From an uncultured Candidatus Saccharibacteria bacterium (lineage in GTDB: Bacteria > Patescibacteriota > WWE3 > CAZQFB01), in the NCBI GenBank assembly GCA_964592525.1, contig CAZQFB010000001.1:1212-65211 (forward strand): a stretch of 64,000 bases of DNA, in the 5' to 3' direction. Under the pieces are notes generated by a model. It made no database searches. It had not been told where the DNA came from and saw only the letters and a list, made by a program, of their open reading frames with translations. A program made the translations under genes and the position numbers. Shown here one piece after another: positions 1-64,000 of this stretch (the first letter of the stretch is position 1; every line of letters begins with the position of its first letter).

Positions 1-145
1 TGGCGGCGCATTTCGCAAAGCGAAATACGAAATTCGGCGGCGGCGAAAGCGAGGGCGGGGCGGGCATTCATTTCCCCCCAACCCCCTTTTCTGCCCGCCC
101 CGCCCGAGCGTTCTGTTTTGGTTTCTGCCGCGCTTTGCGCGGCAA
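1..145. repeat. GC-rich cluster of hairpin-forming palindromes at the window edge. Examples: ATTTCGC-AAA-GCGAAAT, GGGCGGGGCGGGCA-N25-TGCCCGCCCCGCCC, GCCGCGC-TTT-GCGCGGC.
   Basis: Palindromes read directly from the sequence. The composition is much GC-richer than the bulk of the window. Confidence 0.4.
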
Positions 146-193
146 TCAATCGGGATTTTGTTCAAAAAAGGTTCGCGCTTCGTTCAGTAATTG

Positions 194-351
194 CGACCAA
201 TCTAAACATTGCGAATTTTGCGGGCAGTTTGTTGGCTCGCTCGCCCCGCCTGCGGCGGGGCTTCGCTCGCATTTTTCCATATATTTCGGCACAAAATCAA
301 ACGGACGGACAAAATCAAAAATCAGTTTTCTGTCCAGTAGGCGGCGGTTCG
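194..351. repeat. Left copy of a perfect 158-bp inverted repeat (IR-L).
   Basis: The reverse complement of 1903..2060 is identical to 194..351 over 158 bp. The match breaks at 193/2061 and at 352/1902. The outer end of the repeat is CGACCA. Confidence 0.9.
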
Positions 352-533
352 GGGCGGCAAAGCCGCCAGAGCAAAAACACACCTTTAAGAAATTTATTGA
401 AATGTTTTTGCTTTCCAATTTTTTCCGCGTGCCGCAAAGCGGCACTACGAAGCCAGTTTTTAAATCCCGCGCTTTTTCCGCCGAAGGCGGAATGGCCAAA
501 GGCGACTTTATTAACATTAAGAAGTAAAAACCT

Positions 534-2066
534 ATGAAGACAAAATATTTTCTCTACGCCCGCAAATCAACCGAAGATGAAGAAAGACAAGTGATGAGTA
601 TTGAAGCACAACTTGCGGAGTTGGCGGACTTTGCTAAAAGAGAAAGCCTTGATATTGCCGAGCAATTTATTGAAAGCAAAAGCGCAAAGAAGCCGGGCCG
701 AGAAATTTTTAACGAGATGATACAGAAAATCTACGAGAGTAAAGAGCTAGTAGGAATTTTGGCGTGGCACCCTGACAGATTGGCGAGAAACAGCGTTGAC
801 GGTGGGCAAGTGATTTACTTGATAGACATCGGCAAGATCGCTTCTTTGCGCTTTCCGACATTTTGGTTTGAGCCAACTCCGCAAGGGCTTTTTATGCTTC
901 AAGTCGCCTTTGGCCAATCAAAATATTATTCCGACAATTTGTCGGAAAATGTTAAGCGCGGGATTCGCCAAAAACTCAGGCGCGGCGAATGGCCCGGCCT
1001 TGCGCCGTTTGGTTATGTGAATAATCCGAAAACGCGAACGATTGAGCCAGACCAAATGAAAGCAAGGGTTATCAAAAAAGCGTTTGAGGAATACGCGCAA
1101 GGCCGCCACACCTTGCTTTCACTCGGCGAACGCCTGAGTTTTTGGGGCGTGGTGAGCGGGACCGGAAAACCGCTTTGCAAAGCAACCCTGCAACGAATGC
1201 TGACAAATAAAGTTTATCTCGGCTTAATCGTCCATAATGGTGAAACTTACGAGGGCGGTTTTCCGGCAATTGTTTCCAGAGCGACTTTTGAGAAAGTACA
1301 GGAAGTTTTGAAAAACCGAGCCAAGCCGCGCCATTCCAAAAAGCGACATTATTTTCCATTCACCGGACTTTTAACTTGCGGCGAATGCGGCGCGGCTATT
1401 ACCGCCCAATGGACGCACGGCAACGGCGGGACTTACCGCTATTATCGTTGTACCAAGCGGCTTGGCTCGTGTTCGCAAAGATATTTGAGAGAGGATTTGC
1501 TGGTTGAGCAGTTGAAAGACAAAATCTCAAAAGTCGCTCTTTGCGAAGACTGGAAAGAAAAAATGCTGGCAAAAGTGGAAATGTGGGAAAAGGAAAATAT
1601 CCAGTCTTCGCAATCTTTCGCCCAAAATCTGGAAAAGGAAATCAAGGAAACCGAGCAAAAATTAGACAAGCTCGTTAACGCCTTTTTGGACGGAAGTATT
1701 GAAAAAGAAACTTACCTTGCCAAAAAGGACGAACTCATTAAAACAAAAACAGACCTTAACAAAAGAAAGGCTGATTTTGGGCGAAAGGGAAACAATTGGA
1801 TTGAACCATTGAAAGATTGGATTTTATCCGCTCACCACGCCGAAAAACTGGCTTCGTCAAACGATTTTGATGAAATCAAATCGTTTGCGGAAAAAATTGG
1901 AACGAACCGCCGCCTACTGGACAGAAAACTGATTTTTGATTTTGTCCGTCCGTTTGATTTTGTGCCGAAATATATGGAAAAATGCGAGCGAAGCCCCGCC
2001 GCAGGCGGGGCGAGCGAGCCAACAAACTGCCCGCAAAATTCGCAATGTTTAGATTGGTCGGGGTGA
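534..2066 (+). CDS. Large serine recombinase (resolvase/invertase N-terminal domain plus recombinase domain plus zinc ribbon).
   Basis: The N-terminus reads MKTKYFLYARKSTEDEE..SIEAQ, the resolvase catalytic-Ser motif. The C-terminal half has a Cys-rich zinc ribbon (CGECGAAITAQ...YYRCTKR...CSQ) and a coiled-coil. The last 53 codons lie inside IR-R. Confidence 0.8.
   Translation: MKTKYFLYARKSTEDEERQVMSIEAQLAELADFAKRESLDIAEQFIESKSAKKPGREIFNEMIQKIYESKELVGILAWHPDRLARNSVDGGQVIYLIDIGKIASLRFPTFWFEPTPQGLFMLQVAFGQSKYYSDNLSENVKRGIRQKLRRGEWPGLAPFGYVNNPKTRTIEPDQMKARVIKKAFEEYAQGRHTLLSLGERLSFWGVVSGTGKPLCKATLQRMLTNKVYLGLIVHNGETYEGGFPAIVSRATFEKVQEVLKNRAKPRHSKKRHYFPFTGLLTCGECGAAITAQWTHGNGGTYRYYRCTKRLGSCSQRYLREDLLVEQLKDKISKVALCEDWKEKMLAKVEMWEKENIQSSQSFAQNLEKEIKETEQKLDKLVNAFLDGSIEKETYLAKKDELIKTKTDLNKRKADFGRKGNNWIEPLKDWILSAHHAEKLASSNDFDEIKSFAEKIGTNRRLLDRKLIFDFVRPFDFVPKYMEKCERSPAAGGASEPTNCPQNSQCLDWSG
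1903..2060. repeat. Right copy of the perfect 158-bp inverted repeat (IR-R). It overlaps the recombinase 3' end and the first 6 nt (CCA end) of tRNA-Pro.
   Basis: See IR-L. 2055..2060 (tggtcg) is the complement of the tRNA 3' end CGACCA. Confidence 0.9.
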
Positions 2067-2130
2067 CAGGATTCGAACCTGCGACCTCACGCACCCCATG
2101 CGCGCGCGCTGCCAACTGCGCCACACCCCG
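2055..2130 (-). tRNA. tRNA-Pro (anticodon GGG).
   Basis: Manual cloverleaf. Acceptor CGGGGTG/CACCCCG. D-arm GCGC-AGTTGGCA-GCGC. Anticodon stem CGCGC/GCGTG with loop ATGGGGT (GGG anticodon, G37). T-arm GCAGG-TTCGAAT-CCTGT. Discriminator A and an encoded CCA. Very similar to E. coli proL. Confidence 0.85.
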
Positions 2131-2318
2131 TCTGTTAACTCCTTTAGACTGCCTTTTCGGGTAAGCCCCATACCACAAGATAAGTAGTAAAGGAGAGCGA
2201 CCAACCGCTAAAACCGTACCTTCAATTGTTTCCTTTGAGGTTAATATTGAAGGGTCACACCCCAAAATTCCTTTAGATTTTAATGTTTTTATAGTGCTGT
2301 AGCAAGTGTGATATAGAA

Positions 2319-4382
2319 TTATTCAGGACAGCAGATCCTCTCTCGGGCAATTTCTTCCCACTCCTCTCTATAATAGGCGATTCTTCCAAATTTAGTTGCG
2401 CGATATGTTCTGTAAGTGGGGTAGAGCACCTTACTACTGTCTTCACAGCTAATTCGAGCTTGCCTATAGACGCCACCCATGATTGGGTCAAACGGCAGTA
2501 CGGTGTAAGCACAAGTCGTTTCACAATCCGCGTTTTCTGTGCAAAGATCTGGAGCATCAAGGGTATCTGGTCTTATCTCACAAGTGTTGTCCGGTGTGCA
2601 ATACCTTTGGTAACAGTCCGCATCAAACTTGCAGTCATCGGCTTTATTTCCAGGAACATTCACACAGGTCATATCGACACAAGTTTTGTATTCTGTCAGT
2701 GGCGGTATATAACCTTCAGAATCAAAAGCGCCGGTATGCCTCTCATCATGCAGATGTTGAGGCCAGTCTAGGTATCCCATGGCTAATTCCAGTGAATAAG
2801 CATGTAAAGTCGATGTTTTTCTGTCTAGGTAAGATAAAAAGACTAAGTCGGTCAGACCATCTTGGTTTATATCAGCAATAGCAGCGTGATGCACGATGGT
2901 TTCATTTGCGTCGGTTTGTTTCAGAGTAGGTATTGGTGGATAGACATCTTCTCTAATTGTTTTACCCTCTACTCTGTAGAAATGATAGGCCGGTTCGTTA
3001 TCTGAATTACCATACTTAATAAACTCTTTGTAACCATCACTGTCTATATCTCCTATTACAGTATCCGCAATCCCAGTTTCATAGAATAAGTTGCCTGTTA
3101 TATTAGCAGGATTATTAGGTAGAATAGATATCTCAACTTCTGCACTAGGAGCTCTTCTAAAAGAATTATTCCCACTGGCAACTATAGTGCCCTGTGCATC
3201 GATAATTCTTAGGTTGTTTTCACTATCAATTAAAATTTCTGCTTGACCATCATTATTGAAGTCTGCTACCGACAAATAGACTCTTTTACTTGTGCCTGTA
3301 GCGTAATCTGTGATTTTTGTTCCATCTACTTTATATGCTTGCACATAAACTTCGGAGGAGGTGGTTTCTCTGGTGTCAGTGATAATTTCAAGATTAGAGT
3401 CATCATCAATATTTGCCAGGAGAACATTACCCTTTGTGTGGTTAGTTATTATCTTTGGCCATCCGGGCAAGTAGCCAGAGCCACTTTTGTAGACATAGAT
3501 TGCTCCATACATACCTCCTGTTCCTAGCCGAGTGCCTCGGTTTGCTGGCCAACCGTTGGAAATTACTACCTCTTTATCCACGCCTCCATCTAAGTCTCCT
3601 GCCAGAATATTCGGTGTTTCAGGAAGCGTGTTGTCGATTGATTGGTACATGAGTGAAACGTCATCGTCTGTAACAGTGTTTAGTTTATTGGTTAGTATCT
3701 CGAAGCTGGGGTAGCCTCTGCTTCGACCCCAATCCCACAAGGAGTTGAAAATTATACATTCGTATTCGTTGTTACCATCTAAATCTTCAACCACTAGATT
3801 TTGATTTAATCTAGCAGCACCGAGTGAGCGTTGGTACTGGTTCTCATAGCCTTGGTTATAAAGATGTATCTTTCCCCAATCACTATAGTTAGAGTATTCA
3901 CCATATGCTATATATTTCTCACAATCCTGACAGGAAGCATTGGAGGGGGCTATGGCTGGTAATTCTATATTTTCAATTCTCGCAGCAGCGCCTTGGCTGG
4001 TTGCGCGCTCCCTTTCCAGCTCCTTTATCAAGTAACCCTCGTGGTTAACAACCTGAACGCGATTTGATGTAGCTACAACCACTTCAAGTTCGGGTGTGTT
4101 ATCCACATTACCTACTACAGGTACTAAAGGCTCAGCTTCCTCACTGTTCAGGGAGATGTTAAAGATGCTTTTGTAAGGTAAACCTGTCGGAGAAGCATCA
4201 TCGCTGATACTGCCAGAAGGTACCTCTGCTGCTCGGTTTACATATTGTTGTGTGGAGCGGAGGAACACTAAAGAGAAGGGTAGGGCAAAGAGCACGATAA
4301 AAAGAATTAGCAAACGGTTATAGTTTTTTAAAAAAGCTACAACCTTGGCAGGTGCGTTCATAACAAGCTTAATTATAAACAT
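2319..4382 (-). CDS. Secreted or membrane-anchored FG-GAP/DxDxDG-repeat beta-propeller-like protein with a Cys-rich C-terminal domain.
   Basis: N-terminal transmembrane segment (LLILFIVLFALPFSLVFL). Repeated DLDGNNE, GDLDGGVDKE, ADFNNDGQAE, GDIDSDGYKE and ADINQDGLTD motifs. C-terminus reads CVDMTCVNVPG..CKFDADCYQRYCTPDNTCE..CTENADCETTC. GGAGGAGG Shine-Dalgarno 8 nt upstream of the ATG at 4382. Confidence 0.6.
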   Translation of the reverse strand: MFIIKLVMNAPAKVVAFLKNYNRLLILFIVLFALPFSLVFLRSTQQYVNRAAEVPSGSISDDASPTGLPYKSIFNISLNSEEAEPLVPVVGNVDNTPELEVVVATSNRVQVVNHEGYLIKELERERATSQGAAARIENIELPAIAPSNASCQDCEKYIAYGEYSNYSDWGKIHLYNQGYENQYQRSLGAARLNQNLVVEDLDGNNEYECIIFNSLWDWGRSRGYPSFEILTNKLNTVTDDDVSLMYQSIDNTLPETPNILAGDLDGGVDKEVVISNGWPANRGTRLGTGGMYGAIYVYKSGSGYLPGWPKIITNHTKGNVLLANIDDDSNLEIITDTRETTSSEVYVQAYKVDGTKITDYATGTSKRVYLSVADFNNDGQAEILIDSENNLRIIDAQGTIVASGNNSFRRAPSAEVEISILPNNPANITGNLFYETGIADTVIGDIDSDGYKEFIKYGNSDNEPAYHFYRVEGKTIREDVYPPIPTLKQTDANETIVHHAAIADINQDGLTDLVFLSYLDRKTSTLHAYSLELAMGYLDWPQHLHDERHTGAFDSEGYIPPLTEYKTCVDMTCVNVPGNKADDCKFDADCYQRYCTPDNTCEIRPDTLDAPDLCTENADCETTCAYTVLPFDPIMGGVYRQARISCEDSSKVLYPTYRTYRATKFGRIAYYREEWEEIARERICCPE

Positions 4383-4568
4383 ATTATTCCTCCTCCCTCA
4401 ACATTACGTGATAGCGATGTTAAAAGGACGTTTTTTACTGGTCATTATTTTAAGAGGGGAGTGTAAATAATGGTTTTAATCTGCTACAATTCATACACTA
4501 ATACTGGTAACAAGCGCTGTAGTTTAGTGTATTACCACGTACCTACTTGCCCAAGAAAGGTTATAACC

Positions 4569-5597
4569 ATGCCTAAAAACGAACCGACAGATACCCAAGG
4601 TGATCGCAAAAAAGCTGTGGAAATGGCTTTGGATCAAATTGAAAAACAGTATGGTAAAGGTTCCATTATGCGGATGGGTCAGGATTATATTAGGGAGGGG
4701 ATCAGGGTAATTCCAACTGGCTCATTGGCGCTTGATTTAGCCTTAGGTGTGGGGGGAGTCCCTCGCGGTAGGGTGATTGAGATTTACGGACCCGAATCTT
4801 CTGGCAAGAGCACTTTGGCATTGCACGTGGTGGCGGAAGCTCAAAAGCAGGGAGGAATAGCAGCCTTTATTGATGCCGAACATGCTCTAGACCCCCTTTA
4901 TGCGGAAAGAATTGGGGTTAAGGTGGATGATTTGCTCGTTTCTCAACCGGATACTGGTGAGCAGGCTTTAGAAATTGCTGAAACCTTAGTCCGCTCGGGT
5001 GGGGTGGATGTGTTGGTGATTGATTCGGTGGCGGCGTTGGTGCCTCGAGCTGAAATTGAGGGGGAAATGGGCGATGCTCATATTGGACTGCAAGCTCGCT
5101 TAATGTCCCAAGCACTTCGTAAACTCACTGCGGTGATAGGTCGTTCAGGTGCAACGGTAATTTTTCTTAATCAACTCCGAATGAAGATAGGGGTTATGTT
5201 TGGTAATCCCGAAACTACGGCTGGTGGAATGGCGCTAAAATTTTATTCTTCCGTGCGTATGGATATTCGCGCCATCTCTAAAATCAAAGAAGGTGATGAG
5301 GAACTGGGTGGTCGGCGACGAGTAAAAGTGGTTAAGAACAAAGTAGCACCTCCTTTTCGTATTGCTGAATTTGATCTTATGTACAATGAGGGTATTTCCA
5401 AAGAAGGTGAGATTGTGGATCTGGGTGTAGAGTTTGAAGTTTTGCAGAAAAGTGGTTCTTGGTACCAACACGGCGAGCAGAAATTGGGTCAGGGTCGCGA
5501 AGCAGTAAAAGCTCTCTTGCGTGAGGATCATAAATTGGCTAAGGAACTAACTGAAAAAATAAAAGACAAGGTGCTTTCCCAACACGCGACTAATTAA
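4569..5597 (+). CDS. recA: Recombinase RecA.
   Basis: Walker [11 protein letters not shown]1/L2 regions and the typical RecA N-terminus MPKNEP...[18 protein letters not shown]. The ATG at 4569 is chosen over the longer track ORF. Confidence 0.9.
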
Positions 5598-5598
5598 C

Positions 5599-6213
5599 AT
5601 GCCCCAAATTACCGCCATCAAACCGCAGACAAAAGCCGGTTATTTTAATGTCTTTATTGCTGGTGAGTATGCTTTTTCTCTAGATGAAGTTGGTCTTTTA
5701 AGTTCAGGTATCAGTAAAGGAGATGAGTTGAGTGCTGCTGCCATAACTAAATTAAAGAAACTAGCTGCGCAGACTAAATTATTTAATTCCTTATTGCGCT
5801 ACGTGGGGTTAAGACCAAGAAGCCAGAAAGAAATAGAAGACTACCTTCAGTATCGTAAAAAAGTTAGTGCTACTACAACTAAAGCACTCGTAGCCAAATT
5901 AACTAAGCTTGGTTTAATTGATGACCGAGCTTTTACGAAGTGGTGGGTGGAACAACGAACCAACCAGAAAAAAGGAGAATATGTCATTATCAGGGAACTA
6001 GCTCTCAAAGGAATTAAGGAGAGGGATGTTCGGGAAATGTTTGGGGAGGTTGGCGGTGATGTGCTTACGGATATATCCTCATTAGTACGTAAGAAAAAGC
6101 AGCAGTTGCAGAGTTTACCCCGAAAAGAACAACATCAAAAATTAGCGGCTTTTCTGATGCGCAGAGGTTATCCCTGGGAGCAAATAAAGCAGGTTTTAGA
6201 GCAGGAGTTATAA
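5599..6213 (+). CDS. recX: Regulatory protein RecX.
   Basis: Immediately downstream of recA. The three-repeat helical RecX-like sequence includes GLIDDRAFTKWWVEQR and ELALKGI. Confidence 0.65.
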   Translation: MPQITAIKPQTKAGYFNVFIAGEYAFSLDEVGLLSSGISKGDELSAAAITKLKKLAAQTKLFNSLLRYVGLRPRSQKEIEDYLQYRKKVSATTTKALVAKLTKLGLIDDRAFTKWWVEQRTNQKKGEYVIIRELALKGIKERDVREMFGEVGGDVLTDISSLVRKKKQQLQSLPRKEQHQKLAAFLMRRGYPWEQIKQVLEQEL

Positions 6214-6256
6214 GCTATTATGGCTTTATTTACGCGGATCTGCCGCAAAGGGGTAA

Positions 6257-6286
6257 TTGACAAGAGAGTTATGTCGTGCTATAAAT
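6257..6286 (+). promoter_or_regulatory. Sigma70-like promoter (TTGACA, 17-nt spacer, TATAAA).
   Basis: ttgaca at 6257-6262, a 17-nt spacer, then tataaa at 6280-6285. Confidence 0.55.
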
Positions 6287-6336
6287 CATTGGTGTCAAAA
6301 TGACACCAAGCGAGACATAGTGCTTCAGCTTATGAG

Positions 6337-6366
6337 TCCCCTAATGAGGGGGTTTTATTTTTTATT
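6337..6366 (+). terminator. Rho-independent terminator-like hairpin (CCCCT-AATG-AGGGG then a T-run) inside the greA leader.
   Basis: A 5-bp stem followed by GTTTTATTTTTT, about 50 nt downstream of the promoter and about 18 nt upstream of the greA ATG. Confidence 0.5.
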
Positions 6367-6383
6367 AACACACCTTAAAGAAG

Positions 6384-6854
6384 ATGATAGATAAACAAGC
6401 ACGTATCCTTCTGACCAAGGAAGGTTACCAAAAGCTTAAAGATGAGTACCAAAATTTAGTTGGCGTGAAAAGATCAGAAGTAGCTGAAAAAATTCAGTCT
6501 GCTCGAGAAATGGGTGATTTATCAGAGAATGCAGCCTACCATACGGCAAAAGAAGAACATGCTTATATTGAAGGTCGCATAGCCGAACTTGAAGATATTT
6601 TTCGGAGTGCCGATGTCGTTTCGGGTAAATGTAAGAAAGGTGAAATTGGCATTGGCTCTAAGGTTCATGTTCATATTGAAGGCAGTGATGAAGTTTTTTG
6701 GATTGTGGGCGCACACGAAGCTGATCCGGCTAAGGGTAAAATTTCCCATGAATCACCTATTGGTCAATCTTTGATTGGTCGTAAAGTTGGTGACGAGATT
6801 GAAGTTGAGGCTCCGGTGGGTAAATTGATTTATAAAATCAATAAGGTTGAATAA
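6384..6854 (+). CDS. greA: Transcription elongation factor GreA.
   Basis: N-terminal coiled-coil (LTKEGYQKLKDEYQNL...GDLSENAAYH) and a C-terminal FKBP-like domain. 156 aa. Confidence 0.85.
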   Translation: MIDKQARILLTKEGYQKLKDEYQNLVGVKRSEVAEKIQSAREMGDLSENAAYHTAKEEHAYIEGRIAELEDIFRSADVVSGKCKKGEIGIGSKVHVHIEGSDEVFWIVGAHEADPAKGKISHESPIGQSLIGRKVGDEIEVEAPVGKLIYKINKVE

Positions 6855-6920
6855 GATAAAGTTACGCTCCTTGTACTTACTAACTGGTCGAGGTCTTATG
6901 TCTTCGTTATACTAAAGGCT

Positions 6921-8423
6921 ATGACCACGTTGGAAGAACTCCGTAAGGAAAGATTACAAAAATTAGCCCAGCTTCGTGAAAAAGGTATTGATCCCTATCC
7001 AGCGGAAGCAACGCGGACACATCCTTTAGCTGAAATATCCAGAAGTTATCAAGATTTGGAAAATAAAACGGTCACGGTGTGTGGTCGGATTACAGCCATC
7101 CGTACTCACGGTCAGTTATTGTTTATGGACCTTAAGGACGCGTCAGGCACCCTCCAGCTTTACCTTAAGGCTGATAATTTGGTACCACCTGATTATGCTC
7201 TATCCCAATTGGGATTTGCAGACCTTCATTTGTTAGATCGGGGGGATTTTGTTGAAAGTACCGGTTCAGTAACCCGGACCAAAACCGGAGAAATTTCGTT
7301 AGCAGTTACTAGTATTAAAATACTAACTAAGTCACTGCGACCCCTACCTAATAATTGGCACGGTTTGAAGGATACCGAAACAAGGCTCCGCCGTCGTTAT
7401 CTGGATCTGAACGTAAATGAGGATGTTTACCAGCGGTTTATTCGCCGGAGCCGGTTTTGGCAGGCGCACCGTCAGTTTTTTCAGGAGAGGGGGTTTTGGG
7501 AAATTAATATTCCCGTGTTAGAGCACATTCCTGGTGGGGCGGATGCTACTCCTTTTGTTACTCATATGGCGGCGCTTGACCAAGATTTCTATCTCCGTAT
7601 TTCACAAGAACTTTATTTGAAAAGATTAATTGGGGGTGGTTACGAAAAAGTATATGAGATTGGACCCCGTTTTCGTAATGAAGGTATTTCCGAAGAACAC
7701 CTCCCCGAGCATATAGCAATGGAATTTTATTCTGCTTATACTTCCATGACGGAAGGTATCCACATCATTAAAGATTTATTTCAGCAAATTATTGCGACCG
7801 TTTACGACGATCGTCGGCAGTTTACTATCCGTGGTGTTGCCGTTGATTTTGGCAAAGAGTGGGAAATGATTGACTATACGCAAAAAATGAAAGAAGTCTA
7901 TGGTATTGATATCTTAGATACCTCTTTAAAACAAGTCCACCCAGTGCTTGAGAAACAGGACATAAAGGTGGAGCAGCAGGAATCGTTGCCCCGTTGTATT
8001 GATAAATTGTTCAAAGAGTTGCGGAAGGAGATTGTGGGACCGGCTTTTGTGATTAATATCCCCAAGTTTTTAAGTCCTTTAGCAAAAGCATCTCCAGCCG
8101 ATGTTCGGTTAACGCAGCGATTTCAGCCAGTGATTGCTGGTTCTGAACTAGGAAATGGTTTTAGTGAGCTGAACGACCCTCTTGATCAGTTGGTGCGGTT
8201 TAAAGAGCAACAAAGTTTGCGTGATTCGGGGGATACAGAAGCCCAGTTTATGGATATTGATTTTGTAGAAATGCTAGAGTATGGCATGCCTCCCACTTTT
8301 GGTTATGGGCATAGCGAGAGGGTATTTTGGTTTCTGGAGGATATCCCAGCTCGTGAGGGGGTTCCTTTTCCCCAATTAAAAACTGATTTAGAAGAGGTGA
8401 CCAAAAGGATTTACGATTTATGA
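6921..8423 (+). CDS. lysS: Lysine--tRNA ligase (class II).
   Basis: OB-fold N-domain and class II motifs (FRNEG, GGYEKVYEIGPRFRNEG). 500 aa. Confidence 0.85.
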   Translation: MTTLEELRKERLQKLAQLREKGIDPYPAEATRTHPLAEISRSYQDLENKTVTVCGRITAIRTHGQLLFMDLKDASGTLQLYLKADNLVPPDYALSQLGFADLHLLDRGDFVESTGSVTRTKTGEISLAVTSIKILTKSLRPLPNNWHGLKDTETRLRRRYLDLNVNEDVYQRFIRRSRFWQAHRQFFQERGFWEINIPVLEHIPGGADATPFVTHMAALDQDFYLRISQELYLKRLIGGGYEKVYEIGPRFRNEGISEEHLPEHIAMEFYSAYTSMTEGIHIIKDLFQQIIATVYDDRRQFTIRGVAVDFGKEWEMIDYTQKMKEVYGIDILDTSLKQVHPVLEKQDIKVEQQESLPRCIDKLFKELRKEIVGPAFVINIPKFLSPLAKASPADVRLTQRFQPVIAGSELGNGFSELNDPLDQLVRFKEQQSLRDSGDTEAQFMDIDFVEMLEYGMPPTFGYGHSERVFWFLEDIPAREGVPFPQLKTDLEEVTKRIYDL

Positions 8424-9667
8424 TTGATCTTAAATGGTTGAAAGAACATCCGGCAGAAGTAAAACAGATGCTCGCTTTAAGAGGGGTAGTGGTGGATATT
8501 GAACGTTTAATTGCTTTGGACAATGAGCGTTTAAAAGTACTGCAAGAAATTGAGGCAATTCGGGCGCAACGCAACGTGCTAACGCAAAATGACCGTGCAC
8601 AGGGTGTGGCGTTAAGGGCACAATTAAAAGAGTTAGAGCCAAAACTTAAAGCCTTGTCCCAAGAAGTCCTGGCGTTGCACGAAAGCATTCCAAATTTGCT
8701 GCATCCAGATGTGCCCGAAGGTACGAGTGAGGCAGATAATACGTTGGTACGTAATTGGTTTCCTACTGGGGAAACACCCCAGACCTTGTCATTTAAAGCT
8801 AAGAGTCATGAAGAACTAATGACTAATCTGGGTTGGTTGGATTTAGAGCGCGGGGCCAAAGTCAGCGGGAGTGGTTTTTTTTACCTAACGAGAGAAGCGG
8901 TATGGTTAGAATTAGCGTTAATCCAGTATGTGCTTAAACTGTCGCAAGCAAAGGGGTTTATCCCAGTTATCACCCCCGAATTGGTCCGGCAAGATTATAT
9001 TGAAGGCACGGGTTATTTGCCCAAGAGAGAAGAACCGGATATTTATAAACTAGATAACGAAGATTTATACCTCATTGCCACGGCCGAGATACCTTTGGCC
9101 GCTATGCATGCGGGAGAATTACTTAGCCAGGAAGAGCTACCCCTAAAGTACATTGGCTTTTCTTCTTGCTTTCGCAAAGAATCGGGTACTTACGGGAAGT
9201 ATCGTCGTGGCATATTTCGGATGCATCAGTTTGATAAGTTGGAGATGTTTGTTTTTACCACTCCTGACCAATCAATGTTAGCCTTTAAAGAAATAATTGA
9301 GTTGGCTGAAGAGATTGTGCAAGGCTTAAAAATACCTTATCAGGTGGTTAATATTTGCGCGGGGGAAATGAATGGTCCCGGTCATCTAAAATATGATCTA
9401 AATTATTATTCACCGGTTGATAACACTTATCGCGAGTTGGGAAGTGGGACTAACACTACTGATTATCAAGCACGACGCCTAAATATTAAATATCGTACTG
9501 CTCCGGGAACAACTGAATACGTGCATACTCTTAATAACACGGCTGCGGCGATGTCTCGTTTACCCATTGCCATAATTGAGAATTACCAGCAAGCAGATGG
9601 TTCGGTATTAATACCAGAAGTGTTACAAGAGTATATTGGTTATGAGGTCATAACAGGAAAAAAGTGA
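8420..9667 (+). CDS. serS: Serine--tRNA ligase.
   Basis: N-terminal coiled-coil arm and class II core (FRKESGTYGKY, RMHQFDKLE, GSG). Overlaps the lysS stop. Confidence 0.85.
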   Translation: MIDLKWLKEHPAEVKQMLALRGVVVDIERLIALDNERLKVLQEIEAIRAQRNVLTQNDRAQGVALRAQLKELEPKLKALSQEVLALHESIPNLLHPDVPEGTSEADNTLVRNWFPTGETPQTLSFKAKSHEELMTNLGWLDLERGAKVSGSGFFYLTREAVWLELALIQYVLKLSQAKGFIPVITPELVRQDYIEGTGYLPKREEPDIYKLDNEDLYLIATAEIPLAAMHAGELLSQEELPLKYIGFSSCFRKESGTYGKYRRGIFRMHQFDKLEMFVFTTPDQSMLAFKEIIELAEEIVQGLKIPYQVVNICAGEMNGPGHLKYDLNYYSPVDNTYRELGSGTNTTDYQARRLNIKYRTAPGTTEYVHTLNNTAAAMSRLPIAIIENYQQADGSVLIPEVLQEYIGYEVITGKK

Positions 9668-10185
9668 AGATAAAACGGAAATTACCTTTAAAAGCTACCC
9701 CCAGTAAAAAATATTTATTGGTTTGGGTAGTGGCTATCTATACTGGTTCAGTGCTAGCTCAATTTGGCGGCTTTTCTGATCTATCTATGTTAGCAATCTG
9801 GGGTCTTTTATTTTCAACGGTAATTACTATCACCCATAGTTTAAAAAACCACCTTACCTCCAAAATGCAGTCTTATCATAACATACTGGTGCTTTGTATG
9901 GGTTTTACCTTTCTTTTTTCACTGCTGTATTTGGTCTTACCCCAAATGACGCAATTGTTACAGCCTTCTTTTGTTTATGCTTTATGGCATTTGGTCATGA
10001 CTATGGGGTATGCCACGATCGTCAAAATATTTAAGGATACGACGCTATTAATCTCATTATTAATTTCTTTGCTCACTCTTAGCTTATATCTGATTCCTCA
10101 ATTTATGGATCTATATCCTTTAATCTTTGGTCTTATACAAGCACCTTTGTTATTAGTGATAGGTTATATTTATTTGCATGACTGA
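9664..10185 (+). CDS. Polytopic membrane protein, function unknown.
   Basis: Multiple hydrophobic segments. Start overlaps the serS stop. Confidence 0.4.
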   Translation: MKIKRKLPLKATPSKKYLLVWVVAIYTGSVLAQFGGFSDLSMLAIWGLLFSTVITITHSLKNHLTSKMQSYHNILVLCMGFTFLFSLLYLVLPQMTQLLQPSFVYALWHLVMTMGYATIVKIFKDTTLLISLLISLLTLSLYLIPQFMDLYPLIFGLIQAPLLLVIGYIYLHD

Positions 10186-10606
10186 TTGGCTGATCTTTAT
10201 TGTGGCGGAGTATTTAATTTACTTAATTGTGTTAGCGTTACCAGTTGTTATTTGGCGTGGCGAATTGAAGTTAGCTTTACGGGGTTTTTATTCTTTAGCT
10301 TCGGCTTATTTTATTGGTTCAATAATCAAATATTTTTTTCCGGTGGCGCGACCGGTAGGTGGGGTTAGTATGCTGGAAGCTCCCGGTTCTTCTTTCCCGT
10401 CTTTACATGCAGCGATGGCTACAGCGGTAGCAGTTTCAATTTTTCTCCAACACCGAAAATATGGCACGGTTCTAATTTTATTAGCAGGGATGGTGAGTGT
10501 AGCTCGAGTATTAGCTAATGTTCATTACACGCTGGATGTTTTGGTGGGGGTTTTGATTGGGGTGGTGGCAGCGTGGTTCATCCACTTAGTGCAGTTATAT
10601 ATTTAA
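10178..10606 (+). CDS. PAP2-family phosphatase (undecaprenyl-PP or lipid phosphatase-like).
   Basis: PAP2 signature motifs KYFFPVARP (KX6RP), FPSLH (PSGH-like) and ARVLANVHYTLD (SRX5HX3D). Confidence 0.65.
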   Translation: MTDWLIFIVAEYLIYLIVLALPVVIWRGELKLALRGFYSLASAYFIGSIIKYFFPVARPVGGVSMLEAPGSSFPSLHAAMATAVAVSIFLQHRKYGTVLILLAGMVSVARVLANVHYTLDVLVGVLIGVVAAWFIHLVQLYI

Positions 10607-10609
10607 AAC

Positions 10610-11374
10610 ATGACCATCTTTCAGGCTATTATACTTGGTGTAATACAAGGGTTAACGGAGTTTTTACCGATTTCTTCTTCGGGGCATTTGATTTTGGTTT
10701 CTATTTTTTTGGGTTGGGAAGTTCAAAGTCTAGCTTTTGATGCAGCGCTTCATTTAGGGACCCTTGGTGCGTTGTTGCTTTATTTTTCTGCGCAGTTAAA
10801 GAACCAGTTACGCAACCCCCTTTTTTTACAGGTGATCTTAATTGGTACTTTACCAGCAGTGGGGTTGGGTTTGCTTTTGAATGATTATCTAGACACGGTG
10901 CTTCGCTCTCCTGTGGTGGTGGGAGTTAATCTAATTTTAATAGCTCTAGTTATGTGGTTTGTGCAGAAACGTGCGCAGTCAAATCGAGATCAGACAAAAC
11001 TTACCAAAATTGATGGTCTCGTCATTGGTCTTTATCAGGCGTTGGCTCTTGTGCCGGGGGTATCTCGCTCGGGTTCAACTATTATTGGTGGTTTACAGCG
11101 GGGCTTGACACTGCCCGAAGCTGCTTCTTTTGCTTTTTTGCTTGGTTTACCTGTAATTGCTGGGGCGGCTTTGTTTAAAGTGATTGCTTTATATTTGAGT
11201 GCTGGTTTGAGTAAGACTGACTTCGGCTTGATGGCGGTTGGTATTGCTAGTGCGGCGGTGGTTGGTTTGCTTACTATTAGATTGCTACTTAAGTATTTGG
11301 GTAGTCATTCTTTGAAAATCTTTATTGTCTACAGAATTATCTTGGGGATTATTGTGCTGTGGTTATTTAGCTAA
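10610..11374 (+). CDS. uppP: Undecaprenyl-diphosphatase (BacA/UppP).
   Basis: N-terminal GVIQGLTEFLPISSSGHL and the internal PGVSRSGSTI motif. Confidence 0.8.
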   Translation: MTIFQAIILGVIQGLTEFLPISSSGHLILVSIFLGWEVQSLAFDAALHLGTLGALLLYFSAQLKNQLRNPLFLQVILIGTLPAVGLGLLLNDYLDTVLRSPVVVGVNLILIALVMWFVQKRAQSNRDQTKLTKIDGLVIGLYQALALVPGVSRSGSTIIGGLQRGLTLPEAASFAFLLGLPVIAGAALFKVIALYLSAGLSKTDFGLMAVGIASAAVVGLLTIRLLLKYLGSHSLKIFIVYRIILGIIVLWLFS

Positions 11375-11419
11375 GGTGGTTACTATTAATGCTATAATCC
11401 GAACACTAATTGGACTTTA

Positions 11420-13969
11420 ATGGCTTCATTTTTAAATAAAATCATTGATCTTAATGAGCGAGAGTTAAAAAAACTCACCCCTCTGGTGGATCAAATTAAT
11501 GCTTTAGAAGCAGAAGTTGCATCTTGGTCAGAAGCGAAGTTTAAGCAGCAAACTACTTTGTTCAAAGAAGAAGTTGGTTCGGCTTCCGACTTGGCTAGCA
11601 GTTTAGATACGGTTTTACCTTTAGCTTATGCCATGGTGAGAGAAGCGGCGGGTCGCACCGTAGGCATGCGTCATTTTGATGTCCAAATTATGGCGGGGAT
11701 AGTTGGTCACCAAGGTAAAATCTTTGAGCAGAAAACTGGAGAGGGTAAGACGCTAACTTCAACTTCACCGCTGTACCTTAACTCCTTGTCTGGTAGATCG
11801 GTGCACTTGGTCACTGTTAACGATTTTTTAGCGCAACTTCATACAGGTTGGAATGGTCCAATTTATTCTTATTTAGGAGTAAGTGTGGCTGCTTTAGTGC
11901 ACGATGGTGCTGTACTATATGATCCCGATTATGTTAACGAGACAGCTAAAGATGCTAGGCTAGTACATTTAAAACCGATTACGCGGCGAGAGGCTTATGC
12001 AGCCGATATTCTTTATGGCACCAATAGCGAGTTTGGTTTTGATTACCTACGAGATAATATGGTTAAAGATTTAAGGCAGAGAGTACAGCGTGATTATTAT
12101 TTTGCTTTGATTGACGAGGTGGATTCAGTTTTGATTGACGAAGCCCGCACGCCTTTGATTATTTCCGCTCCGGCAGAGGAAGCGGTGGATAAGTATTACC
12201 AATTTGCGGAGTTAGCCTCAAAATTAACTGCTAAAACAGATTACGAAGTTGACGAGAAAAGGAAAGCTGCTAGTTTAACAGAGATAGGGGTGCGTAAGCT
12301 AGAAAGATGGTTGGGGGTAGATAATTTATACGAAAAAGATTTTGAAACCTTGCATCATATTGAAAATGCGTTAAGAGCTAATGCTGTTTTTGTTAAAGAT
12401 AAGGATTATGTTGTGCGGGAAGGGGAGCTCATCATTGTGGATGAATATACCGGTCGCTTAATGATCGGCAGGCGTTATAGTGAGGGGTTGCATCAGGCAT
12501 TGGAAGCTAAAGAAAAACTCTCCATCCAAAGGGAATCCCGGACCTTAGCCACCATTACTATCCAGAACTATTTCCGCATGTATGAAAAATTATCGGGTAT
12601 GACGGGTACAGCAAAGACAGAAGAAGAAGAATTTTTTAAGATTTACGGCTTAGAAGTAGTGGTTTTGCCAACTAATAAATCAGTTTGCCGAAAAGATTAT
12701 CATGATGTGGTTTATAAAACAGAAACTGCTAAATATCGTGCCATTGTAAATGAAATTGCGACTTGTTATGAAAAAGGACAACCAGTTTTAATTGGCACCA
12801 CCTCTATTGAGAAAAACGAACTGATGCATGGTTTGCTTAAGCGCAAAGGCGTACCCCATAAACTGCTTAATGCCAAAAACCACTTAGAAGAAGCGTCCAT
12901 TATTGCCGAAGCAGGGCGTTTGGGGGCGGTGACCGTGGCTACTAATATCGCTGGTCGTGGGGTGGATATAGAGTTAGGGGGAGCTGGTCCTAAGAAATAT
13001 GAAGGTGAGGAATGGTCCGCAGAACGCGTGGCGATGTGGCAGCAAGAACATGGTCAAGTGTTGGAACTGGGAGGTCTTCATGTCATTGGTACCGAAAGAC
13101 ATGAATCAAGACGGATTGACAATCAGCTTAGAGGTCGCAGTGGGCGACAGGGTGACCCTGGCTCAAGTCGTTTTTACGTGTCTTTGCAGGATGATTTAAT
13201 GCGTATTTTTGGCGGGGAAAAAATAGCTAGCATGATGAGTACTTTTAAAATTGACGAAAACACGCCGATTGAAGTTGGTTTGATTAGTAAAACTATTGAA
13301 TCATCGCAGAAAAAGGTAGAAGGCTTCCACTTTGATCAGCGCAAGTACTTAGTTGATTTTGATGATGTTAATAATATTCAACGGGAAATTATTTACGCCA
13401 TGAGGCAAAAAATACTTTTAGCTTTAGAAGAGACCGCTACCGTTGATGCTGCCGATTTAGATTTTAAGACTTGGATGCTAGCCAAGTTATCGGCTTACGC
13501 GCCAAATATTAACACGGTTTGGGAGGAAAAAGAAAAAGAGTTGGGGTCGGAATTGTTTTTAGCTATCGTCCAACAAATCACTCTGGATACAATAGATGTT
13601 TTGTGGATGGACACGATTGATGTGCTGTCTAACTTGCGTGAAGACGTTAGTTTGCAAGGTTATGCTCAAAGAGATCCAGTGGTTGAGTATAAAAAAGAAG
13701 CCCGCGCTTTGTTTGATCGATTAATCACTGATATTTTTACTACGGTAGCCGATCGGCTCACTAAATTAACGGCTAATGTTTCTCGGGTGGAAAGGACAGC
13801 AAAACCCTCTGGACTAACCTTTTTGCACCCTGCTAGCAATGCTAATAGTGGGGGGAAAGCTTCTCAAAAACCGGTGACGATTAGAAAAGAGGCTAAAGTA
13901 GGTCGTAATGATCCTTGTCCTTGTGGGAGTGGTAAGAAATATAAAAAATGTTGCGGTCAGAAAGATTAG
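11420..13969 (+). CDS. secA: Preprotein translocase ATPase SecA.
   Basis: 849 aa. DEAD-like motor motifs and a C-terminal zinc finger CPCGSGKKYKKCCG. Confidence 0.9.
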   Translation: MASFLNKIIDLNERELKKLTPLVDQINALEAEVASWSEAKFKQQTTLFKEEVGSASDLASSLDTVLPLAYAMVREAAGRTVGMRHFDVQIMAGIVGHQGKIFEQKTGEGKTLTSTSPLYLNSLSGRSVHLVTVNDFLAQLHTGWNGPIYSYLGVSVAALVHDGAVLYDPDYVNETAKDARLVHLKPITRREAYAADILYGTNSEFGFDYLRDNMVKDLRQRVQRDYYFALIDEVDSVLIDEARTPLIISAPAEEAVDKYYQFAELASKLTAKTDYEVDEKRKAASLTEIGVRKLERWLGVDNLYEKDFETLHHIENALRANAVFVKDKDYVVREGELIIVDEYTGRLMIGRRYSEGLHQALEAKEKLSIQRESRTLATITIQNYFRMYEKLSGMTGTAKTEEEEFFKIYGLEVVVLPTNKSVCRKDYHDVVYKTETAKYRAIVNEIATCYEKGQPVLIGTTSIEKNELMHGLLKRKGVPHKLLNAKNHLEEASIIAEAGRLGAVTVATNIAGRGVDIELGGAGPKKYEGEEWSAERVAMWQQEHGQVLELGGLHVIGTERHESRRIDNQLRGRSGRQGDPGSSRFYVSLQDDLMRIFGGEKIASMMSTFKIDENTPIEVGLISKTIESSQKKVEGFHFDQRKYLVDFDDVNNIQREIIYAMRQKILLALEETATVDAADLDFKTWMLAKLSAYAPNINTVWEEKEKELGSELFLAIVQQITLDTIDVLWMDTIDVLSNLREDVSLQGYAQRDPVVEYKKEARALFDRLITDIFTTVADRLTKLTANVSRVERTAKPSGLTFLHPASNANSGGKASQKPVTIRKEAKVGRNDPCPCGSGKKYKKCCGQKD

Positions 13970-14083
13970 CTTGGCGCTGTTTTTTAAAAGCCAAATGATA
14001 TTAGCTACCGAAGCTATAATTAATAGCACACCTAAATTTACTTTCCATCCTTTGCTAGTGCTTTTTTTGCTAGAATTGTATAT

Positions 14084-15502
14084 ATGCGCTTTAAACTGGG
14101 GTTTTTACTTTTAACTATAGTCTTTAGTAACTTAGCAGCACCTGCTTTTTCAGTTAAAGCCGCCAGCCTTTCCCCCACGGTTAGCACAACACTATTAAAA
14201 AAGAAAAGCTCTTCTTCTTACCACCCTTTAACTGCCCACATTACCCTACACTTAACAATAACCAACGGTAAAATGGATAAGACAGTATTAGTTAAAGATT
14301 ATCTAGCTTCTACCAGATTAAGTCATGATCAAGTAGCGTCCTATTACCCTTATGGTGGTGAGAGATTGAATAGTTCGGATCTTGAAACCGATAAATTATT
14401 TACTAACCACCGCAAGCTGTCTGGAATATCTACTTATCAAATTGGGGCTAGGTTTTATTCGTCTTCTTTGGGAATCTTTGTCCAGCCGGATACTGTACAA
14501 GGAGATAAGTATGTGTACGCAGCAAATAATCCCGTTACTAACTCTGATCCTACTGGTAATATCTGTGAGGGTGTTGATGGCAGTACTTGTCGCCAAGCTA
14601 TTGCTAACTGGTTAATGTGGAATGCAGGTTTGGCTTATGGTTATGCTAGTGAGAAACCTTTGGCTGCTAAGCTGGCTCAACATTTTCTGTATGGTCACGG
14701 TAACCCTATTGATATTTCCACAGAATATGAACAAGCTCTGTTTGAAATTTATACCAGTTCTACGGGTGATTATTCCTTGCTTACTGATCAACAAAGGATG
14801 GCACGGATTAACAGCCAATTAGCTGCTGCCTTTGCACCACAACTCTGGGAAATGACCCCGGATGGTCCTGTGCAAATAAGTTCCGTTGCGGATGCTCGTT
14901 ATGATGTTGAAGTACTATATCCTCCTACAGTGACTAACTTGGCTACAGAGCAATTAGCTAATTTTAGCGAATGCCAACAGGTTAATATATCAGTGGTGGC
15001 AAGCCATCCTTCCGAGGATTTGCACTATGCGCTTAACCGACATACCGTTTCTGTACACGGTTCTCTCTATCAGGTTGCTAACAAGCAAAGTAGCGGTTTA
15101 CCTGTGTGGCAGCTTAGCATCGCTGACCCGCAAGTCTCAATTTATGATAGCTATGATTGGCATGAAGATCGGAGTGATAGTCGGGTCAGCACTTCTTTAT
15201 CTGGCATATTTGCGAAGAGAGGTTTAAACCCACCCCCATGGTTTATGCTTCTTTTTGGTGGTATCTATAATTATGAATTGGGTATGAATCACCATCAAGT
15301 TGGTTTGCTGCTTTCTAATCCTGGTGTAGGCTTAGCTAATACTTTTGATGTCAACGGTAGAATTAACGTTGGTAATGACTTGACTATTATTTTGCCGCAA
15401 GAAGCTGTTCCCCCCAGACCAACAGCGCCAGAAACAGCGCCTGGTTTGGCCTTCCCCGGTAGTGCTAACCGTTCAAACAGACCCGCTGCGCTAATATACT
15501 GA
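14084..15502 (+). CDS. Secreted polymorphic-toxin-like protein: signal peptide, an RHS-repeat-associated core end motif, then an unknown ~330-aa C-terminal domain.
   Basis: Signal peptide MRFKLGFLLLTIVFSNLAAPAFSVKAA. YQIGARFYSSSLGIFVQPDTV...YVYAANNPVTNSDPTGN matches the conserved RHS core terminus (Y.Y..NNP....DP.G). The downstream domain has no recognisable motifs. Confidence 0.55.
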   Translation: MRFKLGFLLLTIVFSNLAAPAFSVKAASLSPTVSTTLLKKKSSSSYHPLTAHITLHLTITNGKMDKTVLVKDYLASTRLSHDQVASYYPYGGERLNSSDLETDKLFTNHRKLSGISTYQIGARFYSSSLGIFVQPDTVQGDKYVYAANNPVTNSDPTGNICEGVDGSTCRQAIANWLMWNAGLAYGYASEKPLAAKLAQHFLYGHGNPIDISTEYEQALFEIYTSSTGDYSLLTDQQRMARINSQLAAAFAPQLWEMTPDGPVQISSVADARYDVEVLYPPTVTNLATEQLANFSECQQVNISVVASHPSEDLHYALNRHTVSVHGSLYQVANKQSSGLPVWQLSIADPQVSIYDSYDWHEDRSDSRVSTSLSGIFAKRGLNPPPWFMLLFGGIYNYELGMNHHQVGLLLSNPGVGLANTFDVNGRINVGNDLTIILPQEAVPPRPTAPETAPGLAFPGSANRSNRPAALIY

Positions 15503-15581
15503 TAGAGTATATTTGGTTATGAGTAGCCAAATAAACCAAACGGGTTAACCAATGTGGTTGTTTTTCATTGTGGGCTACCCT

Positions 15582-17321
15582 TTAGTAAGGGATACAGGTG
15601 TACTGCTTGCCTTCTGACCAAGGTTCGCCGCGCTCGTTATAAATCTGATTTTGATAATCAAACCATTCTTGAGATTGGGGTTCAAAGCAGATATGGATAT
15701 ACTTTTCGCCATCTTCGGTTATGAGTAACCGATTAAGTTCTTTAGTGGCAAAATCTTCTCTTACTTCACCTTCGTCTATTAAGCTGTTTACATCAACCAG
15801 TCCGTTGAGTGAATCACAGGTTAATGGGTTGCCCCTCATTAGCGGACACTGGGCTTGAGGGGGCACTTCTCCCCAAGGGTATTTTTGGAAGGTAGTGTAG
15901 TACCTTTCCAAGGCATTGATGAGTAATGTGGCATCACTTAAAAGTTGCATATCTGTTGCTTGGTCTAATTGTTCAACTGGATCAAGGAGCATTGGCGTAG
16001 CTGCTTCTGCTTCCGCTAATTGGTCTAAATATTCATTGAAGGGTTTTATGATCTCTGCTAATGGTATGTTGCTAACATCTTGAGTGCTGGCAGGTTCTAC
16101 AATATGAATAGGTTGATTGTGCTCGGATAACGTTGTTTCCAGAGAAAAGACAACTCTATCAGGCACCAGTGCTTCTTCGGCTGATACATAATAATCAGGA
16201 TATGACTGAAGGTATCTGGCTCCCAACACATTAGTGTGGTTTGGTAAAAGATAAGCTTGACCGATAGCACTAAAATCAGCTATTTCATATTCGGCCTTGA
16301 TTTTGACTGGAAATTTGGTCTCGCGATCAATACCGTACTGCAAGTCAATGGTGCTACTGCCGGGAGAACCAAAGTAGCGAAAAAGCTCATCAATATTTTG
16401 TTCTACTTGCTGCTTCGTATAACTGGAACTATAAAAATCATCTTCGTCGGTCATTAAAGCTACTAAGAATGATTTGACGGCCTCTTTTTCTAGTTTAATT
16501 AAGGTTAGATAATCGCCTTGTTCCTTTTCTGTTGCTGCTTCTAACTCAATTGCTTTGGCGGATTGTAATAACTTAGAGAGTTCATTTTTAAGTGTGGTAT
16601 GGTTTTTGTTCAAATTAGTTACTTGTTCAGCAATATCTTGATCGGTCCACTGGTTATCCATACTCCACCAAATATTTGTTAGTAAGTCGAGATTAAATAA
16701 TTTAATTTTAGGTCCTCTTTCTAAGAGGAAGTAGGTTTTATTGTTCATCACGATGATTTCACCCCCAATTACAGCAGGCGAATTAGGCACGAGCCCTTCC
16801 CCCATGCCCGGATAGAATATATCCAGACCATCTTTCCAGATTTGCTCATCATAGACATACTCCATAAATACTTTCGCTTTTGCACTGAACTCGACGTCAC
16901 TATCAGTTTCCGTTGAGACTTTCACTGGGGATTGGATTTTAATAGTTAATGAACCTAGGTTAGTACCCTTAGGGTCTTCTATTTTTAAAGATACTTCGCT
17001 AACTTCGTTAAAAGTAGTTAGCCTTTCTGTTGCTTTTAGTGAAGCTACGATCATAGTTTGCGGGGTGCGGGTGAGAGCGTTGCTGTTTAAAAGGGTGAGC
17101 AGGGGGGTTGGTAGCGACATTATTTGCGCTGGGTTTTTGCTTACTTTAGCGATAACTGCAAAAGCGCCAAGTGTTAATACCAACAGCGCGCCAAGGAATA
17201 AAAATATTAGCAGCAGGTGTTTTTTTATGCCGGTAGGGTGGGACTCGTTTGGAGCTATTAAATCATTGTCATTTGAAAGCGTAACATTAGCGGCGGTTTT
17301 GTTTCCAGCTAGGGGCAGCAT
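15582..17321 (-). CDS. Large membrane-anchored extracytoplasmic protein, function unknown.
   Basis: 579 aa with an N-terminal transmembrane anchor (LLLIFLFLGALLVLTLGAFAVIA). It is in an operon arrangement directly downstream of the DUF45 gene. Confidence 0.4.
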   Translation of the reverse strand: MLPLAGNKTAANVTLSNDNDLIAPNESHPTGIKKHLLLIFLFLGALLVLTLGAFAVIAKVSKNPAQIMSLPTPLLTLLNSNALTRTPQTMIVASLKATERLTTFNEVSEVSLKIEDPKGTNLGSLTIKIQSPVKVSTETDSDVEFSAKAKVFMEYVYDEQIWKDGLDIFYPGMGEGLVPNSPAVIGGEIIVMNNKTYFLLERGPKIKLFNLDLLTNIWWSMDNQWTDQDIAEQVTNLNKNHTTLKNELSKLLQSAKAIELEAATEKEQGDYLTLIKLEKEAVKSFLVALMTDEDDFYSSSYTKQQVEQNIDELFRYFGSPGSSTIDLQYGIDRETKFPVKIKAEYEIADFSAIGQAYLLPNHTNVLGARYLQSYPDYYVSAEEALVPDRVVFSLETTLSEHNQPIHIVEPASTQDVSNIPLAEIIKPFNEYLDQLAEAEAATPMLLDPVEQLDQATDMQLLSDATLLINALERYYTTFQKYPWGEVPPQAQCPLMRGNPLTCDSLNGLVDVNSLIDEGEVREDFATKELNRLLITEDGEKYIHICFEPQSQEWFDYQNQIYNERGEPWSEGKQYTCIPY

Positions 17322-17344
17322 GTCTTAATTTTAACACCAAGTTT

Positions 17345-17836
17345 CTAATTTGAGCTACTTAGGCTATATTTAGCGTGAGCCTGTAAGTAACCCCGTGCCT
17401 TTTCTGTGTAAGGATATTGGTTGACCAACTGCCAAAATTGTTTTGAGTGGTTAGGTTCAAGCAGGTGGGCTAGCTCGTGGACAATAACATAATCTAAGAC
17501 CCAAGCAGGCATATGCAATAATTGGTAACTTAAACGTATGGTTCTTCGCTTGGGGGTACAGCTGCCGTAGCGTTTGTTTTGTCTAGCTGAAAACTTAATG
17601 GTGTTTAGCAATGCTTGTCCTTGAAAATACCTCTGATTGAGGTTTTCCGCTCTAGTTCTTAAGTGATTTATTTTAGCTTCCTCGGCGGCGCGAATTTTAT
17701 TTTCCAGTAATTTTGCTTGTTGCCGTAAAACCGGTTTCGTCAGGTACGCGGGTGAATTAATAGTTAACGTGATCCCATCGTAACAAGCCGTTAAAATCTT
17801 TTTCCGTTTACGGGATTTAATAATTTTAATTTTCAT
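17345..17836 (-). CDS. DUF45/YgjP-like (WLM/M48-like) HExxH metal-dependent hydrolase.
   Basis: HELAHLLEPNHSKQFW motif. Size and layout are typical of the YgjP family. Confidence 0.6.
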   Translation of the reverse strand: MKIKIIKSRKRKKILTACYDGITLTINSPAYLTKPVLRQQAKLLENKIRAAEEAKINHLRTRAENLNQRYFQGQALLNTIKFSARQNKRYGSCTPKRRTIRLSYQLLHMPAWVLDYVIVHELAHLLEPNHSKQFWQLVNQYPYTEKARGYLQAHAKYSLSSSN

Positions 17837-17981
17837 TACGCTTTAATTGTAGTCTAAGTTTACAGTTACTGGTTAACCTTGCTAATTATATAGTGCTCGT
17901 TAATAAATGGCGCTGGCAGCTCTTGTGATTATGCCTGAAATCATCACTAATCCTTCTCATCTAAACGACCTAGCAGAACAA

Positions 17982-17990
17982 TGGTAAAAT
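17982..17990 (+). promoter_or_regulatory. Extended -10 element (TGgTAAAAT) upstream of the Clp-like gene.
   Basis: tggtaaaat sits 18 nt upstream of the ATG at 18008. Confidence 0.35.
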
Positions 17991-18007
17991 AGCCGCAGGA
18001 ACTGCCC

Positions 18008-20635
18008 ATGCGATACTACCAACCGCCATTAATATACCGTTTGTTTTTAGGGTTAATTAACTTTCCTTATTGGTGGTATTTCAGTGGCTCTTTTTGGTTT
18101 TTTGCCTTTTTACTTAGGGTGACCATTGTCGTTGCTGATAAATGGGCTATCAGAACAACCGCACGATTACTTTTAAAGCCCCTTTACCGAGATTACACTG
18201 TAGTGGGGGTGGTGATTGGTCCGATTATTCGCTTTTTGAGGCTGGTGGTGAGTAGTTTGGCTTTGGCAGTGGTTTTATCTGGCTTAACCTTTATCTATTA
18301 TCTGTGGTTAGCCCAACCGTTATTAGCTCTGCTCGCTATAATGGCAGATAAACCCTTTCTTTTAGTTTTATCACTTGGAGTAATGTTAGGGGGGTTTATT
18401 TTCCAACTACATTATTATCTAAGACACCACTTTGAGCCAGTAAGCTCCCAACCTCATAATTTGTATGTTGCCTGTGTTTTACCTGTTCGGCAAATACTCA
18501 ACCGCAGTCAGACAGTCGGTGCGGTTTTTAAGCAATTACCTGGAAGTAGTACGGGTCGTAAGGTGTTAACACGTTTGTCCATAACAAGTGAGTTGCTTCA
18601 AGAGCTAGTGGAAAGTGAGATCGGTCAAAGGCAGTTTGATCCCTCAAAGATTAGCCCCCAACTACTGGAAATTAGTCGGGATTGGGAGAGTGAGTACATT
18701 GGGATTGCTGAATTATTAGCCGCTTTAGTGCTTCATGATGAAGCTTTAGGCGATTTTTTGCAGACCAAAGAGCTAGATTTAGCTTTGTTAAAGGAGGTTG
18801 CGCGCTGGCTGATTCAAGAAGAAAGTTATTTCCACCCCCCCTCTATTTTTAGCGGGAGGTATGAACTAAGGACTCGCGGTGGGGTGAATAAATCTTGGTG
18901 TGCGCGACCTACCCCAGTGCTTGATAAGTATAGTGAGGATTTAACGAAAAAAGTTGAGCTGGGGTATCACCCACCCATAATTGCTAAAGAAAAAGTGATC
19001 GGGGATATTGTTAAGGTTTTATCACGGGCGACTGATGCTAATGCTTTAGTTTTAGGTAACGCTGGGAGTGGTAAAAGCTCGGTGTTGCTTGGTTTAGCCG
19101 AGATGATTATTGACGGTGATCCCCCGCCCGAACTGTGGGATAAAAGGATTGTCGTTTTGAATTCAGCTTCTCTTAGTGCAGGAACCAGAAGTCGGGGGGA
19201 GGTAGAGGCGAGGGTGAAAACCGTGGTGTCAGAAATTAAGCAAGCGGGTAATGTGATTTTAGCTATTGAAGAAATTCATACCTTTTTAAGTACTGGTGAA
19301 CAGGCGGAATTATCCCCTGTCTTTTCGGTCTTGGAAGCTTACCTAGAAGATAAGAATTTGAGTATTATTGGTACTAGTTCTTATGTGCAATATCATAAAT
19401 ATATTGAAGCGAACAATGCATTTGCTCGGCACTTTCATTTAGTGGAGTTAGCAGATGCAACTGAAGAACAAACTGCCGAGTTATTAAAGTACAAGGCTTT
19501 ATTATTAGAAAAAGAATACCCGGTTCAGATTAGTTATCCTGCCTTAGAAGAAGCCATTACTCTTTCCGATCGCTATATCCATGAACGAGTTTTCCCGGAT
19601 AAAGCTATTGATTTGCTGGAGTCGGCAGTGGTTCAAGTAGAAAAAAGTAAACCCCACGTGCTTATTACCAAAGCCCAGCTCATGGAAGCTGCCGCCGAAA
19701 GAGCACATATCCCCTTAGGGGTTATCTCGGCTGATGAGTCGGCCACTTTGCTGTCGTTGGAAAAAGCTTTACACAAAAGGGTAGTGGATCAGCGAGAGGC
19801 TATTGCCAAAGTGGCTGATATCTTGCGTCGTGCTCGGGTCGGTATTGTTGACAGTAGTAGACCAATTGGGTCTTTGTTACTGGTGGGACCAACTGGGGTG
19901 GGTAAAACAGAAATTGCCCGTGCTTTAGCCCGTGAATACTATGGTAGTGAAGAGGTGATGATCCGTTTGGATATGTCTGAATATCAAGAGCCTAGTAGTG
20001 TTTATCGGTTGATTGGGGCGCCTTTGGGTAAGGGTGAAACGGAAGGATTTTTGACTGAAGCTATTAGGCGTCGCCCTCATTCTTTAGTCTTGCTTGATGA
20101 GCTTGAAAAAGCCGAGAGGCATGTGCTCGATATCTTTTTGCAGGTTTTAGAAGATGGTCGCTTGAGTAGCGGTTCGGGTGTGGTGGTTGATTTTACCAAC
20201 GCTTTGATTATTGCGACCTCTAATGTGGGTGCCGATTTAATTCTGCGGACGGTGCGGAGTGGTTTAAGCCTAGAGAGTATTAAGTTACGTTTAGAAAGTT
20301 TATTAAATCAAGCATTTAGACCAGAATTTCTGAATCGGTTTGACGGTATTGTCTATATGAAAGCATTATCCAATAGGGAAATGGAAGAAATTGCCATTAT
20401 GATGCTGACTAAATTAGCAGACAGACTCAAAGAAAAGTATGACATTCAGTTGCAGTATCAGCCAGAGTTTATTGTGGCGTTAGCTAAAAAAGGATATGCT
20501 CCGGAGTTGGGGGCACGACCTTTAAGGCGCTTGATCCAGGATAAAGTTGAAGCTTATCTGGCTAAAGTGTTATTAGCTAAAGAAGTTCAACCGGGTGGTG
20601 TTATTGTGTTGGGTGCAGAATTATTAGTTGATTAA
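18008..20635 (+). CDS. ClpA/ClpC-like double AAA+ ATPase with an N-terminal polytopic membrane domain.
   Basis: About 170 N-terminal residues with four or more hydrophobic helices. D1 Walker A GNAGSGKSS and D2 Walker A GPTGVGKTE. Clp-type sensor and arginine-finger regions. Apparently no long M-domain coiled-coil. Confidence 0.75.
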   Translation: MRYYQPPLIYRLFLGLINFPYWWYFSGSFWFFAFLLRVTIVVADKWAIRTTARLLLKPLYRDYTVVGVVIGPIIRFLRLVVSSLALAVVLSGLTFIYYLWLAQPLLALLAIMADKPFLLVLSLGVMLGGFIFQLHYYLRHHFEPVSSQPHNLYVACVLPVRQILNRSQTVGAVFKQLPGSSTGRKVLTRLSITSELLQELVESEIGQRQFDPSKISPQLLEISRDWESEYIGIAELLAALVLHDEALGDFLQTKELDLALLKEVARWLIQEESYFHPPSIFSGRYELRTRGGVNKSWCARPTPVLDKYSEDLTKKVELGYHPPIIAKEKVIGDIVKVLSRATDANALVLGNAGSGKSSVLLGLAEMIIDGDPPPELWDKRIVVLNSASLSAGTRSRGEVEARVKTVVSEIKQAGNVILAIEEIHTFLSTGEQAELSPVFSVLEAYLEDKNLSIIGTSSYVQYHKYIEANNAFARHFHLVELADATEEQTAELLKYKALLLEKEYPVQISYPALEEAITLSDRYIHERVFPDKAIDLLESAVVQVEKSKPHVLITKAQLMEAAAERAHIPLGVISADESATLLSLEKALHKRVVDQREAIAKVADILRRARVGIVDSSRPIGSLLLVGPTGVGKTEIARALAREYYGSEEVMIRLDMSEYQEPSSVYRLIGAPLGKGETEGFLTEAIRRRPHSLVLLDELEKAERHVLDIFLQVLEDGRLSSGSGVVVDFTNALIIATSNVGADLILRTVRSGLSLESIKLRLESLLNQAFRPEFLNRFDGIVYMKALSNREMEEIAIMMLTKLADRLKEKYDIQLQYQPEFIVALAKKGYAPELGARPLRRLIQDKVEAYLAKVLLAKEVQPGGVIVLGAELLVD

Positions 20636-20676
20636 AGCCTTTTGCATTAATCAGTTCTGGCTGATATAAACCTCGT

Positions 20677-21699
20677 ATGCTGGAGATAAAACAACGAGCG
20701 GAACGGTTGCTGAATAGTTTTGATATTGCCGCTCTGCTTAAGGAATTAAAATCCTTGGAGACAGAAGCCCTTAAACCAAATTTTTGGAATGATTGGGAAT
20801 ATGCCCAAAACACAATGAAACAGCTTGGGGCGATTAAGAATGATTTAGACGAAGCCGAATTACTATCATTACTTATAAGTGAAGAAGACTGGGTGGAGTT
20901 GGAGCGGGAATGTAAGCGTTTAGAGGGGCGGTTATTATTAGGCGGTCCTTACGATAGGGGTTCTGCGGTGCTTTCTATTCATGCGGGTCAAGGTGGAACA
21001 GAAGCGATGGATTGGGCGGAAATGTTAAAGAGAATGTATTGGCGGTATGCCGAAAAAATGGCTTGGCAAGTTGAGGTCTTAGAGGAGATTAAAGGCGAAG
21101 AAGCAGGTGTGAAATCAATCTCATTAAAGATTAAGGGTACTCCTGCTTATGGTTACCTTAAAGGGGAATCAGGTACCCACCGCTTAGTACGACAATCTCC
21201 CTTTAATGCTGATAAGTTAAGGCAGACCTCTTTTGCTGGGGTTGAAGTCATCCCGGAGCTGGAAGAAACCAGTAAAATAGTTGAGATTGCCGATGAAGAG
21301 ATTGAACTGGACACTTTTCGTTCGTCTGGTCCTGGTGGTCAGAATGTTAATAAAGTGGAAACGGCAGTACGACTTAAACATCTACCAACTGGTATTGTTG
21401 TCAGTTCGCAAAAAGAAAGAACCCAACAACGAAACCGTGCTCTAGCGATGGCTCTGTTAAAAGGTAAGTTATTTGCCTTACGAGAACTGGAATCTCGGGC
21501 GAAAGAAAAAGAACTTAAGGGTGAGTATAAAATTGCTGGTTGGGGTAACCAAATTCGCTCTTATGTGCTCCATCCTTATAAATTGGTCAAAGATTTGCGC
21601 ACGGGTTGTGAATCGTCCCAGCCGGAGGCGGTTTTAGCCGGAGATCTACAGATCTTTATTGATGCTTATCTGCGGTGGTTTAATCTAGAGATTGAGTGA
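20677..21699 (+). CDS. prfB: Peptide chain release factor 2.
   Basis: GGQ motif ([10 protein letters not shown]) and the RF2-specific SPF motif (RQSPFNA). Uninterrupted 340-aa ORF, no +1 frameshift site. Confidence 0.85.
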
Positions 21700-22189
21700 A
21701 AAACCTAGCTTAACCCGCTATAATATCTACGTGCCTGCTAACAAGACCCAACCAATTAGTCCTTTTAAAAACCTTTACTATCGTTTAGAAGCCTTGTCTA
21801 TGGGTCAGGTGCTGTTGCTTTTATTTATTATTGGTGTCCTTTTTTCTTTTTTGGGTTTGTCTGCGGGTCTCCTTTTTATTAATGACACGGCAGAACTTCT
21901 TCAAACAGAGGTTGCTGCGCCCAGGGTAGAAAAAGTGGCACTTACTAATGAACCAAGTGAGGTTGTGGGTGATTTGGTGCTTTCTGGTTTAGTTGAGAAA
22001 GTAGTGGGCAGTGCCGGCACTGCTTCTCATATTATTTTAGACGAAGCTGGGCAAACCCAGGCTTACTTGGTGGCTGATGATGCTAAACTGCAATTAATTG
22101 AGGGTACTAAAGTAGAGATTGTCGGTACCAGAGTTAATCAGGTGGAAGGACTGCCGTTGGTAAAAGTAGTAGAGGTGGTTTACCGATGA
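21692..22189 (+). CDS. Small bitopic membrane protein, unknown.
   Basis: One transmembrane segment ([24 protein letters not shown]). Overlapping-start operon with prfB and ftsE. Confidence 0.4.
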
Positions 22190-22611
22190 TGCCTGAACAG
22201 GATTCCGGTGGTCTTTTTTACAAACCGTTTATGATCTTGGCAGCTGTTGTGGCGGTAACAGCTTTAGTTGGTATCTTTTATTTACTGGGGGCAGTTATTT
22301 TTAACCGACTTGGGGCCGAGTCAAAGCAAGCCTCAAAAATGGGTGGGGAAGAAGAACTGGTGTGGGCAAGTAGAAGGTTATCCAAATGTAATGAAAGTTG
22401 GCACTCTAAAGGCACAACCTTTGATAAATATGTTAAAAGCTTGGGAGTAGAGGTTTTAGAAAAAAAAGTCGTGGCAGATGATTTGGCAAAAATAATTGAT
22501 TGTTCTGGTTGTGAATGTCCGAGTGGGGAAGTAGTATTTGTTAAAGTGTATAATTATGCGTTAGCTGATCTGGTTGGTTTTGTGAAAAGCGGACCACCTA
22601 AGGAAAAATGA
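22186..22611 (+). CDS. Small bitopic membrane protein with a C-terminal CxxCxC motif, unknown.
   Basis: One transmembrane segment, then a soluble domain containing CSGCECPSGE. Confidence 0.4.
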   Translation: MMPEQDSGGLFYKPFMILAAVVAVTALVGIFYLLGAVIFNRLGAESKQASKMGGEEELVWASRRLSKCNESWHSKGTTFDKYVKSLGVEVLEKKVVADDLAKIIDCSGCECPSGEVVFVKVYNYALADLVGFVKSGPPKEK

Positions 22612-23285
22612 TTACTTATTATAATATTAGCAAAGAGTATCCAGATGGAACAATTGCGCTTCAGGATATCAATTTAGAGATTGATGAGGGGGAGTTTGTT
22701 TTGATAGTTGGTCCTTCTGGTGCTGGCAAATCTACTTTGTTTAAGTTGTTGGTTCGGGAGGAATTGCCTACCGTGGGGGAGATTTATCTGGGGGATTTAG
22801 TGGTTACTGATCTTAAAGAAAGGCACTTACCGAAATTAAGGAGAGAGGTAGGTATGATTTTCCAGGATTTTAAGTTGTTACCTAGTTTAACGGTTTCGGA
22901 AAATATTGCCTTCCCCCTTCAGGTGATGGGTAAAGCTAAACCTGAAATTGAGGAAATTGTGCCCGAAGTGTTGGATCTGGTTGGTTTGATTGACCGGTCT
23001 CATGTTTTCCCCAAACATTTATCGGGAGGCGAAAAACAAAAACTTTCCATTGCGCGAGCGATTTCCACCGAACCGAGTATTTTGGTTGCGGATGAGCCCA
23101 CTGGCAATATAGATTATGATTCTACTTGGGCGGTAATTGAGCTACTGACAAAAATTAATGATTTGGGTACTACGGTGGTATTGACAACCCATGACCCAGA
23201 AATAGTTGAGAAGTTAAATAAAAGAGTGGTTTCCATAGATAAAGGACGGATCATTGCTGATCAGAAGGAAAAAAGTAAAAAATGA
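22608..23285 (+). CDS. ftsE: Cell-division ABC ATPase FtsE.
   Basis: Walker A GPSGAGKST, ABC signature LSGGEKQK, Walker B ILVADEPTG. Followed by ftsX. Confidence 0.85.
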   Translation: MITYYNISKEYPDGTIALQDINLEIDEGEFVLIVGPSGAGKSTLFKLLVREELPTVGEIYLGDLVVTDLKERHLPKLRREVGMIFQDFKLLPSLTVSENIAFPLQVMGKAKPEIEEIVPEVLDLVGLIDRSHVFPKHLSGGEKQKLSIARAISTEPSILVADEPTGNIDYDSTWAVIELLTKINDLGTTVVLTTHDPEIVEKLNKRVVSIDKGRIIADQKEKSKK

Positions 23286-24151
23286 TTTCTTTAAGAAGAG
23301 CGTTTCAATATATTTTACGCAATAAAGGTTTATCGTTCGTTGCCGTTGTGGTTATGGCTTCTGCTTTTTTTGTTACTTCTGTGTTTGCGGTTGCCTCTTA
23401 TGGTTCATATCGGTTGCTTGATTATTTTGAGTCTCAAGCCCAAGTGACCGGCTTTTTTAAGGATGAGGCGACAGAAGCGGATATTTTGAGTATCAAAAGT
23501 AGTATTGAAGCGACTGGCTTGGTGGAAACAGCAACTTACGTTTCAAAGGAAGAAGCTCTTAATATTTATGTCAACCGGTTTAATGAAGACCCTGCTTTAT
23601 TGGAATCAATCGCAGCTAATATTTTGCCAGCCAGCTTAGATATCCGGGCGAAGGATTCAGAGGATTTACCGCAAATTGCACAGCTGTTGAAAGCCGAGGT
23701 GTTGGTAGAGGATGTTTCCTTCCGTGAGGATATTTTGGAGAAACTCCTTAAGATCACCAAAGGTGCCCAGTTGATTCAGGTCATCTTAGTCATCTTGCAG
23801 CTCTTTTCCACCACTTTTATGGTATTGATAACTATTGCTTTGGTTATTCAGTACCGGCGTGATGAGATTGAAATTATGCGGTTAGTTGGTGCTACTCGTC
23901 GCCAAGTCGCTTTGCCCTTTATTTTGCAGGCCATTTTTTACGGTTTATTGGGGGCGTTGTTTTCGGCAGCGGTGATTGTGCCGGCTTTGCCACAAGTGAT
24001 GCCAACATTTGAAATTACTTTTTTGAGTGCGCCTCTGTTAGAGATAGTTACCCCCTACTTATTAGTGTGGGTTATGGTTGGCAATATCGTACTAGGGTTG
24101 AGTTTGGGTGCTTTGGGGGGGTTTCTAGCAACTTGGCGTTTTTTGAAGTAA
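23282..24151 (+). CDS. ftsX: Cell-division permease-like FtsX.
   Basis: FtsX topology: N-terminal transmembrane segment, a periplasmic domain, then three C-terminal transmembrane segments. Genomic context fits. Confidence 0.75.
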   Translation: MISLRRAFQYILRNKGLSFVAVVVMASAFFVTSVFAVASYGSYRLLDYFESQAQVTGFFKDEATEADILSIKSSIEATGLVETATYVSKEEALNIYVNRFNEDPALLESIAANILPASLDIRAKDSEDLPQIAQLLKAEVLVEDVSFREDILEKLLKITKGAQLIQVILVILQLFSTTFMVLITIALVIQYRRDEIEIMRLVGATRRQVALPFILQAIFYGLLGALFSAAVIVPALPQVMPTFEITFLSAPLLEIVTPYLLVWVMVGNIVLGLSLGALGGFLATWRFLK

Positions 24152-24160
24152 GCTATCACC

Positions 24161-25369
24161 ATGAGATTTAACAAACGGGTCTTTTTACCTTTATTTTTAA
24201 TTGGGGTGGTCTTGGTGGCCTTTTCTCCAAGTATTGCTACGGCAGCGTTTAGAGTGGGTGCTAGTGATGATCTTGAGGACTTGCAGGAAGATTTCCAAGG
24301 TTTAATTGAAGAAGAACAGCGTTTACGGCAGAAGTTGGAGGAAGTAGGGCAGGAGAAGGTCTCTTTAGAAAATCAGGTGGAGTATATTGATGGTTCTATC
24401 CAGCTAACTACGGTAGAGATTAATCGTCTTCAATACCAAATTGCTGAAAAAGAAAAAGAACTGGGTGCTTTGGAAACCGACATTGGTACTTTGGAAGAGA
24501 GAATTAACCGTTTGGGAGAGGCGTTAGATTATCAGACGGCTATATTTAAGAGTAGAGCCACTGCTAGCTATAAAGCTTTAAGGTTAACCCCGCTGGAGAT
24601 ATTCTTAACCTCGGGGACGCCAGGGGAGCTGTTATCTTACGCTAAGTACCTCCAGAGGTTTGAAACTCAAGACCGTTATCTCCTCTGGGAGATGCGGGAT
24701 ATTTCCAAGGTTTATAACAACCAAAAAGATTTACTGCAGGCTAAAAAACAGCAGGTGGAGGATGTTAAGGAAGATATTGAGCTAAGTAAAGGCTCCATGG
24801 TGCAGAAGAAAGATAGCCTATCTGGTCAGAAACAGGCTAAAAGTGATTTGCTGGAAGTTACCAAAAGTGACGAAGCTATTTATCAACGCCAGTTAGAAGC
24901 GATCTTAGCTGAACAACAGGCTATTGAGAGTGCTATTTCTCGGTTCACCTCATCGTTAATAAATAACGGTGTGCCAGATGGTTCCGAGGTGAAAAGAGGT
25001 GATGTTATTGCTGTTCAGGGTAGTACTGGTCAATCTACGGGAGATCATGTTCACTTTGCTGTTTATGTTCCTTGTGGCGATAATTGGTGTCATACTAATC
25101 CTCAATCTTATATTGACTCTGGCAGGCTAAAGTGGCCTTTAGCTAGTTTTGAAATTAGCCAAGAATATGGCGAAACTGAATTTGCTCGAACTTCGGGTTT
25201 TTACGCAAACAATTTTCATAATGGTATTGATATTTATGGTCCGATTGGCTGTTCGGTGCTAGCGCCAGCGGATGGTGTAGCGGTTTATAGCCAAGATAGT
25301 GTTGGTGGTAAGGGTGTTTTGGTATATCATGATGAAGCTTTAATGAGCCTTATGTGGCACATACGGTAA
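24161..25369 (+). CDS. Coiled-coil M23 (LytM-type) peptidase, EnvC-like partner of FtsEX.
   Basis: Long N-terminal coiled-coil. C-terminal M23 motifs (GDVIAVQGSTGQSTGDHVHFAVY; HNGIDIY). Confidence 0.75.
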   Translation: MRFNKRVFLPLFLIGVVLVAFSPSIATAAFRVGASDDLEDLQEDFQGLIEEEQRLRQKLEEVGQEKVSLENQVEYIDGSIQLTTVEINRLQYQIAEKEKELGALETDIGTLEERINRLGEALDYQTAIFKSRATASYKALRLTPLEIFLTSGTPGELLSYAKYLQRFETQDRYLLWEMRDISKVYNNQKDLLQAKKQQVEDVKEDIELSKGSMVQKKDSLSGQKQAKSDLLEVTKSDEAIYQRQLEAILAEQQAIESAISRFTSSLINNGVPDGSEVKRGDVIAVQGSTGQSTGDHVHFAVYVPCGDNWCHTNPQSYIDSGRLKWPLASFEISQEYGETEFARTSGFYANNFHNGIDIYGPIGCSVLAPADGVAVYSQDSVGGKGVLVYHDEALMSLMWHIR

Positions 25370-25441
25370 CAATAATAATGAACTAGGAATTAGGATTTAA
25401 GAGAGAGTAAAGCATTTATTTCCCTGTCCAAGAACAATAAA

Positions 25442-26767
25442 ATGAAAAGTTTGTTGATTGCTGTATTGCTGATTGCTTTACAAGTAAATCCTGTTTTAGC
25501 CCATCAATATTCTGTCAAATTTTCAGAAATTGCCTGGATGGGTACCAATGCTTCTTCCTCTGATGAGTGGCTTGAGCTTTATAATAGCTCCTCGGAAACA
25601 GTGTCTCTTGAAGGCTGGGGAATCTACGAGTCGGGTGGCGAGGTGTTGGTTGAAGATTTACATGGTGAGATTGGGGGTGGATCCTTTTACCTGGTGGAAA
25701 GAACGAACAACGATACAGTATCAGATATTTCTGCTAGTCAGGAACCTTCCGGTTGGGGTGGGGGTGGTTTGGCTAACGACGGCGAAGATTTGGTAATTAA
25801 AGATAACGAAGGCAACATAGTTGATCGGGTGGATGCGTCAGAGGGTTGGTTTGCCGGGAGCAATACTACTAAAACCTCTATGGAAAGGGTGGATTATTCC
25901 TCTGCAGAATCTTCTGCCTGGCAGGAGAGTAGCGGTACTGTGGGTAAGGATGCTGAAGGCAACCCCATTTATGGCACTCCTGGCAAAGCCAACTCCAGTG
26001 GCGTGGTTAATCAAGATGAGGGGGAAGAAGAAGAGATAGAGGCTGAATCTGAAGAAGATGACGAAGCAGACACAGAAGCTTCGTCTGAAACCCTTCGCCT
26101 TAACGAGCTTATGCCAAATCCTACAGGGGATGATTCAGCTGAATATATTGAGCTTTTTAACTACGGGAATGAGGTGGTTAAATTGGTTGGTTGGGCGATT
26201 GGGGATGAAAGTAGTACCAAACGCTTGGATGCTATAACTGCAGAACAGAAGTGTGCGGCGGGGGATTATCTTGTTCTTTATAGATCCCAAGGAAGTATAA
26301 GTCTTAATAACGATGGGGATAAGGTCTATCTATTTGGTCCTGGGGGAGAGGTGGTAGATGAGGTGAGCTATCAAGATGTCGCTGAAGGGCAAGCTTATGC
26401 TTATGATGGTTTTTCATGGTTAGTGTCCCTGGCACCTACCCCCGGTCAGGTAAATGAGATGGTGTTTGAGGAAGAAGAGGAAACCAACACTCTCAATGAA
26501 GAAAGTGAGAGGGAGGCAGCAAAAGATGAAGTGACAACGACCACTGTGGCTAAGCCCACAGTGAAGGCTAAAGTAGTCCAGCCGGCTTCTTGGGATAATA
26601 TTGAATTGTTAACTCACGATTTGGTCAAAGGAGCGCAAACCTACCAGATAGGTGACAAACCACCAACCAATGAAAAACTTTCAACGAAGAGAGTTATGAT
26701 ATTGACCGTGTTTTTGGTTGGTATTGTGGGGGCTTTGGGGTACCTTAAATGGCGGGAAAAGCGCTGA
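25442..26767 (+). CDS. Surface protein with two lamin-tail (LTD) domains, an acidic linker and a C-terminal membrane anchor.
   Basis: Signal peptide. Two LTD cores (IAWMGTNASSSDEWLELYN..VSLEGW and LNELMPNPTGDDSAEYIELFNYG..VKLVGW). Linker EGEEEEIEAESEEDDEADTEASSE. C-terminal transmembrane segment VMILTVFLVGIVGALGYL. Confidence 0.65.
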   Translation: MKSLLIAVLLIALQVNPVLAHQYSVKFSEIAWMGTNASSSDEWLELYNSSSETVSLEGWGIYESGGEVLVEDLHGEIGGGSFYLVERTNNDTVSDISASQEPSGWGGGGLANDGEDLVIKDNEGNIVDRVDASEGWFAGSNTTKTSMERVDYSSAESSAWQESSGTVGKDAEGNPIYGTPGKANSSGVVNQDEGEEEEIEAESEEDDEADTEASSETLRLNELMPNPTGDDSAEYIELFNYGNEVVKLVGWAIGDESSTKRLDAITAEQKCAAGDYLVLYRSQGSISLNNDGDKVYLFGPGGEVVDEVSYQDVAEGQAYAYDGFSWLVSLAPTPGQVNEMVFEEEEETNTLNEESEREAAKDEVTTTTVAKPTVKAKVVQPASWDNIELLTHDLVKGAQTYQIGDKPPTNEKLSTKRVMILTVFLVGIVGALGYLKWREKR

Positions 26768-27704
26768 TATAGCTATATTGCAGTAGGATTAACACGCTAT
26801 AAAACATAACCAAAATAAAACCCTCGCTGGCGGTTAGCTTGTACTGGCTTCTTAAAAATAAACTGAACACAATCAGTACTAGGGTCCAAGTAATGGAAAT
26901 AAAAGCAATATACCCCGGATTGGTGGGGGTGATGGGGCTAATTAACGCTACCATTCCGAGTACTAGGCAGGAATTAGTGACCACACTGCCTAAAATATTA
27001 CCTAGCGCTAGGCCACTTTCTCTTTTTCTCACGGCGTAAAGTTCAAACGTTAGTTCAGGTAAGGTGGTACCAAAAGCCACAATGGCTGCGCCAATTACAA
27101 CGATTGGTATTTGTAACAGCTCCGCCATATTTGAGGCGGCTAGGACTAAGTAATGGGCGCTAAAAACCAGGACCACCATTTCCAGACCGAATTTAATAAG
27201 ATAGTAGCCGAGTGAATGAATGTTTTCTTCGTGGTTGAATTTTTTGGAAAAGCTTTCCCTTTGTGACATTAAGCGATAGAGATAAAGAAGGAAGAGTATT
27301 AATAAGGCGATGCCGTCGGAGCGGGAAAGTGTAGCATCAGCTAGTAGAATAATAGGCATCATGCTTAGGATAATGGTATAGAAAAGATCACGATTGCGTA
27401 TTTTACTTTCAATTCTCAAGCCATTGGCGAGTAGTGCGGGCAGCCCAATAACTAAAGTTAAGTTAATAATATTGGCCCCCAGAACCATTCCCAAAGCCAG
27501 GTTGGGTTTATTTTCTAAGGCTGAATTAATTCCCACGGTGAGTTCCGGTAGGGAGGTGGCTATAGCCATTAAGATGAAAGCGGCAGTAAATTCCGAAAGC
27601 TTAAAAAATACAGCTAGCTTGGTTAAGGTTTGGATAGCGGAAGTCGCACTTTTGATCAAGATGACTAACACCGTAATAAACAAACCTAGTTGCAGCCCAA
27701 GCAT
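26745..27704 (-). CDS. CaCA-family cation/Ca2+ exchanger (YrbG-like).
   Basis: Two alpha-repeat regions (GNS..ELTVGINSAL and TTLPELTFELYAV..GNILGS). About 10 transmembrane segments. Confidence 0.7.
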   Translation of the reverse strand: MLGLQLGLFITVLVILIKSATSAIQTLTKLAVFFKLSEFTAAFILMAIATSLPELTVGINSALENKPNLALGMVLGANIINLTLVIGLPALLANGLRIESKIRNRDLFYTIILSMMPIILLADATLSRSDGIALLILFLLYLYRLMSQRESFSKKFNHEENIHSLGYYLIKFGLEMVVLVFSAHYLVLAASNMAELLQIPIVVIGAAIVAFGTTLPELTFELYAVRKRESGLALGNILGSVVTNSCLVLGMVALISPITPTNPGYIAFISITWTLVLIVFSLFLRSQYKLTASEGFILVMFYSVLILLQYSYISAFPAI

Positions 27705-27757
27705 AGCATAATTATCAAGTATCTTATGATGCTTAGCAAACCCCCAAGCTTGTTATA

Positions 27758-28141
27758 ATGCAAAGTATGCGTTTAATGTTGTTATATTACTTACCGTTGC
27801 TTGGCTGGTTAGGCGTGATTTATTACCTTTCTAGCTTACCTGGATTAGCGGTTAGTACGGGCTGGACTGATTTTATGCTGCGTAAAGGGGCTCATTTTGT
27901 TGAATATCTCGTACTGTGTCTGCTTATTTATCGGCTATTAGCTAGACACGCGTTGTTTTCTAGATATCGGTTATGGGTGGCTTTGTTTTTAACAGCTATT
28001 TACGCCGCGAGTGATGAGTATCACCAGTCGTTAGTGCCTACCCGCTCTGGTAACCTGACTGATTGGTGGCTGGATACTACGGGGGCTTTAGCGGGAGCGG
28101 GAGTTATCAAATATGGACAAGTGGATTCATTTATCAAGTGA
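27758..28141 (+). CDS. VanZ-like family membrane protein.
   Basis: Four transmembrane helices and a VanZ-like core (YAASDEYHQSLVPTRSGNLTDWWLDTTGA). Confidence 0.55.
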   Translation: MQSMRLMLLYYLPLLGWLGVIYYLSSLPGLAVSTGWTDFMLRKGAHFVEYLVLCLLIYRLLARHALFSRYRLWVALFLTAIYAASDEYHQSLVPTRSGNLTDWWLDTTGALAGAGVIKYGQVDSFIK

Positions 28142-28550
28142 AGAAGATACTAAAAATTTAGCCCAAGAGATAGCTAATAACCTCCAGGGTGGTGAGGTTA
28201 TTGCTCTTAGTGGAGAATTGGGTACGGGTAAAACTACTTTTACTAGGTATTTGGTGGCGTGTTTGGGAGGTACGGCTAGAGTGATGAGCCCAACGTTTGT
28301 GCTTCATCGGATATACCCCGTGCACAGTGGTTCTATTGTAAAAGTCCATCATTTGGATGCTTATCGGTTAGGAGCCAATCAGGATTTTGAGGAAGGCATT
28401 AATATAGAAGAACTGGTAGATCAGAAATCTGTTTTGGTAGTTGAATGGGCAGACAAGGTGTTGGCTTGGTTGCCCCAGGATAGCTTGATCAAAATTGAGT
28501 TTGAATACCTGGAAAAGGGTGGAAGAAAGTTAAAAATAAAGGGCGTTTAA
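28113..28550 (+). CDS. tsaE: tRNA t6A biosynthesis ATPase TsaE (YjeE).
   Basis: Walker A GELGTGKTT. Size and layout of YjeE. Adjacent to a tsaB-like gene. Confidence 0.8.
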   Translation: MDKWIHLSSEEDTKNLAQEIANNLQGGEVIALSGELGTGKTTFTRYLVACLGGTARVMSPTFVLHRIYPVHSGSIVKVHHLDAYRLGANQDFEEGINIEELVDQKSVLVVEWADKVLAWLPQDSLIKIEFEYLEKGGRKLKIKGV

Positions 28551-28635
28551 CTTAAAATTCAAAAGCTAAAAGCAATATCTAAAGGTTAGTAAGTTATACT
28601 TATTGCTTATTGGCAATTATTTTTTAGATAAGATT

Positions 28636-28932
28636 ATGAAGTTATTTATTGATACATCAGATAGGGATAACAAGGTAATAAAAATTGGCGACCACCAACG
28701 TGGTTTTGATGGTGACTTGCTCCTGGAGATTGATTCTCTTTTAAACGAAATAGGTAAAGACGTGCACGACATTACCGAAATTGAGGTTAACAAAGGACCA
28801 GGATCGTTCACTTCGTTAAGGATCGGTGTGGCTGTGACCAATGCCCTTAATTATGCCCTTGGGCTAAAAGAGGAAACGATTACGCCAGTGTACGGTTCCC
28901 CTCCCAATATCACCACGACACACAATAAATAG
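28636..28932 (+). CDS. tsaB: TsaB-like (YeaZ) N-terminal domain, either a short form or a truncated fragment.
   Basis: MKLFIDTSDRD...GPGSFTSLRIGVAVTNALNYALGL matches the TsaB N-terminal ASKHA subdomain. Only about 98 aa, ending right where the GC-rich island begins. Confidence 0.5.
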   Translation: MKLFIDTSDRDNKVIKIGDHQRGFDGDLLLEIDSLLNEIGKDVHDITEIEVNKGPGSFTSLRIGVAVTNALNYALGLKEETITPVYGSPPNITTTHNK

Positions 28933-29045
28933 CACCATCCAGTCCTTTCCCTAGCAAGCAAACATGGTTACTTCAGCTTTTCCTCGCTACATGTTTTAGT
29001 TATTTGCTGTTAAGTCTGGAGTGATAAATAACGGGAAAATGAAGC

Positions 29046-29081
29046 AACCCCGCCTTTGGCATAGTGCCGAAAGGCGGGGTT
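29046..29081 (-). terminator. Strong GC-rich hairpin (AACCCCGCCTTTGGC / GCCGAAAGGCGGGGTT) downstream of the island minus-strand gene. Possibly bidirectional.
   Basis: A 15-16 bp stem with one bulge, followed on the minus strand by TTCATTTTCCC. Confidence 0.5.
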
Positions 29082-29093
29082 GTGCGTTGCTAG

Positions 29094-29600
29094 CTATACC
29101 TCTTCCCGCTGTTCCTCATTTAGCGGGTACGCGTACTTCGTTCCGTTGAGTATGTCGGAGACGATCCCCGACGCTACCACCCAGGGTATGGGTTGATGGA
29201 CCTGGACTACCCAGGTCAGAACCCTCTCGGTGGTTCCCCGAGGCGTCTGGAGACGAATTTGCATGTACGTATAGGGGAGGGTGTTTCCTTCCTTATCCCC
29301 AATCCGCACAGCATACTCGTCTTGTTTTAGCAGGGCCTCCAGACCAACAATTCTGGAGACCTCAAAATCCAAGGTGACGCCAAGAGTCAGCGCCACCTCT
29401 TGGTTGTATGGGTCTATGACTTCAAGCCACCGCTTGATTGGATCATAGCTGAAATCTTCCCGCCACTCCGGCGGGATATCATCCAGACTGGCTGCCTGGA
29501 GGTAGGGGCGACCGAATTCATCATATCTCACGTCCCCCCCTCTGCCCGATGACTTCCTATACTTTACTCCCGCTTCTGTCAACAACACCCGTACGGACAT
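29094..29600 (-). CDS. Hypothetical protein (island gene A), GC-rich, unknown function.
   Basis: High-GC ORF. ATG at 29600 (MSVRVLL) is preceded by AAAGGAAAA 6-7 nt upstream. The longer track ORF would overlap the divergent promoter. Confidence 0.45.
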   Translation of the reverse strand: MSVRVLLTEAGVKYRKSSGRGGDVRYDEFGRPYLQAASLDDIPPEWREDFSYDPIKRWLEVIDPYNQEVALTLGVTLDFEVSRIVGLEALLKQDEYAVRIGDKEGNTLPYTYMQIRLQTPRGTTERVLTWVVQVHQPIPWVVASGIVSDILNGTKYAYPLNEEQREEV

Positions 29601-29716
29601 TTGCGTTTTCCTTTCTCTCTCCTTCGGGGGGTCTGCCCCGTAAGGATGGAATTGATGGCGGTGGTCCGTATCCAACCGCCTTAGGCTAGAAGACACCATA
29701 TCATAGACCCATAGTG

Positions 29717-29745
29717 TTGTCAAAGGGGTTGCGGTGTGTTATAGT
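29717..29745 (+). promoter_or_regulatory. Sigma70-like promoter (TTGTCA, 17 nt, TATAGT) driving island genes B and C.
   Basis: ttgtca at 29717-22, a 17-nt spacer, tatagt at 29740-45. AAGGAG Shine-Dalgarno at 29782-87 with a GTG start at 29794. Confidence 0.5.
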
Positions 29746-29793
29746 CTTGATCAATTCAGCGTTCGGCTGAAAAGCCTTGATAAGGAGTATTCC

Positions 29794-30285
29794 GTGGCAA
29801 GCTTGTTTCTCACTAAGGACGTGGCGGAAGAGGCGTTGGATCTTTTCGCGGCTTTCTGGGAGTCCTTTGTGGCTTCTGGTAGGCCGAAGCGCTCGGATCT
29901 GCATGTGGTCATTCTGGATCCGACCATTAAGCCAAGCGCTCACACCTTTGATGAGGCTGTCCTCTGTGAGCGCTCCTTTGGGGATAGGGTGCTTTGGGAG
30001 CATCCCTATCGGATGATCGCTCGCGAGAAGGCAGAAGCTACTTGGCGTGAGGGAATGCCCAATGGTCGGATGTTGGCGGAGGCAGCCCCCTTGATCCAAG
30101 TAGGTGATACCCGCTGGGGGAGTGCCTACCACGGCATCCCCATTGTCGGTTGCAGTGGCGTACAGCCCTGGTTTGACGAGATGTGTGGGGCTTTGGTGTC
30201 TCATTTGTGCCGTGGTTTGGCCCAAGATGAGCGCCAAAAGTGCGAGGCAACTCTAGAGGGTAATTTCTACCACTCTGTGCTCTGA
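29794..30285 (+). CDS. Hypothetical protein (island gene B), possibly a GlcG/HbpS-like (DUF336) fold.
   Basis: From-memory resemblance to the DUF336 pattern (LHVVILDP..., IAREKAEATW, ...GIPIVGCSGVQPWFDEMCGALV). GC-rich. Strong Shine-Dalgarno. Confidence 0.35.
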   Translation: MASLFLTKDVAEEALDLFAAFWESFVASGRPKRSDLHVVILDPTIKPSAHTFDEAVLCERSFGDRVLWEHPYRMIAREKAEATWREGMPNGRMLAEAAPLIQVGDTRWGSAYHGIPIVGCSGVQPWFDEMCGALVSHLCRGLAQDERQKCEATLEGNFYHSVL

Positions 30286-30309
30286 TACCTAGCCAAAGGA
30301 GAAGAAGCA

Positions 30310-30690
30310 ATGCCCGTCGCCTATGTTTATGGTGTTATGGTTGATGGTCTGACTGATCTCTCCCAGGGGGTGTTGGCAGACTTCATTCGTCGCACGGCGG
30401 CGCCGGAGCTAGGACACTGTGCAGAAGATATGGAGGTTAGCTTCCTTGCCACCCCAGTCTTCTCACTTGGAGCGATGCCGCTGAATGTGATAGTGCTCTG
30501 GTCTACACCATGGCCTCGGAGTCAGGATGATTGGGACCAGATCGCCCGAAGGAGAGACTCCTGTTTAAGGGCCCTACGGGTGCTATTCAAAGCACCCGAA
30601 TTGTTGGAATATATGGGAGAAGCCACAGGACGAGTCTTGGTTGAAGCGTGGCCAAGACCGGGCTGTAACTTCCAGCTCTTTCCTCTGTAG
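30310..30690 (+). CDS. Hypothetical protein (island gene C), 126 aa, starting Met-Pro. A tautomerase-superfamily-like fold is possible.
   Basis: The MPVAYVYGV N-terminus (Pro-1) and ~126-aa size recall CHMI or tautomerase family members. Speculative. Confidence 0.3.
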   Translation: MPVAYVYGVMVDGLTDLSQGVLADFIRRTAAPELGHCAEDMEVSFLATPVFSLGAMPLNVIVLWSTPWPRSQDDWDQIARRRDSCLRALRVLFKAPELLEYMGEATGRVLVEAWPRPGCNFQLFPL

Positions 30691-30696
30691 TTTCAG

Positions 30697-30733
30697 GCCC
30701 GATTGGCACAAGCCAGTCGGGCCTTTGTTCCTC
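30697..30733 (+). terminator. Hairpin (GCCCGATTGG-cacaagc-CAGTCGGGC) followed by a T-rich tract, terminating the island + strand operon.
   Basis: A 9-10 bp stem followed by CTTTGTTCCTC. Confidence 0.45.
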
Positions 30734-30780
30734 AAACCCCATAGTAGTAATCATCCTTTTTATATGGTATATTCACCTTT

Positions 30781-31353
30781 GCAGGAAGATGCACGGTCGC
30801 TGTTTTTTGTCATTAGGTTTTAGTGGTTAGGTTCTAGTAGGATTTCCTAAATTAAGGGACCTGCCATGTGAAGCCTTTCACCCTCCTTAGTTTTTGCGAA
30901 GAAGGGGTGGCGAAGGATGGAGGAAAGTCCAGACAGCATAGAGCAAGGGGTCGGGCCGTAAGTCCCGATGCGTAAGCACTGGTGTCTCTTTTCCGAAAGG
31001 AAAAGAGGATAGAGAGGGCATCAACCCTTTCTAAGACCCACAGAGACAATACGAGACCTAAGGCATTAGCTATGGTCAAAAGGTGAAAAGCCATGAACCA
31101 CATCAGGTTCTAGTTAAGGGAATCCCACCCGCTGCAATCCACGACCCTGCCGATGAAAGGCTGCTCGTCATGGGATCGCTTTTGTGATCAATCGGTAGAA
31201 AGTTGGAGCATTAGATAGATGACCGTTACCCAGCTCTTGGTAGCTGACACCCCACTTCGTTCGCCTTTGGCGAACTTTGAAGAGGTTAAGCACCGCTAAG
31301 AACGCCTTGCGTTCAAGAGTTGCTAAACAGAATCTGGCTTACTCTTCCCGCTC
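30781..31353 (+). ncRNA. rnpB: RNase P RNA (bacterial type A). The confident core is about 30905..31353; the 5' end is uncertain.
   Basis: Universally conserved AGGAAAGUCC (30921-30930) and 3' ACAGAAUCUGGCUUA (31327-31341). The P4 pseudoknot covaries with E. coli (GUCCAGA/UCUGGC versus GUCCGGG/CCCGGC). GGUGAAAAG (31084-31092) is an L13/L14-like GNRA-type loop motif. The extended -10 at 30765-30773 and a candidate P1 (GCAGGAAGA/UCUUCCCGC) suggest a long 5' region. Confidence 0.75.
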
Positions 31354-31359
31354 AATGAA

Positions 31360-31398
31360 GACCAGGCTCCCCGCCGAATTGGCGGGGAGCCTCTGGTC
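31360..31398 (+). terminator. GC-rich hairpin (GACCAGGCTCCCCGCC-gaatt-GGCGGGGAGCCTCTGGTC) immediately after rnpB.
   Basis: A 16-bp stem with a 2-nt bulge. No U-tract, so possibly a processing or termination hairpin. Confidence 0.4.
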
Positions 31399-31495
31399 AA
31401 ATTAGTGCGCTGACCCTTTGTCCCCGGTATTAAAAATTTTCAGGAAAAAGTTATTTAGCTTGTTTTAGAGGGGATGTTTTCTTAGGCAGCTGATA

Positions 31496-32518
31496 CTACC
31501 TAACTTGGTTGGCTTTTTTAGCTCTTGGTTTTAAACCAAACATTTCTCCATATAGTTCCGTAAAAACTAAATAGGCAATTAGAGCAGAAGGCACGGCTAG
31601 GATAACGCCAATTATCCCAAATAACGCACCCCCAACAAGTAGCAGGATTAAAGTTACTAAAGGGTTCAGACCGACTGTTTTTTTCATCACTGTGGGTACT
31701 AAAATATTATTTTCGGTTTGCTGGATAATGGTGTATAACAAAGCCACTCCCAAGACGGTCCAGGGACCACTGGAAAGCGCCACAATTAAAGCGGGAATTG
31801 CAGACAGAATTGGTCCGATGACCGGTACTATTTCTAGTACCCCAGCAACCAAAGCTAAGGATAAGGCATATTCCACCTTTAACATGACCAGACCAAGATA
31901 AGTTAAGACGCCGATAATCATGCCTAATAATAACTGACCTCTAATATAAGCACCTAAAATGTTTTCAATGGAACCGACTAAATTTTCCGCTAACACCTTT
32001 TTACTCATAGGAAACAGACTAATAAAAAGCTTCTTGACCGCATCAAATTCAACTAAAAGGTAAAAAGTAAAAACAAAGATCGAAAGCACAAACAGAAAAT
32101 TAGAAAATATTCCCAAAGTGGCACTGATCACATTGTTGGAATTGGCGTTTAGCTGACCACTAAAAAAATCTTGGAGTTGTCCTTGGAAGGGATCTTCTTT
32201 TACACCTAACTGTTCTTCAATAAAGATGGGGAGATAATCCAAAAGCTTATTCATTTGCGAGGTAATCGGTTTAATACCCGCGACTCCAACCGATCCCAGA
32301 AAAGAGAGTATGACTAGATAAAGTATGGCTGTGCTCATGCCTCGTGGGATTTTTCTCTCCTGCGCCCAATCAATAATTGGCGTGAGCATTAAGGTTAGCA
32401 GCAAAGAGACAAACAGCGCGAAAATAACCGGGAAAACTTGAATGGTTACCCACACCCCCAAAACTATCAAAAGCAATGCAACTAATGTCTGACCGGTAAC
32501 TACTATTTGTTTGTCCAT
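31496..32518 (-). CDS. AI-2E family transporter (PerM/YhhT-like).
   Basis: 340 aa. 7-8 transmembrane segments with the AI-2E signature region. Confidence 0.65.
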   Translation of the reverse strand: MDKQIVVTGQTLVALLLIVLGVWVTIQVFPVIFALFVSLLLTLMLTPIIDWAQERKIPRGMSTAILYLVILSFLGSVGVAGIKPITSQMNKLLDYLPIFIEEQLGVKEDPFQGQLQDFFSGQLNANSNNVISATLGIFSNFLFVLSIFVFTFYLLVEFDAVKKLFISLFPMSKKVLAENLVGSIENILGAYIRGQLLLGMIIGVLTYLGLVMLKVEYALSLALVAGVLEIVPVIGPILSAIPALIVALSSGPWTVLGVALLYTIIQQTENNILVPTVMKKTVGLNPLVTLILLLVGGALFGIIGVILAVPSALIAYLVFTELYGEMFGLKPRAKKANQVR

Positions 32519-33477
32519 GGTTTTTTAAATTCTCCTAAATATGATTCTACCAGTACCTTGATTTTTTGACCAAACTCTTTTGGGTTATCTTCTTGGTCCG
32601 CGATATCAAACCACTTGATGCGTGTATCTCTTTTAAACCAAGTCATTTGTCTTTTGGCATACTGGTGTTCGGCGATGTTTTTATTCTCCACAGCTTCCTC
32701 TAAGGCTTGTTCCCCAAGAATATGTGGGATAAATTGCCTATAACCAATGGCATCAAGAGCAGGCGCTTCCGGGCCGTACTTAAGTAATAATAATCGTACT
32801 TCGTCCAACAAACCCTCTTCCAACATATAATCTGTTCGTTCATCTATTAGTTTGTCTAAGGTTTCTTTGTCTGATGATAGTCCTATCATGAGCGGTTTGG
32901 TGTTTAATCCCTCCGGCGCGGTAGGTATACCCACCTTTTTTTTATATTCGGCTCTTTCAATTGCCCGTACTAACCTTCTCTTGTTTTTTTGGTCAATGGT
33001 TTTATAAGACTTGATGTCAATATTTTTTAGAATCTGCCCCAGCTTTTCCAGTGAGAGTAACTCTAAACCTTCTCTTAAATTGGGGTTGGGTGGTATTTGT
33101 TCGATCATTTTATCTTCCAAAACAGCACTAATATAGAATCCGGTGCCGCCAACTAGTAAAGGTAGTTTGTTTCTTGCCCAAACCTGATTAATGATCTGGA
33201 TAGCCATATCTCGGTACTTAATAACCGTGATTTGTTCACTTGGTTTCAGGATATTGTAGAGGTGAATGGGGATGCCTTCCTCAAGCCAGATGCTACCTTC
33301 TATAACCACATTACTTTTATTGATGGCACCTCTACCAGAACCGATATCTAGCTCTGTGTAGATTTGTCTGCTGTCGGCGGAAATAATTTCACCGTTGAAT
33401 TGCTGCGCTAGTTTAATCGCTGTGGTTGTTTTACCGGTAGCCGTTGGTCCACAGATAACCACTAAAGGTTTCATCAT
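32503..33477 (-). CDS. miaA: tRNA dimethylallyltransferase MiaA.
   Basis: P-loop VVICGPTATGKTTTAIKLA followed by ISADSRQIYTELDIGSG. Confidence 0.85.
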   Translation of the reverse strand: MMKPLVVICGPTATGKTTTAIKLAQQFNGEIISADSRQIYTELDIGSGRGAINKSNVVIEGSIWLEEGIPIHLYNILKPSEQITVIKYRDMAIQIINQVWARNKLPLLVGGTGFYISAVLEDKMIEQIPPNPNLREGLELLSLEKLGQILKNIDIKSYKTIDQKNKRRLVRAIERAEYKKKVGIPTAPEGLNTKPLMIGLSSDKETLDKLIDERTDYMLEEGLLDEVRLLLLKYGPEAPALDAIGYRQFIPHILGEQALEEAVENKNIAEHQYAKRQMTWFKRDTRIKWFDIADQEDNPKEFGQKIKVLVESYLGEFKKPWTNK

Positions 33478-33486
33478 TAAAAATAT

Positions 33487-34638
33487 TTATAGCCTATATT
33501 GTTTAATTATGTCACTTAGCATAGCATGCCGTTGTTTTTTAATCTTTAAAGGGATATTGTCTTTCTCAAATTTGTAAGCATTTGTACCTATTCTGGGTGA
33601 GTACATGGAAATATAAGCTAAGGTGAAATGAACTTTTTTGCATAGTGCCACTGTATTTTGGAAAGCCCTTTCATCTTCTCCCGGAAAACCAACAATAATA
33701 TCCGTACTAATTTGGATATCTGGTACTTCGCGCTTGATATTTTCAACGAGCGTTAAAAAATCCTGTTTAGTGTGCCGACGATTCATTTTTTTTAAAATTG
33801 TGTTATCACCTGATTGCACGGCTAGATGAAGTTGGCGATCAATTTTGGGCCAGGCCAACGTGCGGACTAAATCCATCGTGAAATCAAAAGGATTGCTGGA
33901 AAGGAAACTAATCTTGTTAAGTTTTTCAAGCTGGTGAAGCTCTCGCAATAACGCAGCAAAAGGTAGGCTCTCGTTTGAATTAGCCCTAATCGCGAGTTTT
34001 TGCTTTAAGTCTTTAATACCCCACGAATTAACATTTTGACCCAGTAAGGTTAGATGGCTATAACCCTCTTTCGTTAACTGGGTAGCTTTTTTAAGAATGG
34101 CGGTTTGACTCCTTGATATTTCTGGACCGCGCGCGTATGGAACCACACAATAGGTACAAAAATTATCACAACCATTAGAAATGGGCAGATAGGCATGCTC
34201 ATCCATATCCCGCTTCGGTCTAAAGGAGTGTTGCATAACCAAAGCTGGCAATTTCAAAATCCCCTTCTGACCTAATTGATTAATAAAACAGGCAAAATCA
34301 TTAGTTTCTACCAGATAATCAACCCAAGGTATTTTTTTTAGCAGAGCCTTTTCTGACCATCTTCGTCTTTCTCCTCTAACACTACCAACTAAACAGCCAG
34401 TGAGTACTACTACCGCTTGGGGGTTGTTGTTCTTTAATAGTTTTATTTTAGGAGCTAAACCATAGACCTTATCTTCAGCAGCTTGCCGGACAGAACAAGT
34501 ATTGATAAGCAAGAGGTCACACTCTAGCAGATGAGTAGTTCTCGACATACCCACACCTTCAAGTATCCCCGCCATATTTTCACTGTCGGCGATATTCATT
34601 TGGCAACCATAAGTGAGAAGATGATATTTTTTAAGCAT
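33487..34638 (-). CDS. miaB: MiaB-family radical-SAM methylthiotransferase.
   Basis: N-terminal MTTase domain (YGCQMNIADSE...) and a radical SAM CxxxCxxC (CDNFCTYC). Adjacent to miaA. 383 aa, so the TRAM domain is short or absent. Confidence 0.65.
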   Translation of the reverse strand: MLKKYHLLTYGCQMNIADSENMAGILEGVGMSRTTHLLECDLLLINTCSVRQAAEDKVYGLAPKIKLLKNNNPQAVVVLTGCLVGSVRGERRRWSEKALLKKIPWVDYLVETNDFACFINQLGQKGILKLPALVMQHSFRPKRDMDEHAYLPISNGCDNFCTYCVVPYARGPEISRSQTAILKKATQLTKEGYSHLTLLGQNVNSWGIKDLKQKLAIRANSNESLPFAALLRELHQLEKLNKISFLSSNPFDFTMDLVRTLAWPKIDRQLHLAVQSGDNTILKKMNRRHTKQDFLTLVENIKREVPDIQISTDIIVGFPGEDERAFQNTVALCKKVHFTLAYISMYSPRIGTNAYKFEKDNIPLKIKKQRHAMLSDIIKQYRL

Positions 34639-34704
34639 ACTCTGATCTTAACTTGGGGATTATAGCTTTAAATCAGCTAAAGATGAAATTACTAGAAGTA
34701 GTGT

Positions 34705-35928
34705 ATGATGGGATTGATGGAGTTTAAATCAATTTTAACGGAGAAGGTAACCGCGAAAAAAGTGCTTTACCGAGCTCCCTTTGATATCGCTGTTCATGAA
34801 GAAAAAGGGGAGTACCAATTAAATGACTTATCACGGATAGAGGCTTGTTTACCAACGCTAAGATTTTTGCTGTCCCAAAAATGCCAAGTGGTTATTTTAA
34901 CCTATGTGGGGCGACCAGAAGGTAAAGTGGTGGCTAGTTTAAGAACTAATCCACACGCGCTAGCTCTGGAAAAAATGTTGGCAGTTAAGGTGACTAAGTT
35001 AGACGATTGTGTGGGAGATACCGTAACCGCATATCTTAAACAGCAGGGGGAAAAGGAAGTGGTGATGTTAGAAAACACTCGTTTCCATCCTGAAGAGATG
35101 GTTGATGATGATAATTTTGCCAAAGAACTAGCTAAAAATGGGGAGCTGGTGGTGTTTGATGCTTTTCCCCAAGCGCATCGAGCCCATGCTTCAGTGACCG
35201 GTATAATGCGCCACTTACCTAGTTTGGCTGGTTATTACTTTCTGCGGGAAGTTAAGGCTTTGTCTTCTTTATTTGAGGTGGTGGCTCATCCATTGGTGAT
35301 CGTGATTGGTGGCGTGAAATTATCGGAAAAAATTGGGGTGATTGAAAATTTGCACACCCAAGTAGATTATTTTCTGCTGGGTGGCGGGGTAGCCAATATA
35401 TTTCTGCAGGCTAAAGGGATAGAAGTGGCGGACTCAATTAGGGAAGAAAAGAATGTGACTACGGTGGGGAGTGTTGATTGGCTAAGGAAAGCGCAGGAAT
35501 TGCTCTCTACTGAAGCTAAGATTGTCCTGCCTACTGATGTAGTGGTAAAAACAGCCACCCACCAGCAGCAGCTATTGCCAACAGATAGGAATATACCAGC
35601 AGGTGGCAAAATTGTAGACATTGGTGCAGAAACAGTTAAGAACTACCAACAGCTATTAAAAGGTGCAGCGACAATATTTTGGAATGGTCCTTTGGGTTTG
35701 ATTGAAGAACCGCCTTTTGATCAGGGTTCAAGACAAATAGCGCAAATAATTGAGCAAGTAGCTGGCACCACGATAGTCGCTGGTGGCGATACTATTGGGT
35801 TGGTCAATAAAGAGAAAGTGTCTCATGTCAGCTTGGCTGGGGGAGCAACCTTAGAGTTTTTATCGGGTAAAAAATTACCGGCTGTGGAAATGTTAAAGCT
35901 TAATCATTCATCGTACCCAAAAGAGTAA
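34705..35928 (+). CDS. pgk: Phosphoglycerate kinase.
   Basis: PGK N-domain (ILTYVGRPEGK) and the C-domain nucleotide-binding region (GGGVAN, GGDT). Confidence 0.8.
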   Translation: MMGLMEFKSILTEKVTAKKVLYRAPFDIAVHEEKGEYQLNDLSRIEACLPTLRFLLSQKCQVVILTYVGRPEGKVVASLRTNPHALALEKMLAVKVTKLDDCVGDTVTAYLKQQGEKEVVMLENTRFHPEEMVDDDNFAKELAKNGELVVFDAFPQAHRAHASVTGIMRHLPSLAGYYFLREVKALSSLFEVVAHPLVIVIGGVKLSEKIGVIENLHTQVDYFLLGGGVANIFLQAKGIEVADSIREEKNVTTVGSVDWLRKAQELLSTEAKIVLPTDVVVKTATHQQQLLPTDRNIPAGGKIVDIGAETVKNYQQLLKGAATIFWNGPLGLIEEPPFDQGSRQIAQIIEQVAGTTIVAGGDTIGLVNKEKVSHVSLAGGATLEFLSGKKLPAVEMLKLNHSSYPKE

Positions 35929-36332
35929 CGGTGACTAGGGTTAGAAGATTCTTGGTCAGGTGCAGCATCTATTTCTGGTAAGGTGGTGTCTGGTTCTTCT
36001 GTGGTTTTGCTGGTTAAGGAATTAAGTAATTGTTTAAAAATGCTACCATCTTTTTTTAGTGTTTGAGACACTCTCACCACTGTAGTGGTGCTCACTTCAG
36101 CTTCTCCCGCGACACTTCGTACATCCATACCCGAATGTAATAACCGAGCAATATACCATCTTTTTTTAATCATCCTTATTTCCGAGGGGGTGAGCAGTTC
36201 TGCCAGGAACTTTTTGCCGTCTTGAGAATCTTGACAGATCTTAGCTAGTTGATCAAAAAAGACGAAGGTTTCTTTAATGTATCTTTCGTGGTTGAGATCT
36301 TCTTGTGGTTTGGACATTGTATGTATTAACAC
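35904..36332 (-). CDS. TrpR-like / YerC-YecD family small DNA-binding protein.
   Basis: About 140 aa with a C-terminal HTH (MDVRSVAGEAEVSTTTVVRVSQTLKK). Confidence 0.4.
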   Translation of the reverse strand: MLIHTMSKPQEDLNHERYIKETFVFFDQLAKICQDSQDGKKFLAELLTPSEIRMIKKRWYIARLLHSGMDVRSVAGEAEVSTTTVVRVSQTLKKDGSIFKQLLNSLTSKTTEEPDTTLPEIDAAPDQESSNPSHRYSFGYDE

Positions 36333-36368
36333 ACACCAGGTGTTCCGGTGTCAAGGCTTTTTAACACA

Positions 36369-36392
36369 AAACCCCGCCAAGAGGCGGGGTTT
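36369..36392 (-). terminator. Rho-independent terminator for hup (AAACCCCGCC-aaga-GGCGGGGTTT).
   Basis: A 10-bp GC-rich stem, followed on the minus strand by TTTGTGTT. Confidence 0.6.
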
Positions 36393-36412
36393 GTGCTTTA
36401 CAAATCAAGGTT

Positions 36413-36685
36413 TTAACGGACAGTGTCCTTAAGACCTTTACCTGCTTTGAAGTGGGGCACTTTAGTTGCAGGAATGTGAATTGGTTCTCCCGTCTGGGGG
36501 TTGCGACCCATACGTGCCTGGCGACTGCGGACTTCAAAAGTACCGAAACCAGTGATGGTTACTTTGTCACCTTTGGCTAAAGCAGCACCAATGGCATCCA
36601 GCATTGATTCTAGGGCACGTCCAGCATCAGCCTTGGTCAAACCAACTTGGCTGGCTACGCGATCAACTAAATCGACTTTTGTCAT
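36413..36685 (-). CDS. hup: DNA-binding protein HU.
   Basis: 90 aa with canonical HU motifs (GFGTFEVRSR...RNPQTGE). Confidence 0.9.
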   Translation of the reverse strand: MTKVDLVDRVASQVGLTKADAGRALESMLDAIGAALAKGDKVTITGFGTFEVRSRQARMGRNPQTGEPIHIPATKVPHFKAGKGLKDTVR

Positions 36686-36730
36686 TTAGATTCACCCCCT
36701 TTCATAAGTTCTTTTAGCACAAGACTCAAT

Positions 36731-37522
36731 TTACTTTATAACACGATCAACCCGTTCAATGGCAACGGTTTTTCCGTTTTTGTCATCAATCTTTAACAAA
36801 ACACTATTAAACACTACTGGGCTGCCCTCTTCCACCCAAGTGAATTTGGTTGGAAACGGCAAGGTTAAAGCCTTAAGAGTGCAATAAGGATCAACCCCCA
36901 AAACCGAATGTTGGGTTCCAACCATACCGACATCAGTCACGTACCCCGTACCTTGCGGCATTATCCAGCAATCAGCGGTGGGTACATGGGTGTGGGTGCC
37001 AAAAACAGCAGAAACCCGACCGTCTACGTACCACCCCAGGGCGACTTTTTCGGAAGTGACTTCGGCGTGAAAATCAACTAGCGTGATAGCCACGTCAGAG
37101 GATTGTTCTTCTTGGAGGATGGTTTCAATTGCTTTGTAAGGACAATCAACAGGTTGATTTATTAAAGTGCGTCCGAGTAGATTAATGATTAATATCTTTA
37201 GGCCATTCGGTGTCTCTAACACACTAAAACCTCTCCCCGGGACAGGGTGAGAATAATTGGCAGGACGAATAATGGGCAGTGTTGGATCATCGAGAAGGTG
37301 ATGCTGACCATGCCAAATATGGTTACCCGAAGTAAAGAAATCAACCCCACTTGCGAGTAACTCTTTTAGGATAGTGCTATTGGTGCCACGACCACCTGCA
37401 GAATTCTCAATGTTCGCTAGAACAAAATCAATACTAGCAACTTCCCTTATTTTTGGCAATATTTCAGTAACGGCAGCAACGCCTGGTTTGGCTACTATGT
37501 CACCAATAAAAAGAATGTTCAT
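36731..37522 (-). CDS. ymdB: YmdB-like metallophosphoesterase (2',3'-cNMP phosphodiesterase family).
   Basis: MNILFIGDIVAKPG N-terminus and calcineurin-like metal motifs. Directly downstream of rny, the conserved rny-ymdB pair. Confidence 0.75.
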   Translation of the reverse strand: MNILFIGDIVAKPGVAAVTEILPKIREVASIDFVLANIENSAGGRGTNSTILKELLASGVDFFTSGNHIWHGQHHLLDDPTLPIIRPANYSHPVPGRGFSVLETPNGLKILIINLLGRTLINQPVDCPYKAIETILQEEQSSDVAITLVDFHAEVTSEKVALGWYVDGRVSAVFGTHTHVPTADCWIMPQGTGYVTDVGMVGTQHSVLGVDPYCTLKALTLPFPTKFTWVEEGSPVVFNSVLLKIDDKNGKTVAIERVDRVIK

Positions 37523-39031
37523 TTATCTTGCTGTTTCTTCGGCTCGTACTTCTCGTACGACAGTAACTTTCACTTGACCGGGATACACCAACTCTCGTTC
37601 AATTTTGGTGGCGATGTCTTGGGCTAATTTATAAGCACTAAGATCATCTATTTCTTCAGGAGTGACTACGACGCGGATTTCTCGCCCGGCGGAAATAGCA
37701 TAGGCGTGATCAACCCCAGTAAAGGATAAAGCTATTTTTTCTAAGTCCTCCATGCGTTTGATGTAAGCATCATAATCTTCATGTCGAGCGCCGGGGCGGG
37801 AGGCGGAAATAGCGTCAGCGATATAGACAATCAATGCTTCCACGGAGGAAAGCGGTTCATCTTCGTGATGCTGCGCGACGCAGGCAATTACTTCCGCAGG
37901 TAATTCGTGTTTTTTAAGTATTTCTACGCCAGCTTGGACATGGGTTTTTTCGTTGTCGTCTATGACTTTGCCAATATCATGGAGCAGACAAGCTAAGCGA
38001 ACAATATCAGCATCAGCGCCTAATTCTTTGGCCAACTTAATTCCTATCTGGGTTTCCTCCAGAGTGTGTTGAATCATGTTTTGACCATAAGAATAGCGAT
38101 ATTTGAAGCGTCCAAGTAAAGCAACTAATTCTTTAGGAAGATTGTAAACGTTGACTTGGTGACAAAGTTCTTCACCCGCTTTAAACATCATCTGTTCAAT
38201 TTCCCGAGTAGTTTTTTGGACTACTTCTTCGATTCGGGCGGGTTGAATGCGACCGTCTTTAATCAGTTGCTCTAAGGCTATTTTGGCGATTTCTCTTCTT
38301 ACTGGATCAAAGCAAGATAGTCTTATTTCACCAGGTGTTTCATCAAGTTCCACATTTACCCCGGTAGCTCTCTCAAAGGCTTTGATGTTTCTACCTTCCT
38401 TACCAATGATGCGCCCTTTGAGTTCTGGGTCTTTCATGGCAATAACGGAGGTGGTGTATTCAGGTACATATTCGGTAGCGCCGTATTTCATGATGTCTGC
38501 TAGAATTTCCCGCGCTCGGATGTCACTGACTTCTTTAATTTTTTCCTCGGCCTCTTTGATTTTTTTACCAATTTCTTGCGAGAGATTATCTTCAACGCGT
38601 TTCATGATTAGTTGTTCGGCTTCTTTTTTACTAAGCGTTGCTACCTTCTCTAACCTTTCAAGCTGTCTGTTTTTAAGATCAGCTACTTCTGCCATTTCTG
38701 TTTGTATTTTTTCCAGTTTGACCTTGATAGAATTTTCTTGTTGGCGAAGCTCTTCCAGGTTTTTTTCTAACCGCTCTTCTTTCTGGTGTAAGCGTTCTTC
38801 AATTTTTAAGCTCGTGACACGAATTATTTCGGCTTCTTCTTTGGCCTCTTCCTTAATCTTTAAAGCTTGATCTTTGGCGTTGATTAGTATTTCCTTAGCC
38901 GAAGACTCCGTTTCGTCTGTGTTTAGGGTAGGTGGCTGTGGAGGTCTTTTTTTGTTTTGGGTATGGAGATATGCGGCATAGCCCATGGCCAGCACCGCAA
39001 CGAGTGCGCTTGCAAGAGTGTATTCTGACAT
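37523..39031 (-). CDS. rny: Ribonuclease Y.
   Basis: N-terminal transmembrane segment, a long coiled-coil, a KH domain (GKEGRNIK) and an HD domain (LLHDIGK). Confidence 0.85.
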   Translation of the reverse strand: MSEYTLASALVAVLAMGYAAYLHTQNKKRPPQPPTLNTDETESSAKEILINAKDQALKIKEEAKEEAEIIRVTSLKIEERLHQKEERLEKNLEELRQQENSIKVKLEKIQTEMAEVADLKNRQLERLEKVATLSKKEAEQLIMKRVEDNLSQEIGKKIKEAEEKIKEVSDIRAREILADIMKYGATEYVPEYTTSVIAMKDPELKGRIIGKEGRNIKAFERATGVNVELDETPGEIRLSCFDPVRREIAKIALEQLIKDGRIQPARIEEVVQKTTREIEQMMFKAGEELCHQVNVYNLPKELVALLGRFKYRYSYGQNMIQHTLEETQIGIKLAKELGADADIVRLACLLHDIGKVIDDNEKTHVQAGVEILKKHELPAEVIACVAQHHEDEPLSSVEALIVYIADAISASRPGARHEDYDAYIKRMEDLEKIALSFTGVDHAYAISAGREIRVVVTPEEIDDLSAYKLAQDIATKIERELVYPGQVKVTVVREVRAEETAR

Positions 39032-39204
39032 GGTTGGTAATTTATCCTCATTGTATTAGTAAGTAAAATAAACAAAGATCCTGCATAGCAGGACCTCAAA
39101 CATTCTATCATTGAAAGGGTTAATGTCAATTAAAGCTGCTGGGGAGGATTTATTTTTACTTGCCTCTTTGATAATTATTAATTATGTTTGTGTACCAGTG
39201 CTTT

Positions 39205-39235
39205 TTGGAAACACTAGCTCTTGCATGAGTATAAT
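39205..39235 (+). promoter_or_regulatory. Candidate promoter (TTGGAA, 19-nt spacer, TATAAT) for a short leader transcript.
   Basis: ttggaa at 39205-10 and a perfect tataat at 39230-35. Confidence 0.4.
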
Positions 39236-39287
39236 AGACGATACTGGAGATAGTGGCTATGAGAGAAAGGAAAGGAGGTGTTGGAGA

Positions 39288-39324
39288 CCTCAAGCTATCA
39301 TTTAGCTTGAGGCCTTTGTTTTAT
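39288..39324 (+). terminator. Rho-independent terminator-like hairpin (CCTCAAGCT-atcattt-AGCTTGAGG then a T-tract) upstream of the comM-like gene.
   Basis: A perfect 9-bp stem followed by CCTTTGTTTTAT. Immediately followed by an extended -10 (TGgTATAAA, 39324-32) and an AGGAGG Shine-Dalgarno for the ATG at 39361. Confidence 0.5.
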
Positions 39325-39360
39325 GGTATAAATTCAGCACATGCATAATAGGAGGTAGTG

Positions 39361-40887
39361 ATGCTTTCCAGAGTGATGTCGGGAGCTGTGGTTGGGTTGG
39401 AGGCAGTACCAGTTGAGGTTGAGGTAGATATTGCCTCACAAGGCTTTCCGGCCTTTTCCATTGTTGGTTTGCCAGATAAGGCAATTGAAGAAGCTAAAGA
39501 TCGAGTTAGATCAGCTTTAACTAACAGTAGCGCACCTTTCCCGAATCGAAGAATTACCGTTAACTTATCGCCAGCAGATTTGCCAAAGAGTGGTCCGGCT
39601 TACGATTTTCCTATTTCGCTGGGTATCCTTTTGGCTTATAAACAACTACCTTCAGTTGATATAACGGACTCTCTTTTTTTGGGGGAAGTTTCTTTGGATG
39701 GTACTTTGCGTACTACGCCTGGAGTAATTTCTTTAGTTGGGATGGCGAAGGAGCAAGGCTTCAGAAAAGTATTTTTACCGTCAGTTAATGCTTCCGAAGC
39801 GTCTCTGGTTGAAGGTATTGCTGTTTATCCGGTTCACTCTATTGCCGAAATAATTGATCATTTTCAAGGTACTAAAGTTTTGGAATCTTTGCGGCGCAAA
39901 AACGAATGGCGACAGACAGGGCAAGAATATCCAGTTGATTTTGCTGATATTGTTGGGCAAGATCAGGCTAAAAGGGCGATGATTATTGCTGCTGCGGGTG
40001 GGCATAATATTTCCTTAACTGGACCTGCTGGTTCCGGTAAAACACTGCTAGCTAGAGCACTGCCTTCTATTTTACCGCCTTTATCAGTAGCAGAGGCTTT
40101 AGAAGTGACTAAAATCGCATCAATTACCGGTAATTTGCCCCGAGATACGGCTTTAATTACCCTTAGACCTTTTCGTTCTCCTCATCATACTGTGTCTCGC
40201 GCGGGTTTAATTGGTGGTGGTACCCATCCTCTTCCAGGTGAGATTAGTATGGCTCATCGTGGGGTCTTATTTTTAGATGAGTTTCCTGAATATCCCCGCC
40301 ATGTTTTAGAAGCGCTGCGACAACCGCTTGAAGATGGTGTGGTTACTGTGAGTCGGGCACGCATGGCACTGACTTTCCCAGCCAATTTTATGTTAGTGAC
40401 TGCCCAAAACCCCTGCCCATGTGGGAATTATGGTCACGCCCAAAAAGATTGTACTTGTAGTCCTCAACAGATTCTTAATTACCAGCGGAAGATTTCCGGT
40501 CCGATGCAGGATCGCATTGACCTACATGTTTATGTGCCTGCGGTAGAAGTAGCTAAACTTTCTTCTTCCGCTTTAGTTCAGTCTCGTGAAACTTCAGTTA
40601 CTCTTCGGGCTCAAGTAATTCGGGCTCGGGAAAGACAACAACACCGCTATCAACAGCTGGCTTATTTTTGTAATGCCGATATTACGGCTAAAATCATTAG
40701 TAACATCTGTTCTTTCTCGACTGACGCCACTGTGATCTTAAATAAAGCTATCAGTCAATTTGCTCTGTCGGCACGGTCTTACCATAAGGTGATTAAAATA
40801 GCCTTGACCATTGCTGATCTTGATGAGGAGGATGAGATTTCGGCGTGTCATGTTTCTGAAGCTCTGCAATATCGCGCTAAAGATTAA
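39361..40887 (+). CDS. YifB/ComM-family Mg-chelatase-like AAA+ ATPase.
   Basis: N-terminal Lon-like domain, Walker A GPAGSGKTL, and a C-terminal ComM region. Confidence 0.75.
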   Translation: MLSRVMSGAVVGLEAVPVEVEVDIASQGFPAFSIVGLPDKAIEEAKDRVRSALTNSSAPFPNRRITVNLSPADLPKSGPAYDFPISLGILLAYKQLPSVDITDSLFLGEVSLDGTLRTTPGVISLVGMAKEQGFRKVFLPSVNASEASLVEGIAVYPVHSIAEIIDHFQGTKVLESLRRKNEWRQTGQEYPVDFADIVGQDQAKRAMIIAAAGGHNISLTGPAGSGKTLLARALPSILPPLSVAEALEVTKIASITGNLPRDTALITLRPFRSPHHTVSRAGLIGGGTHPLPGEISMAHRGVLFLDEFPEYPRHVLEALRQPLEDGVVTVSRARMALTFPANFMLVTAQNPCPCGNYGHAQKDCTCSPQQILNYQRKISGPMQDRIDLHVYVPAVEVAKLSSSALVQSRETSVTLRAQVIRARERQQHRYQQLAYFCNADITAKIISNICSFSTDATVILNKAISQFALSARSYHKVIKIALTIADLDEEDEISACHVSEALQYRAKD

Positions 40888-41165
40888 TTCGTTAAGTATT
40901 GTACCCATTGGTTTTGTGTGCTGGCTAAGGCGATTAAAATAGCGATGACTAAAACCGTCACGATAAGGGTTTTTTGCAGATCATGTTTTAAATACTTTTT
41001 AAAGGTTTCGTTTTGTGGCGAAGGGCGGTTGTTAGTAAGGGTGACCACTTCTTTAGTACCTGGTTTAATAGGCTTAGTGCACGGTTGGACAACTTTATTT
41101 AAACGCCTTGCTTGGCTTTTAATTTTTTGTTTTTTAGTTTTTCTTTTAGACATCGTGTCTCCCAT
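40884..41165 (-). CDS. Small basic, C-terminally membrane-anchored protein (hypothetical).
   Basis: A Lys/Arg-rich N-terminus and a single C-terminal transmembrane segment. No clear Shine-Dalgarno. The + strand ORF 40918..41175 is an alternative. Confidence 0.25.
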   Translation of the reverse strand: MGDTMSKRKTKKQKIKSQARRLNKVVQPCTKPIKPGTKEVVTLTNNRPSPQNETFKKYLKHDLQKTLIVTVLVIAILIALASTQNQWVQYLTN

Positions 41166-41222
41166 ATTAAGTTAATGCGTGCCTCTCCTCAACCTGCTTT
41201 TAGTAGTGTACTATTTTATAAT

Positions 41223-41627
41223 ATGGAAATGGAGATGAAGCTGTTATTTATTTTGTTAGCTGGTTTGTTTTTGTATTCTTTAATTCTTTCGTTATTAATT
41301 CTTCGTTTGGCTAAAAGAGTCAAAAAGAACGAAGCTTTGTCACTTAAACAGCTGGCATCATCAGAGTATGGGGCATTACTAAAAATGAGTGAAAAGTATG
41401 TTCAGAAGGTTGGCATTGTTCGCTATAATCCGTATAATGATACAGGTGGAGATCAGAGCTTTGCTGTGGCTTTATTAGACGGTAAAGGTGATGGCATTGT
41501 TCTTTCCTCGCTTCACGGTCGGGATACTACAAGAATATTTGCTAAGCCTGTCAAAGATCGTAAAGAGGACTCGCACCCGTTGTCAGAGGAAGAAAAAGAA
41601 GCAATACAAAAAGCATTTAAGGAGTAA
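41223..41627 (+). CDS. DUF4446-like membrane protein.
   Basis: N-terminal transmembrane segment, then SEKYVQKVGIVRYNPYNDTGGDQSFAVALLDGKGDGIVLSSLHGRD, typical of the DUF4446 family. Start codon uncertain (41223, 41229 or 41235). Confidence 0.5.
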   Translation: MEMEMKLLFILLAGLFLYSLILSLLILRLAKRVKKNEALSLKQLASSEYGALLKMSEKYVQKVGIVRYNPYNDTGGDQSFAVALLDGKGDGIVLSSLHGRDTTRIFAKPVKDRKEDSHPLSEEEKEAIQKAFKE

Positions 41628-41632
41628 AAAAA

Positions 41633-42907
41633 ATGGCTTATTTAAAAAAAATAGCTCAAGAAAAAGATAACGCTGGACCATCGTTTAATGAGATTAACCA
41701 AGGTCGGGTAGAAGAATCCACAATTGAAGCGGGGATGGGTGTGAGCGAGAAAAAGAAAAAAATTCTTATAGGCTCGGTGGTTATCGCAATTTTAGTGGTT
41801 TTGGGGGTTAGCCTTTATTCTTTTTGGTCTTGGAACCGGGGTGGGGTTGAGTTAGCACCAGAAGCGGCGGAAGAGGGTACTGCTAATAAAATTGATCAAG
41901 CTAAAGCCAACGAAATTATTGCTAAGGAATTAGACCCAACCATTAATGCTGGCGAAAAAACGGAAGCTAGCCCAATTAACGGTGTGTTGTACACCAAGGA
42001 CAGAGCGGATTTTTGGAAAAAAAGAAGACCTATGGCGGTGGTGATTGAAAACCATATCGCCTCTAGACCACCTTATGGTTTAGCTGATGCAGAGATTGTT
42101 TTTGAAGCAGTTGCCGAGGGAGGGATTACCAGATTTGTAGCTGTATTTTTAGCTAATCAAACCGCGAGATTAGAGCCTATTCGGAGTGCCCGAGAGTATT
42201 TTTTGCATTGGTCAAGTGAGTTTGATGCTCTGTTTGTGCATCATGGTGGCGCTAGCTCTGATGATGCTAGTACTGATGCCTTAGGTAATATTGAAAAATA
42301 TGGTATTGATAACCTGGACTGCATTACGGGAGATAATCTTTGCACTAGAGACGAAAGCAGAGAAGCCCCGCACAACTCCATGAGCAATACTCCCTATTTA
42401 TGGGAAAGAGCTAGTGAGAAAGGCATTAATGATTCGGTTAGCTTTGCGTCTTGGAAATTTAAAGAGGATTTGGTTGAAACCGAAAGACCGCTTAGTCAAA
42501 ATATCTCCTACAATTTTTGGGATTATCCGGATTATCTTGTACGTTGGGAATATGATCCCCAAACAAACCTATATAAAAGAACAAATGGTGGTTTGATCAC
42601 TGATATTCATCTTGATGCGAACTATAATCAGCAACTAGCTGCTAAGAATATAATTGTCCAGAAGATGGGTCAGAAAGTAGTGGATGATGGTACTCCTCAT
42701 CCCCACTTAGTATTTGATACTATCGGTACGGGTGACGCGGTAATCTTTTTGGATGGTAAAAAAATTGAGGCGACTTGGGAAAAGACCGACCGTACTTCTC
42801 GGACAATGTATTATGACGCTATAACTGGGGAGGAACTTGAGTTTAATCGTGGTCAGATCTGGGTGTCAGTGGTACCAGTGGAAAACTTAATACAAGTGAC
42901 AAATTAA
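41633..42907 (+). CDS. DUF3048 (YerB-like) secreted or lipoprotein-like protein.
   Basis: Transmembrane or signal segment followed by RPMAVVIENHIASRPPYGLADAEIVFEAVAEGGITRFVAVF, the DUF3048 core. Confidence 0.55.
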   Translation: MAYLKKIAQEKDNAGPSFNEINQGRVEESTIEAGMGVSEKKKKILIGSVVIAILVVLGVSLYSFWSWNRGGVELAPEAAEEGTANKIDQAKANEIIAKELDPTINAGEKTEASPINGVLYTKDRADFWKKRRPMAVVIENHIASRPPYGLADAEIVFEAVAEGGITRFVAVFLANQTARLEPIRSAREYFLHWSSEFDALFVHHGGASSDDASTDALGNIEKYGIDNLDCITGDNLCTRDESREAPHNSMSNTPYLWERASEKGINDSVSFASWKFKEDLVETERPLSQNISYNFWDYPDYLVRWEYDPQTNLYKRTNGGLITDIHLDANYNQQLAAKNIIVQKMGQKVVDDGTPHPHLVFDTIGTGDAVIFLDGKKIEATWEKTDRTSRTMYYDAITGEELEFNRGQIWVSVVPVENLIQVTN

Positions 42908-42938
42908 CAAGCGTCTATTTCTGCCCTGTGAAAGTAGT

Positions 42939-43577
42939 TTGAGGAGACAGGCTTCAGCGTTGAGGCGTTGGTCTGTTGAATCCATAATGCTAAAAGAATT
43001 ATTTATTTCTGAAGTCAGGGTTAACATGCTCAAGCTTTTTTTGCTCTCAGGCGTTGACCAAGAACGCGGCTTGCATGTCCGTGAAATTACGAGGAAGGTT
43101 GGGACCGAAATTAATGCGGTTCGGCGTGAATTATCCCGCTTAACAAAACTTAAAATGCTCAAACGAGAGGATCGTGGTAATCGAGTTTATTATCGGTTAC
43201 GGGAAGACTTTCCGCTTAAAACAGAGCTAACGGCGATGCTTATTAAAGAGGAGGGTTTGGGAGCGAGGATTATTGGTGAAAACCGGCGTTTCGGGCGCAT
43301 AAGTTATGCGGTGATGAACCTGGAATTTGCTTTTGGCCGAATACCCAAACCCAATGAGGTAGATATTTTGTTTGTGGGCACTATTTCTGTTGAAAATGTA
43401 CAGCAGTTTATTAAACAGGAAGAAGCCAAACTAGGTCGTGACATTCATTTTTCTATTATGGGTGATGATGAATTTGAGTTTAGAAAACAAAAAAGGGATT
43501 CTTTTGTGCTAGATATTTTAATGCAGCCAACTGTACTCTTGATAGGTGATCCGGTCAAATTTGCCAAACTCTCTTAA
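42939..43577 (+). CDS. Winged-helix (ArsR/MarR-like) transcription regulator with an unknown C-terminal domain.
   Basis: HTH region VREITRKVGTEINAVRRELSRLTKLKMLKRE. Confidence 0.4.
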   Translation: MRRQASALRRWSVESIMLKELFISEVRVNMLKLFLLSGVDQERGLHVREITRKVGTEINAVRRELSRLTKLKMLKREDRGNRVYYRLREDFPLKTELTAMLIKEEGLGARIIGENRRFGRISYAVMNLEFAFGRIPKPNEVDILFVGTISVENVQQFIKQEEAKLGRDIHFSIMGDDEFEFRKQKRDSFVLDILMQPTVLLIGDPVKFAKLS

Positions 43578-44174
43578 TCATTTTTGTAGGTTGGTGCGCG
43601 GTTATTTTTGTGATAGTGCTAATGAACACTCCAACTTAAGGGGGAATTAACTGTGTGTTGAGCTGTGATATTTGCTTTGAAGGTGACGAACGACTTGTTA
43701 AATTAACAGTGGGGCGTTTCTGTGCTACACCGGAAGTTGCTGACCACATGTGTAGAAGATCAGGAAGACCCTAGGGTTGTTCTGCTGCCCTACAACTGTG
43801 ACAACGGTGGGATATACCAAGAGCTGGTAGCAGTTTTGTTGCACACCTCGTTTCAAACTTCCCTGTTTGGGGGGACCTCCAGGATGAGGCAATATTTTTG
43901 GGGTGCTTGGCAAAATAGATTACTAACTACTTTGCTTAAGTAGCACAGCCAAAATAAAGGTTCTAGTCGTTTGCGCTTGACGTTGGGGGAACAAGCTAAG
44001 CTGGCGGTAGCTTTTCCTGACTTATCCTTTACGTACCGGAAACACCCCTCGTCTTGTATGAGCAGACGCAGACACTCTTCGGGGTCATTAAGGATCTGTG
44101 CACGTAAACGTGAAGCCTTGGTTATTAAATATTTGTAGAACCAAGACTTGTTTTTTTGTGTGGGGGCTTGGGGT

Positions 44175-44204
44175 GTTGACATTCTCCCATTCTGTTTGCT
44201 AGAA
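44175..44204 (+). promoter_or_regulatory. groESL promoter (TTGACA, 18 nt, TAGAAT).
   Basis: ttgaca at 44175-80 and tagaat at 44199-204. About 55 nt upstream of groES, with GGAG before the ATG. Confidence 0.55.
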
Positions 44205-44257
44205 TGCCCTCGCTTTGCTACACAACTGAACATATACATATTACAAGGAGATAAAAC

Positions 44258-44542
44258 ATGAATCTAAAAATGCTCAACGACAATATTTTAGTAGAACCTT
44301 TGGATACTGAAACTACTACCGCTTCGGGTATAGTGATTCCTGATACAGCTAAAGAAAAGCCCCAGAAAGGTAAAGTACTAAGTGTTGGTCCTGGGCGTTT
44401 CGCTGATGGACAGAGAGTTGAAATGCAGGTTAAAAAAGGGGATGTCGTTATTTACCGAAAATGGGGAGGCAACGAAGTTAAAGTCCAGAACAAGGAAATG
44501 ATGGTAGTTAAAGAGGAAGATATCCTCGCTATTGTTGAATAA
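44258..44542 (+). CDS. groES: Co-chaperonin GroES.
   Basis: 94 aa with a canonical mobile loop and beta-barrel. Confidence 0.9.
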   Translation: MNLKMLNDNILVEPLDTETTTASGIVIPDTAKEKPQKGKVLSVGPGRFADGQRVEMQVKKGDVVIYRKWGGNEVKVQNKEMMVVKEEDILAIVE

Positions 44543-46177
<1,635 letters not shown>

Positions 46178-46239
46178 CCATAAAGGTTTATTTGTAGGAT
46201 AAAACCAGCGCTAAAAAAAGAATAATCACTTGGAGCAAA

Positions 46240-46272
46240 GGACCCGTGACGACGGGTTCTTTTGCTGTTTGT
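46240..46272 (+). terminator. Rho-independent terminator after groEL.
   Basis: GGACCCGT-gacg-ACGGGTTC stem followed by TTTTGCTGTTTG. Confidence 0.6.
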
Positions 46273-46286
46273 TAGTTAAATAAATA

Positions 46287-46661
46287 TTATTTAAGTAGTA
46301 GGTACGACTGATACACAACCAGAAAAGCACTTAAAATAATTAATAAGACAAATATAATTTGGCAAGTATTAAATATTCCTGTCCGTTCCCTTCTAATGTT
46401 TTGTGAAGTCTGTTTTTCTTCTTGGAAATATCTTTTAAAAATCTGACTTGCCGCTTCGTGGCTGAAACTTTTTAACATAAGCCTTATGGTAACTAACCAG
46501 GATAGACACATAAGTACTATATAATCTAGTTTTACGGTTGGTGCTCTTAATAAAACGTAATATGTAAAAGTTACTGCCAAAAAAAGTAACAAGATTAGAT
46601 AATATCTTGGGGCTTGCTGAAGCACTTTATGGGGAAATAGCCTTTTTAGATAATTAGTCAT
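46287..46661 (-). CDS. Small polytopic membrane protein, unknown.
   Basis: Three hydrophobic helices. Confidence 0.35.
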   Translation of the reverse strand: MTNYLKRLFPHKVLQQAPRYYLILLLFLAVTFTYYVLLRAPTVKLDYIVLMCLSWLVTIRLMLKSFSHEAASQIFKRYFQEEKQTSQNIRRERTGIFNTCQIIFVLLIILSAFLVVYQSYLLLK

Positions 46662-46669
46662 ATGTTTAT

Positions 46670-47287
46670 TTAATTATTAGGGTTACGCTTGAGAAGCTTT
46701 GCAGCATTATTATTTGGAGTAGCCTTTCCCACGCGACAACTAATGAGCGCCTCGTTGTAAGGTTGACAGAGGTCGTGAACTACTTTTAACGACGTTTGTG
46801 GGTTAAGGTAAAGCGACTCATCGCTGGGTTTAAGAATAATGGGCATTCGGTTATGGATTGGCTTGACGGTATCGTTAGCAGCGCAAGTTAGAATACTAAA
46901 TTCATTTTGTTCATAAATACCGGCAAAGGAACAAGGTTTGTTTTGTGGCAGACTAATATAATAAGGCTGCTTACCGTGGGTTGTTTTCTGCCACTCATAA
47001 AAACCATTGTTTGGGACTAGACATCTGTTGTGAGCAAACAATTTATTAAAGTGTTCTTTTTCTAAAACTGTTTCACTTCTAATGTTTATTAATAAAGTGC
47101 GCTGGTTTCCCCAGGATACCGCTAAGCCCCATTTTTTGAAATTAACTTTGTGATCAATAGTATTGGTGATTATGGGCATGAGCATTGTTGGGGTGACATT
47201 ATAATTTTTTTCAAGTGGCGGGAGTTTTTTTAAATTAAAACGCATCGCAAAATCATCGTTGGGAATAAATACATAGCGACCACACAT
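46670..47287 (-). CDS. SOS-response-associated peptidase (SRAP/YedK, DUF159).
   Basis: Starts MCGRY (catalytic Cys2). The ATG overlaps the upstream stop (TAATG). Confidence 0.7.
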   Translation of the reverse strand: MCGRYVFIPNDDFAMRFNLKKLPPLEKNYNVTPTMLMPIITNTIDHKVNFKKWGLAVSWGNQRTLLINIRSETVLEKEHFNKLFAHNRCLVPNNGFYEWQKTTHGKQPYYISLPQNKPCSFAGIYEQNEFSILTCAANDTVKPIHNRMPIILKPSDESLYLNPQTSLKVVHDLCQPYNEALISCRVGKATPNNNAAKLLKRNPNN

Positions 47288-48480
47288 TAAAACTCTTCCT
47301 CCAACAGATTCCATAATTCATCTTGATCGCCATCGTAGCCTAAGGCCCAGATACCTATGCCCCCTAATCCCCAGTCTTTAGCGAGATGGTATTTGCTTTG
47401 AAGCGATTTTACATCTTCGTAATGACATTGACGGTAGATTTCTTTTTCCTCATCGTAAAACACAAACCAAGGAGATTGAGCATCTTCATCCCACCTTTTT
47501 GCCTCGCCCTTGTTTTCTGGATGATAAGCGCAACCTTTGTAGTACTGAATATTGGAATAACCTATTGCTTCGTTACCAGGGACTCGGAAGCTTCCAAGCG
47601 TGTCATTTTCAGTGATCCAGTAATGACCGTAGTAAGCGACTCCCAGAATTAATTTATTCTTGTCGATAAATCTAGCGTAATCATTGAGCATGGTAATTAA
47701 ATCGTAGCGAAATTTATCTGGTGCTCCCCCAATTGGCGCTAGCGGACCAGTTTGCTCTTCGCTTAGCTGATGAAAGTCATAGGACATAATAAAGAGTTTA
47801 TCCACTACACTGGAGAGTTCGGCGATATTGTGAAGGCGGTTTCTTTGAGCAGAATTAGCGTGAGCATCTACGGTGACGATACCTCGGGGGTAAACATTGT
47901 GCACTTGATGGGTAAAAAGGGTTACAAACTCGGTAAAATTACTTCTGACCAAGTTGGGTGTAATACCGCTCCATTCAAAATCAAGGTTGAGGTTAGCGAC
48001 TTTCTTTTCCGCCATTTCGTTTAAAGTGTTTCGGATAAGAGTATTCCAACAGGTTGGGCAGTTTAAGAAAGATTCAATGGTGTTGTTATCTTGCATCACG
48101 ACCGCTAGCGATACCCTGACCTCATGTCTTTTTGCGTTGCTGATTACTCTTTCTAGATTAGTGCTTTTTTTCCAGTTCAACCAGCCCAGTTCACTAGTCC
48201 CGTCTTCCTGGAGCTTAATAAATTCTCCTGTTTCATCTATGTGCAGACCAAAATAGACAATTTCATCTACTGCTTGATATCTAATAAATTCAGAGTTAGC
48301 TAACATCCAATAGGGTAGAAAACCAATTACCTCTTGTGTTAGAGCCTCACCTTTTTCTAGTGTTTCAGCTTCAGGGGATAATATTTCTTGGGAGCGCTGC
48401 TCATTATTTTGAGCTGCTAATTCTAACCCCACGCCGATAGTAAATATCACTGTGGCTGTGAGGAAGATAATTTTTTTCAT
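47287..48480 (-). CDS. Secreted GH18-like (chitinase/YaaH-like) domain protein.
   Basis: Signal peptide. (beta/alpha)8-like layout. A partial GH18 catalytic motif, NLNLDFEW, in place of DGxDxDWE. Confidence 0.4.
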   Translation of the reverse strand: MKKIIFLTATVIFTIGVGLELAAQNNEQRSQEILSPEAETLEKGEALTQEVIGFLPYWMLANSEFIRYQAVDEIVYFGLHIDETGEFIKLQEDGTSELGWLNWKKSTNLERVISNAKRHEVRVSLAVVMQDNNTIESFLNCPTCWNTLIRNTLNEMAEKKVANLNLDFEWSGITPNLVRSNFTEFVTLFTHQVHNVYPRGIVTVDAHANSAQRNRLHNIAELSSVVDKLFIMSYDFHQLSEEQTGPLAPIGGAPDKFRYDLITMLNDYARFIDKNKLILGVAYYGHYWITENDTLGSFRVPGNEAIGYSNIQYYKGCAYHPENKGEAKRWDEDAQSPWFVFYDEEKEIYRQCHYEDVKSLQSKYHLAKDWGLGGIGIWALGYDGDQDELWNLLEEEF

Positions 48481-48551
48481 CTCAAGGATTAATTATAAAC
48501 AAGAAAGCCCGAAAAATACGGGCTTTCTTTTCTTTGCGCCTAAAACTTTAG

Positions 48552-48971
48552 TTATTTATTTCTACTCTTGACTTCAATGCGCTTTGGTTTCTCTTCTTCT
48601 GCTTTAGGGATAATTACCTTAACCACTCCATTTTCCACTTCGGCAGTAGCCTGGTCCGACCTTACGCTGCGAGGTAAGGTAGTTGAGTAGTGGAAAGAGC
48701 GTTGTTCCATTTTTTTGTAGTACTGCTTGCCTTTTTCTTTTTGCTCATCTTTTTCAGTGACTTCCCCTCGGATAGTAATTACTCCTCCCTCAACATTAAT
48801 TTCAATGTCTTCCTCCTTAATTCCTGGAACGTTTGCCTCAACGACAATATCATTATCCGTTTCGTAGAGATTTAATGCCTCGTTGGTTCCCCCCCACCAT
48901 TCGGCGTCGTCCCAGAGCGGAAAGCGCTGCCAGGGTCTTAAAGATAAAGGCTCCCATCGAACAAGTGCCAT
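48552..48971 (-). CDS. Hsp20 / alpha-crystallin small heat-shock protein.
   Basis: 139 aa with an alpha-crystallin domain (...NVPGIKEEDIEINVEGGVITIRGE...). Confidence 0.8.
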   Translation of the reverse strand: MALVRWEPLSLRPWQRFPLWDDAEWWGGTNEALNLYETDNDIVVEANVPGIKEEDIEINVEGGVITIRGEVTEKDEQKEKGKQYYKKMEQRSFHYSTTLPRSVRSDQATAEVENGVVKVIIPKAEEEKPKRIEVKSRNK

Positions 48972-49204
48972 GTGACACCTCCTTTCTCAATAAACATAAC
49001 TTCCTTAAAAGGCTTAACTTCTTAGGCTATTCCGTTTTCATTGGGGCAGCCAAGAAATTAGCCTATTAGCAATATATTAGTAAGAGTGACAGTTGTCAAG
49101 GGTGTTAAGGAAGTTAATACCGAAAAGAATTTTACATTTTATTATGGTTGATTTATTCTAGGAACAAAGCAATAGGTTACTACCAACTAAAGGGGTGGGT
49201 CGAG

Positions 49205-50347
49205 ATGCGTTCTTTAACAATCGAGCAAGAACTCAAGTTGTACCTGCTAGCGTGTGGGGTCAAAATTGACCCTAAAGCAGAGAAAGAATGGCTTAGAAGA
49301 TATGGCGGTCCCTTGAGTTTGAGTGAGTATGCTTCCACCAGCGGTATTTGTCTACTAATGGCTTCGGGTGATTACATCAACGCTCCTTTTATTGAGTTCT
49401 TCACACAGGCTACCAAAGCCCTTCTTTCCTATGAGGAAGAGTTCTTTATTCTCATGGGTGCTGTGCGTTTTCCTGTCACTGTTATTCCTGTTCCTGGGTA
49501 CCACCAACAAACTTATGCGGATGGGGGTAGGGTTTATTCCTACACTAACTTAGGAGTTACTCATACTGATCGTTGTAGGGTATCTCCAGTTGAGGGATGC
49601 TCTTGGGTTTGTACCTTTTGTGATATGCCTTACAACTATAGATACAGATTGAAGCCAGAAAGAGAATTGTTAAGGGTTATTGAATTGGCTAAGGACGATC
49701 CTTTTTCACCTGCAAGACATGTTCTTGTGAGTGGGGGTACCCCCAAACCAGAAGATTATAAATGGTGGGATTCTGTGGTTGAATATCTCGCACAGAATTC
49801 ACCCCTACCAGTAGATGTGATGATGGCTGCTCGAACGGATATGGGAGAACCGCGTTGGTTGCGTTCTGTGGGTGTGAACATGCTTTCAGTAAACTTGGAA
49901 GTATGGGATACTGCACGGAGCTTAAAGATCACTCATAATAAGGCGCGAATATTAGGTAGAAGGTGCTACCTTGATTTTATTGAAAGAGCGGTAGAGTCTT
50001 TCGGTGTTGGTTTTGTCCAATCTCTTTTGGTTTTTGGTGAGGCTGTGGAGCCCATAGAAAGTACTCTAGAGGGTGTTAGGGCTTTAGTAGACAGAGGATG
50101 TATTCCCGTGCTTAGCCCATTCAGACCTAACCAGTCTACACCGATGGGTAAGGAATCTCCTGCCAGTATAGAGGAGATGAAAGAGGTATACATAGAGGCT
50201 ACTCAATTGTGTGAAAAGAGCGGATTAGGTATTAGACCTGGACCTCGTTGTATCCCCTGCCAACATAATGTAGTTGCTTTTTGCGAAGACTTGGGTTTTT
50301 ACGTTCCTATGGAGGAGAGCCTAACCGACAGAGAATGGCAGCATTGA
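49205..50347 (+). CDS. Radical SAM protein, function unknown.
   Basis: CxxxCxxC motif (GCSWVCTFCDMPY). The start is chosen at MRSLTIEQ, with AGGGGTGG upstream. The track ORF begins at 49148. Confidence 0.55.
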   Translation: MRSLTIEQELKLYLLACGVKIDPKAEKEWLRRYGGPLSLSEYASTSGICLLMASGDYINAPFIEFFTQATKALLSYEEEFFILMGAVRFPVTVIPVPGYHQQTYADGGRVYSYTNLGVTHTDRCRVSPVEGCSWVCTFCDMPYNYRYRLKPERELLRVIELAKDDPFSPARHVLVSGGTPKPEDYKWWDSVVEYLAQNSPLPVDVMMAARTDMGEPRWLRSVGVNMLSVNLEVWDTARSLKITHNKARILGRRCYLDFIERAVESFGVGFVQSLLVFGEAVEPIESTLEGVRALVDRGCIPVLSPFRPNQSTPMGKESPASIEEMKEVYIEATQLCEKSGLGIRPGPRCIPCQHNVVAFCEDLGFYVPMEESLTDREWQH

Positions 50348-51282
50348 AAACAAGCAAGATTATCAGTATTAACGATATAAATAGAGTTGAGATAGAGCAA
50401 CTCATTGATCGTGCAAATCAATTGCGGGAGGAGCGCTTCAGGCGCTACCTCCCGCCTTTCATTATGGGTTTGTTTTTCTTTCAGGAGTCTACTCGTACGC
50501 AAATTGGTTTTCAGGCAGCTGCTTATAGATTGGGGGGTCAAGTTTTTACATTTAAAAACACGAAATATCAATCAAACATGTCGTCAGCCGAAAGTCTTGC
50601 GGATTCTATCAAGGTATTAGAATCATATGCAGATGTGCTCTGCATAAGGCATTTTGATGACAGTATATTTTCTGATCTGTTTAGATCGATTAGTAAGCCT
50701 GTTGTAAACTGTGGTAATGGTTTTGATGAGCATCCTACCCAAACCCTGACCGATCTATACATGATTAAGGATACACTAGGCAATATAGATAATCTGACTA
50801 TTGCTCTTGTTGGAGATCTTCGGCATATGCGCACTTCTCATTCCTTGTTGCTTGGTCTATCGAAATTTAATCGGATTTCGGTGATATGTGTGTCTCCTAA
50901 AGAGCTTAGAATGCCTGATCGCTATAAAAATGTGTACGGAAAAACACCAAATAATCTCAAGGAGATAAATGACTTGAATCTTCAGGGTGTTGATGTAGTG
51001 TATATGGCAGGATTTGCCCCCAAGACACCTATAGGAGACTATGATGCTGATATTAGAGAAAAATATAGTTTAAGAGGAAAGTCTTTTTTATCACTAGTTA
51101 AACCCCCAATTATTATGTGTCCTCTTCCTCGTGTAGATGAAATTGATCCCACCTTAGACCAAACACCTTATTCAAAATATTTTAAGCAGAGTGCGTTGGG
51201 CTTATACACCAGAATGGCTTTACTTGAATTTATTTTAGCTCCAAAAGGAGAGAATATTTACAATGTTGGGGGGTTGAATTGA
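50335..51282 (+). CDS. Aspartate/ornithine carbamoyltransferase-fold protein with variant active-site motifs.
   Basis: STRTQ (canonical STRTR), HPTQ, GDLRHMRTSHSL (ATCase-like) and CPLPR (canonical HPLPR). About 315 aa from MAALK. Confidence 0.6.
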   Translation: MAALKTSKIISINDINRVEIEQLIDRANQLREERFRRYLPPFIMGLFFFQESTRTQIGFQAAAYRLGGQVFTFKNTKYQSNMSSAESLADSIKVLESYADVLCIRHFDDSIFSDLFRSISKPVVNCGNGFDEHPTQTLTDLYMIKDTLGNIDNLTIALVGDLRHMRTSHSLLLGLSKFNRISVICVSPKELRMPDRYKNVYGKTPNNLKEINDLNLQGVDVVYMAGFAPKTPIGDYDADIREKYSLRGKSFLSLVKPPIIMCPLPRVDEIDPTLDQTPYSKYFKQSALGLYTRMALLEFILAPKGENIYNVGGLN

Positions 51283-52119
51283 ACTATTTATTACAGACAA
51301 GTCTGCTTATACCGGTGGAAGCAGGTTCTTGTTAGAAAATTAATAACACTAAGAGTCCCGTTTCAATATTAGAAGAGTGGCTTTTTGATGTTAGATTATT
51401 ATCTAAAATTGTTCTGGGAAAAGTTGTGAGGGGACTATCGGGAGATATTTATTATAAGGTGCTTTAGTCCTTAGTCTGTGGTGCAATGGGTAATAAAGCA
51501 TTGCTGTGAACATTGAATTTGAGCAAAAGGGGAAATAATATTTAGTTTAGAAGTAGTTTTGTATAACTACGAGTTATTAGGTGTTAGCTTTTGTATAGAA
51601 TAAATTTATTAGATTAACCTTTTAACATATCTAAGATCTGCCACCTTGGGGATGGGTACATTTTCAGTCTCGATTGGTGATTATATATTGTTTCAGGTGG
51701 TGGGTATCAAAATGTCCGCGGTGTTAAAAATATCTAATAAAAAAACAGCGTATTAAGTATGTTTACAGAAGTTTTCATCAGAGGGTCTTTTTTACTGTGG
51801 TTAGATTATAGAAATCGGGATCATAAGGTTTCTGATAATCTTTAACCCATCTCCTTAGCTGGTAATTTGTGTCTCGGGATGCTTTAGATTGTTGGATATA
51901 TGCCTTTGGATTTAAGCCGCATCAGCCCGAACCTCTCTATCGAGTATTATTGAAAGTGATCGTGATTAGAATAAATAATTAAACTACAGTCGCGTAATTT
52001 ACACGAGCTGACCATATAAAATCAAAAGTAGAATAAATATCTATAAATTTAGAGTAATTTCAAGAAAGTCTAGTCGCGAAGAGTAGTTAAAGAATCTTAT
52101 TTTTTCCAAGAAGCATTAA

Positions 52120-53454
52120 TCAACTCAAAATACTTGATGAAATATTATCTGCTTCTACTAAGACTTTTCTATTCAAATCCTCTTGCGCACTCCCTACTTC
52201 CACCACAGCCCCAATATATCCGTCAATGAATATTGAGCCTTTTGTTGGGTATGTTGATAGATATTTACCTTTTCCAGGATTAAATATCTTTTGCACATTT
52301 CCTTTAGCTAATTCCTTAATTATTATTTGACCAGGTTCGTAAGGTTTTATTTTTACGTGTGCCCAGGAAGAAGGATATTGGATTTTTGCATAATCTAGGT
52401 CTTGTTCTATTTTATTATCAGTAACGCATGCGAGTTCTATATCCGTCAGGTTAACTCCTAAAGCGCTTAATGCTAGAGCATTACATTCATAACCTCCTTG
52501 TCGACGTGGGTTTAAATCCACTATTACTAACCTCCCCTTTTTATCTATCAAAAAATCACAACCAAAAAGACCCCTGTAACCCATCTTAGATAGGTAGTTA
52601 CCGATTTTATTAGTTATTTCCAAGATCTGGTTGTGATGATTGTTAGAAATTTTTGTAGGATAATAATTTCCAAGGTATTTGTTGCCTCTCATAATCTGAT
52701 CCGAAACTACTAATGGATATGTTTTATTCAATCCTGTTACCACTGCATTAACATTAGGCATTGCTCTAACATGGTTCATAATTGTAGCTACAACAAAACC
52801 TTTTTCTTGATTAACATTTCTCAATTTGGATAAGAAAGTGTTTAGCATCTCCTTGCTATATATTAAACCACTTTCTGCTCCTCCAGAGGTATAGGATGCC
52901 GTTATATAACCCGGATACACGTTATTTTTAGATAGTAATTCATTGGAGTCTTTATATATTTTCGCTTTGTTGAATGGGAGTTTTAATTTTCGAAACAACT
53001 TATAATGTTCGATTTTATTATCAAGAAAGGTAGCGATTTTATTGTTAGGACCTAACGTTAACCAGTAAGGTTCTTTCAGGTCTAAGAAAGAGGTGGTAAA
53101 AGGATAGACAGGAATAATACCTTGCTTTTTACTTAATTTTGATGCTATTTCATTAATAATTGGTTCGTGTAAAAATTCCTTATTGAGGTCTTCGTATTCC
53201 TGCACATACACAACAGGATTTTTCAATGACCTTTCAACCTCACTTGCTCCGCGGTTAATTACAATGTAGCTATCTGAAGAAAACCACTTGTTTGGAGTAA
53301 ACGAATATATATTTATAGGTTTAAATGGGACATTATAGAGAGAGGAAAGAGACGTAGCCATCATTTCATTCATAGCATCAAATCTTGGTCCCAATAATGA
53401 AAAGAAATAATGGTACTTATTTGTGAATAAATCTTTATCTAATTTCATTAACAT
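52120..53454 (-). CDS. ATP-grasp domain protein (RimK/ligase-like), function unknown.
   Basis: C-terminal ATP-grasp core (GYRGLFGCDFLIDKKGRLVIVDLNPRRQG). Visibly AT-rich coding sequence. Confidence 0.55.
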   Translation of the reverse strand: MLMKLDKDLFTNKYHYFFSLLGPRFDAMNEMMATSLSSLYNVPFKPINIYSFTPNKWFSSDSYIVINRGASEVERSLKNPVVYVQEYEDLNKEFLHEPIINEIASKLSKKQGIIPVYPFTTSFLDLKEPYWLTLGPNNKIATFLDNKIEHYKLFRKLKLPFNKAKIYKDSNELLSKNNVYPGYITASYTSGGAESGLIYSKEMLNTFLSKLRNVNQEKGFVVATIMNHVRAMPNVNAVVTGLNKTYPLVVSDQIMRGNKYLGNYYPTKISNNHHNQILEITNKIGNYLSKMGYRGLFGCDFLIDKKGRLVIVDLNPRRQGGYECNALALSALGVNLTDIELACVTDNKIEQDLDYAKIQYPSSWAHVKIKPYEPGQIIIKELAKGNVQKIFNPGKGKYLSTYPTKGSIFIDGYIGAVVEVGSAQEDLNRKVLVEADNISSSILS

Positions 53455-53567
53455 ACCACTACGTACCTTAATACCTTCCTGGCGTCAGTCAGTTTTTATA
53501 CCCTAAAGATTATCATAACTGTAATATTACCAGCAGGCGAATTCCGTAAGGGGGTATATTATTGATG

Positions 53568-53639
53568 AGGCGCGGACGGGAATTGAACCCGTGAAAAACG
53601 GTTTTGCAGACCGTTGCATTACCATTCTGCCACCGCGCC
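53568..53639 (-). tRNA. tRNA-Cys (anticodon GCA).
   Basis: Manual fold. Acceptor GGCGCGG/CCGCGCC. A 3-bp D-stem, typical of tRNA-Cys. Anticodon stem ACGGT/ACCGT with loop CTGCAAA. T-arm ACGGG-TTCAATT-CCCGT. Discriminator U. CCA not encoded. Confidence 0.8.
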
Positions 53640-53845
53640 CCGCTCCTTCTTTATTATTTTGATGTTTTGTTATCTGTAATACCCCTCTACTTATAGTTGA
53701 GCATTTACCCTGCTCGTGCTAGAAAGAGCGGGGTAATCTCCTTAAATACCGGTTCGGGTTTTGTATACACATCACCAGTCCATAAAACATCAAAAAACCG
53801 CGAGATCAGTGGTTATACTAGCAGAAATGTGGTAGTTTTTAAACC

Positions 53846-54961
53846 ATGCGTAGAATAATTTTTGTTTTGCTTAGCCTAGTGCTTCTGCTTTCAGGAGCAT
53901 ATCTTATCTATAACAACCTTTATGTTAAGAAAAATCAGAAAGATTACGCTTCTTTATCAGTTAACACCCCGTATGCTGATGCTGGTGTCTTTTTTGGTGA
54001 AGAGTATTTAGGTCCAACGCCCTTTTATAGAGATGATTTGGCTGCTGGTAATGTTGAGTTAAGAGTAGGTGATTGGGCGGGCACCATCAATTTGCCACCA
54101 AACACATTAACTGTGGTCAATCAAGATTTGGGTCCCGCTTTATATACAGGTGGAGATATTATTTGGCCTGAAAAGACACCCGGAGAGATCTCGGTGGCTT
54201 TTATTTCCGAACCAGATGGTGCTTTTGTCAAAATAGATGGGGAAGATAAAGGCGAAACACCCTTGAGGGTGTCTGATATTTCACTTGGGGAGCATAAGGT
54301 TGAAATTACTAAAAAAGGGTATGTGGACAGGGAAGTCCGCATTCGTTTACAAGAGGATTGTAAACTTAATGTTAGTTCTAACCTAATGAAGAGCCCTCTT
54401 CCGGAGGAGATTAAGTTAATGGAAACAGCCGTAGAAAACCTGACTTGGTATGATTTTAGAACCGAAGAGCAAAGATTATACGGTGCCATGGAAGAATGGT
54501 TAAAGGGTTTAGCCTTCTTTTTCAAAAGTTACGGTTTTAATTCTGAACATAAACCCGATTATTTTGTGTCTACTTCTGGAAATGTTTATTCTCTTACAGG
54601 TGAGCTGCTATCTTTAGAAAACTATGCTGGTAAGCATACCTTACCATTAGTAATCGGGTATTTGGGTGAAAGTGGGCAAGAGGAGATAAGCCCAGAAGCG
54701 CTGACAGCCGTTACGGCAATGTTAAGCAAAGAAGGTAGCACCCCACCCGTTGTAGCTATTTCTAGTAAGGTTAAAATTTTACCAACTGGCATGGGTTGGC
54801 TTCGGGTTAGAAGTGGTCCTGGTTTAGGTTATGAGGAGGTTCAAAAGGTTAATGAAGGAGAAGAATATTCTCTTTTAGAAGAACAATCTGGTTGGGTTAA
54901 GATCAAAGTAGCTGAAGATGTTGAAGGCTGGGTCTCAAGTCAATTTACCGAAAAAATATAG
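53846..54961 (+). CDS. PEGA-domain and SH3b-like domain membrane-anchored protein.
   Basis: N-terminal transmembrane segment. PEGA core (SEPDGAFVKIDGEDKGETPL). C-terminal SH3-like region (GWLRVRSGPGLGYEEVQKVNEGEEYSLLEEQSGWVKI). Confidence 0.55.
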   Translation: MRRIIFVLLSLVLLLSGAYLIYNNLYVKKNQKDYASLSVNTPYADAGVFFGEEYLGPTPFYRDDLAAGNVELRVGDWAGTINLPPNTLTVVNQDLGPALYTGGDIIWPEKTPGEISVAFISEPDGAFVKIDGEDKGETPLRVSDISLGEHKVEITKKGYVDREVRIRLQEDCKLNVSSNLMKSPLPEEIKLMETAVENLTWYDFRTEEQRLYGAMEEWLKGLAFFFKSYGFNSEHKPDYFVSTSGNVYSLTGELLSLENYAGKHTLPLVIGYLGESGQEEISPEALTAVTAMLSKEGSTPPVVAISSKVKILPTGMGWLRVRSGPGLGYEEVQKVNEGEEYSLLEEQSGWVKIKVAEDVEGWVSSQFTEKI

Positions 54962-54992
54962 AAACCATACCCTACTAAAAATAAATATTAAT

Positions 54993-56789
54993 TCAATTAC
55001 CACCTGAATTAGTAATTAAATACCTGATTTTGGACGCTTCTGGGTGATCCGGTTTGAGGTTTAGTACTGTCTGCCAGGCATTTATTGCTTCGTTGGTTCT
55101 ACCTATTTGGTTTAAAAAATTAGCTTTAAGTAGCCACAAACTGCTATCTGTGGGGATTAAAGTGAGTGCTTGCTCTATAAGAGCAAGGTTGGCTGTTTCA
55201 TAACTGGGCTCTAGCTGGCTCAAGTTACCTAAAGTGATAATCGCAGTACGGTATGTTTTTGAATTTTGCGGGGCTTTATTTAAGGCCTGATAAACATTGT
55301 ATGCAGCTTCTTGGGTCTTTTGTTGTTTTGCCTTAGGGTTTTCTAAATTAGCAGCGACGAGGCTTTGTGTAAAAGCTAAATCCCGATAATAATCAGGTAC
55401 TAGTTGTATTAAGTGAATGGCTTTTTTCATTTTGTACTCGGCTAAATAGGCTTGATTTTGGTTGAGTAAGGAGCGCCCTTGTTGGTAATAAATATCAGCC
55501 ACAAAGAATCTAGCGATAAGGCTTAGACCGCTTAAGCAGATAAGTAAGGGGCCAAACAGTTTTATTCTAGATAACTTTGAGACCAAATCTAGTATTGGTT
55601 GCTTTTCAACTAAACTATAACTTAATAAGGGCAGGGAGAAAAATAGTAGTTGGTTATAGCTGACCCAAAAACCAAAAAAAGAGGTTATTAGCAGTGTGGA
55701 CCATCCCGCAAAAATACCTGTTAGTAAAGAAGCTGTGGGTTGGCTTGTTTCTTTGTGTTTAATAAACCATTTGCAATAATAAACGATGAATAAAGCATAA
55801 GCTGTTAGACCTAAGATTCCTGTGTTGATCAAGATATCCAAGAATTGGTTGTGGGCGCGACTAAAGAGAAGATCCCATTCAGGGGTGTTATTAAGGGCAA
55901 GTGGTCGTTGTGGAAGGAAAGCATAGACAAAATGGTCTGGTCCATACCCAATTATTTTTTGTAGTGGTGAGGCTTGAAGATAAGTGTGATAAGCACCTTT
56001 CCAGAGTAATATTCTAATTTGCGCGGTAGTTGTTGTTCTTTCCAGTAGAGAGTGTTGAAAATGAAAGGTGCCTGCCAAGAGAGCGAGCATGATTATGAGC
56101 ACTAGCCTTTTATTTTTCTGTCTGCCTAAGAAAAAATTAAGGAGTATGCCACAGGCTAAACCAAAAATTCCTGTTACTGACTTAGTTAATAGGATTACGA
56201 TGGCACAAGCCAGTGCTATTAAAGTAAGACCTTGGCGATAGTACTGATTACTTACTACTTCACGGTAACCAATTATGACCGGGGTTATCGTGGCTAAGTA
56301 GGCTGCCAGCCAATTAGGTTGACCCAGGGTTGAAAATACTCTCTCTTTAACTGGTAGTGTCCAAAGATGTGGGTCAAGACCGCTAAATTGAAATAAAGCA
56401 TACACACAAGATATAAGGGCAGCGATAAAAATAGCCCCTAATAGTGCATATATTTGTTTTTGCTTTAGGAATATGAGTGAATTAGCTATGATTATTACGG
56501 CTATTAATGGTAGTAGTCCACCAAAGAATCTAGGGTAATAGCCAAAAAAAGCAGTGCTTTTATTTGGGGCACCTAGGGCTGAAAAGAAAGTGACTATTAC
56601 AATGATGAGTAGGCAGAAGAAAAATGGATTTTTAATTTTCGGAAGTTGGTACAAAGGTAACAGGGCAATAATCATCAAGGCAGAGCAGTATAAAAATAAC
56701 AATTTTGGTAATTCAAATACTTCGGAACTAGCCGGGGATAACAGTAGCGGGGTGAGGCTGAAGGCGGTGATAATAATGGTAAACCACAC
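54993..56789 (-). CDS. O-antigen-ligase-like (Wzy_C) polytopic membrane protein with a C-terminal TPR region.
   Basis: More than 10 transmembrane segments, with C-terminal TPR-like repeats. Confidence 0.5.
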   Translation of the reverse strand: MWFTIIITAFSLTPLLLSPASSEVFELPKLLFLYCSALMIIALLPLYQLPKIKNPFFFCLLIIVIVTFFSALGAPNKSTAFFGYYPRFFGGLLPLIAVIIIANSLIFLKQKQIYALLGAIFIAALISCVYALFQFSGLDPHLWTLPVKERVFSTLGQPNWLAAYLATITPVIIGYREVVSNQYYRQGLTLIALACAIVILLTKSVTGIFGLACGILLNFFLGRQKNKRLVLIIMLALLAGTFHFQHSLLERTTTTAQIRILLWKGAYHTYLQASPLQKIIGYGPDHFVYAFLPQRPLALNNTPEWDLLFSRAHNQFLDILINTGILGLTAYALFIVYYCKWFIKHKETSQPTASLLTGIFAGWSTLLITSFFGFWVSYNQLLFFSLPLLSYSLVEKQPILDLVSKLSRIKLFGPLLICLSGLSLIARFFVADIYYQQGRSLLNQNQAYLAEYKMKKAIHLIQLVPDYYRDLAFTQSLVAANLENPKAKQQKTQEAAYNVYQALNKAPQNSKTYRTAIITLGNLSQLEPSYETANLALIEQALTLIPTDSSLWLLKANFLNQIGRTNEAINAWQTVLNLKPDHPEASKIRYLITNSGGN

Positions 56790-56793
56790 TTAG

Positions 56794-57720
56794 TTAACCT
56801 CCTAATCCGTATAGGATTGTGATCGTAGCCATAAACCAGAGTAAAATGGTAGTCAGTAATGGTTGGTCAGAAACCATTACTCGGGCTGGGCTTTCTCCTT
56901 CTTTTTTTTCGTAAATTACATATAGGTATCTGGCAACCCCATAAAGAACTAATGGTATCGTTAGCATCATCCATTTAGGTTTTAGTAGGGTGGTGGGTAA
57001 AAAACCAGAAAAAGTTAAAAATGATTCAGTAGGTGAGATTTGAAAAGTGAATAAAACATAAGACAAAATAGTCATTGACGCGGAAACCGAAATCATTACG
57101 TCTAATAGTGCGTTAGGATAATGTTCAAGAGTTTGTCTGGTTTGAGTTTTTAATTTGTGTTTATGCAGCAGTGTACTTTCGCATCTTCTTTTTCCAAAAG
57201 CCAGTAGTAGGGCCAAACCAATAGTGGCAACTATTAACCATGAGGAAATAGGAGCATCGACAATCACCGCTCCGGCATAAACTCGAAAAATGAACCCAAT
57301 GGCTACTGCTAAGGCATCTAGAATAATGACTTGTCTTAGCACCAGGGAATATGCAAATTGCAAGCTGATATAAGCTAGGCTAAGTAAGAAAAAAAATTTA
57401 TCAAGGTACAAGGCTGTGGGTAATAAAATGGTAATGAGTAAAAACGCCGTTATTAAAGCAGCATCAGTACTTAAATCCCCAGCGGGAATCGGCCTTTTTC
57501 TTTTTAAGGGGTGTTCTTTATCTTTGGGGGCATCAATAGAATCATTGATTAGGTAAGTAGCCGAGGATAATCCGCAGAATACTAAAAAAGCCTTACTTAC
57601 CGTGAGTAATATTTTTTGATCAAAAAAAGACCCTGCAAATATTATGGCAGCAAAAAGGCTTAAATTTTTTAGCCACTGTATCGGTCTGGTGGTTATTAAG
57701 ATTGCTTTTAAGGTGTTCAT
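56794..57720 (-). CDS. UbiA-family prenyltransferase (decaprenyl-phosphate phosphoribosyltransferase-like).
   Basis: NDSIDAPKD motif and about 8 transmembrane segments. Confidence 0.6.
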   Translation of the reverse strand: MNTLKAILITTRPIQWLKNLSLFAAIIFAGSFFDQKILLTVSKAFLVFCGLSSATYLINDSIDAPKDKEHPLKRKRPIPAGDLSTDAALITAFLLITILLPTALYLDKFFFLLSLAYISLQFAYSLVLRQVIILDALAVAIGFIFRVYAGAVIVDAPISSWLIVATIGLALLLAFGKRRCESTLLHKHKLKTQTRQTLEHYPNALLDVMISVSASMTILSYVLFTFQISPTESFLTFSGFLPTTLLKPKWMMLTIPLVLYGVARYLYVIYEKKEGESPARVMVSDQPLLTTILLWFMATITILYGLGG

Positions 57721-59165
57721 GTTGATAAGGGCGATTTTTTTAATTGTCCTTTTAAAATTACCAGTAGAAAAGCCAAAATACCAACGGCAGCAATAATGGA
57801 TAGCAATTTATACTTACCCGAAGCGTAGAGGGCTAAAATACCAAAAATAGCTGTGGTACTAATATAAAATAAAGCTACTCTTTGGTGTGACCAGCCTAGC
57901 TTTAATAGGCGATGGTGTAAATGATTTTTGTCTCCCCAGACGGGTGATTTTTTTTGTTTTATTCTTCGCAAGATGGTAAAGACAGCGTCAAAGGTAGGTA
58001 CAATCAGCACTAGTAAAGCTGTAGCAACCTTGGCCCCCGAAAGCACAGCGATGCTGGCTAATACCAGCCCAACCATGGTGTTACCAAAACCGTAAAATAT
58101 TTTGGCGGGATGCCAATTGAAGGGCAGTGTGCCTAGTACTCCTCCGGCAATAATGGCAGCTAAAATAACCAGCTCAAGTTGGTTGGGGTCGTAAGGAACA
58201 AGTCTTAGGGATAGCAGACCGATAATGATTGCCGCTATAGATACAATGCCTGGAAACTGACCATCCACACCATTAGACCAATTGATCATATTCATTACCC
58301 AAATTATCCATAGCCAGGCAAAAAGATCAGCCCATAAGGTGATTGAAAACAAACCACCTATTGAGAAAGTGTACTGGTTTAACCAGACTAATCCCCCGAA
58401 AGGGTTAGTTAGATACATAACGGCAGCTCCGCTTCCGACAACTATTAAGGCAGCTAGTACTTGTGTGAACAATCTAAGGTAAGGATTAAGATCATACTTA
58501 TCGTCTAATAGCCCGATGATTACAGTGATTGTGGCGCCAATATAAATTCCGATAATTTTAGTACTTAAGTTTAAAAAAACCAACCCGACGAGTAAGAGAG
58601 CAAGATAAATGGATACTGCTCCGGCTCGTGGGATGGGTTTGGTATGTAAAATGGCTGGATGCGTGAATTTCCTGATCTCTGGATCATCAATTATTTTCCA
58701 TTTTGTGGCTAAATTTATCACTAAAGGGGTTGCTAAAAAACCCACCACATATGCCAGAGTAAAAGCTAACAGAGTTTTAAGAATGTAGCCCGGAATAATA
58801 ATTTGAGAAGGAGTGCTAGTCAGGATTATTCTCACAATTGCTAACTGGATAAAAACCTCCGTACCTAAGGAAAAAATAGCACTGGCAACAGCTAGTAACT
58901 CTTCTTGTCTAACTAAAAATTTTTCCACCAGAACTAAATTAAGAATTAATATTAGCAAGCTAATGATAGGTAGTAGAAATAAATTGAGTGGCGTGTCTAG
59001 GCGATCACTTAAAAAGAATTGAGCGTACCAGATTGGTATTTTGGGGGTCAGTAACTTGAAATTGGTTAATAAAAAATAAGTACCTAAACCTATTACTTCT
59101 AGGGATAAAAGAGTAATAAGTAAAGTGGGGGGATGTTTTAGAAAAGCAATCTTGTTATCGGTCAT
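57717..59165 (-). CDS. MraY/WecA-family polyprenyl-phosphate sugar-1-phosphate transferase with an extended N-terminus.
   Basis: Conserved NMINWSNGVDG and HLHHRLLKLG motifs. Extra N-terminal transmembrane helices. Confidence 0.6.
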   Translation of the reverse strand: MTDNKIAFLKHPPTLLITLLSLEVIGLGTYFLLTNFKLLTPKIPIWYAQFFLSDRLDTPLNLFLLPIISLLILILNLVLVEKFLVRQEELLAVASAIFSLGTEVFIQLAIVRIILTSTPSQIIIPGYILKTLLAFTLAYVVGFLATPLVINLATKWKIIDDPEIRKFTHPAILHTKPIPRAGAVSIYLALLLVGLVFLNLSTKIIGIYIGATITVIIGLLDDKYDLNPYLRLFTQVLAALIVVGSGAAVMYLTNPFGGLVWLNQYTFSIGGLFSITLWADLFAWLWIIWVMNMINWSNGVDGQFPGIVSIAAIIIGLLSLRLVPYDPNQLELVILAAIIAGGVLGTLPFNWHPAKIFYGFGNTMVGLVLASIAVLSGAKVATALLVLIVPTFDAVFTILRRIKQKKSPVWGDKNHLHHRLLKLGWSHQRVALFYISTTAIFGILALYASGKYKLLSIIAAVGILAFLLVILKGQLKKSPLST

Positions 59166-60667
59166 ACTTTTTCTGCGACTTTATATTCCATGTACTTACC
59201 AAACATCAAACGTGTTTGTGAATGAAGCCCAGGTAACGCAGCCATAAATAAGGTTGCAATTGGCAAAAGAAACCATTGTAAATAGACAAGGGGTTTTTGC
59301 CAAAGAGGTTTTTTAGTAACGTTGGGTGGTCTAAGTTGTGTATCAATAAAGATGGTGATTAATAAGGTGAATAAGCTAAAGGTCAAAATATGCCCAGCAA
59401 ATCTAGGTAGGTTTTGACCCAGTACTGTTTGTTCGAAGGCGGGGTTAATTAAAGGTGGTATGGTTGCTGCTAAAGTAACAAAAAACCAGCTAGTTGACCA
59501 AAGCAACTGTGATTCAATTACTTTAAAAACACGCAAGCTTCTAATGCCCAAGTTAATTTCAGGATGCTTAAAAAATTGAATGATCACATAAGGCACCAGG
59601 GTAACCCCCCAAGCATGTCTGGTGCATTGTTCGTAACGATTCACTAAAGAACCTAAATAAGTTTTAGCTTCGGCAGCATCAATAGTAGTGGGTAAATAAA
59701 TTGGCTCAACCTCAACCTCACCGTTCACACTAAAAAAAGATTTTAGGAAAATATGCCAATCTTCCGGTATGATGTCAGGATCCCAATAATCGATTTCCTC
59801 TAGTAATTTAAGGCTGGTAGAATATGTGGAATAGTTTATGGCTAGCTTTCTAGGTTCTTGGGCATCAAAAAGATGAAAAGAACCGCCTAAGATGCTGACG
59901 ACTCTAACTAAAGCTGGTACTCTTTCAATATTGTTGTGTTCGAGGATGATTGGTTGCCAAAAACGACGGTACCTATTCGGATTGGCTAAAAACTTTACCG
60001 TTAAGGCACTAAAATATTTGGGGTGGAATCTAGCGTCGGCGTCACAAGTGGAGAGAGTTATTTTTTTAATGTCCAGACCTTGGTTATCTACCAACTTCTC
60101 CTTGACTTTGATTGCTGCCCACCTCTCATTAGCGGCTTTGCCCTTGACTTCACCGACAATGTTGTCGGGATGATACTCCGCCCACATCTTCTTAAAATGA
60201 TGTTGATATTCTTTAATTAGTAGTTCGGCTTTTTCTCGACTGTCTTGAGCTCTTTCTTCCATAGCTAAAACTACATATAGTTGCCTTCGAGCTATTTCTT
60301 GAGCTGCTAAAGCCGAAAGAGATCTTCTTAAGACATTGGCTGATTCATTATAATTTGGAATTAAGACCACGTGCGTAATTTCCTCCCATTGGTAGGGAAC
60401 TTGTTTCTGGATTAACTGATAATATTTTTGCCAGTTAGTGTTTTTATATTCTTTAATTTTTAAAAAACCTTGAATGGAATAAATACCTAAAGTTAAGGAG
60501 CGGTAAGCCCAAAATCCCATGAAGATTAATACGGTATAGGCTACTAATGTAGGCCAGAAAAGCGATGCCCAAAAGGGAAATAAAATGATCATCCAGACCG
60601 TAAAACCGGGGAATATTTCTAGAAGTCTCTGTATTTTAGGTTCGTTACGTTCAACAAAATCTTTCAT
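59162..60667 (-). CDS. Membrane glycosyltransferase, family 2-like.
   Basis: N-terminal transmembrane segments. GT-A motifs (VLIPNYNES; CDADA). QCTRHAW, which is QxxRW-like. C-terminal transmembrane segments. Confidence 0.5.
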   Translation of the reverse strand: MKDFVERNEPKIQRLLEIFPGFTVWMIILFPFWASLFWPTLVAYTVLIFMGFWAYRSLTLGIYSIQGFLKIKEYKNTNWQKYYQLIQKQVPYQWEEITHVVLIPNYNESANVLRRSLSALAAQEIARRQLYVVLAMEERAQDSREKAELLIKEYQHHFKKMWAEYHPDNIVGEVKGKAANERWAAIKVKEKLVDNQGLDIKKITLSTCDADARFHPKYFSALTVKFLANPNRYRRFWQPIILEHNNIERVPALVRVVSILGGSFHLFDAQEPRKLAINYSTYSTSLKLLEEIDYWDPDIIPEDWHIFLKSFFSVNGEVEVEPIYLPTTIDAAEAKTYLGSLVNRYEQCTRHAWGVTLVPYVIIQFFKHPEINLGIRSLRVFKVIESQLLWSTSWFFVTLAATIPPLINPAFEQTVLGQNLPRFAGHILTFSLFTLLITIFIDTQLRPPNVTKKPLWQKPLVYLQWFLLPIATLFMAALPGLHSQTRLMFGKYMEYKVAEKV

Positions 60668-61443
60668 AAGGAAAATAACTTTTGGGCAGTCATTGTTGTA
60701 TTTTTCGCTACTGTGCCAATTTCTTGTTTACGAAGCTGGGCTATTTTGCCAGCTATCTTGATTAAATTGGCTGGTGTATTAGGCAATTTCCTTTCTGGTG
60801 CAGGTGGTAAAAACGGGCAGTCGGTTTCAAGCATATAACTATCATCCGGAATCCTTTCCACAACGTCAAGTAGCGCTTCCGTATTGTTATAGGTTACTAT
60901 TGCTGTGAAGGAGATTATTATACCTATTTTTAGGTAACTTTGCGCAAGTTGCCAGTCACCACTGAAACAATGGATTACTCCTTTCAATTTGGTACCTTTA
61001 TACCTTTGCAGTTCAGTTAAAATATCTTCATGGGCATTACGACTGTGGATGATGACTGGTAAATTTAGATCTACGGCTAGCCCCAATTGCCTTCGGAAGA
61101 GCTCTTTTTGTTTAACGGGATAATTTTGTTTTGAACATTGAGTTGAATAATCAAGTCCGGTTTCTCCGATGGCTATCACTTTATTTTTTTCAGCTAGCGA
61201 ATTAAGCAATTGGTATTGACTTTCGTTAGTGCGACAAGCTTCCGTTGGATGTATGCCTACCGCACAAAATATTGAGGGGTGTTCTTGCGCCAGCTTAAGT
61301 GCTTGTTGTGAATCTGCTATAGAGGTACCAACGCTAATCAGTTTTTCTACCCCCACCTTTTTTGCCTGCTTAAGGTGTTCTGGTGGGTTTTGATTCAAAG
61401 GGTAATGTGATAGGTGAGTGTGGGTATCAATAAGGACTATCAC
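60664..61443 (-). CDS. tatD: TatD-family hydrolase.
   Basis: IDTHTHL N-terminus and TIM-barrel metal motifs. Confidence 0.8.
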   Translation of the reverse strand: MIVLIDTHTHLSHYPLNQNPPEHLKQAKKVGVEKLISVGTSIADSQQALKLAQEHPSIFCAVGIHPTEACRTNESQYQLLNSLAEKNKVIAIGETGLDYSTQCSKQNYPVKQKELFRRQLGLAVDLNLPVIIHSRNAHEDILTELQRYKGTKLKGVIHCFSGDWQLAQSYLKIGIIISFTAIVTYNNTEALLDVVERIPDDSYMLETDCPFLPPAPERKLPNTPANLIKIAGKIAQLRKQEIGTVAKNTTMTAQKLFSL

Positions 61444-62867
61444 AACATTTTTGGATAGAGTGGTTTAAGGGCAGTAATTTTCTGTTGCGAAAAATGGTTT
61501 AAAATAGTGTTTGCTGTCGCGGGTAATAACGGTTGTAGTAAAATACCAATACAGAGTAATTCTTTAATTATCGCTTTTAGGGTTAGGGTCAATTCAACAT
61601 CGTCTTGTTCCCAAATTTTATTCTCACTTATTTCTTTATCTAACAAAGAGATTTTATTCCAAATATATTCTAAGGCTTTTTGAAAATTTAAAGAGTCCAT
61701 GTATGTTTGATATTCAGGTGTTTGCCTTTCTTTTAAGGAAGGCGGTGTTAGGTTATAGTCAGCGTTAGTTCTTTCAGCCAATTTAGCTACCCGGGCACAT
61801 AAATTACCAAGACCATGGGCAAGTTTAGCATTATATCTTTCTTTAAGTTGGGAGAGCGAAAAATCACCATCAGCACCAAAAGGTATTTCTGAAAAAAGAT
61901 AATAACGAATGGCATCAAAAGTAAATTGATTTTTTAAAGCAAGGGGATTTATGGTGTTGCCTAGAGTTTTGCTCATTTTCTCACCATTTAAGGTAAAGAA
62001 GCCGTGCACAAATATTTGTTTGGGTAGCTCTAACTTGGCTGACATTAACATAGCTGGCCACAAAGCACAGTGGAATTTAGTGATATCGCGACCAACTAAA
62101 TGTACATTAGCAGGCCAGTAATGTTTAAAGTGTTTTTCATCGTGACCAAAACCAATACCAGTCAAGTAATTGATTAAAGCATCAAACCAAACATAGATTG
62201 TGTGTGTTGGGTCTAAAGGTAGTTTGATACCCCAGCTTAAACCTTGTCTTGAGATGCTGATATCTTCCATATAATCCTGCACATAATTCAGTACTTCTTT
62301 GCGGCGACCGCTTGGTTGAATAAAGTGAGGATTGTTTTGGTAGTGTTGTAGCAGTTGTTCTTTGTATTTCGTCAGTCTGAAAAAGTAATTTTCCTCTTCA
62401 ATTGCTTGGCACTTTATTTTATGGATCGGACAGTAATCATCCGCATCTAGGTCTCTTTTTGTTTTGAATTCTTCACAGCGCGAACAGTAAAGACCTTTAT
62501 AGTGACCCTTATAAATATCCCCCTGCGCATATACTCGGGAGAAGAATTCTAAAACACCCTGTTTATGTTGTGGCGACGAAGTACGGATAAAAGCAGAATT
62601 ACTGATGTCTAGTTCTTGCCAGGTTTTCTGCCAATTGTTAGACATTTTACGCACATACTCTTGCACCTCTTCTCCCTTTTCTGTGGCTGTTTCCAGGGAG
62701 CTTTTAGCGTGTTCATCGGTGCCTGTTAAGAAAAAGGAATCTTGTTTTAACAGAGTGTGATATCTATTTAAGATATCAGCAGCTATGGTAGTGTAGGCAT
62801 GTCCGATATGTGGTAGATCGTTCACATAATAAATTGGAGTTGTAACATAATAGGTATCTTTGCTCAT
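61440..62867 (-). CDS. metG: Methionine--tRNA ligase.
   Basis: HIGH (HIGHAYT), KMSKS (KMSKTLGN) and a CxxC zinc knuckle. Confidence 0.85.
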   Translation of the reverse strand: MSKDTYYVTTPIYYVNDLPHIGHAYTTIAADILNRYHTLLKQDSFFLTGTDEHAKSSLETATEKGEEVQEYVRKMSNNWQKTWQELDISNSAFIRTSSPQHKQGVLEFFSRVYAQGDIYKGHYKGLYCSRCEEFKTKRDLDADDYCPIHKIKCQAIEEENYFFRLTKYKEQLLQHYQNNPHFIQPSGRRKEVLNYVQDYMEDISISRQGLSWGIKLPLDPTHTIYVWFDALINYLTGIGFGHDEKHFKHYWPANVHLVGRDITKFHCALWPAMLMSAKLELPKQIFVHGFFTLNGEKMSKTLGNTINPLALKNQFTFDAIRYYLFSEIPFGADGDFSLSQLKERYNAKLAHGLGNLCARVAKLAERTNADYNLTPPSLKERQTPEYQTYMDSLNFQKALEYIWNKISLLDKEISENKIWEQDDVELTLTLKAIIKELLCIGILLQPLLPATANTILNHFSQQKITALKPLYPKML

Positions 62868-62894
62868 AACCCCGCTATTTTAGCATATCAACCT

Positions 62895-63269
62895 TTAATG
62901 ATAGCGCTTAAAATAAACTTCTAAACAGATTAAGATAGTAATTAATAACAAGATAGTAGCTTCGTTAATGAGCTGAGTAACCTTAAAAAAGGCGATGAGG
63001 CTGACACCACTACTAAATAAGGTGCTACGGCGAAAACTTTCTGTGAAAATTAGGTTTTGGTTGGTGTGGTAATTTAATTTTCTTAAAGTACGTTGGTATA
63101 AAATGATGGTCAAGCTTGAGCTAAGCGCGAAAAAAAATAATACTAAAAATAATCCTATCTCTTGCCAGGAAGCTGGAGAGACGTAAAAAATCATTAATGT
63201 AGCTAGGGTTGAAGTCAGCAAGGCTAGAAAGGCAGTCGCTAAAACAGGCGGTTTCATTAGCCAAATCAT
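62895..63269 (-). CDS. Small membrane protein, unknown.
   Basis: Four hydrophobic helices. Confidence 0.35.
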   Translation of the reverse strand: MIWLMKPPVLATAFLALLTSTLATLMIFYVSPASWQEIGLFLVLFFFALSSSLTIILYQRTLRKLNYHTNQNLIFTESFRRSTLFSSGVSLIAFFKVTQLINEATILLLITILICLEVYFKRYH

Positions 63270-63576
63270 ACACTGCCTCTGCTTGAGATGCTAATAATCA
63301 AGATTAAGTTAGCCTTTAGGCTGGAAATTTCGCTACGGTGTGCTCTTGAAAGCAGACACTTTAAGCTGATACCTAAACAGGGTTCTTCATATAGTAGCTA
63401 TCTATTAAGTTTTGCTTTGGTGCAGATGAAATTGTGACAAGGAGTACTGTTTTTAGATATCAGTGGCAGTGAGGAAAAGGTAATTTTTTTTTGCCAGTCG
63501 TGATTAGTATTTTTGCTTTATTTTTCTATGGGGACGGAACTTGATACCTTGAGGGGATATCGGTACACTGAAAGAA

Positions 63577-64000
63577 ATGTCCAAGCCCTTGTTTTCTTTT
63601 CATTCTTCTTCCTTAACTTATCGTTTTTTAGTTGGGGGATCATTGCTTTTATTGGTCATGGGTTTGCTTGGGAGTGCTTTTCTGTTCTTTTACTTAAGTA
63701 GTAGTAGAGAAGAGCAAGAACTTAGACCAGTGAATATTCCCGAGGTTGTGAAGAGAGCGCCTAAATATGAGGAGATTTCTAATGTGTGTTCTGGTACAAA
63801 GGTATTCACTTCTTTGAGTGAAGCTCTGGCTGAACCCTTGGAAGTGTGTGACCTACGATTATCATCTTCTTTTATTAGCGAGCTGCCGGATGACTTTGCG
63901 CTGTTAACGCAGGTTAGAGTTCTGTATCTTAATGATAATGAACTGACTGAAATACCGGTAGAGTTGTTAGCTCTGACTAGATTGGAAGAACTACATATTA
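63577..64000 (+). CDS. Leucine-rich-repeat protein with an N-terminal membrane anchor. Partial; it continues past the window end.
   Basis: Manual translation gives MSKPLF...GSLLLLVMGLLGSAFLFFYL (transmembrane) then LTQVRVLYLNDNELTEIPVELLALTRLEEL (LRR consensus LxxLxLxxNxLxxIP). Confidence 0.55.
   Translation, partial: MSKPLFSFHSSSLTYRFLVGGSLLLLVMGLLGSAFLFFYLSSSREEQELRPVNIPEVVKRAPKYEEISNVCSGTKVFTSLSEALAEPLEVCDLRLSSSFISELPDDFALLTQVRVLYLNDNELTEIPVELLALTRLEELHI

Follow-up and report, generated by a model that had tools for sequence, protein, structure and literature searches.

A putative small-molecule enzyme cassette combining radical SAM, ATCase-like and ATP-grasp proteins in a Candidatus Saccharibacteria genome

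The window analysed here, a 64,000-nucleotide stretch of a contig from an uncultured Candidatus Saccharibacteria bacterium, contains adjacent genes encoding a radical SAM enzyme and an ATCase-like carbamoyltransferase, followed by a gap, an ATP-grasp gene on the opposite strand and a tRNA-Cys gene (Table 1). All five features had been proposed in a first-pass annotation of the sequence and were found at or near where it had placed them, although the gap, given there as 830 bp, is slightly longer. The ATCase-like gene shares its first 13 nt with the end of the radical SAM gene, the ATP-grasp gene is convergent with both, and the 3' end of the tRNA-Cys gene faces the ATP-grasp start at a distance of 112 bp. 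The ATP-grasp gene and the gap had also been described as strikingly AT-rich. This AT-richness is real but only moderate: against a window GC content of 0.416 (mean of 54 genes 0.415, sd 0.039), the ATP-grasp gene has a GC content of 0.334 (z = -2.1, second lowest among the 54 genes), and the value for the gap (0.332) is ordinary for intergenic DNA in the window. The radical SAM gene (0.445) lies slightly above the gene mean.

Table 1. Features of the cassette locus, in window coordinates.
Feature	Position	Strand	Length	Basis or remarks
Segment without counterpart in the closest syntenic relative	48481-53845	.		Between GH18 and PEGA/SH3 genes
Small heat-shock-like gene	48552-48971			Identified by eye; inside segment 48481-53845
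Radical SAM gene	49205-50347	+	380 aa	Pfam and NCBIfam scans, homologue starts
ATCase-like carbamoyltransferase gene	50335-51282	+	315 aa	OTCace_N 120 bits, OTCace 51 bits
Non-coding gap	51283-52119		837 bp	Between ATCase-like and ATP-grasp genes
NadE-like PP-loop ATPase remnant (pseudogene)	51336-51955	+		Frameshift-tolerant alignment; inside the gap
ATP-grasp gene	52120-53454	-	444 aa	Pfam ATP-grasp_3
tRNA-Cys(GCA)	53567-53639	-		ARAGORN and Rfam

The radical SAM open reading frame opens with a TTG at 49148, and homologues begin at the ATG at 49205. The encoded enzyme comprises an N-terminal alpha/beta domain of ~125 aa, a core with the canonical CX3CX2C motif (CSWVCTFC) and a C-terminal segment in which C336, C349, C352 and H354 are invariant across the family alignment. 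It matches Pfam Radical_SAM at 41.5 bits (cut-off 29.5), and Foldseek searches with its AF2 model (pLDDT 91) retrieved generic radical SAM cores only (TMq up to 0.47), including the PylB structure 3t7v; neither sequence nor fold comparisons identified a specific likeness to any characterised enzyme. The nearest curated models are NCBIfam NF045502 (variant_rSAM), whose alignment spans almost the entire protein (94-123 bits), and TIGR04043 (MSMEG_0568 family), for which the alignment is limited to the C-terminal half, and all tested members score below the respective cut-offs (125 and 303.7 bits). The enzyme belongs to an unnamed family related to both models, encompassing 216 clusters at 50% identity (E<=1e-30) among 1.84 billion representatives.

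For the carbamoyltransferase, the first-pass annotation had reported altered carbamoyl-phosphate-site motifs. The letter changes exist (STRTR to STRTQ, HPLP to CPLP), but the carbamoyl-phosphate ligands S52, R54, T55, R105, H134 and Q137 are all retained, as is the alpha-carboxylate ligand R167, and R56Q is also present in bona fide ATCases. The diagnostic changes fall in the aspartate site and the 80s loop: a residue table against E. coli ATCase shows replacement of the 80s-loop residues S80 and K84, of the aspartate beta-carboxylate ligands R229 and Q231, and of R234. The same signature is found in 67 of the 120 best homologues, whereas true ATCases of equal overall identity retain K84, S80, R229 and Q231. 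Judged from these alignments, the protein lacks every residue that recognises the aspartate side chain, and presumably cannot bind aspartate. The subfamily has strongly conserved residues of its own (G58, 100%; an inserted M82, 99%; C127, 94%; G229, 100%), which argues for selection for a different substrate and not for decay. The earlier suggestion that this is not a pyrimidine enzyme is thus borne out by the loss of K84, S80, R229 and Q231, and we give almost no credence to the notion of a genuine, divergent PyrB whose neighbours are coincidental. The best PDB and NCBIfam matches are indeed ATCases, JGI labels family members as ATCase catalytic subunit, and the protein, at 37-41% identity, has the fold of the PyrB catalytic chain (M. 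jannaschii 2rgw, E. coli 1d09) together with its carbamoyl-phosphate ligands, its PLPR motif and R167; it nevertheless scores below the NCBIfam ATCase cut-off (216.6 against 236.95), additionally carries cysteine in place of H265, and is encoded not in a pyr context but by a gene that is tightly linked to, overlaps and is sometimes fused with the radical SAM gene. When the window was searched with the cassette and accessory proteins, no carbamoyltransferase other than this one turned up.

The ATP-grasp enzyme has a three-domain, biotin-carboxylase-like architecture, and Foldseek searches with its AF2 model (pLDDT 94.6) returned biotin carboxylases with TMq values of 0.60-0.67. Profile comparison with the PDB gave as best match BesA (6e-14; PDB 8yi6; NCBIfam NF042917), the L-propargylglycine-L-glutamate ligase of the beta-ethynylserine pathway, followed by residues 658-846 of E. 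coli CPS, in its carbamate-phosphorylating half (3.5e-9), and biotin carboxylases (1e-6 and weaker). The amino-acid ligase BesA is the closest characterised relative: it is similar in length, matches across the catalytic core and takes as substrate a non-proteinogenic amino acid in free form. The significant alignment nonetheless covers only ~110 residues, the cassette enzyme scores 37 bits against the BesA equivalog model NF042917 (cut-off 750), and the partner enzymes of BesA are entirely unlike those of the cassette.

Conservation of the cassette was examined in 68 non-redundant loci carrying its radical SAM family. The ATCase-like gene is present in 58 of them, adjacent to the radical SAM gene, the ATP-grasp gene in 60, and both in 54, with most of the loci lacking the full set being truncated contigs. 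Hosts include CPR bacteria, DPANN and methanogenic archaea, Acidobacteriota, Actinomycetota and Proteobacteria; Mycobacterium szulgai and Solirubrobacter deserti are cultured examples. Fusion proteins join the radical SAM domain to OTCace (P0366), to NAD_synthase, a PP-loop ATPase (P0376), and, in ~16 proteins of 750-800 aa, to the ATP-grasp enzyme. Mantel correlations between the three proteins (r 0.34-0.62, p<=0.004) indicate co-evolution, and the three genes in the window have all family-invariant residues. The radical SAM, ATCase-like and ATP-grasp genes thus travel together across phyla, and the co-conservation and fusions uphold the proposal that they serve one pathway; no description of the cassette was found in the literature searched. 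In L001, L046, L048 and L052 the ATCase-like gene is replaced by one for a LysA-like PLP decarboxylase, and some relatives encode a further radical SAM enzyme that resembles RaSEA; both suggest substrates of the Orn/Lys/DAP type. Relatives also have BluB/FbiB-like nitroreductases and a PP-loop enzyme of NadE type.

This distribution also bears on whether the ATP-grasp enzyme might be a minimal carbamoyl-phosphate (or carboxyphosphate) synthetase that supplies the transcarbamylase-like enzyme, providing CPR cells devoid of carbamoyl phosphate with a private carbamoylation pathway. Such a role would accord with the full-length biotin-carboxylase/CPS-like fold, the second rank of E. coli CPS among profile matches and weak Pfam CPSase_L_D2 matches. 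We consider it improbable: the closest characterised relative ligates amino acids, the ATP-grasp gene still accompanies the radical SAM gene in loci where the transcarbamylase is missing or a decarboxylase has taken its place (L001, L018, L045, L046, L048, L052), and its fusions are with the radical SAM enzyme, not the transcarbamylase.

The gap holds no open reading frame longer than 37 aa and has 16-27 stops per frame, and plain tblastn, Pfam, Rfam and RNA folding gave no match in it. At the equivalent position and strand, the relatives L012 and L015 carry an intact PP-loop gene (274-279 aa). Frameshift-tolerant alignment of the gap to these PP-loop proteins yielded scores of 94 and 76 (shuffle mean 39, sd 6, max 58), ranking first and second among 285 control proteins, whereas the minus strand scored at null level. 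The alignment contains 5 stops and 7 frameshifts, and preserves relics of the SGGxDS motif (as GLSGDIYY), VHFQSRLV and an SGC motif. The gap is what remains of a fourth cassette gene that encoded a NadE-like PP-loop ATPase and has decayed. A pseudogene in this position had been expected to count against the cluster; a pseudogene it is, but the cluster gains a fourth member by it and is not undermined. Because this gene has decayed, the present host may run a different pathway from that of the four-gene cassette, or a degenerate one.

The gap had likewise been proposed as a source of precursor peptides, none of which were found, within a RiPP or graspetide system, where a ribosomal peptide from the gap or its vicinity would be the substrate of both the ATP-grasp and the radical SAM enzyme. 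The two enzyme types do occur together in some RiPP clusters, graspetide clusters are known from CPR bacteria (PMC8939145), and an additional N-terminal domain precedes the radical SAM core. Across 50 loci, however, no conserved small open reading frame flanks the ATP-grasp gene, and without a conserved precursor peptide there this reading fails; in the closest relatives the ATCase-like and ATP-grasp genes abut without a gap, the ATP-grasp enzyme is of the biotin carboxylase/BesA type, and no SPASM domain was detected. With a dead PP-loop gene occupying the gap, we rejected the RiPP or graspetide system as very improbable.

Comparison with relatives identified the cassette as accessory. The closest syntenic relative (L093; GroEL 67% identical) shares the order GroES-GroEL-GH18(-)-PEGA(+)-...-598-aa-UbiA-like, but only 73 bp separate GH18 and PEGA there, and the segment with the small heat-shock-like gene, the cassette and tRNA-Cys has no counterpart. 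The cassette is rare and its distribution very patchy, with its nearest homologues in unrelated phyla. A classical tRNA-integrated island, as first suggested, was not substantiated: the window contains no second copy of the tRNA-Cys 3' end with up to 3 mismatches allowed, and no integrase was found among six flanking proteins scanned. In another relative (L154), tRNA-Cys adjoins the PEGA gene without the cassette. The tRNA-Cys gene borders the cassette on the right and is no demonstrable integration site for it.

We cautiously favour the view that this is a self-contained enzyme cassette which has spread horizontally and whose enzymes produce or alter a small molecule of amino-acid origin, most plausibly one based on a diamino acid, and that it serves neither pyrimidine or arginine synthesis nor a RiPP. 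The chemical steps, each of which we infer from superfamily membership, might begin with 5'-deoxyadenosyl-radical chemistry on an amino-acid-like substrate, for example a rearrangement or C-C/C-H chemistry, by the radical SAM enzyme. The ATCase-like enzyme would then move a carbamoyl group from carbamoyl phosphate to a free amino group of the intermediate, generating a ureido compound, and the ATP-grasp enzyme would activate a carboxylate as acyl phosphate and join it to an amine, as BesA does, yielding an amide or dipeptide-like product. No source of the carbamoyl phosphate was identified within the 64 kb of genome. In other lineages the tailoring would be exchanged or extended: a LysA-like PLP decarboxylase takes over from the transcarbamylase, or the pathway gains flavin oxidoreductases, amidation of NadE type or another radical SAM enzyme resembling RaSEA.

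The product probably serves in conflicts between organisms. In relatives, compact cassettes are not accompanied by any conserved transporter or resistance gene, which weakens the picture of an exported antimetabolite. In larger genomes, genes for an nSTAND1 NTPase and a SIR2/TIR protein are interspersed with those for the enzymes, an arrangement that hints at involvement in conflict and would fit signalling or immunity better than classical secondary metabolism. A protein combining nSTAND1 and pentapeptide domains is encoded in 31 of the 68 loci and a protein designated X707 in 24, their genes often inserted between the ATCase-like and ATP-grasp genes; X707 matches Pfam SIR2_2 in 7 and TIR_2 in 5 of 23 members, and by profile comparison it resembles SIR2 NADases of defence systems, KomC among them. 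The three enzymes could thus constitute the metabolic arm of an undescribed immune or conflict system, making or processing a small-molecule signal or toxin upon infection, with the nSTAND1-pentapeptide NTPase as sensor or switch and a SIR2/TIR NADase-type effector; the CPR/DPANN version, including that in the window, would be stripped down to the enzymes. This is possible but rather doubtful. It would agree with the definition of nSTAND1 in counter-invader systems (Kaur et al. 2021, PMC8195603), the location of two loci (L003/L004) among GmrSD, a methyltransferase, an AbiJ-TIR protein and a large helicase, the CHAT protease adjoining another (L091), and a patchy distribution consistent with horizontal transfer. 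The window and all CPR/DPANN loci nonetheless lack STAND and SIR2/TIR genes, PADLOC returned no matches for the three enzymes, the flanks of compact cassettes contain recombinases and housekeeping genes with no obvious defence enrichment, and searches of phage, plasmid and viral-contig collections returned no relatives. The searches also brought up no described system coupling STAND and SIR2/TIR proteins to radical SAM, ATCase-like and ATP-grasp enzymes.

Among known systems, Avs-like modules of a STAND NTPase and a SIR2/TIR effector have counterparts embedded in 24-31 of the 68 loci, but not in the window or any compact CPR/DPANN cassette. VioL and PadQ are transcarbamylase paralogues that carbamoylate diamino acids in natural-product pathways, and tabtoxin (TabA/TblS/TabS) and phaseolotoxin are products of Trojan-horse dipeptide pathways. 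The toolkit of these pathways seems akin to that of the cassette, with an OTCase/ATCase-fold enzyme or LysA-like decarboxylase, a PP-loop amide-forming enzyme, an ATP-grasp ligase and Orn/Lys/DAP-type substrates; they lack its radical SAM family, however, and no exporter or self-resistance gene was seen with the cassette. In the PylB/PylC/PylD pathway, a radical SAM enzyme remodels a basic amino acid and an ATP-grasp ligase forms an amide, with an oxidoreductase as third enzyme. The cassette radical SAM enzyme is no closer to PylB than to NifB, RlmN, HydE or LIAS (TMq about 0.45), its ATP-grasp enzyme is biotin carboxylase/BesA-like whereas PylC is Ddl-like, and, unlike the pyrrolysine system, the cassette has a transcarbamylase or decarboxylase and no Pyl-tRNA context. 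Both are compact, horizontally transferred and need no precursor peptide, and the overall logic proposed here would resemble that of PylB/PylC/PylD and of the Trojan-horse dipeptide antimetabolites.

The radical SAM, ATCase-like transcarbamylase and ATP-grasp genes form a compact cassette (49205-53454) in which the ATP-grasp gene is separated from the transcarbamylase gene by a non-coding gap. The GC content of the radical SAM gene is 44.5% and that of the window 41.6%; the ATP-grasp gene, at 33.4% (z = -2.1), is the second lowest among 54 genes, and the 33.2% GC of the gap is normal for intergenic DNA of the window. The lowest-GC gene (0.315) is a 124-aa ORF that lies with an SRAP-family gene between GroEL and GH18; L093, a syntenic relative, has no counterpart of either gene at the same position, and this flank may also be accessory. 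Elsewhere in the window, three intergenic stretches of 586-805 bp have a GC content unusually high for this genome, and none of the three matched Rfam at gathering thresholds.

Coordinates of the cassette, its neighbours and other window regions discussed in the text
Feature	Coordinates	Strand	Basis and remarks
Radical SAM gene (CSWVCTFC)	49205-50347	+	ORF listing, Pfam; ATG at 49205 agrees with homologue N-termini
OTCace_N/OTCace-fold (ATCase-like) gene	50335-51282	+	ORF listing, Pfam; 13-nt overlap with radical SAM stop
Gap	51283-52119		837 bp; longest ORF at most 37 aa
ATP-grasp gene, convergent	52120-53454	-	ORF listing, Pfam
tRNA-Cys(GCA)	53567-53639	-	tRNA scan; 3' end directed towards ATP-grasp start
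124-aa ORF and SRAP-family gene	46287-47314		between GroEL and GH18
GC-rich intergenic stretch	29724-30309		GC 0.55
GC-rich intergenic stretch	30691-31495		GC 0.48
GC-rich intergenic stretch	35929-36730		GC 0.44

The best solved relatives of the ATCase-like protein are ATCases (M. jannaschii 2rgw, E 2e-55). Alignment of its best 120 database homologues to E. coli ATCase revealed a clean two-way split between 53 canonical ATCases, all of which keep S80, K84, R229, Q231, R234 and H265, and 67 variant proteins, including that of the window. The variant group keeps the carbamoyl-phosphate ligands S52, R54, T55, R105, H134 and Q137, together with R167; conservation of K84 and S80 is lost, and the group carries R229G (100%), Q231P/A, R234T and H265C. 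In the window protein, S52-T53-R54-T55, R105, H134 and Q137 are all present (STRT at residue 52, HPTQ at 133), and the aspartate-site residues K84, R229, Q231 and R234 are replaced by S, G, A and T, respectively; S80 is retained, though unconserved across the variant subfamily. The first-pass annotation had located the altered motifs in the carbamoyl-phosphate site, which is in fact intact, the change lying in the aspartate site. The variant subfamily has near-invariant residues of its own (G58, an inserted M82, C127, N129, D132 and M166) and has therefore been selected for a new function rather than decaying. The window protein also scores below the ATCase equivalog cut-offs (TIGR00670, 216.6 vs 236.95; NF002032, 208 vs 263) and below that of the OTCase model TIGR00658 (105 vs 281), and a search of it for the OTCase DxxxSMG and HCLP motifs found neither SMG nor HCLP, with CPLP present instead. 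A genuine PyrB was rejected on the replacement of K84, R229 and Q231 and on the ATCase scores, and the alignments identify the protein as a probable ATCase paralogue with a different second substrate. This removes the apparent paradox of a lone 'ATCase' in a CPR-type genome, as the protein would not be a pyrimidine enzyme. JGI labels variant members P0006, P0023, P0027, P0029, P0030 and others 'aspartate carbamoyltransferase catalytic subunit', which probably gives rise to false pyrB calls in reduced genomes, and PyrB annotation of this subfamily can distort metabolic reconstructions that rely on ATCase to diagnose de novo nucleotide synthesis.

Homologues of the radical SAM enzyme at 50-67% identity are many, and often share short contigs with ATCase-like homologues. 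A scan of one genome per species yielded 80 loci, with carriers among CPR bacteria, archaea (Aenigmatarchaeota, Woesearchaeota, Methanosarcinales), Thermoanaerobaculia, Holophagales, many Actinomycetota (including Mycobacterium szulgai, M. angelicum and Solirubrobacter deserti), Desulfovibrionales, and Alpha- and Gammaproteobacteria. The radical SAM and ATCase-like genes converge on the ATP-grasp gene in Saccharimonadia and in the closest metagenomic relatives, and in a Mycobacteriales MAG all three genes run in the same direction, in the order radical SAM, ATCase-like, ATP-grasp, as one operon. Linkage was assessed on 68 non-redundant loci, obtained by tblastn and ORF clustering, whose radical SAM protein is at least 35.5% identical to that of the window. 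The ATCase-like gene is present in 58 of these loci, the ATP-grasp gene in 60 and both in 54; loci without the ATP-grasp gene are mostly truncated contigs. An exhaustive profile search showed the radical SAM family to be rare (216 clusters at E<=1e-30 among 1.84 billion representatives) and recovered natural fusions of radical SAM with OTCace (P0366), of NAD_synthase with radical SAM (P0376) and of ATP-grasp with radical SAM (~16 proteins of 750-800 aa). Pairwise distances of the three cassette proteins are likewise correlated (Mantel r 0.34-0.62). The proposed co-conservation of the three genes is thus borne out by joint occurrence, fusions and correlated distances, and there is strong Rosetta-stone evidence that they constitute one unit serving a single pathway. 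The radical SAM enzyme had no match in plasmid, phage and viral-contig collections, and a BFVD fold search with it returned generic matches only. More distant radical SAM relatives (34-35% identity) in Lachnospiraceae (L075-L078) and Ca. Contendobacter (L082/L083) lie at ~1-11000 of their loci, in another conserved cluster of 7-8 genes without ATCase-like or ATP-grasp genes; the two members tested had no Pfam match.

The CX3CX2C motif of the radical SAM enzyme is CSWVCTFC, with C132, C136 and C139 invariant; the protein passes Pfam PF04055 (41.5 vs a gathering score of 29.5), and its fold matches radical SAM cores. It misses the curated models NF045502 variant_rSAM (105.1 vs 125) and TIGR04043 MSMEG_0568 (44.2 vs 303.7), as do other tested members of its family. 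The AF2 model (pLDDT 91) comprises a full radical SAM core and an N-terminal domain of ~125 aa, and is equally and weakly similar to NifB, RlmN, HydE, PylB and LIAS (TMq <=0.47); a sequence-profile search for a solved relative found none. Four further residues, C336, C349, C352 and H354, are invariant in the family and may form an auxiliary cluster or metal site. The AF2 model of the ATP-grasp enzyme (pLDDT 94.6) has a three-domain biotin carboxylase-like fold and can be superposed on biotin carboxylases from end to end (TMq 0.60-0.67, 12-15% identity). Its profile retrieves BesA first (6e-14) and then the carbamate-phosphorylating half of CPS (3.5e-9), so that BesA, CPS and biotin carboxylase are the closest relatives found. 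A role as a private carbamoyl-phosphate synthetase is disfavoured by the linkage pattern, because it is the radical SAM gene, rather than that of the transcarbamylase, which the ATP-grasp gene accompanies.

The ATCase-like and ATP-grasp genes abut in the closest relatives (L087, L089 and L007), and the gap is therefore lineage-specific. Two other loci, L012 (Uhrbacteria) and L015, have a gap of the same size that is occupied, on the strand of the ATCase-like gene, by an intact 274-279-aa NadE-like PP-loop gene. The window gap was compared with these proteins by a purpose-written local protein-to-DNA alignment that tolerates frameshifts, with shuffled and protein controls. The L012 and L015 proteins score 94 and 76 against the plus strand, where the scores of 150 dinucleotide shuffles average 39 +/- 6 and do not exceed 58, and a third PP-loop homologue scores 60 against a null of 36 +/- 5; on the minus strand, PP-loop scores are at null level. 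The two proteins rank first and second among 285 controls of similar length, whose scores have a mean of 36 (sd 7.7) and of which the next best reaches 65, although the reverse-strand tail of the controls reaches 74, which makes the L015 score borderline on its own. The traceback aligns PP-loop residues 20-236 colinearly with 51336-51955; 64 of its 224 columns are identical, it runs through 5 stops and 7 frameshifts, and it retains motif relics (SGGxDS as GLSGDIYY, MHLRSRLV as VHFQSRLV, DSGCP as VSGC). The case for a PP-loop remnant is thus built on the score of the L012 protein, on three homologues that agree, on the restriction of the signal to one strand and on the matching position of the intact genes. 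The whole gap is also contained in L090, a 3379-bp contig of a public read-set assembly (Logan SRR11845623) that matches window 49373-52751 at every base; an error peculiar to one assembly is therefore not the origin of the pseudogene, though the sample is not necessarily independent and L090 adds no independent evidence on the gap.

More conventional searches of the gap for a domain remnant returned only noise (tblastn with 1,054 neighbour proteins) or nothing (Pfam in six frames). An RNA gene was rejected, Rfam (48900-54000, E<=1) returning only the neighbouring tRNA and folding giving z-scores of -0.8 and +0.8, as was a peptide-coding role, none of the ORFs of at most 37 aa being conserved. 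A search of 50 loci for small ORFs (35-140 aa) that are homologous to one another and lie no more than 450 bp from the ATP-grasp gene likewise found none. The earlier proposal that the gap may house precursor peptides of a RiPP/graspetide pathway does not survive these results: no small ORF is conserved, the closest relatives lack the gap altogether, and the gap itself is, from its alignment to intact homologues, a dead fourth cassette gene of the NadE-like PP-loop type.

The first-pass annotation had also suggested an island linked to the tRNA. The adjacency to the tRNA-Cys 3' end is real and the block is absent from L093, but the direct repeat expected of such an island is missing: no second copy of the tRNA-Cys 3' 23-mer was found in the window with <=3 mismatches allowed, and no repeat family includes it. 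No integrase or recombinase was found among six flanking proteins scanned in the window; integrase or serine recombinases do lie beside some other compact cassettes. L093, the closest available relative by GroEL and a distant one (67% identity), shares the order GroES-GroEL-GH18-PEGA-...-598-aa-UbiA-like. Its GH18-PEGA interval measures 73 bp vs 5.4 kb in the window, where the segment holds a small heat-shock-like gene, the cassette and tRNA-Cys. This absence, together with the phyletic patchiness, shows that the cassette is accessory and laterally acquired. In another related locus without the cassette (L154, 15588-15662), a tRNA-Cys(GCA) lies immediately upstream of a PEGA/SH3 homologue, in the orientation opposite to that of the window, and the tRNA-PEGA linkage may be older than the cassette. 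Close relatives were also sought in metagenomes via the PEGA protein, and none was found.

The partners of the cassette vary among loci. In L001/L008 (the closest Patescibacteria genome), L046, L048 and L052, the transcarbamylase gives way to a LysA-like PLP decarboxylase. Other variable members are a BluB/FbiB-like nitroreductase (26 loci), an FAD oxidoreductase (11 loci), a NadE-like PP-loop ATPase (4 loci) and a RaSEA-like second radical SAM enzyme (3 loci). RaSEA acts on a lysine adduct. The interchange of transcarbamylase and LysA-like decarboxylase, the RaSEA-like enzyme of some loci and the retention of R167, the alpha-carboxylate ligand, point to an Orn/Lys/DAP-type diamino acid as the substrate scaffold. 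The best-supported reading, drawn from protein families and gene neighbourhoods, is a three-enzyme (ancestrally four-enzyme) pathway that would act on a free amino-acid-like molecule, with radical chemistry by the radical SAM enzyme as the first step, carbamoyl transfer to an amine as the second and ATP-dependent amide formation as the third.

The main rival explanation would make the three enzymes the metabolic arm of a STAND-SIR2/TIR immune system. It draws on 24-31 of the 68 related loci (hosts: Actinomycetota, Acidobacteriota and some Proteobacteria) in which an nSTAND1 NTPase with pentapeptide repeats and a ~700-aa protein are interleaved with the same enzymes. The ~700-aa protein carries Pfam SIR2_2 in 7/23 members and TIR_2 in 5/23, and its profile matches defence SIR2 NADases; nSTAND1 was defined in counter-invader systems (PMC8195603). 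The Mycobacteriales cluster L003/L004 (1-7800, 11800-17128) lies within a dense conflict island encoding a 1,780-aa DEAD/MZB helicase, GmrSD, an N6/N4 methyltransferase, an AbiJ-TIR protein and an RHS/YD-repeat toxin, and the L091 cluster adjoins a CHAT protease. In the window, however, a search for homologues of the nSTAND1 NTPase, the SIR2/TIR protein and other accessory cassette genes found none, leaving it with neither a STAND NTPase nor an NADase-type effector, and PADLOC-DB v2.0.0 (2023) HMMs did not match the three window enzymes at E<=0.01. The biosynthetic and immune readings are compatible, since either would allow for a product that serves as a conflict metabolite. A broader proposal, which we consider possible but rather unlikely, places the trio at the catalytic core of undescribed prokaryotic immune or conflict systems that would make a carbamoylated amino-acid-derived signal or toxin, working with nSTAND1 and an NAD+-degrading SIR2/TIR effector in free-living bacteria and alone in episymbiotic CPR/DPANN. 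The interleaving in the three phyla suggests a possible new metabolite-linked immune class.

The RiPP/graspetide and genuine-PyrB readings both fail their own defining tests. We rate the locus as an uncharacterised biosynthetic or conflict cassette, rare yet spread across both prokaryotic domains, built from new subfamilies of known superfamilies. No NCBIfam model is passed by any of the three enzymes, and a full-text literature search, in which journal coverage was incomplete and an earlier description is possible, found no description of the combination. Because neither the radical SAM enzyme nor the transcarbamylase matches a characterised enzyme, the cassette is a promising place to look for new chemistry of radicals and of carbamoyl transfer, and direct tests are feasible in cultured carriers (Mycobacterium szulgai, M. 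angelicum, Solirubrobacter deserti, Fundidesulfovibrio agrisoli, Roseospira navarrensis and Pseudolysinimonas yzui). Among known systems, Ophion, which combines radical SAM, PHP and PRTase, is different from the cassette. The logic of the proposed pathway is similar to that of PylBCD and of Trojan-horse dipeptide antimetabolite pathways.
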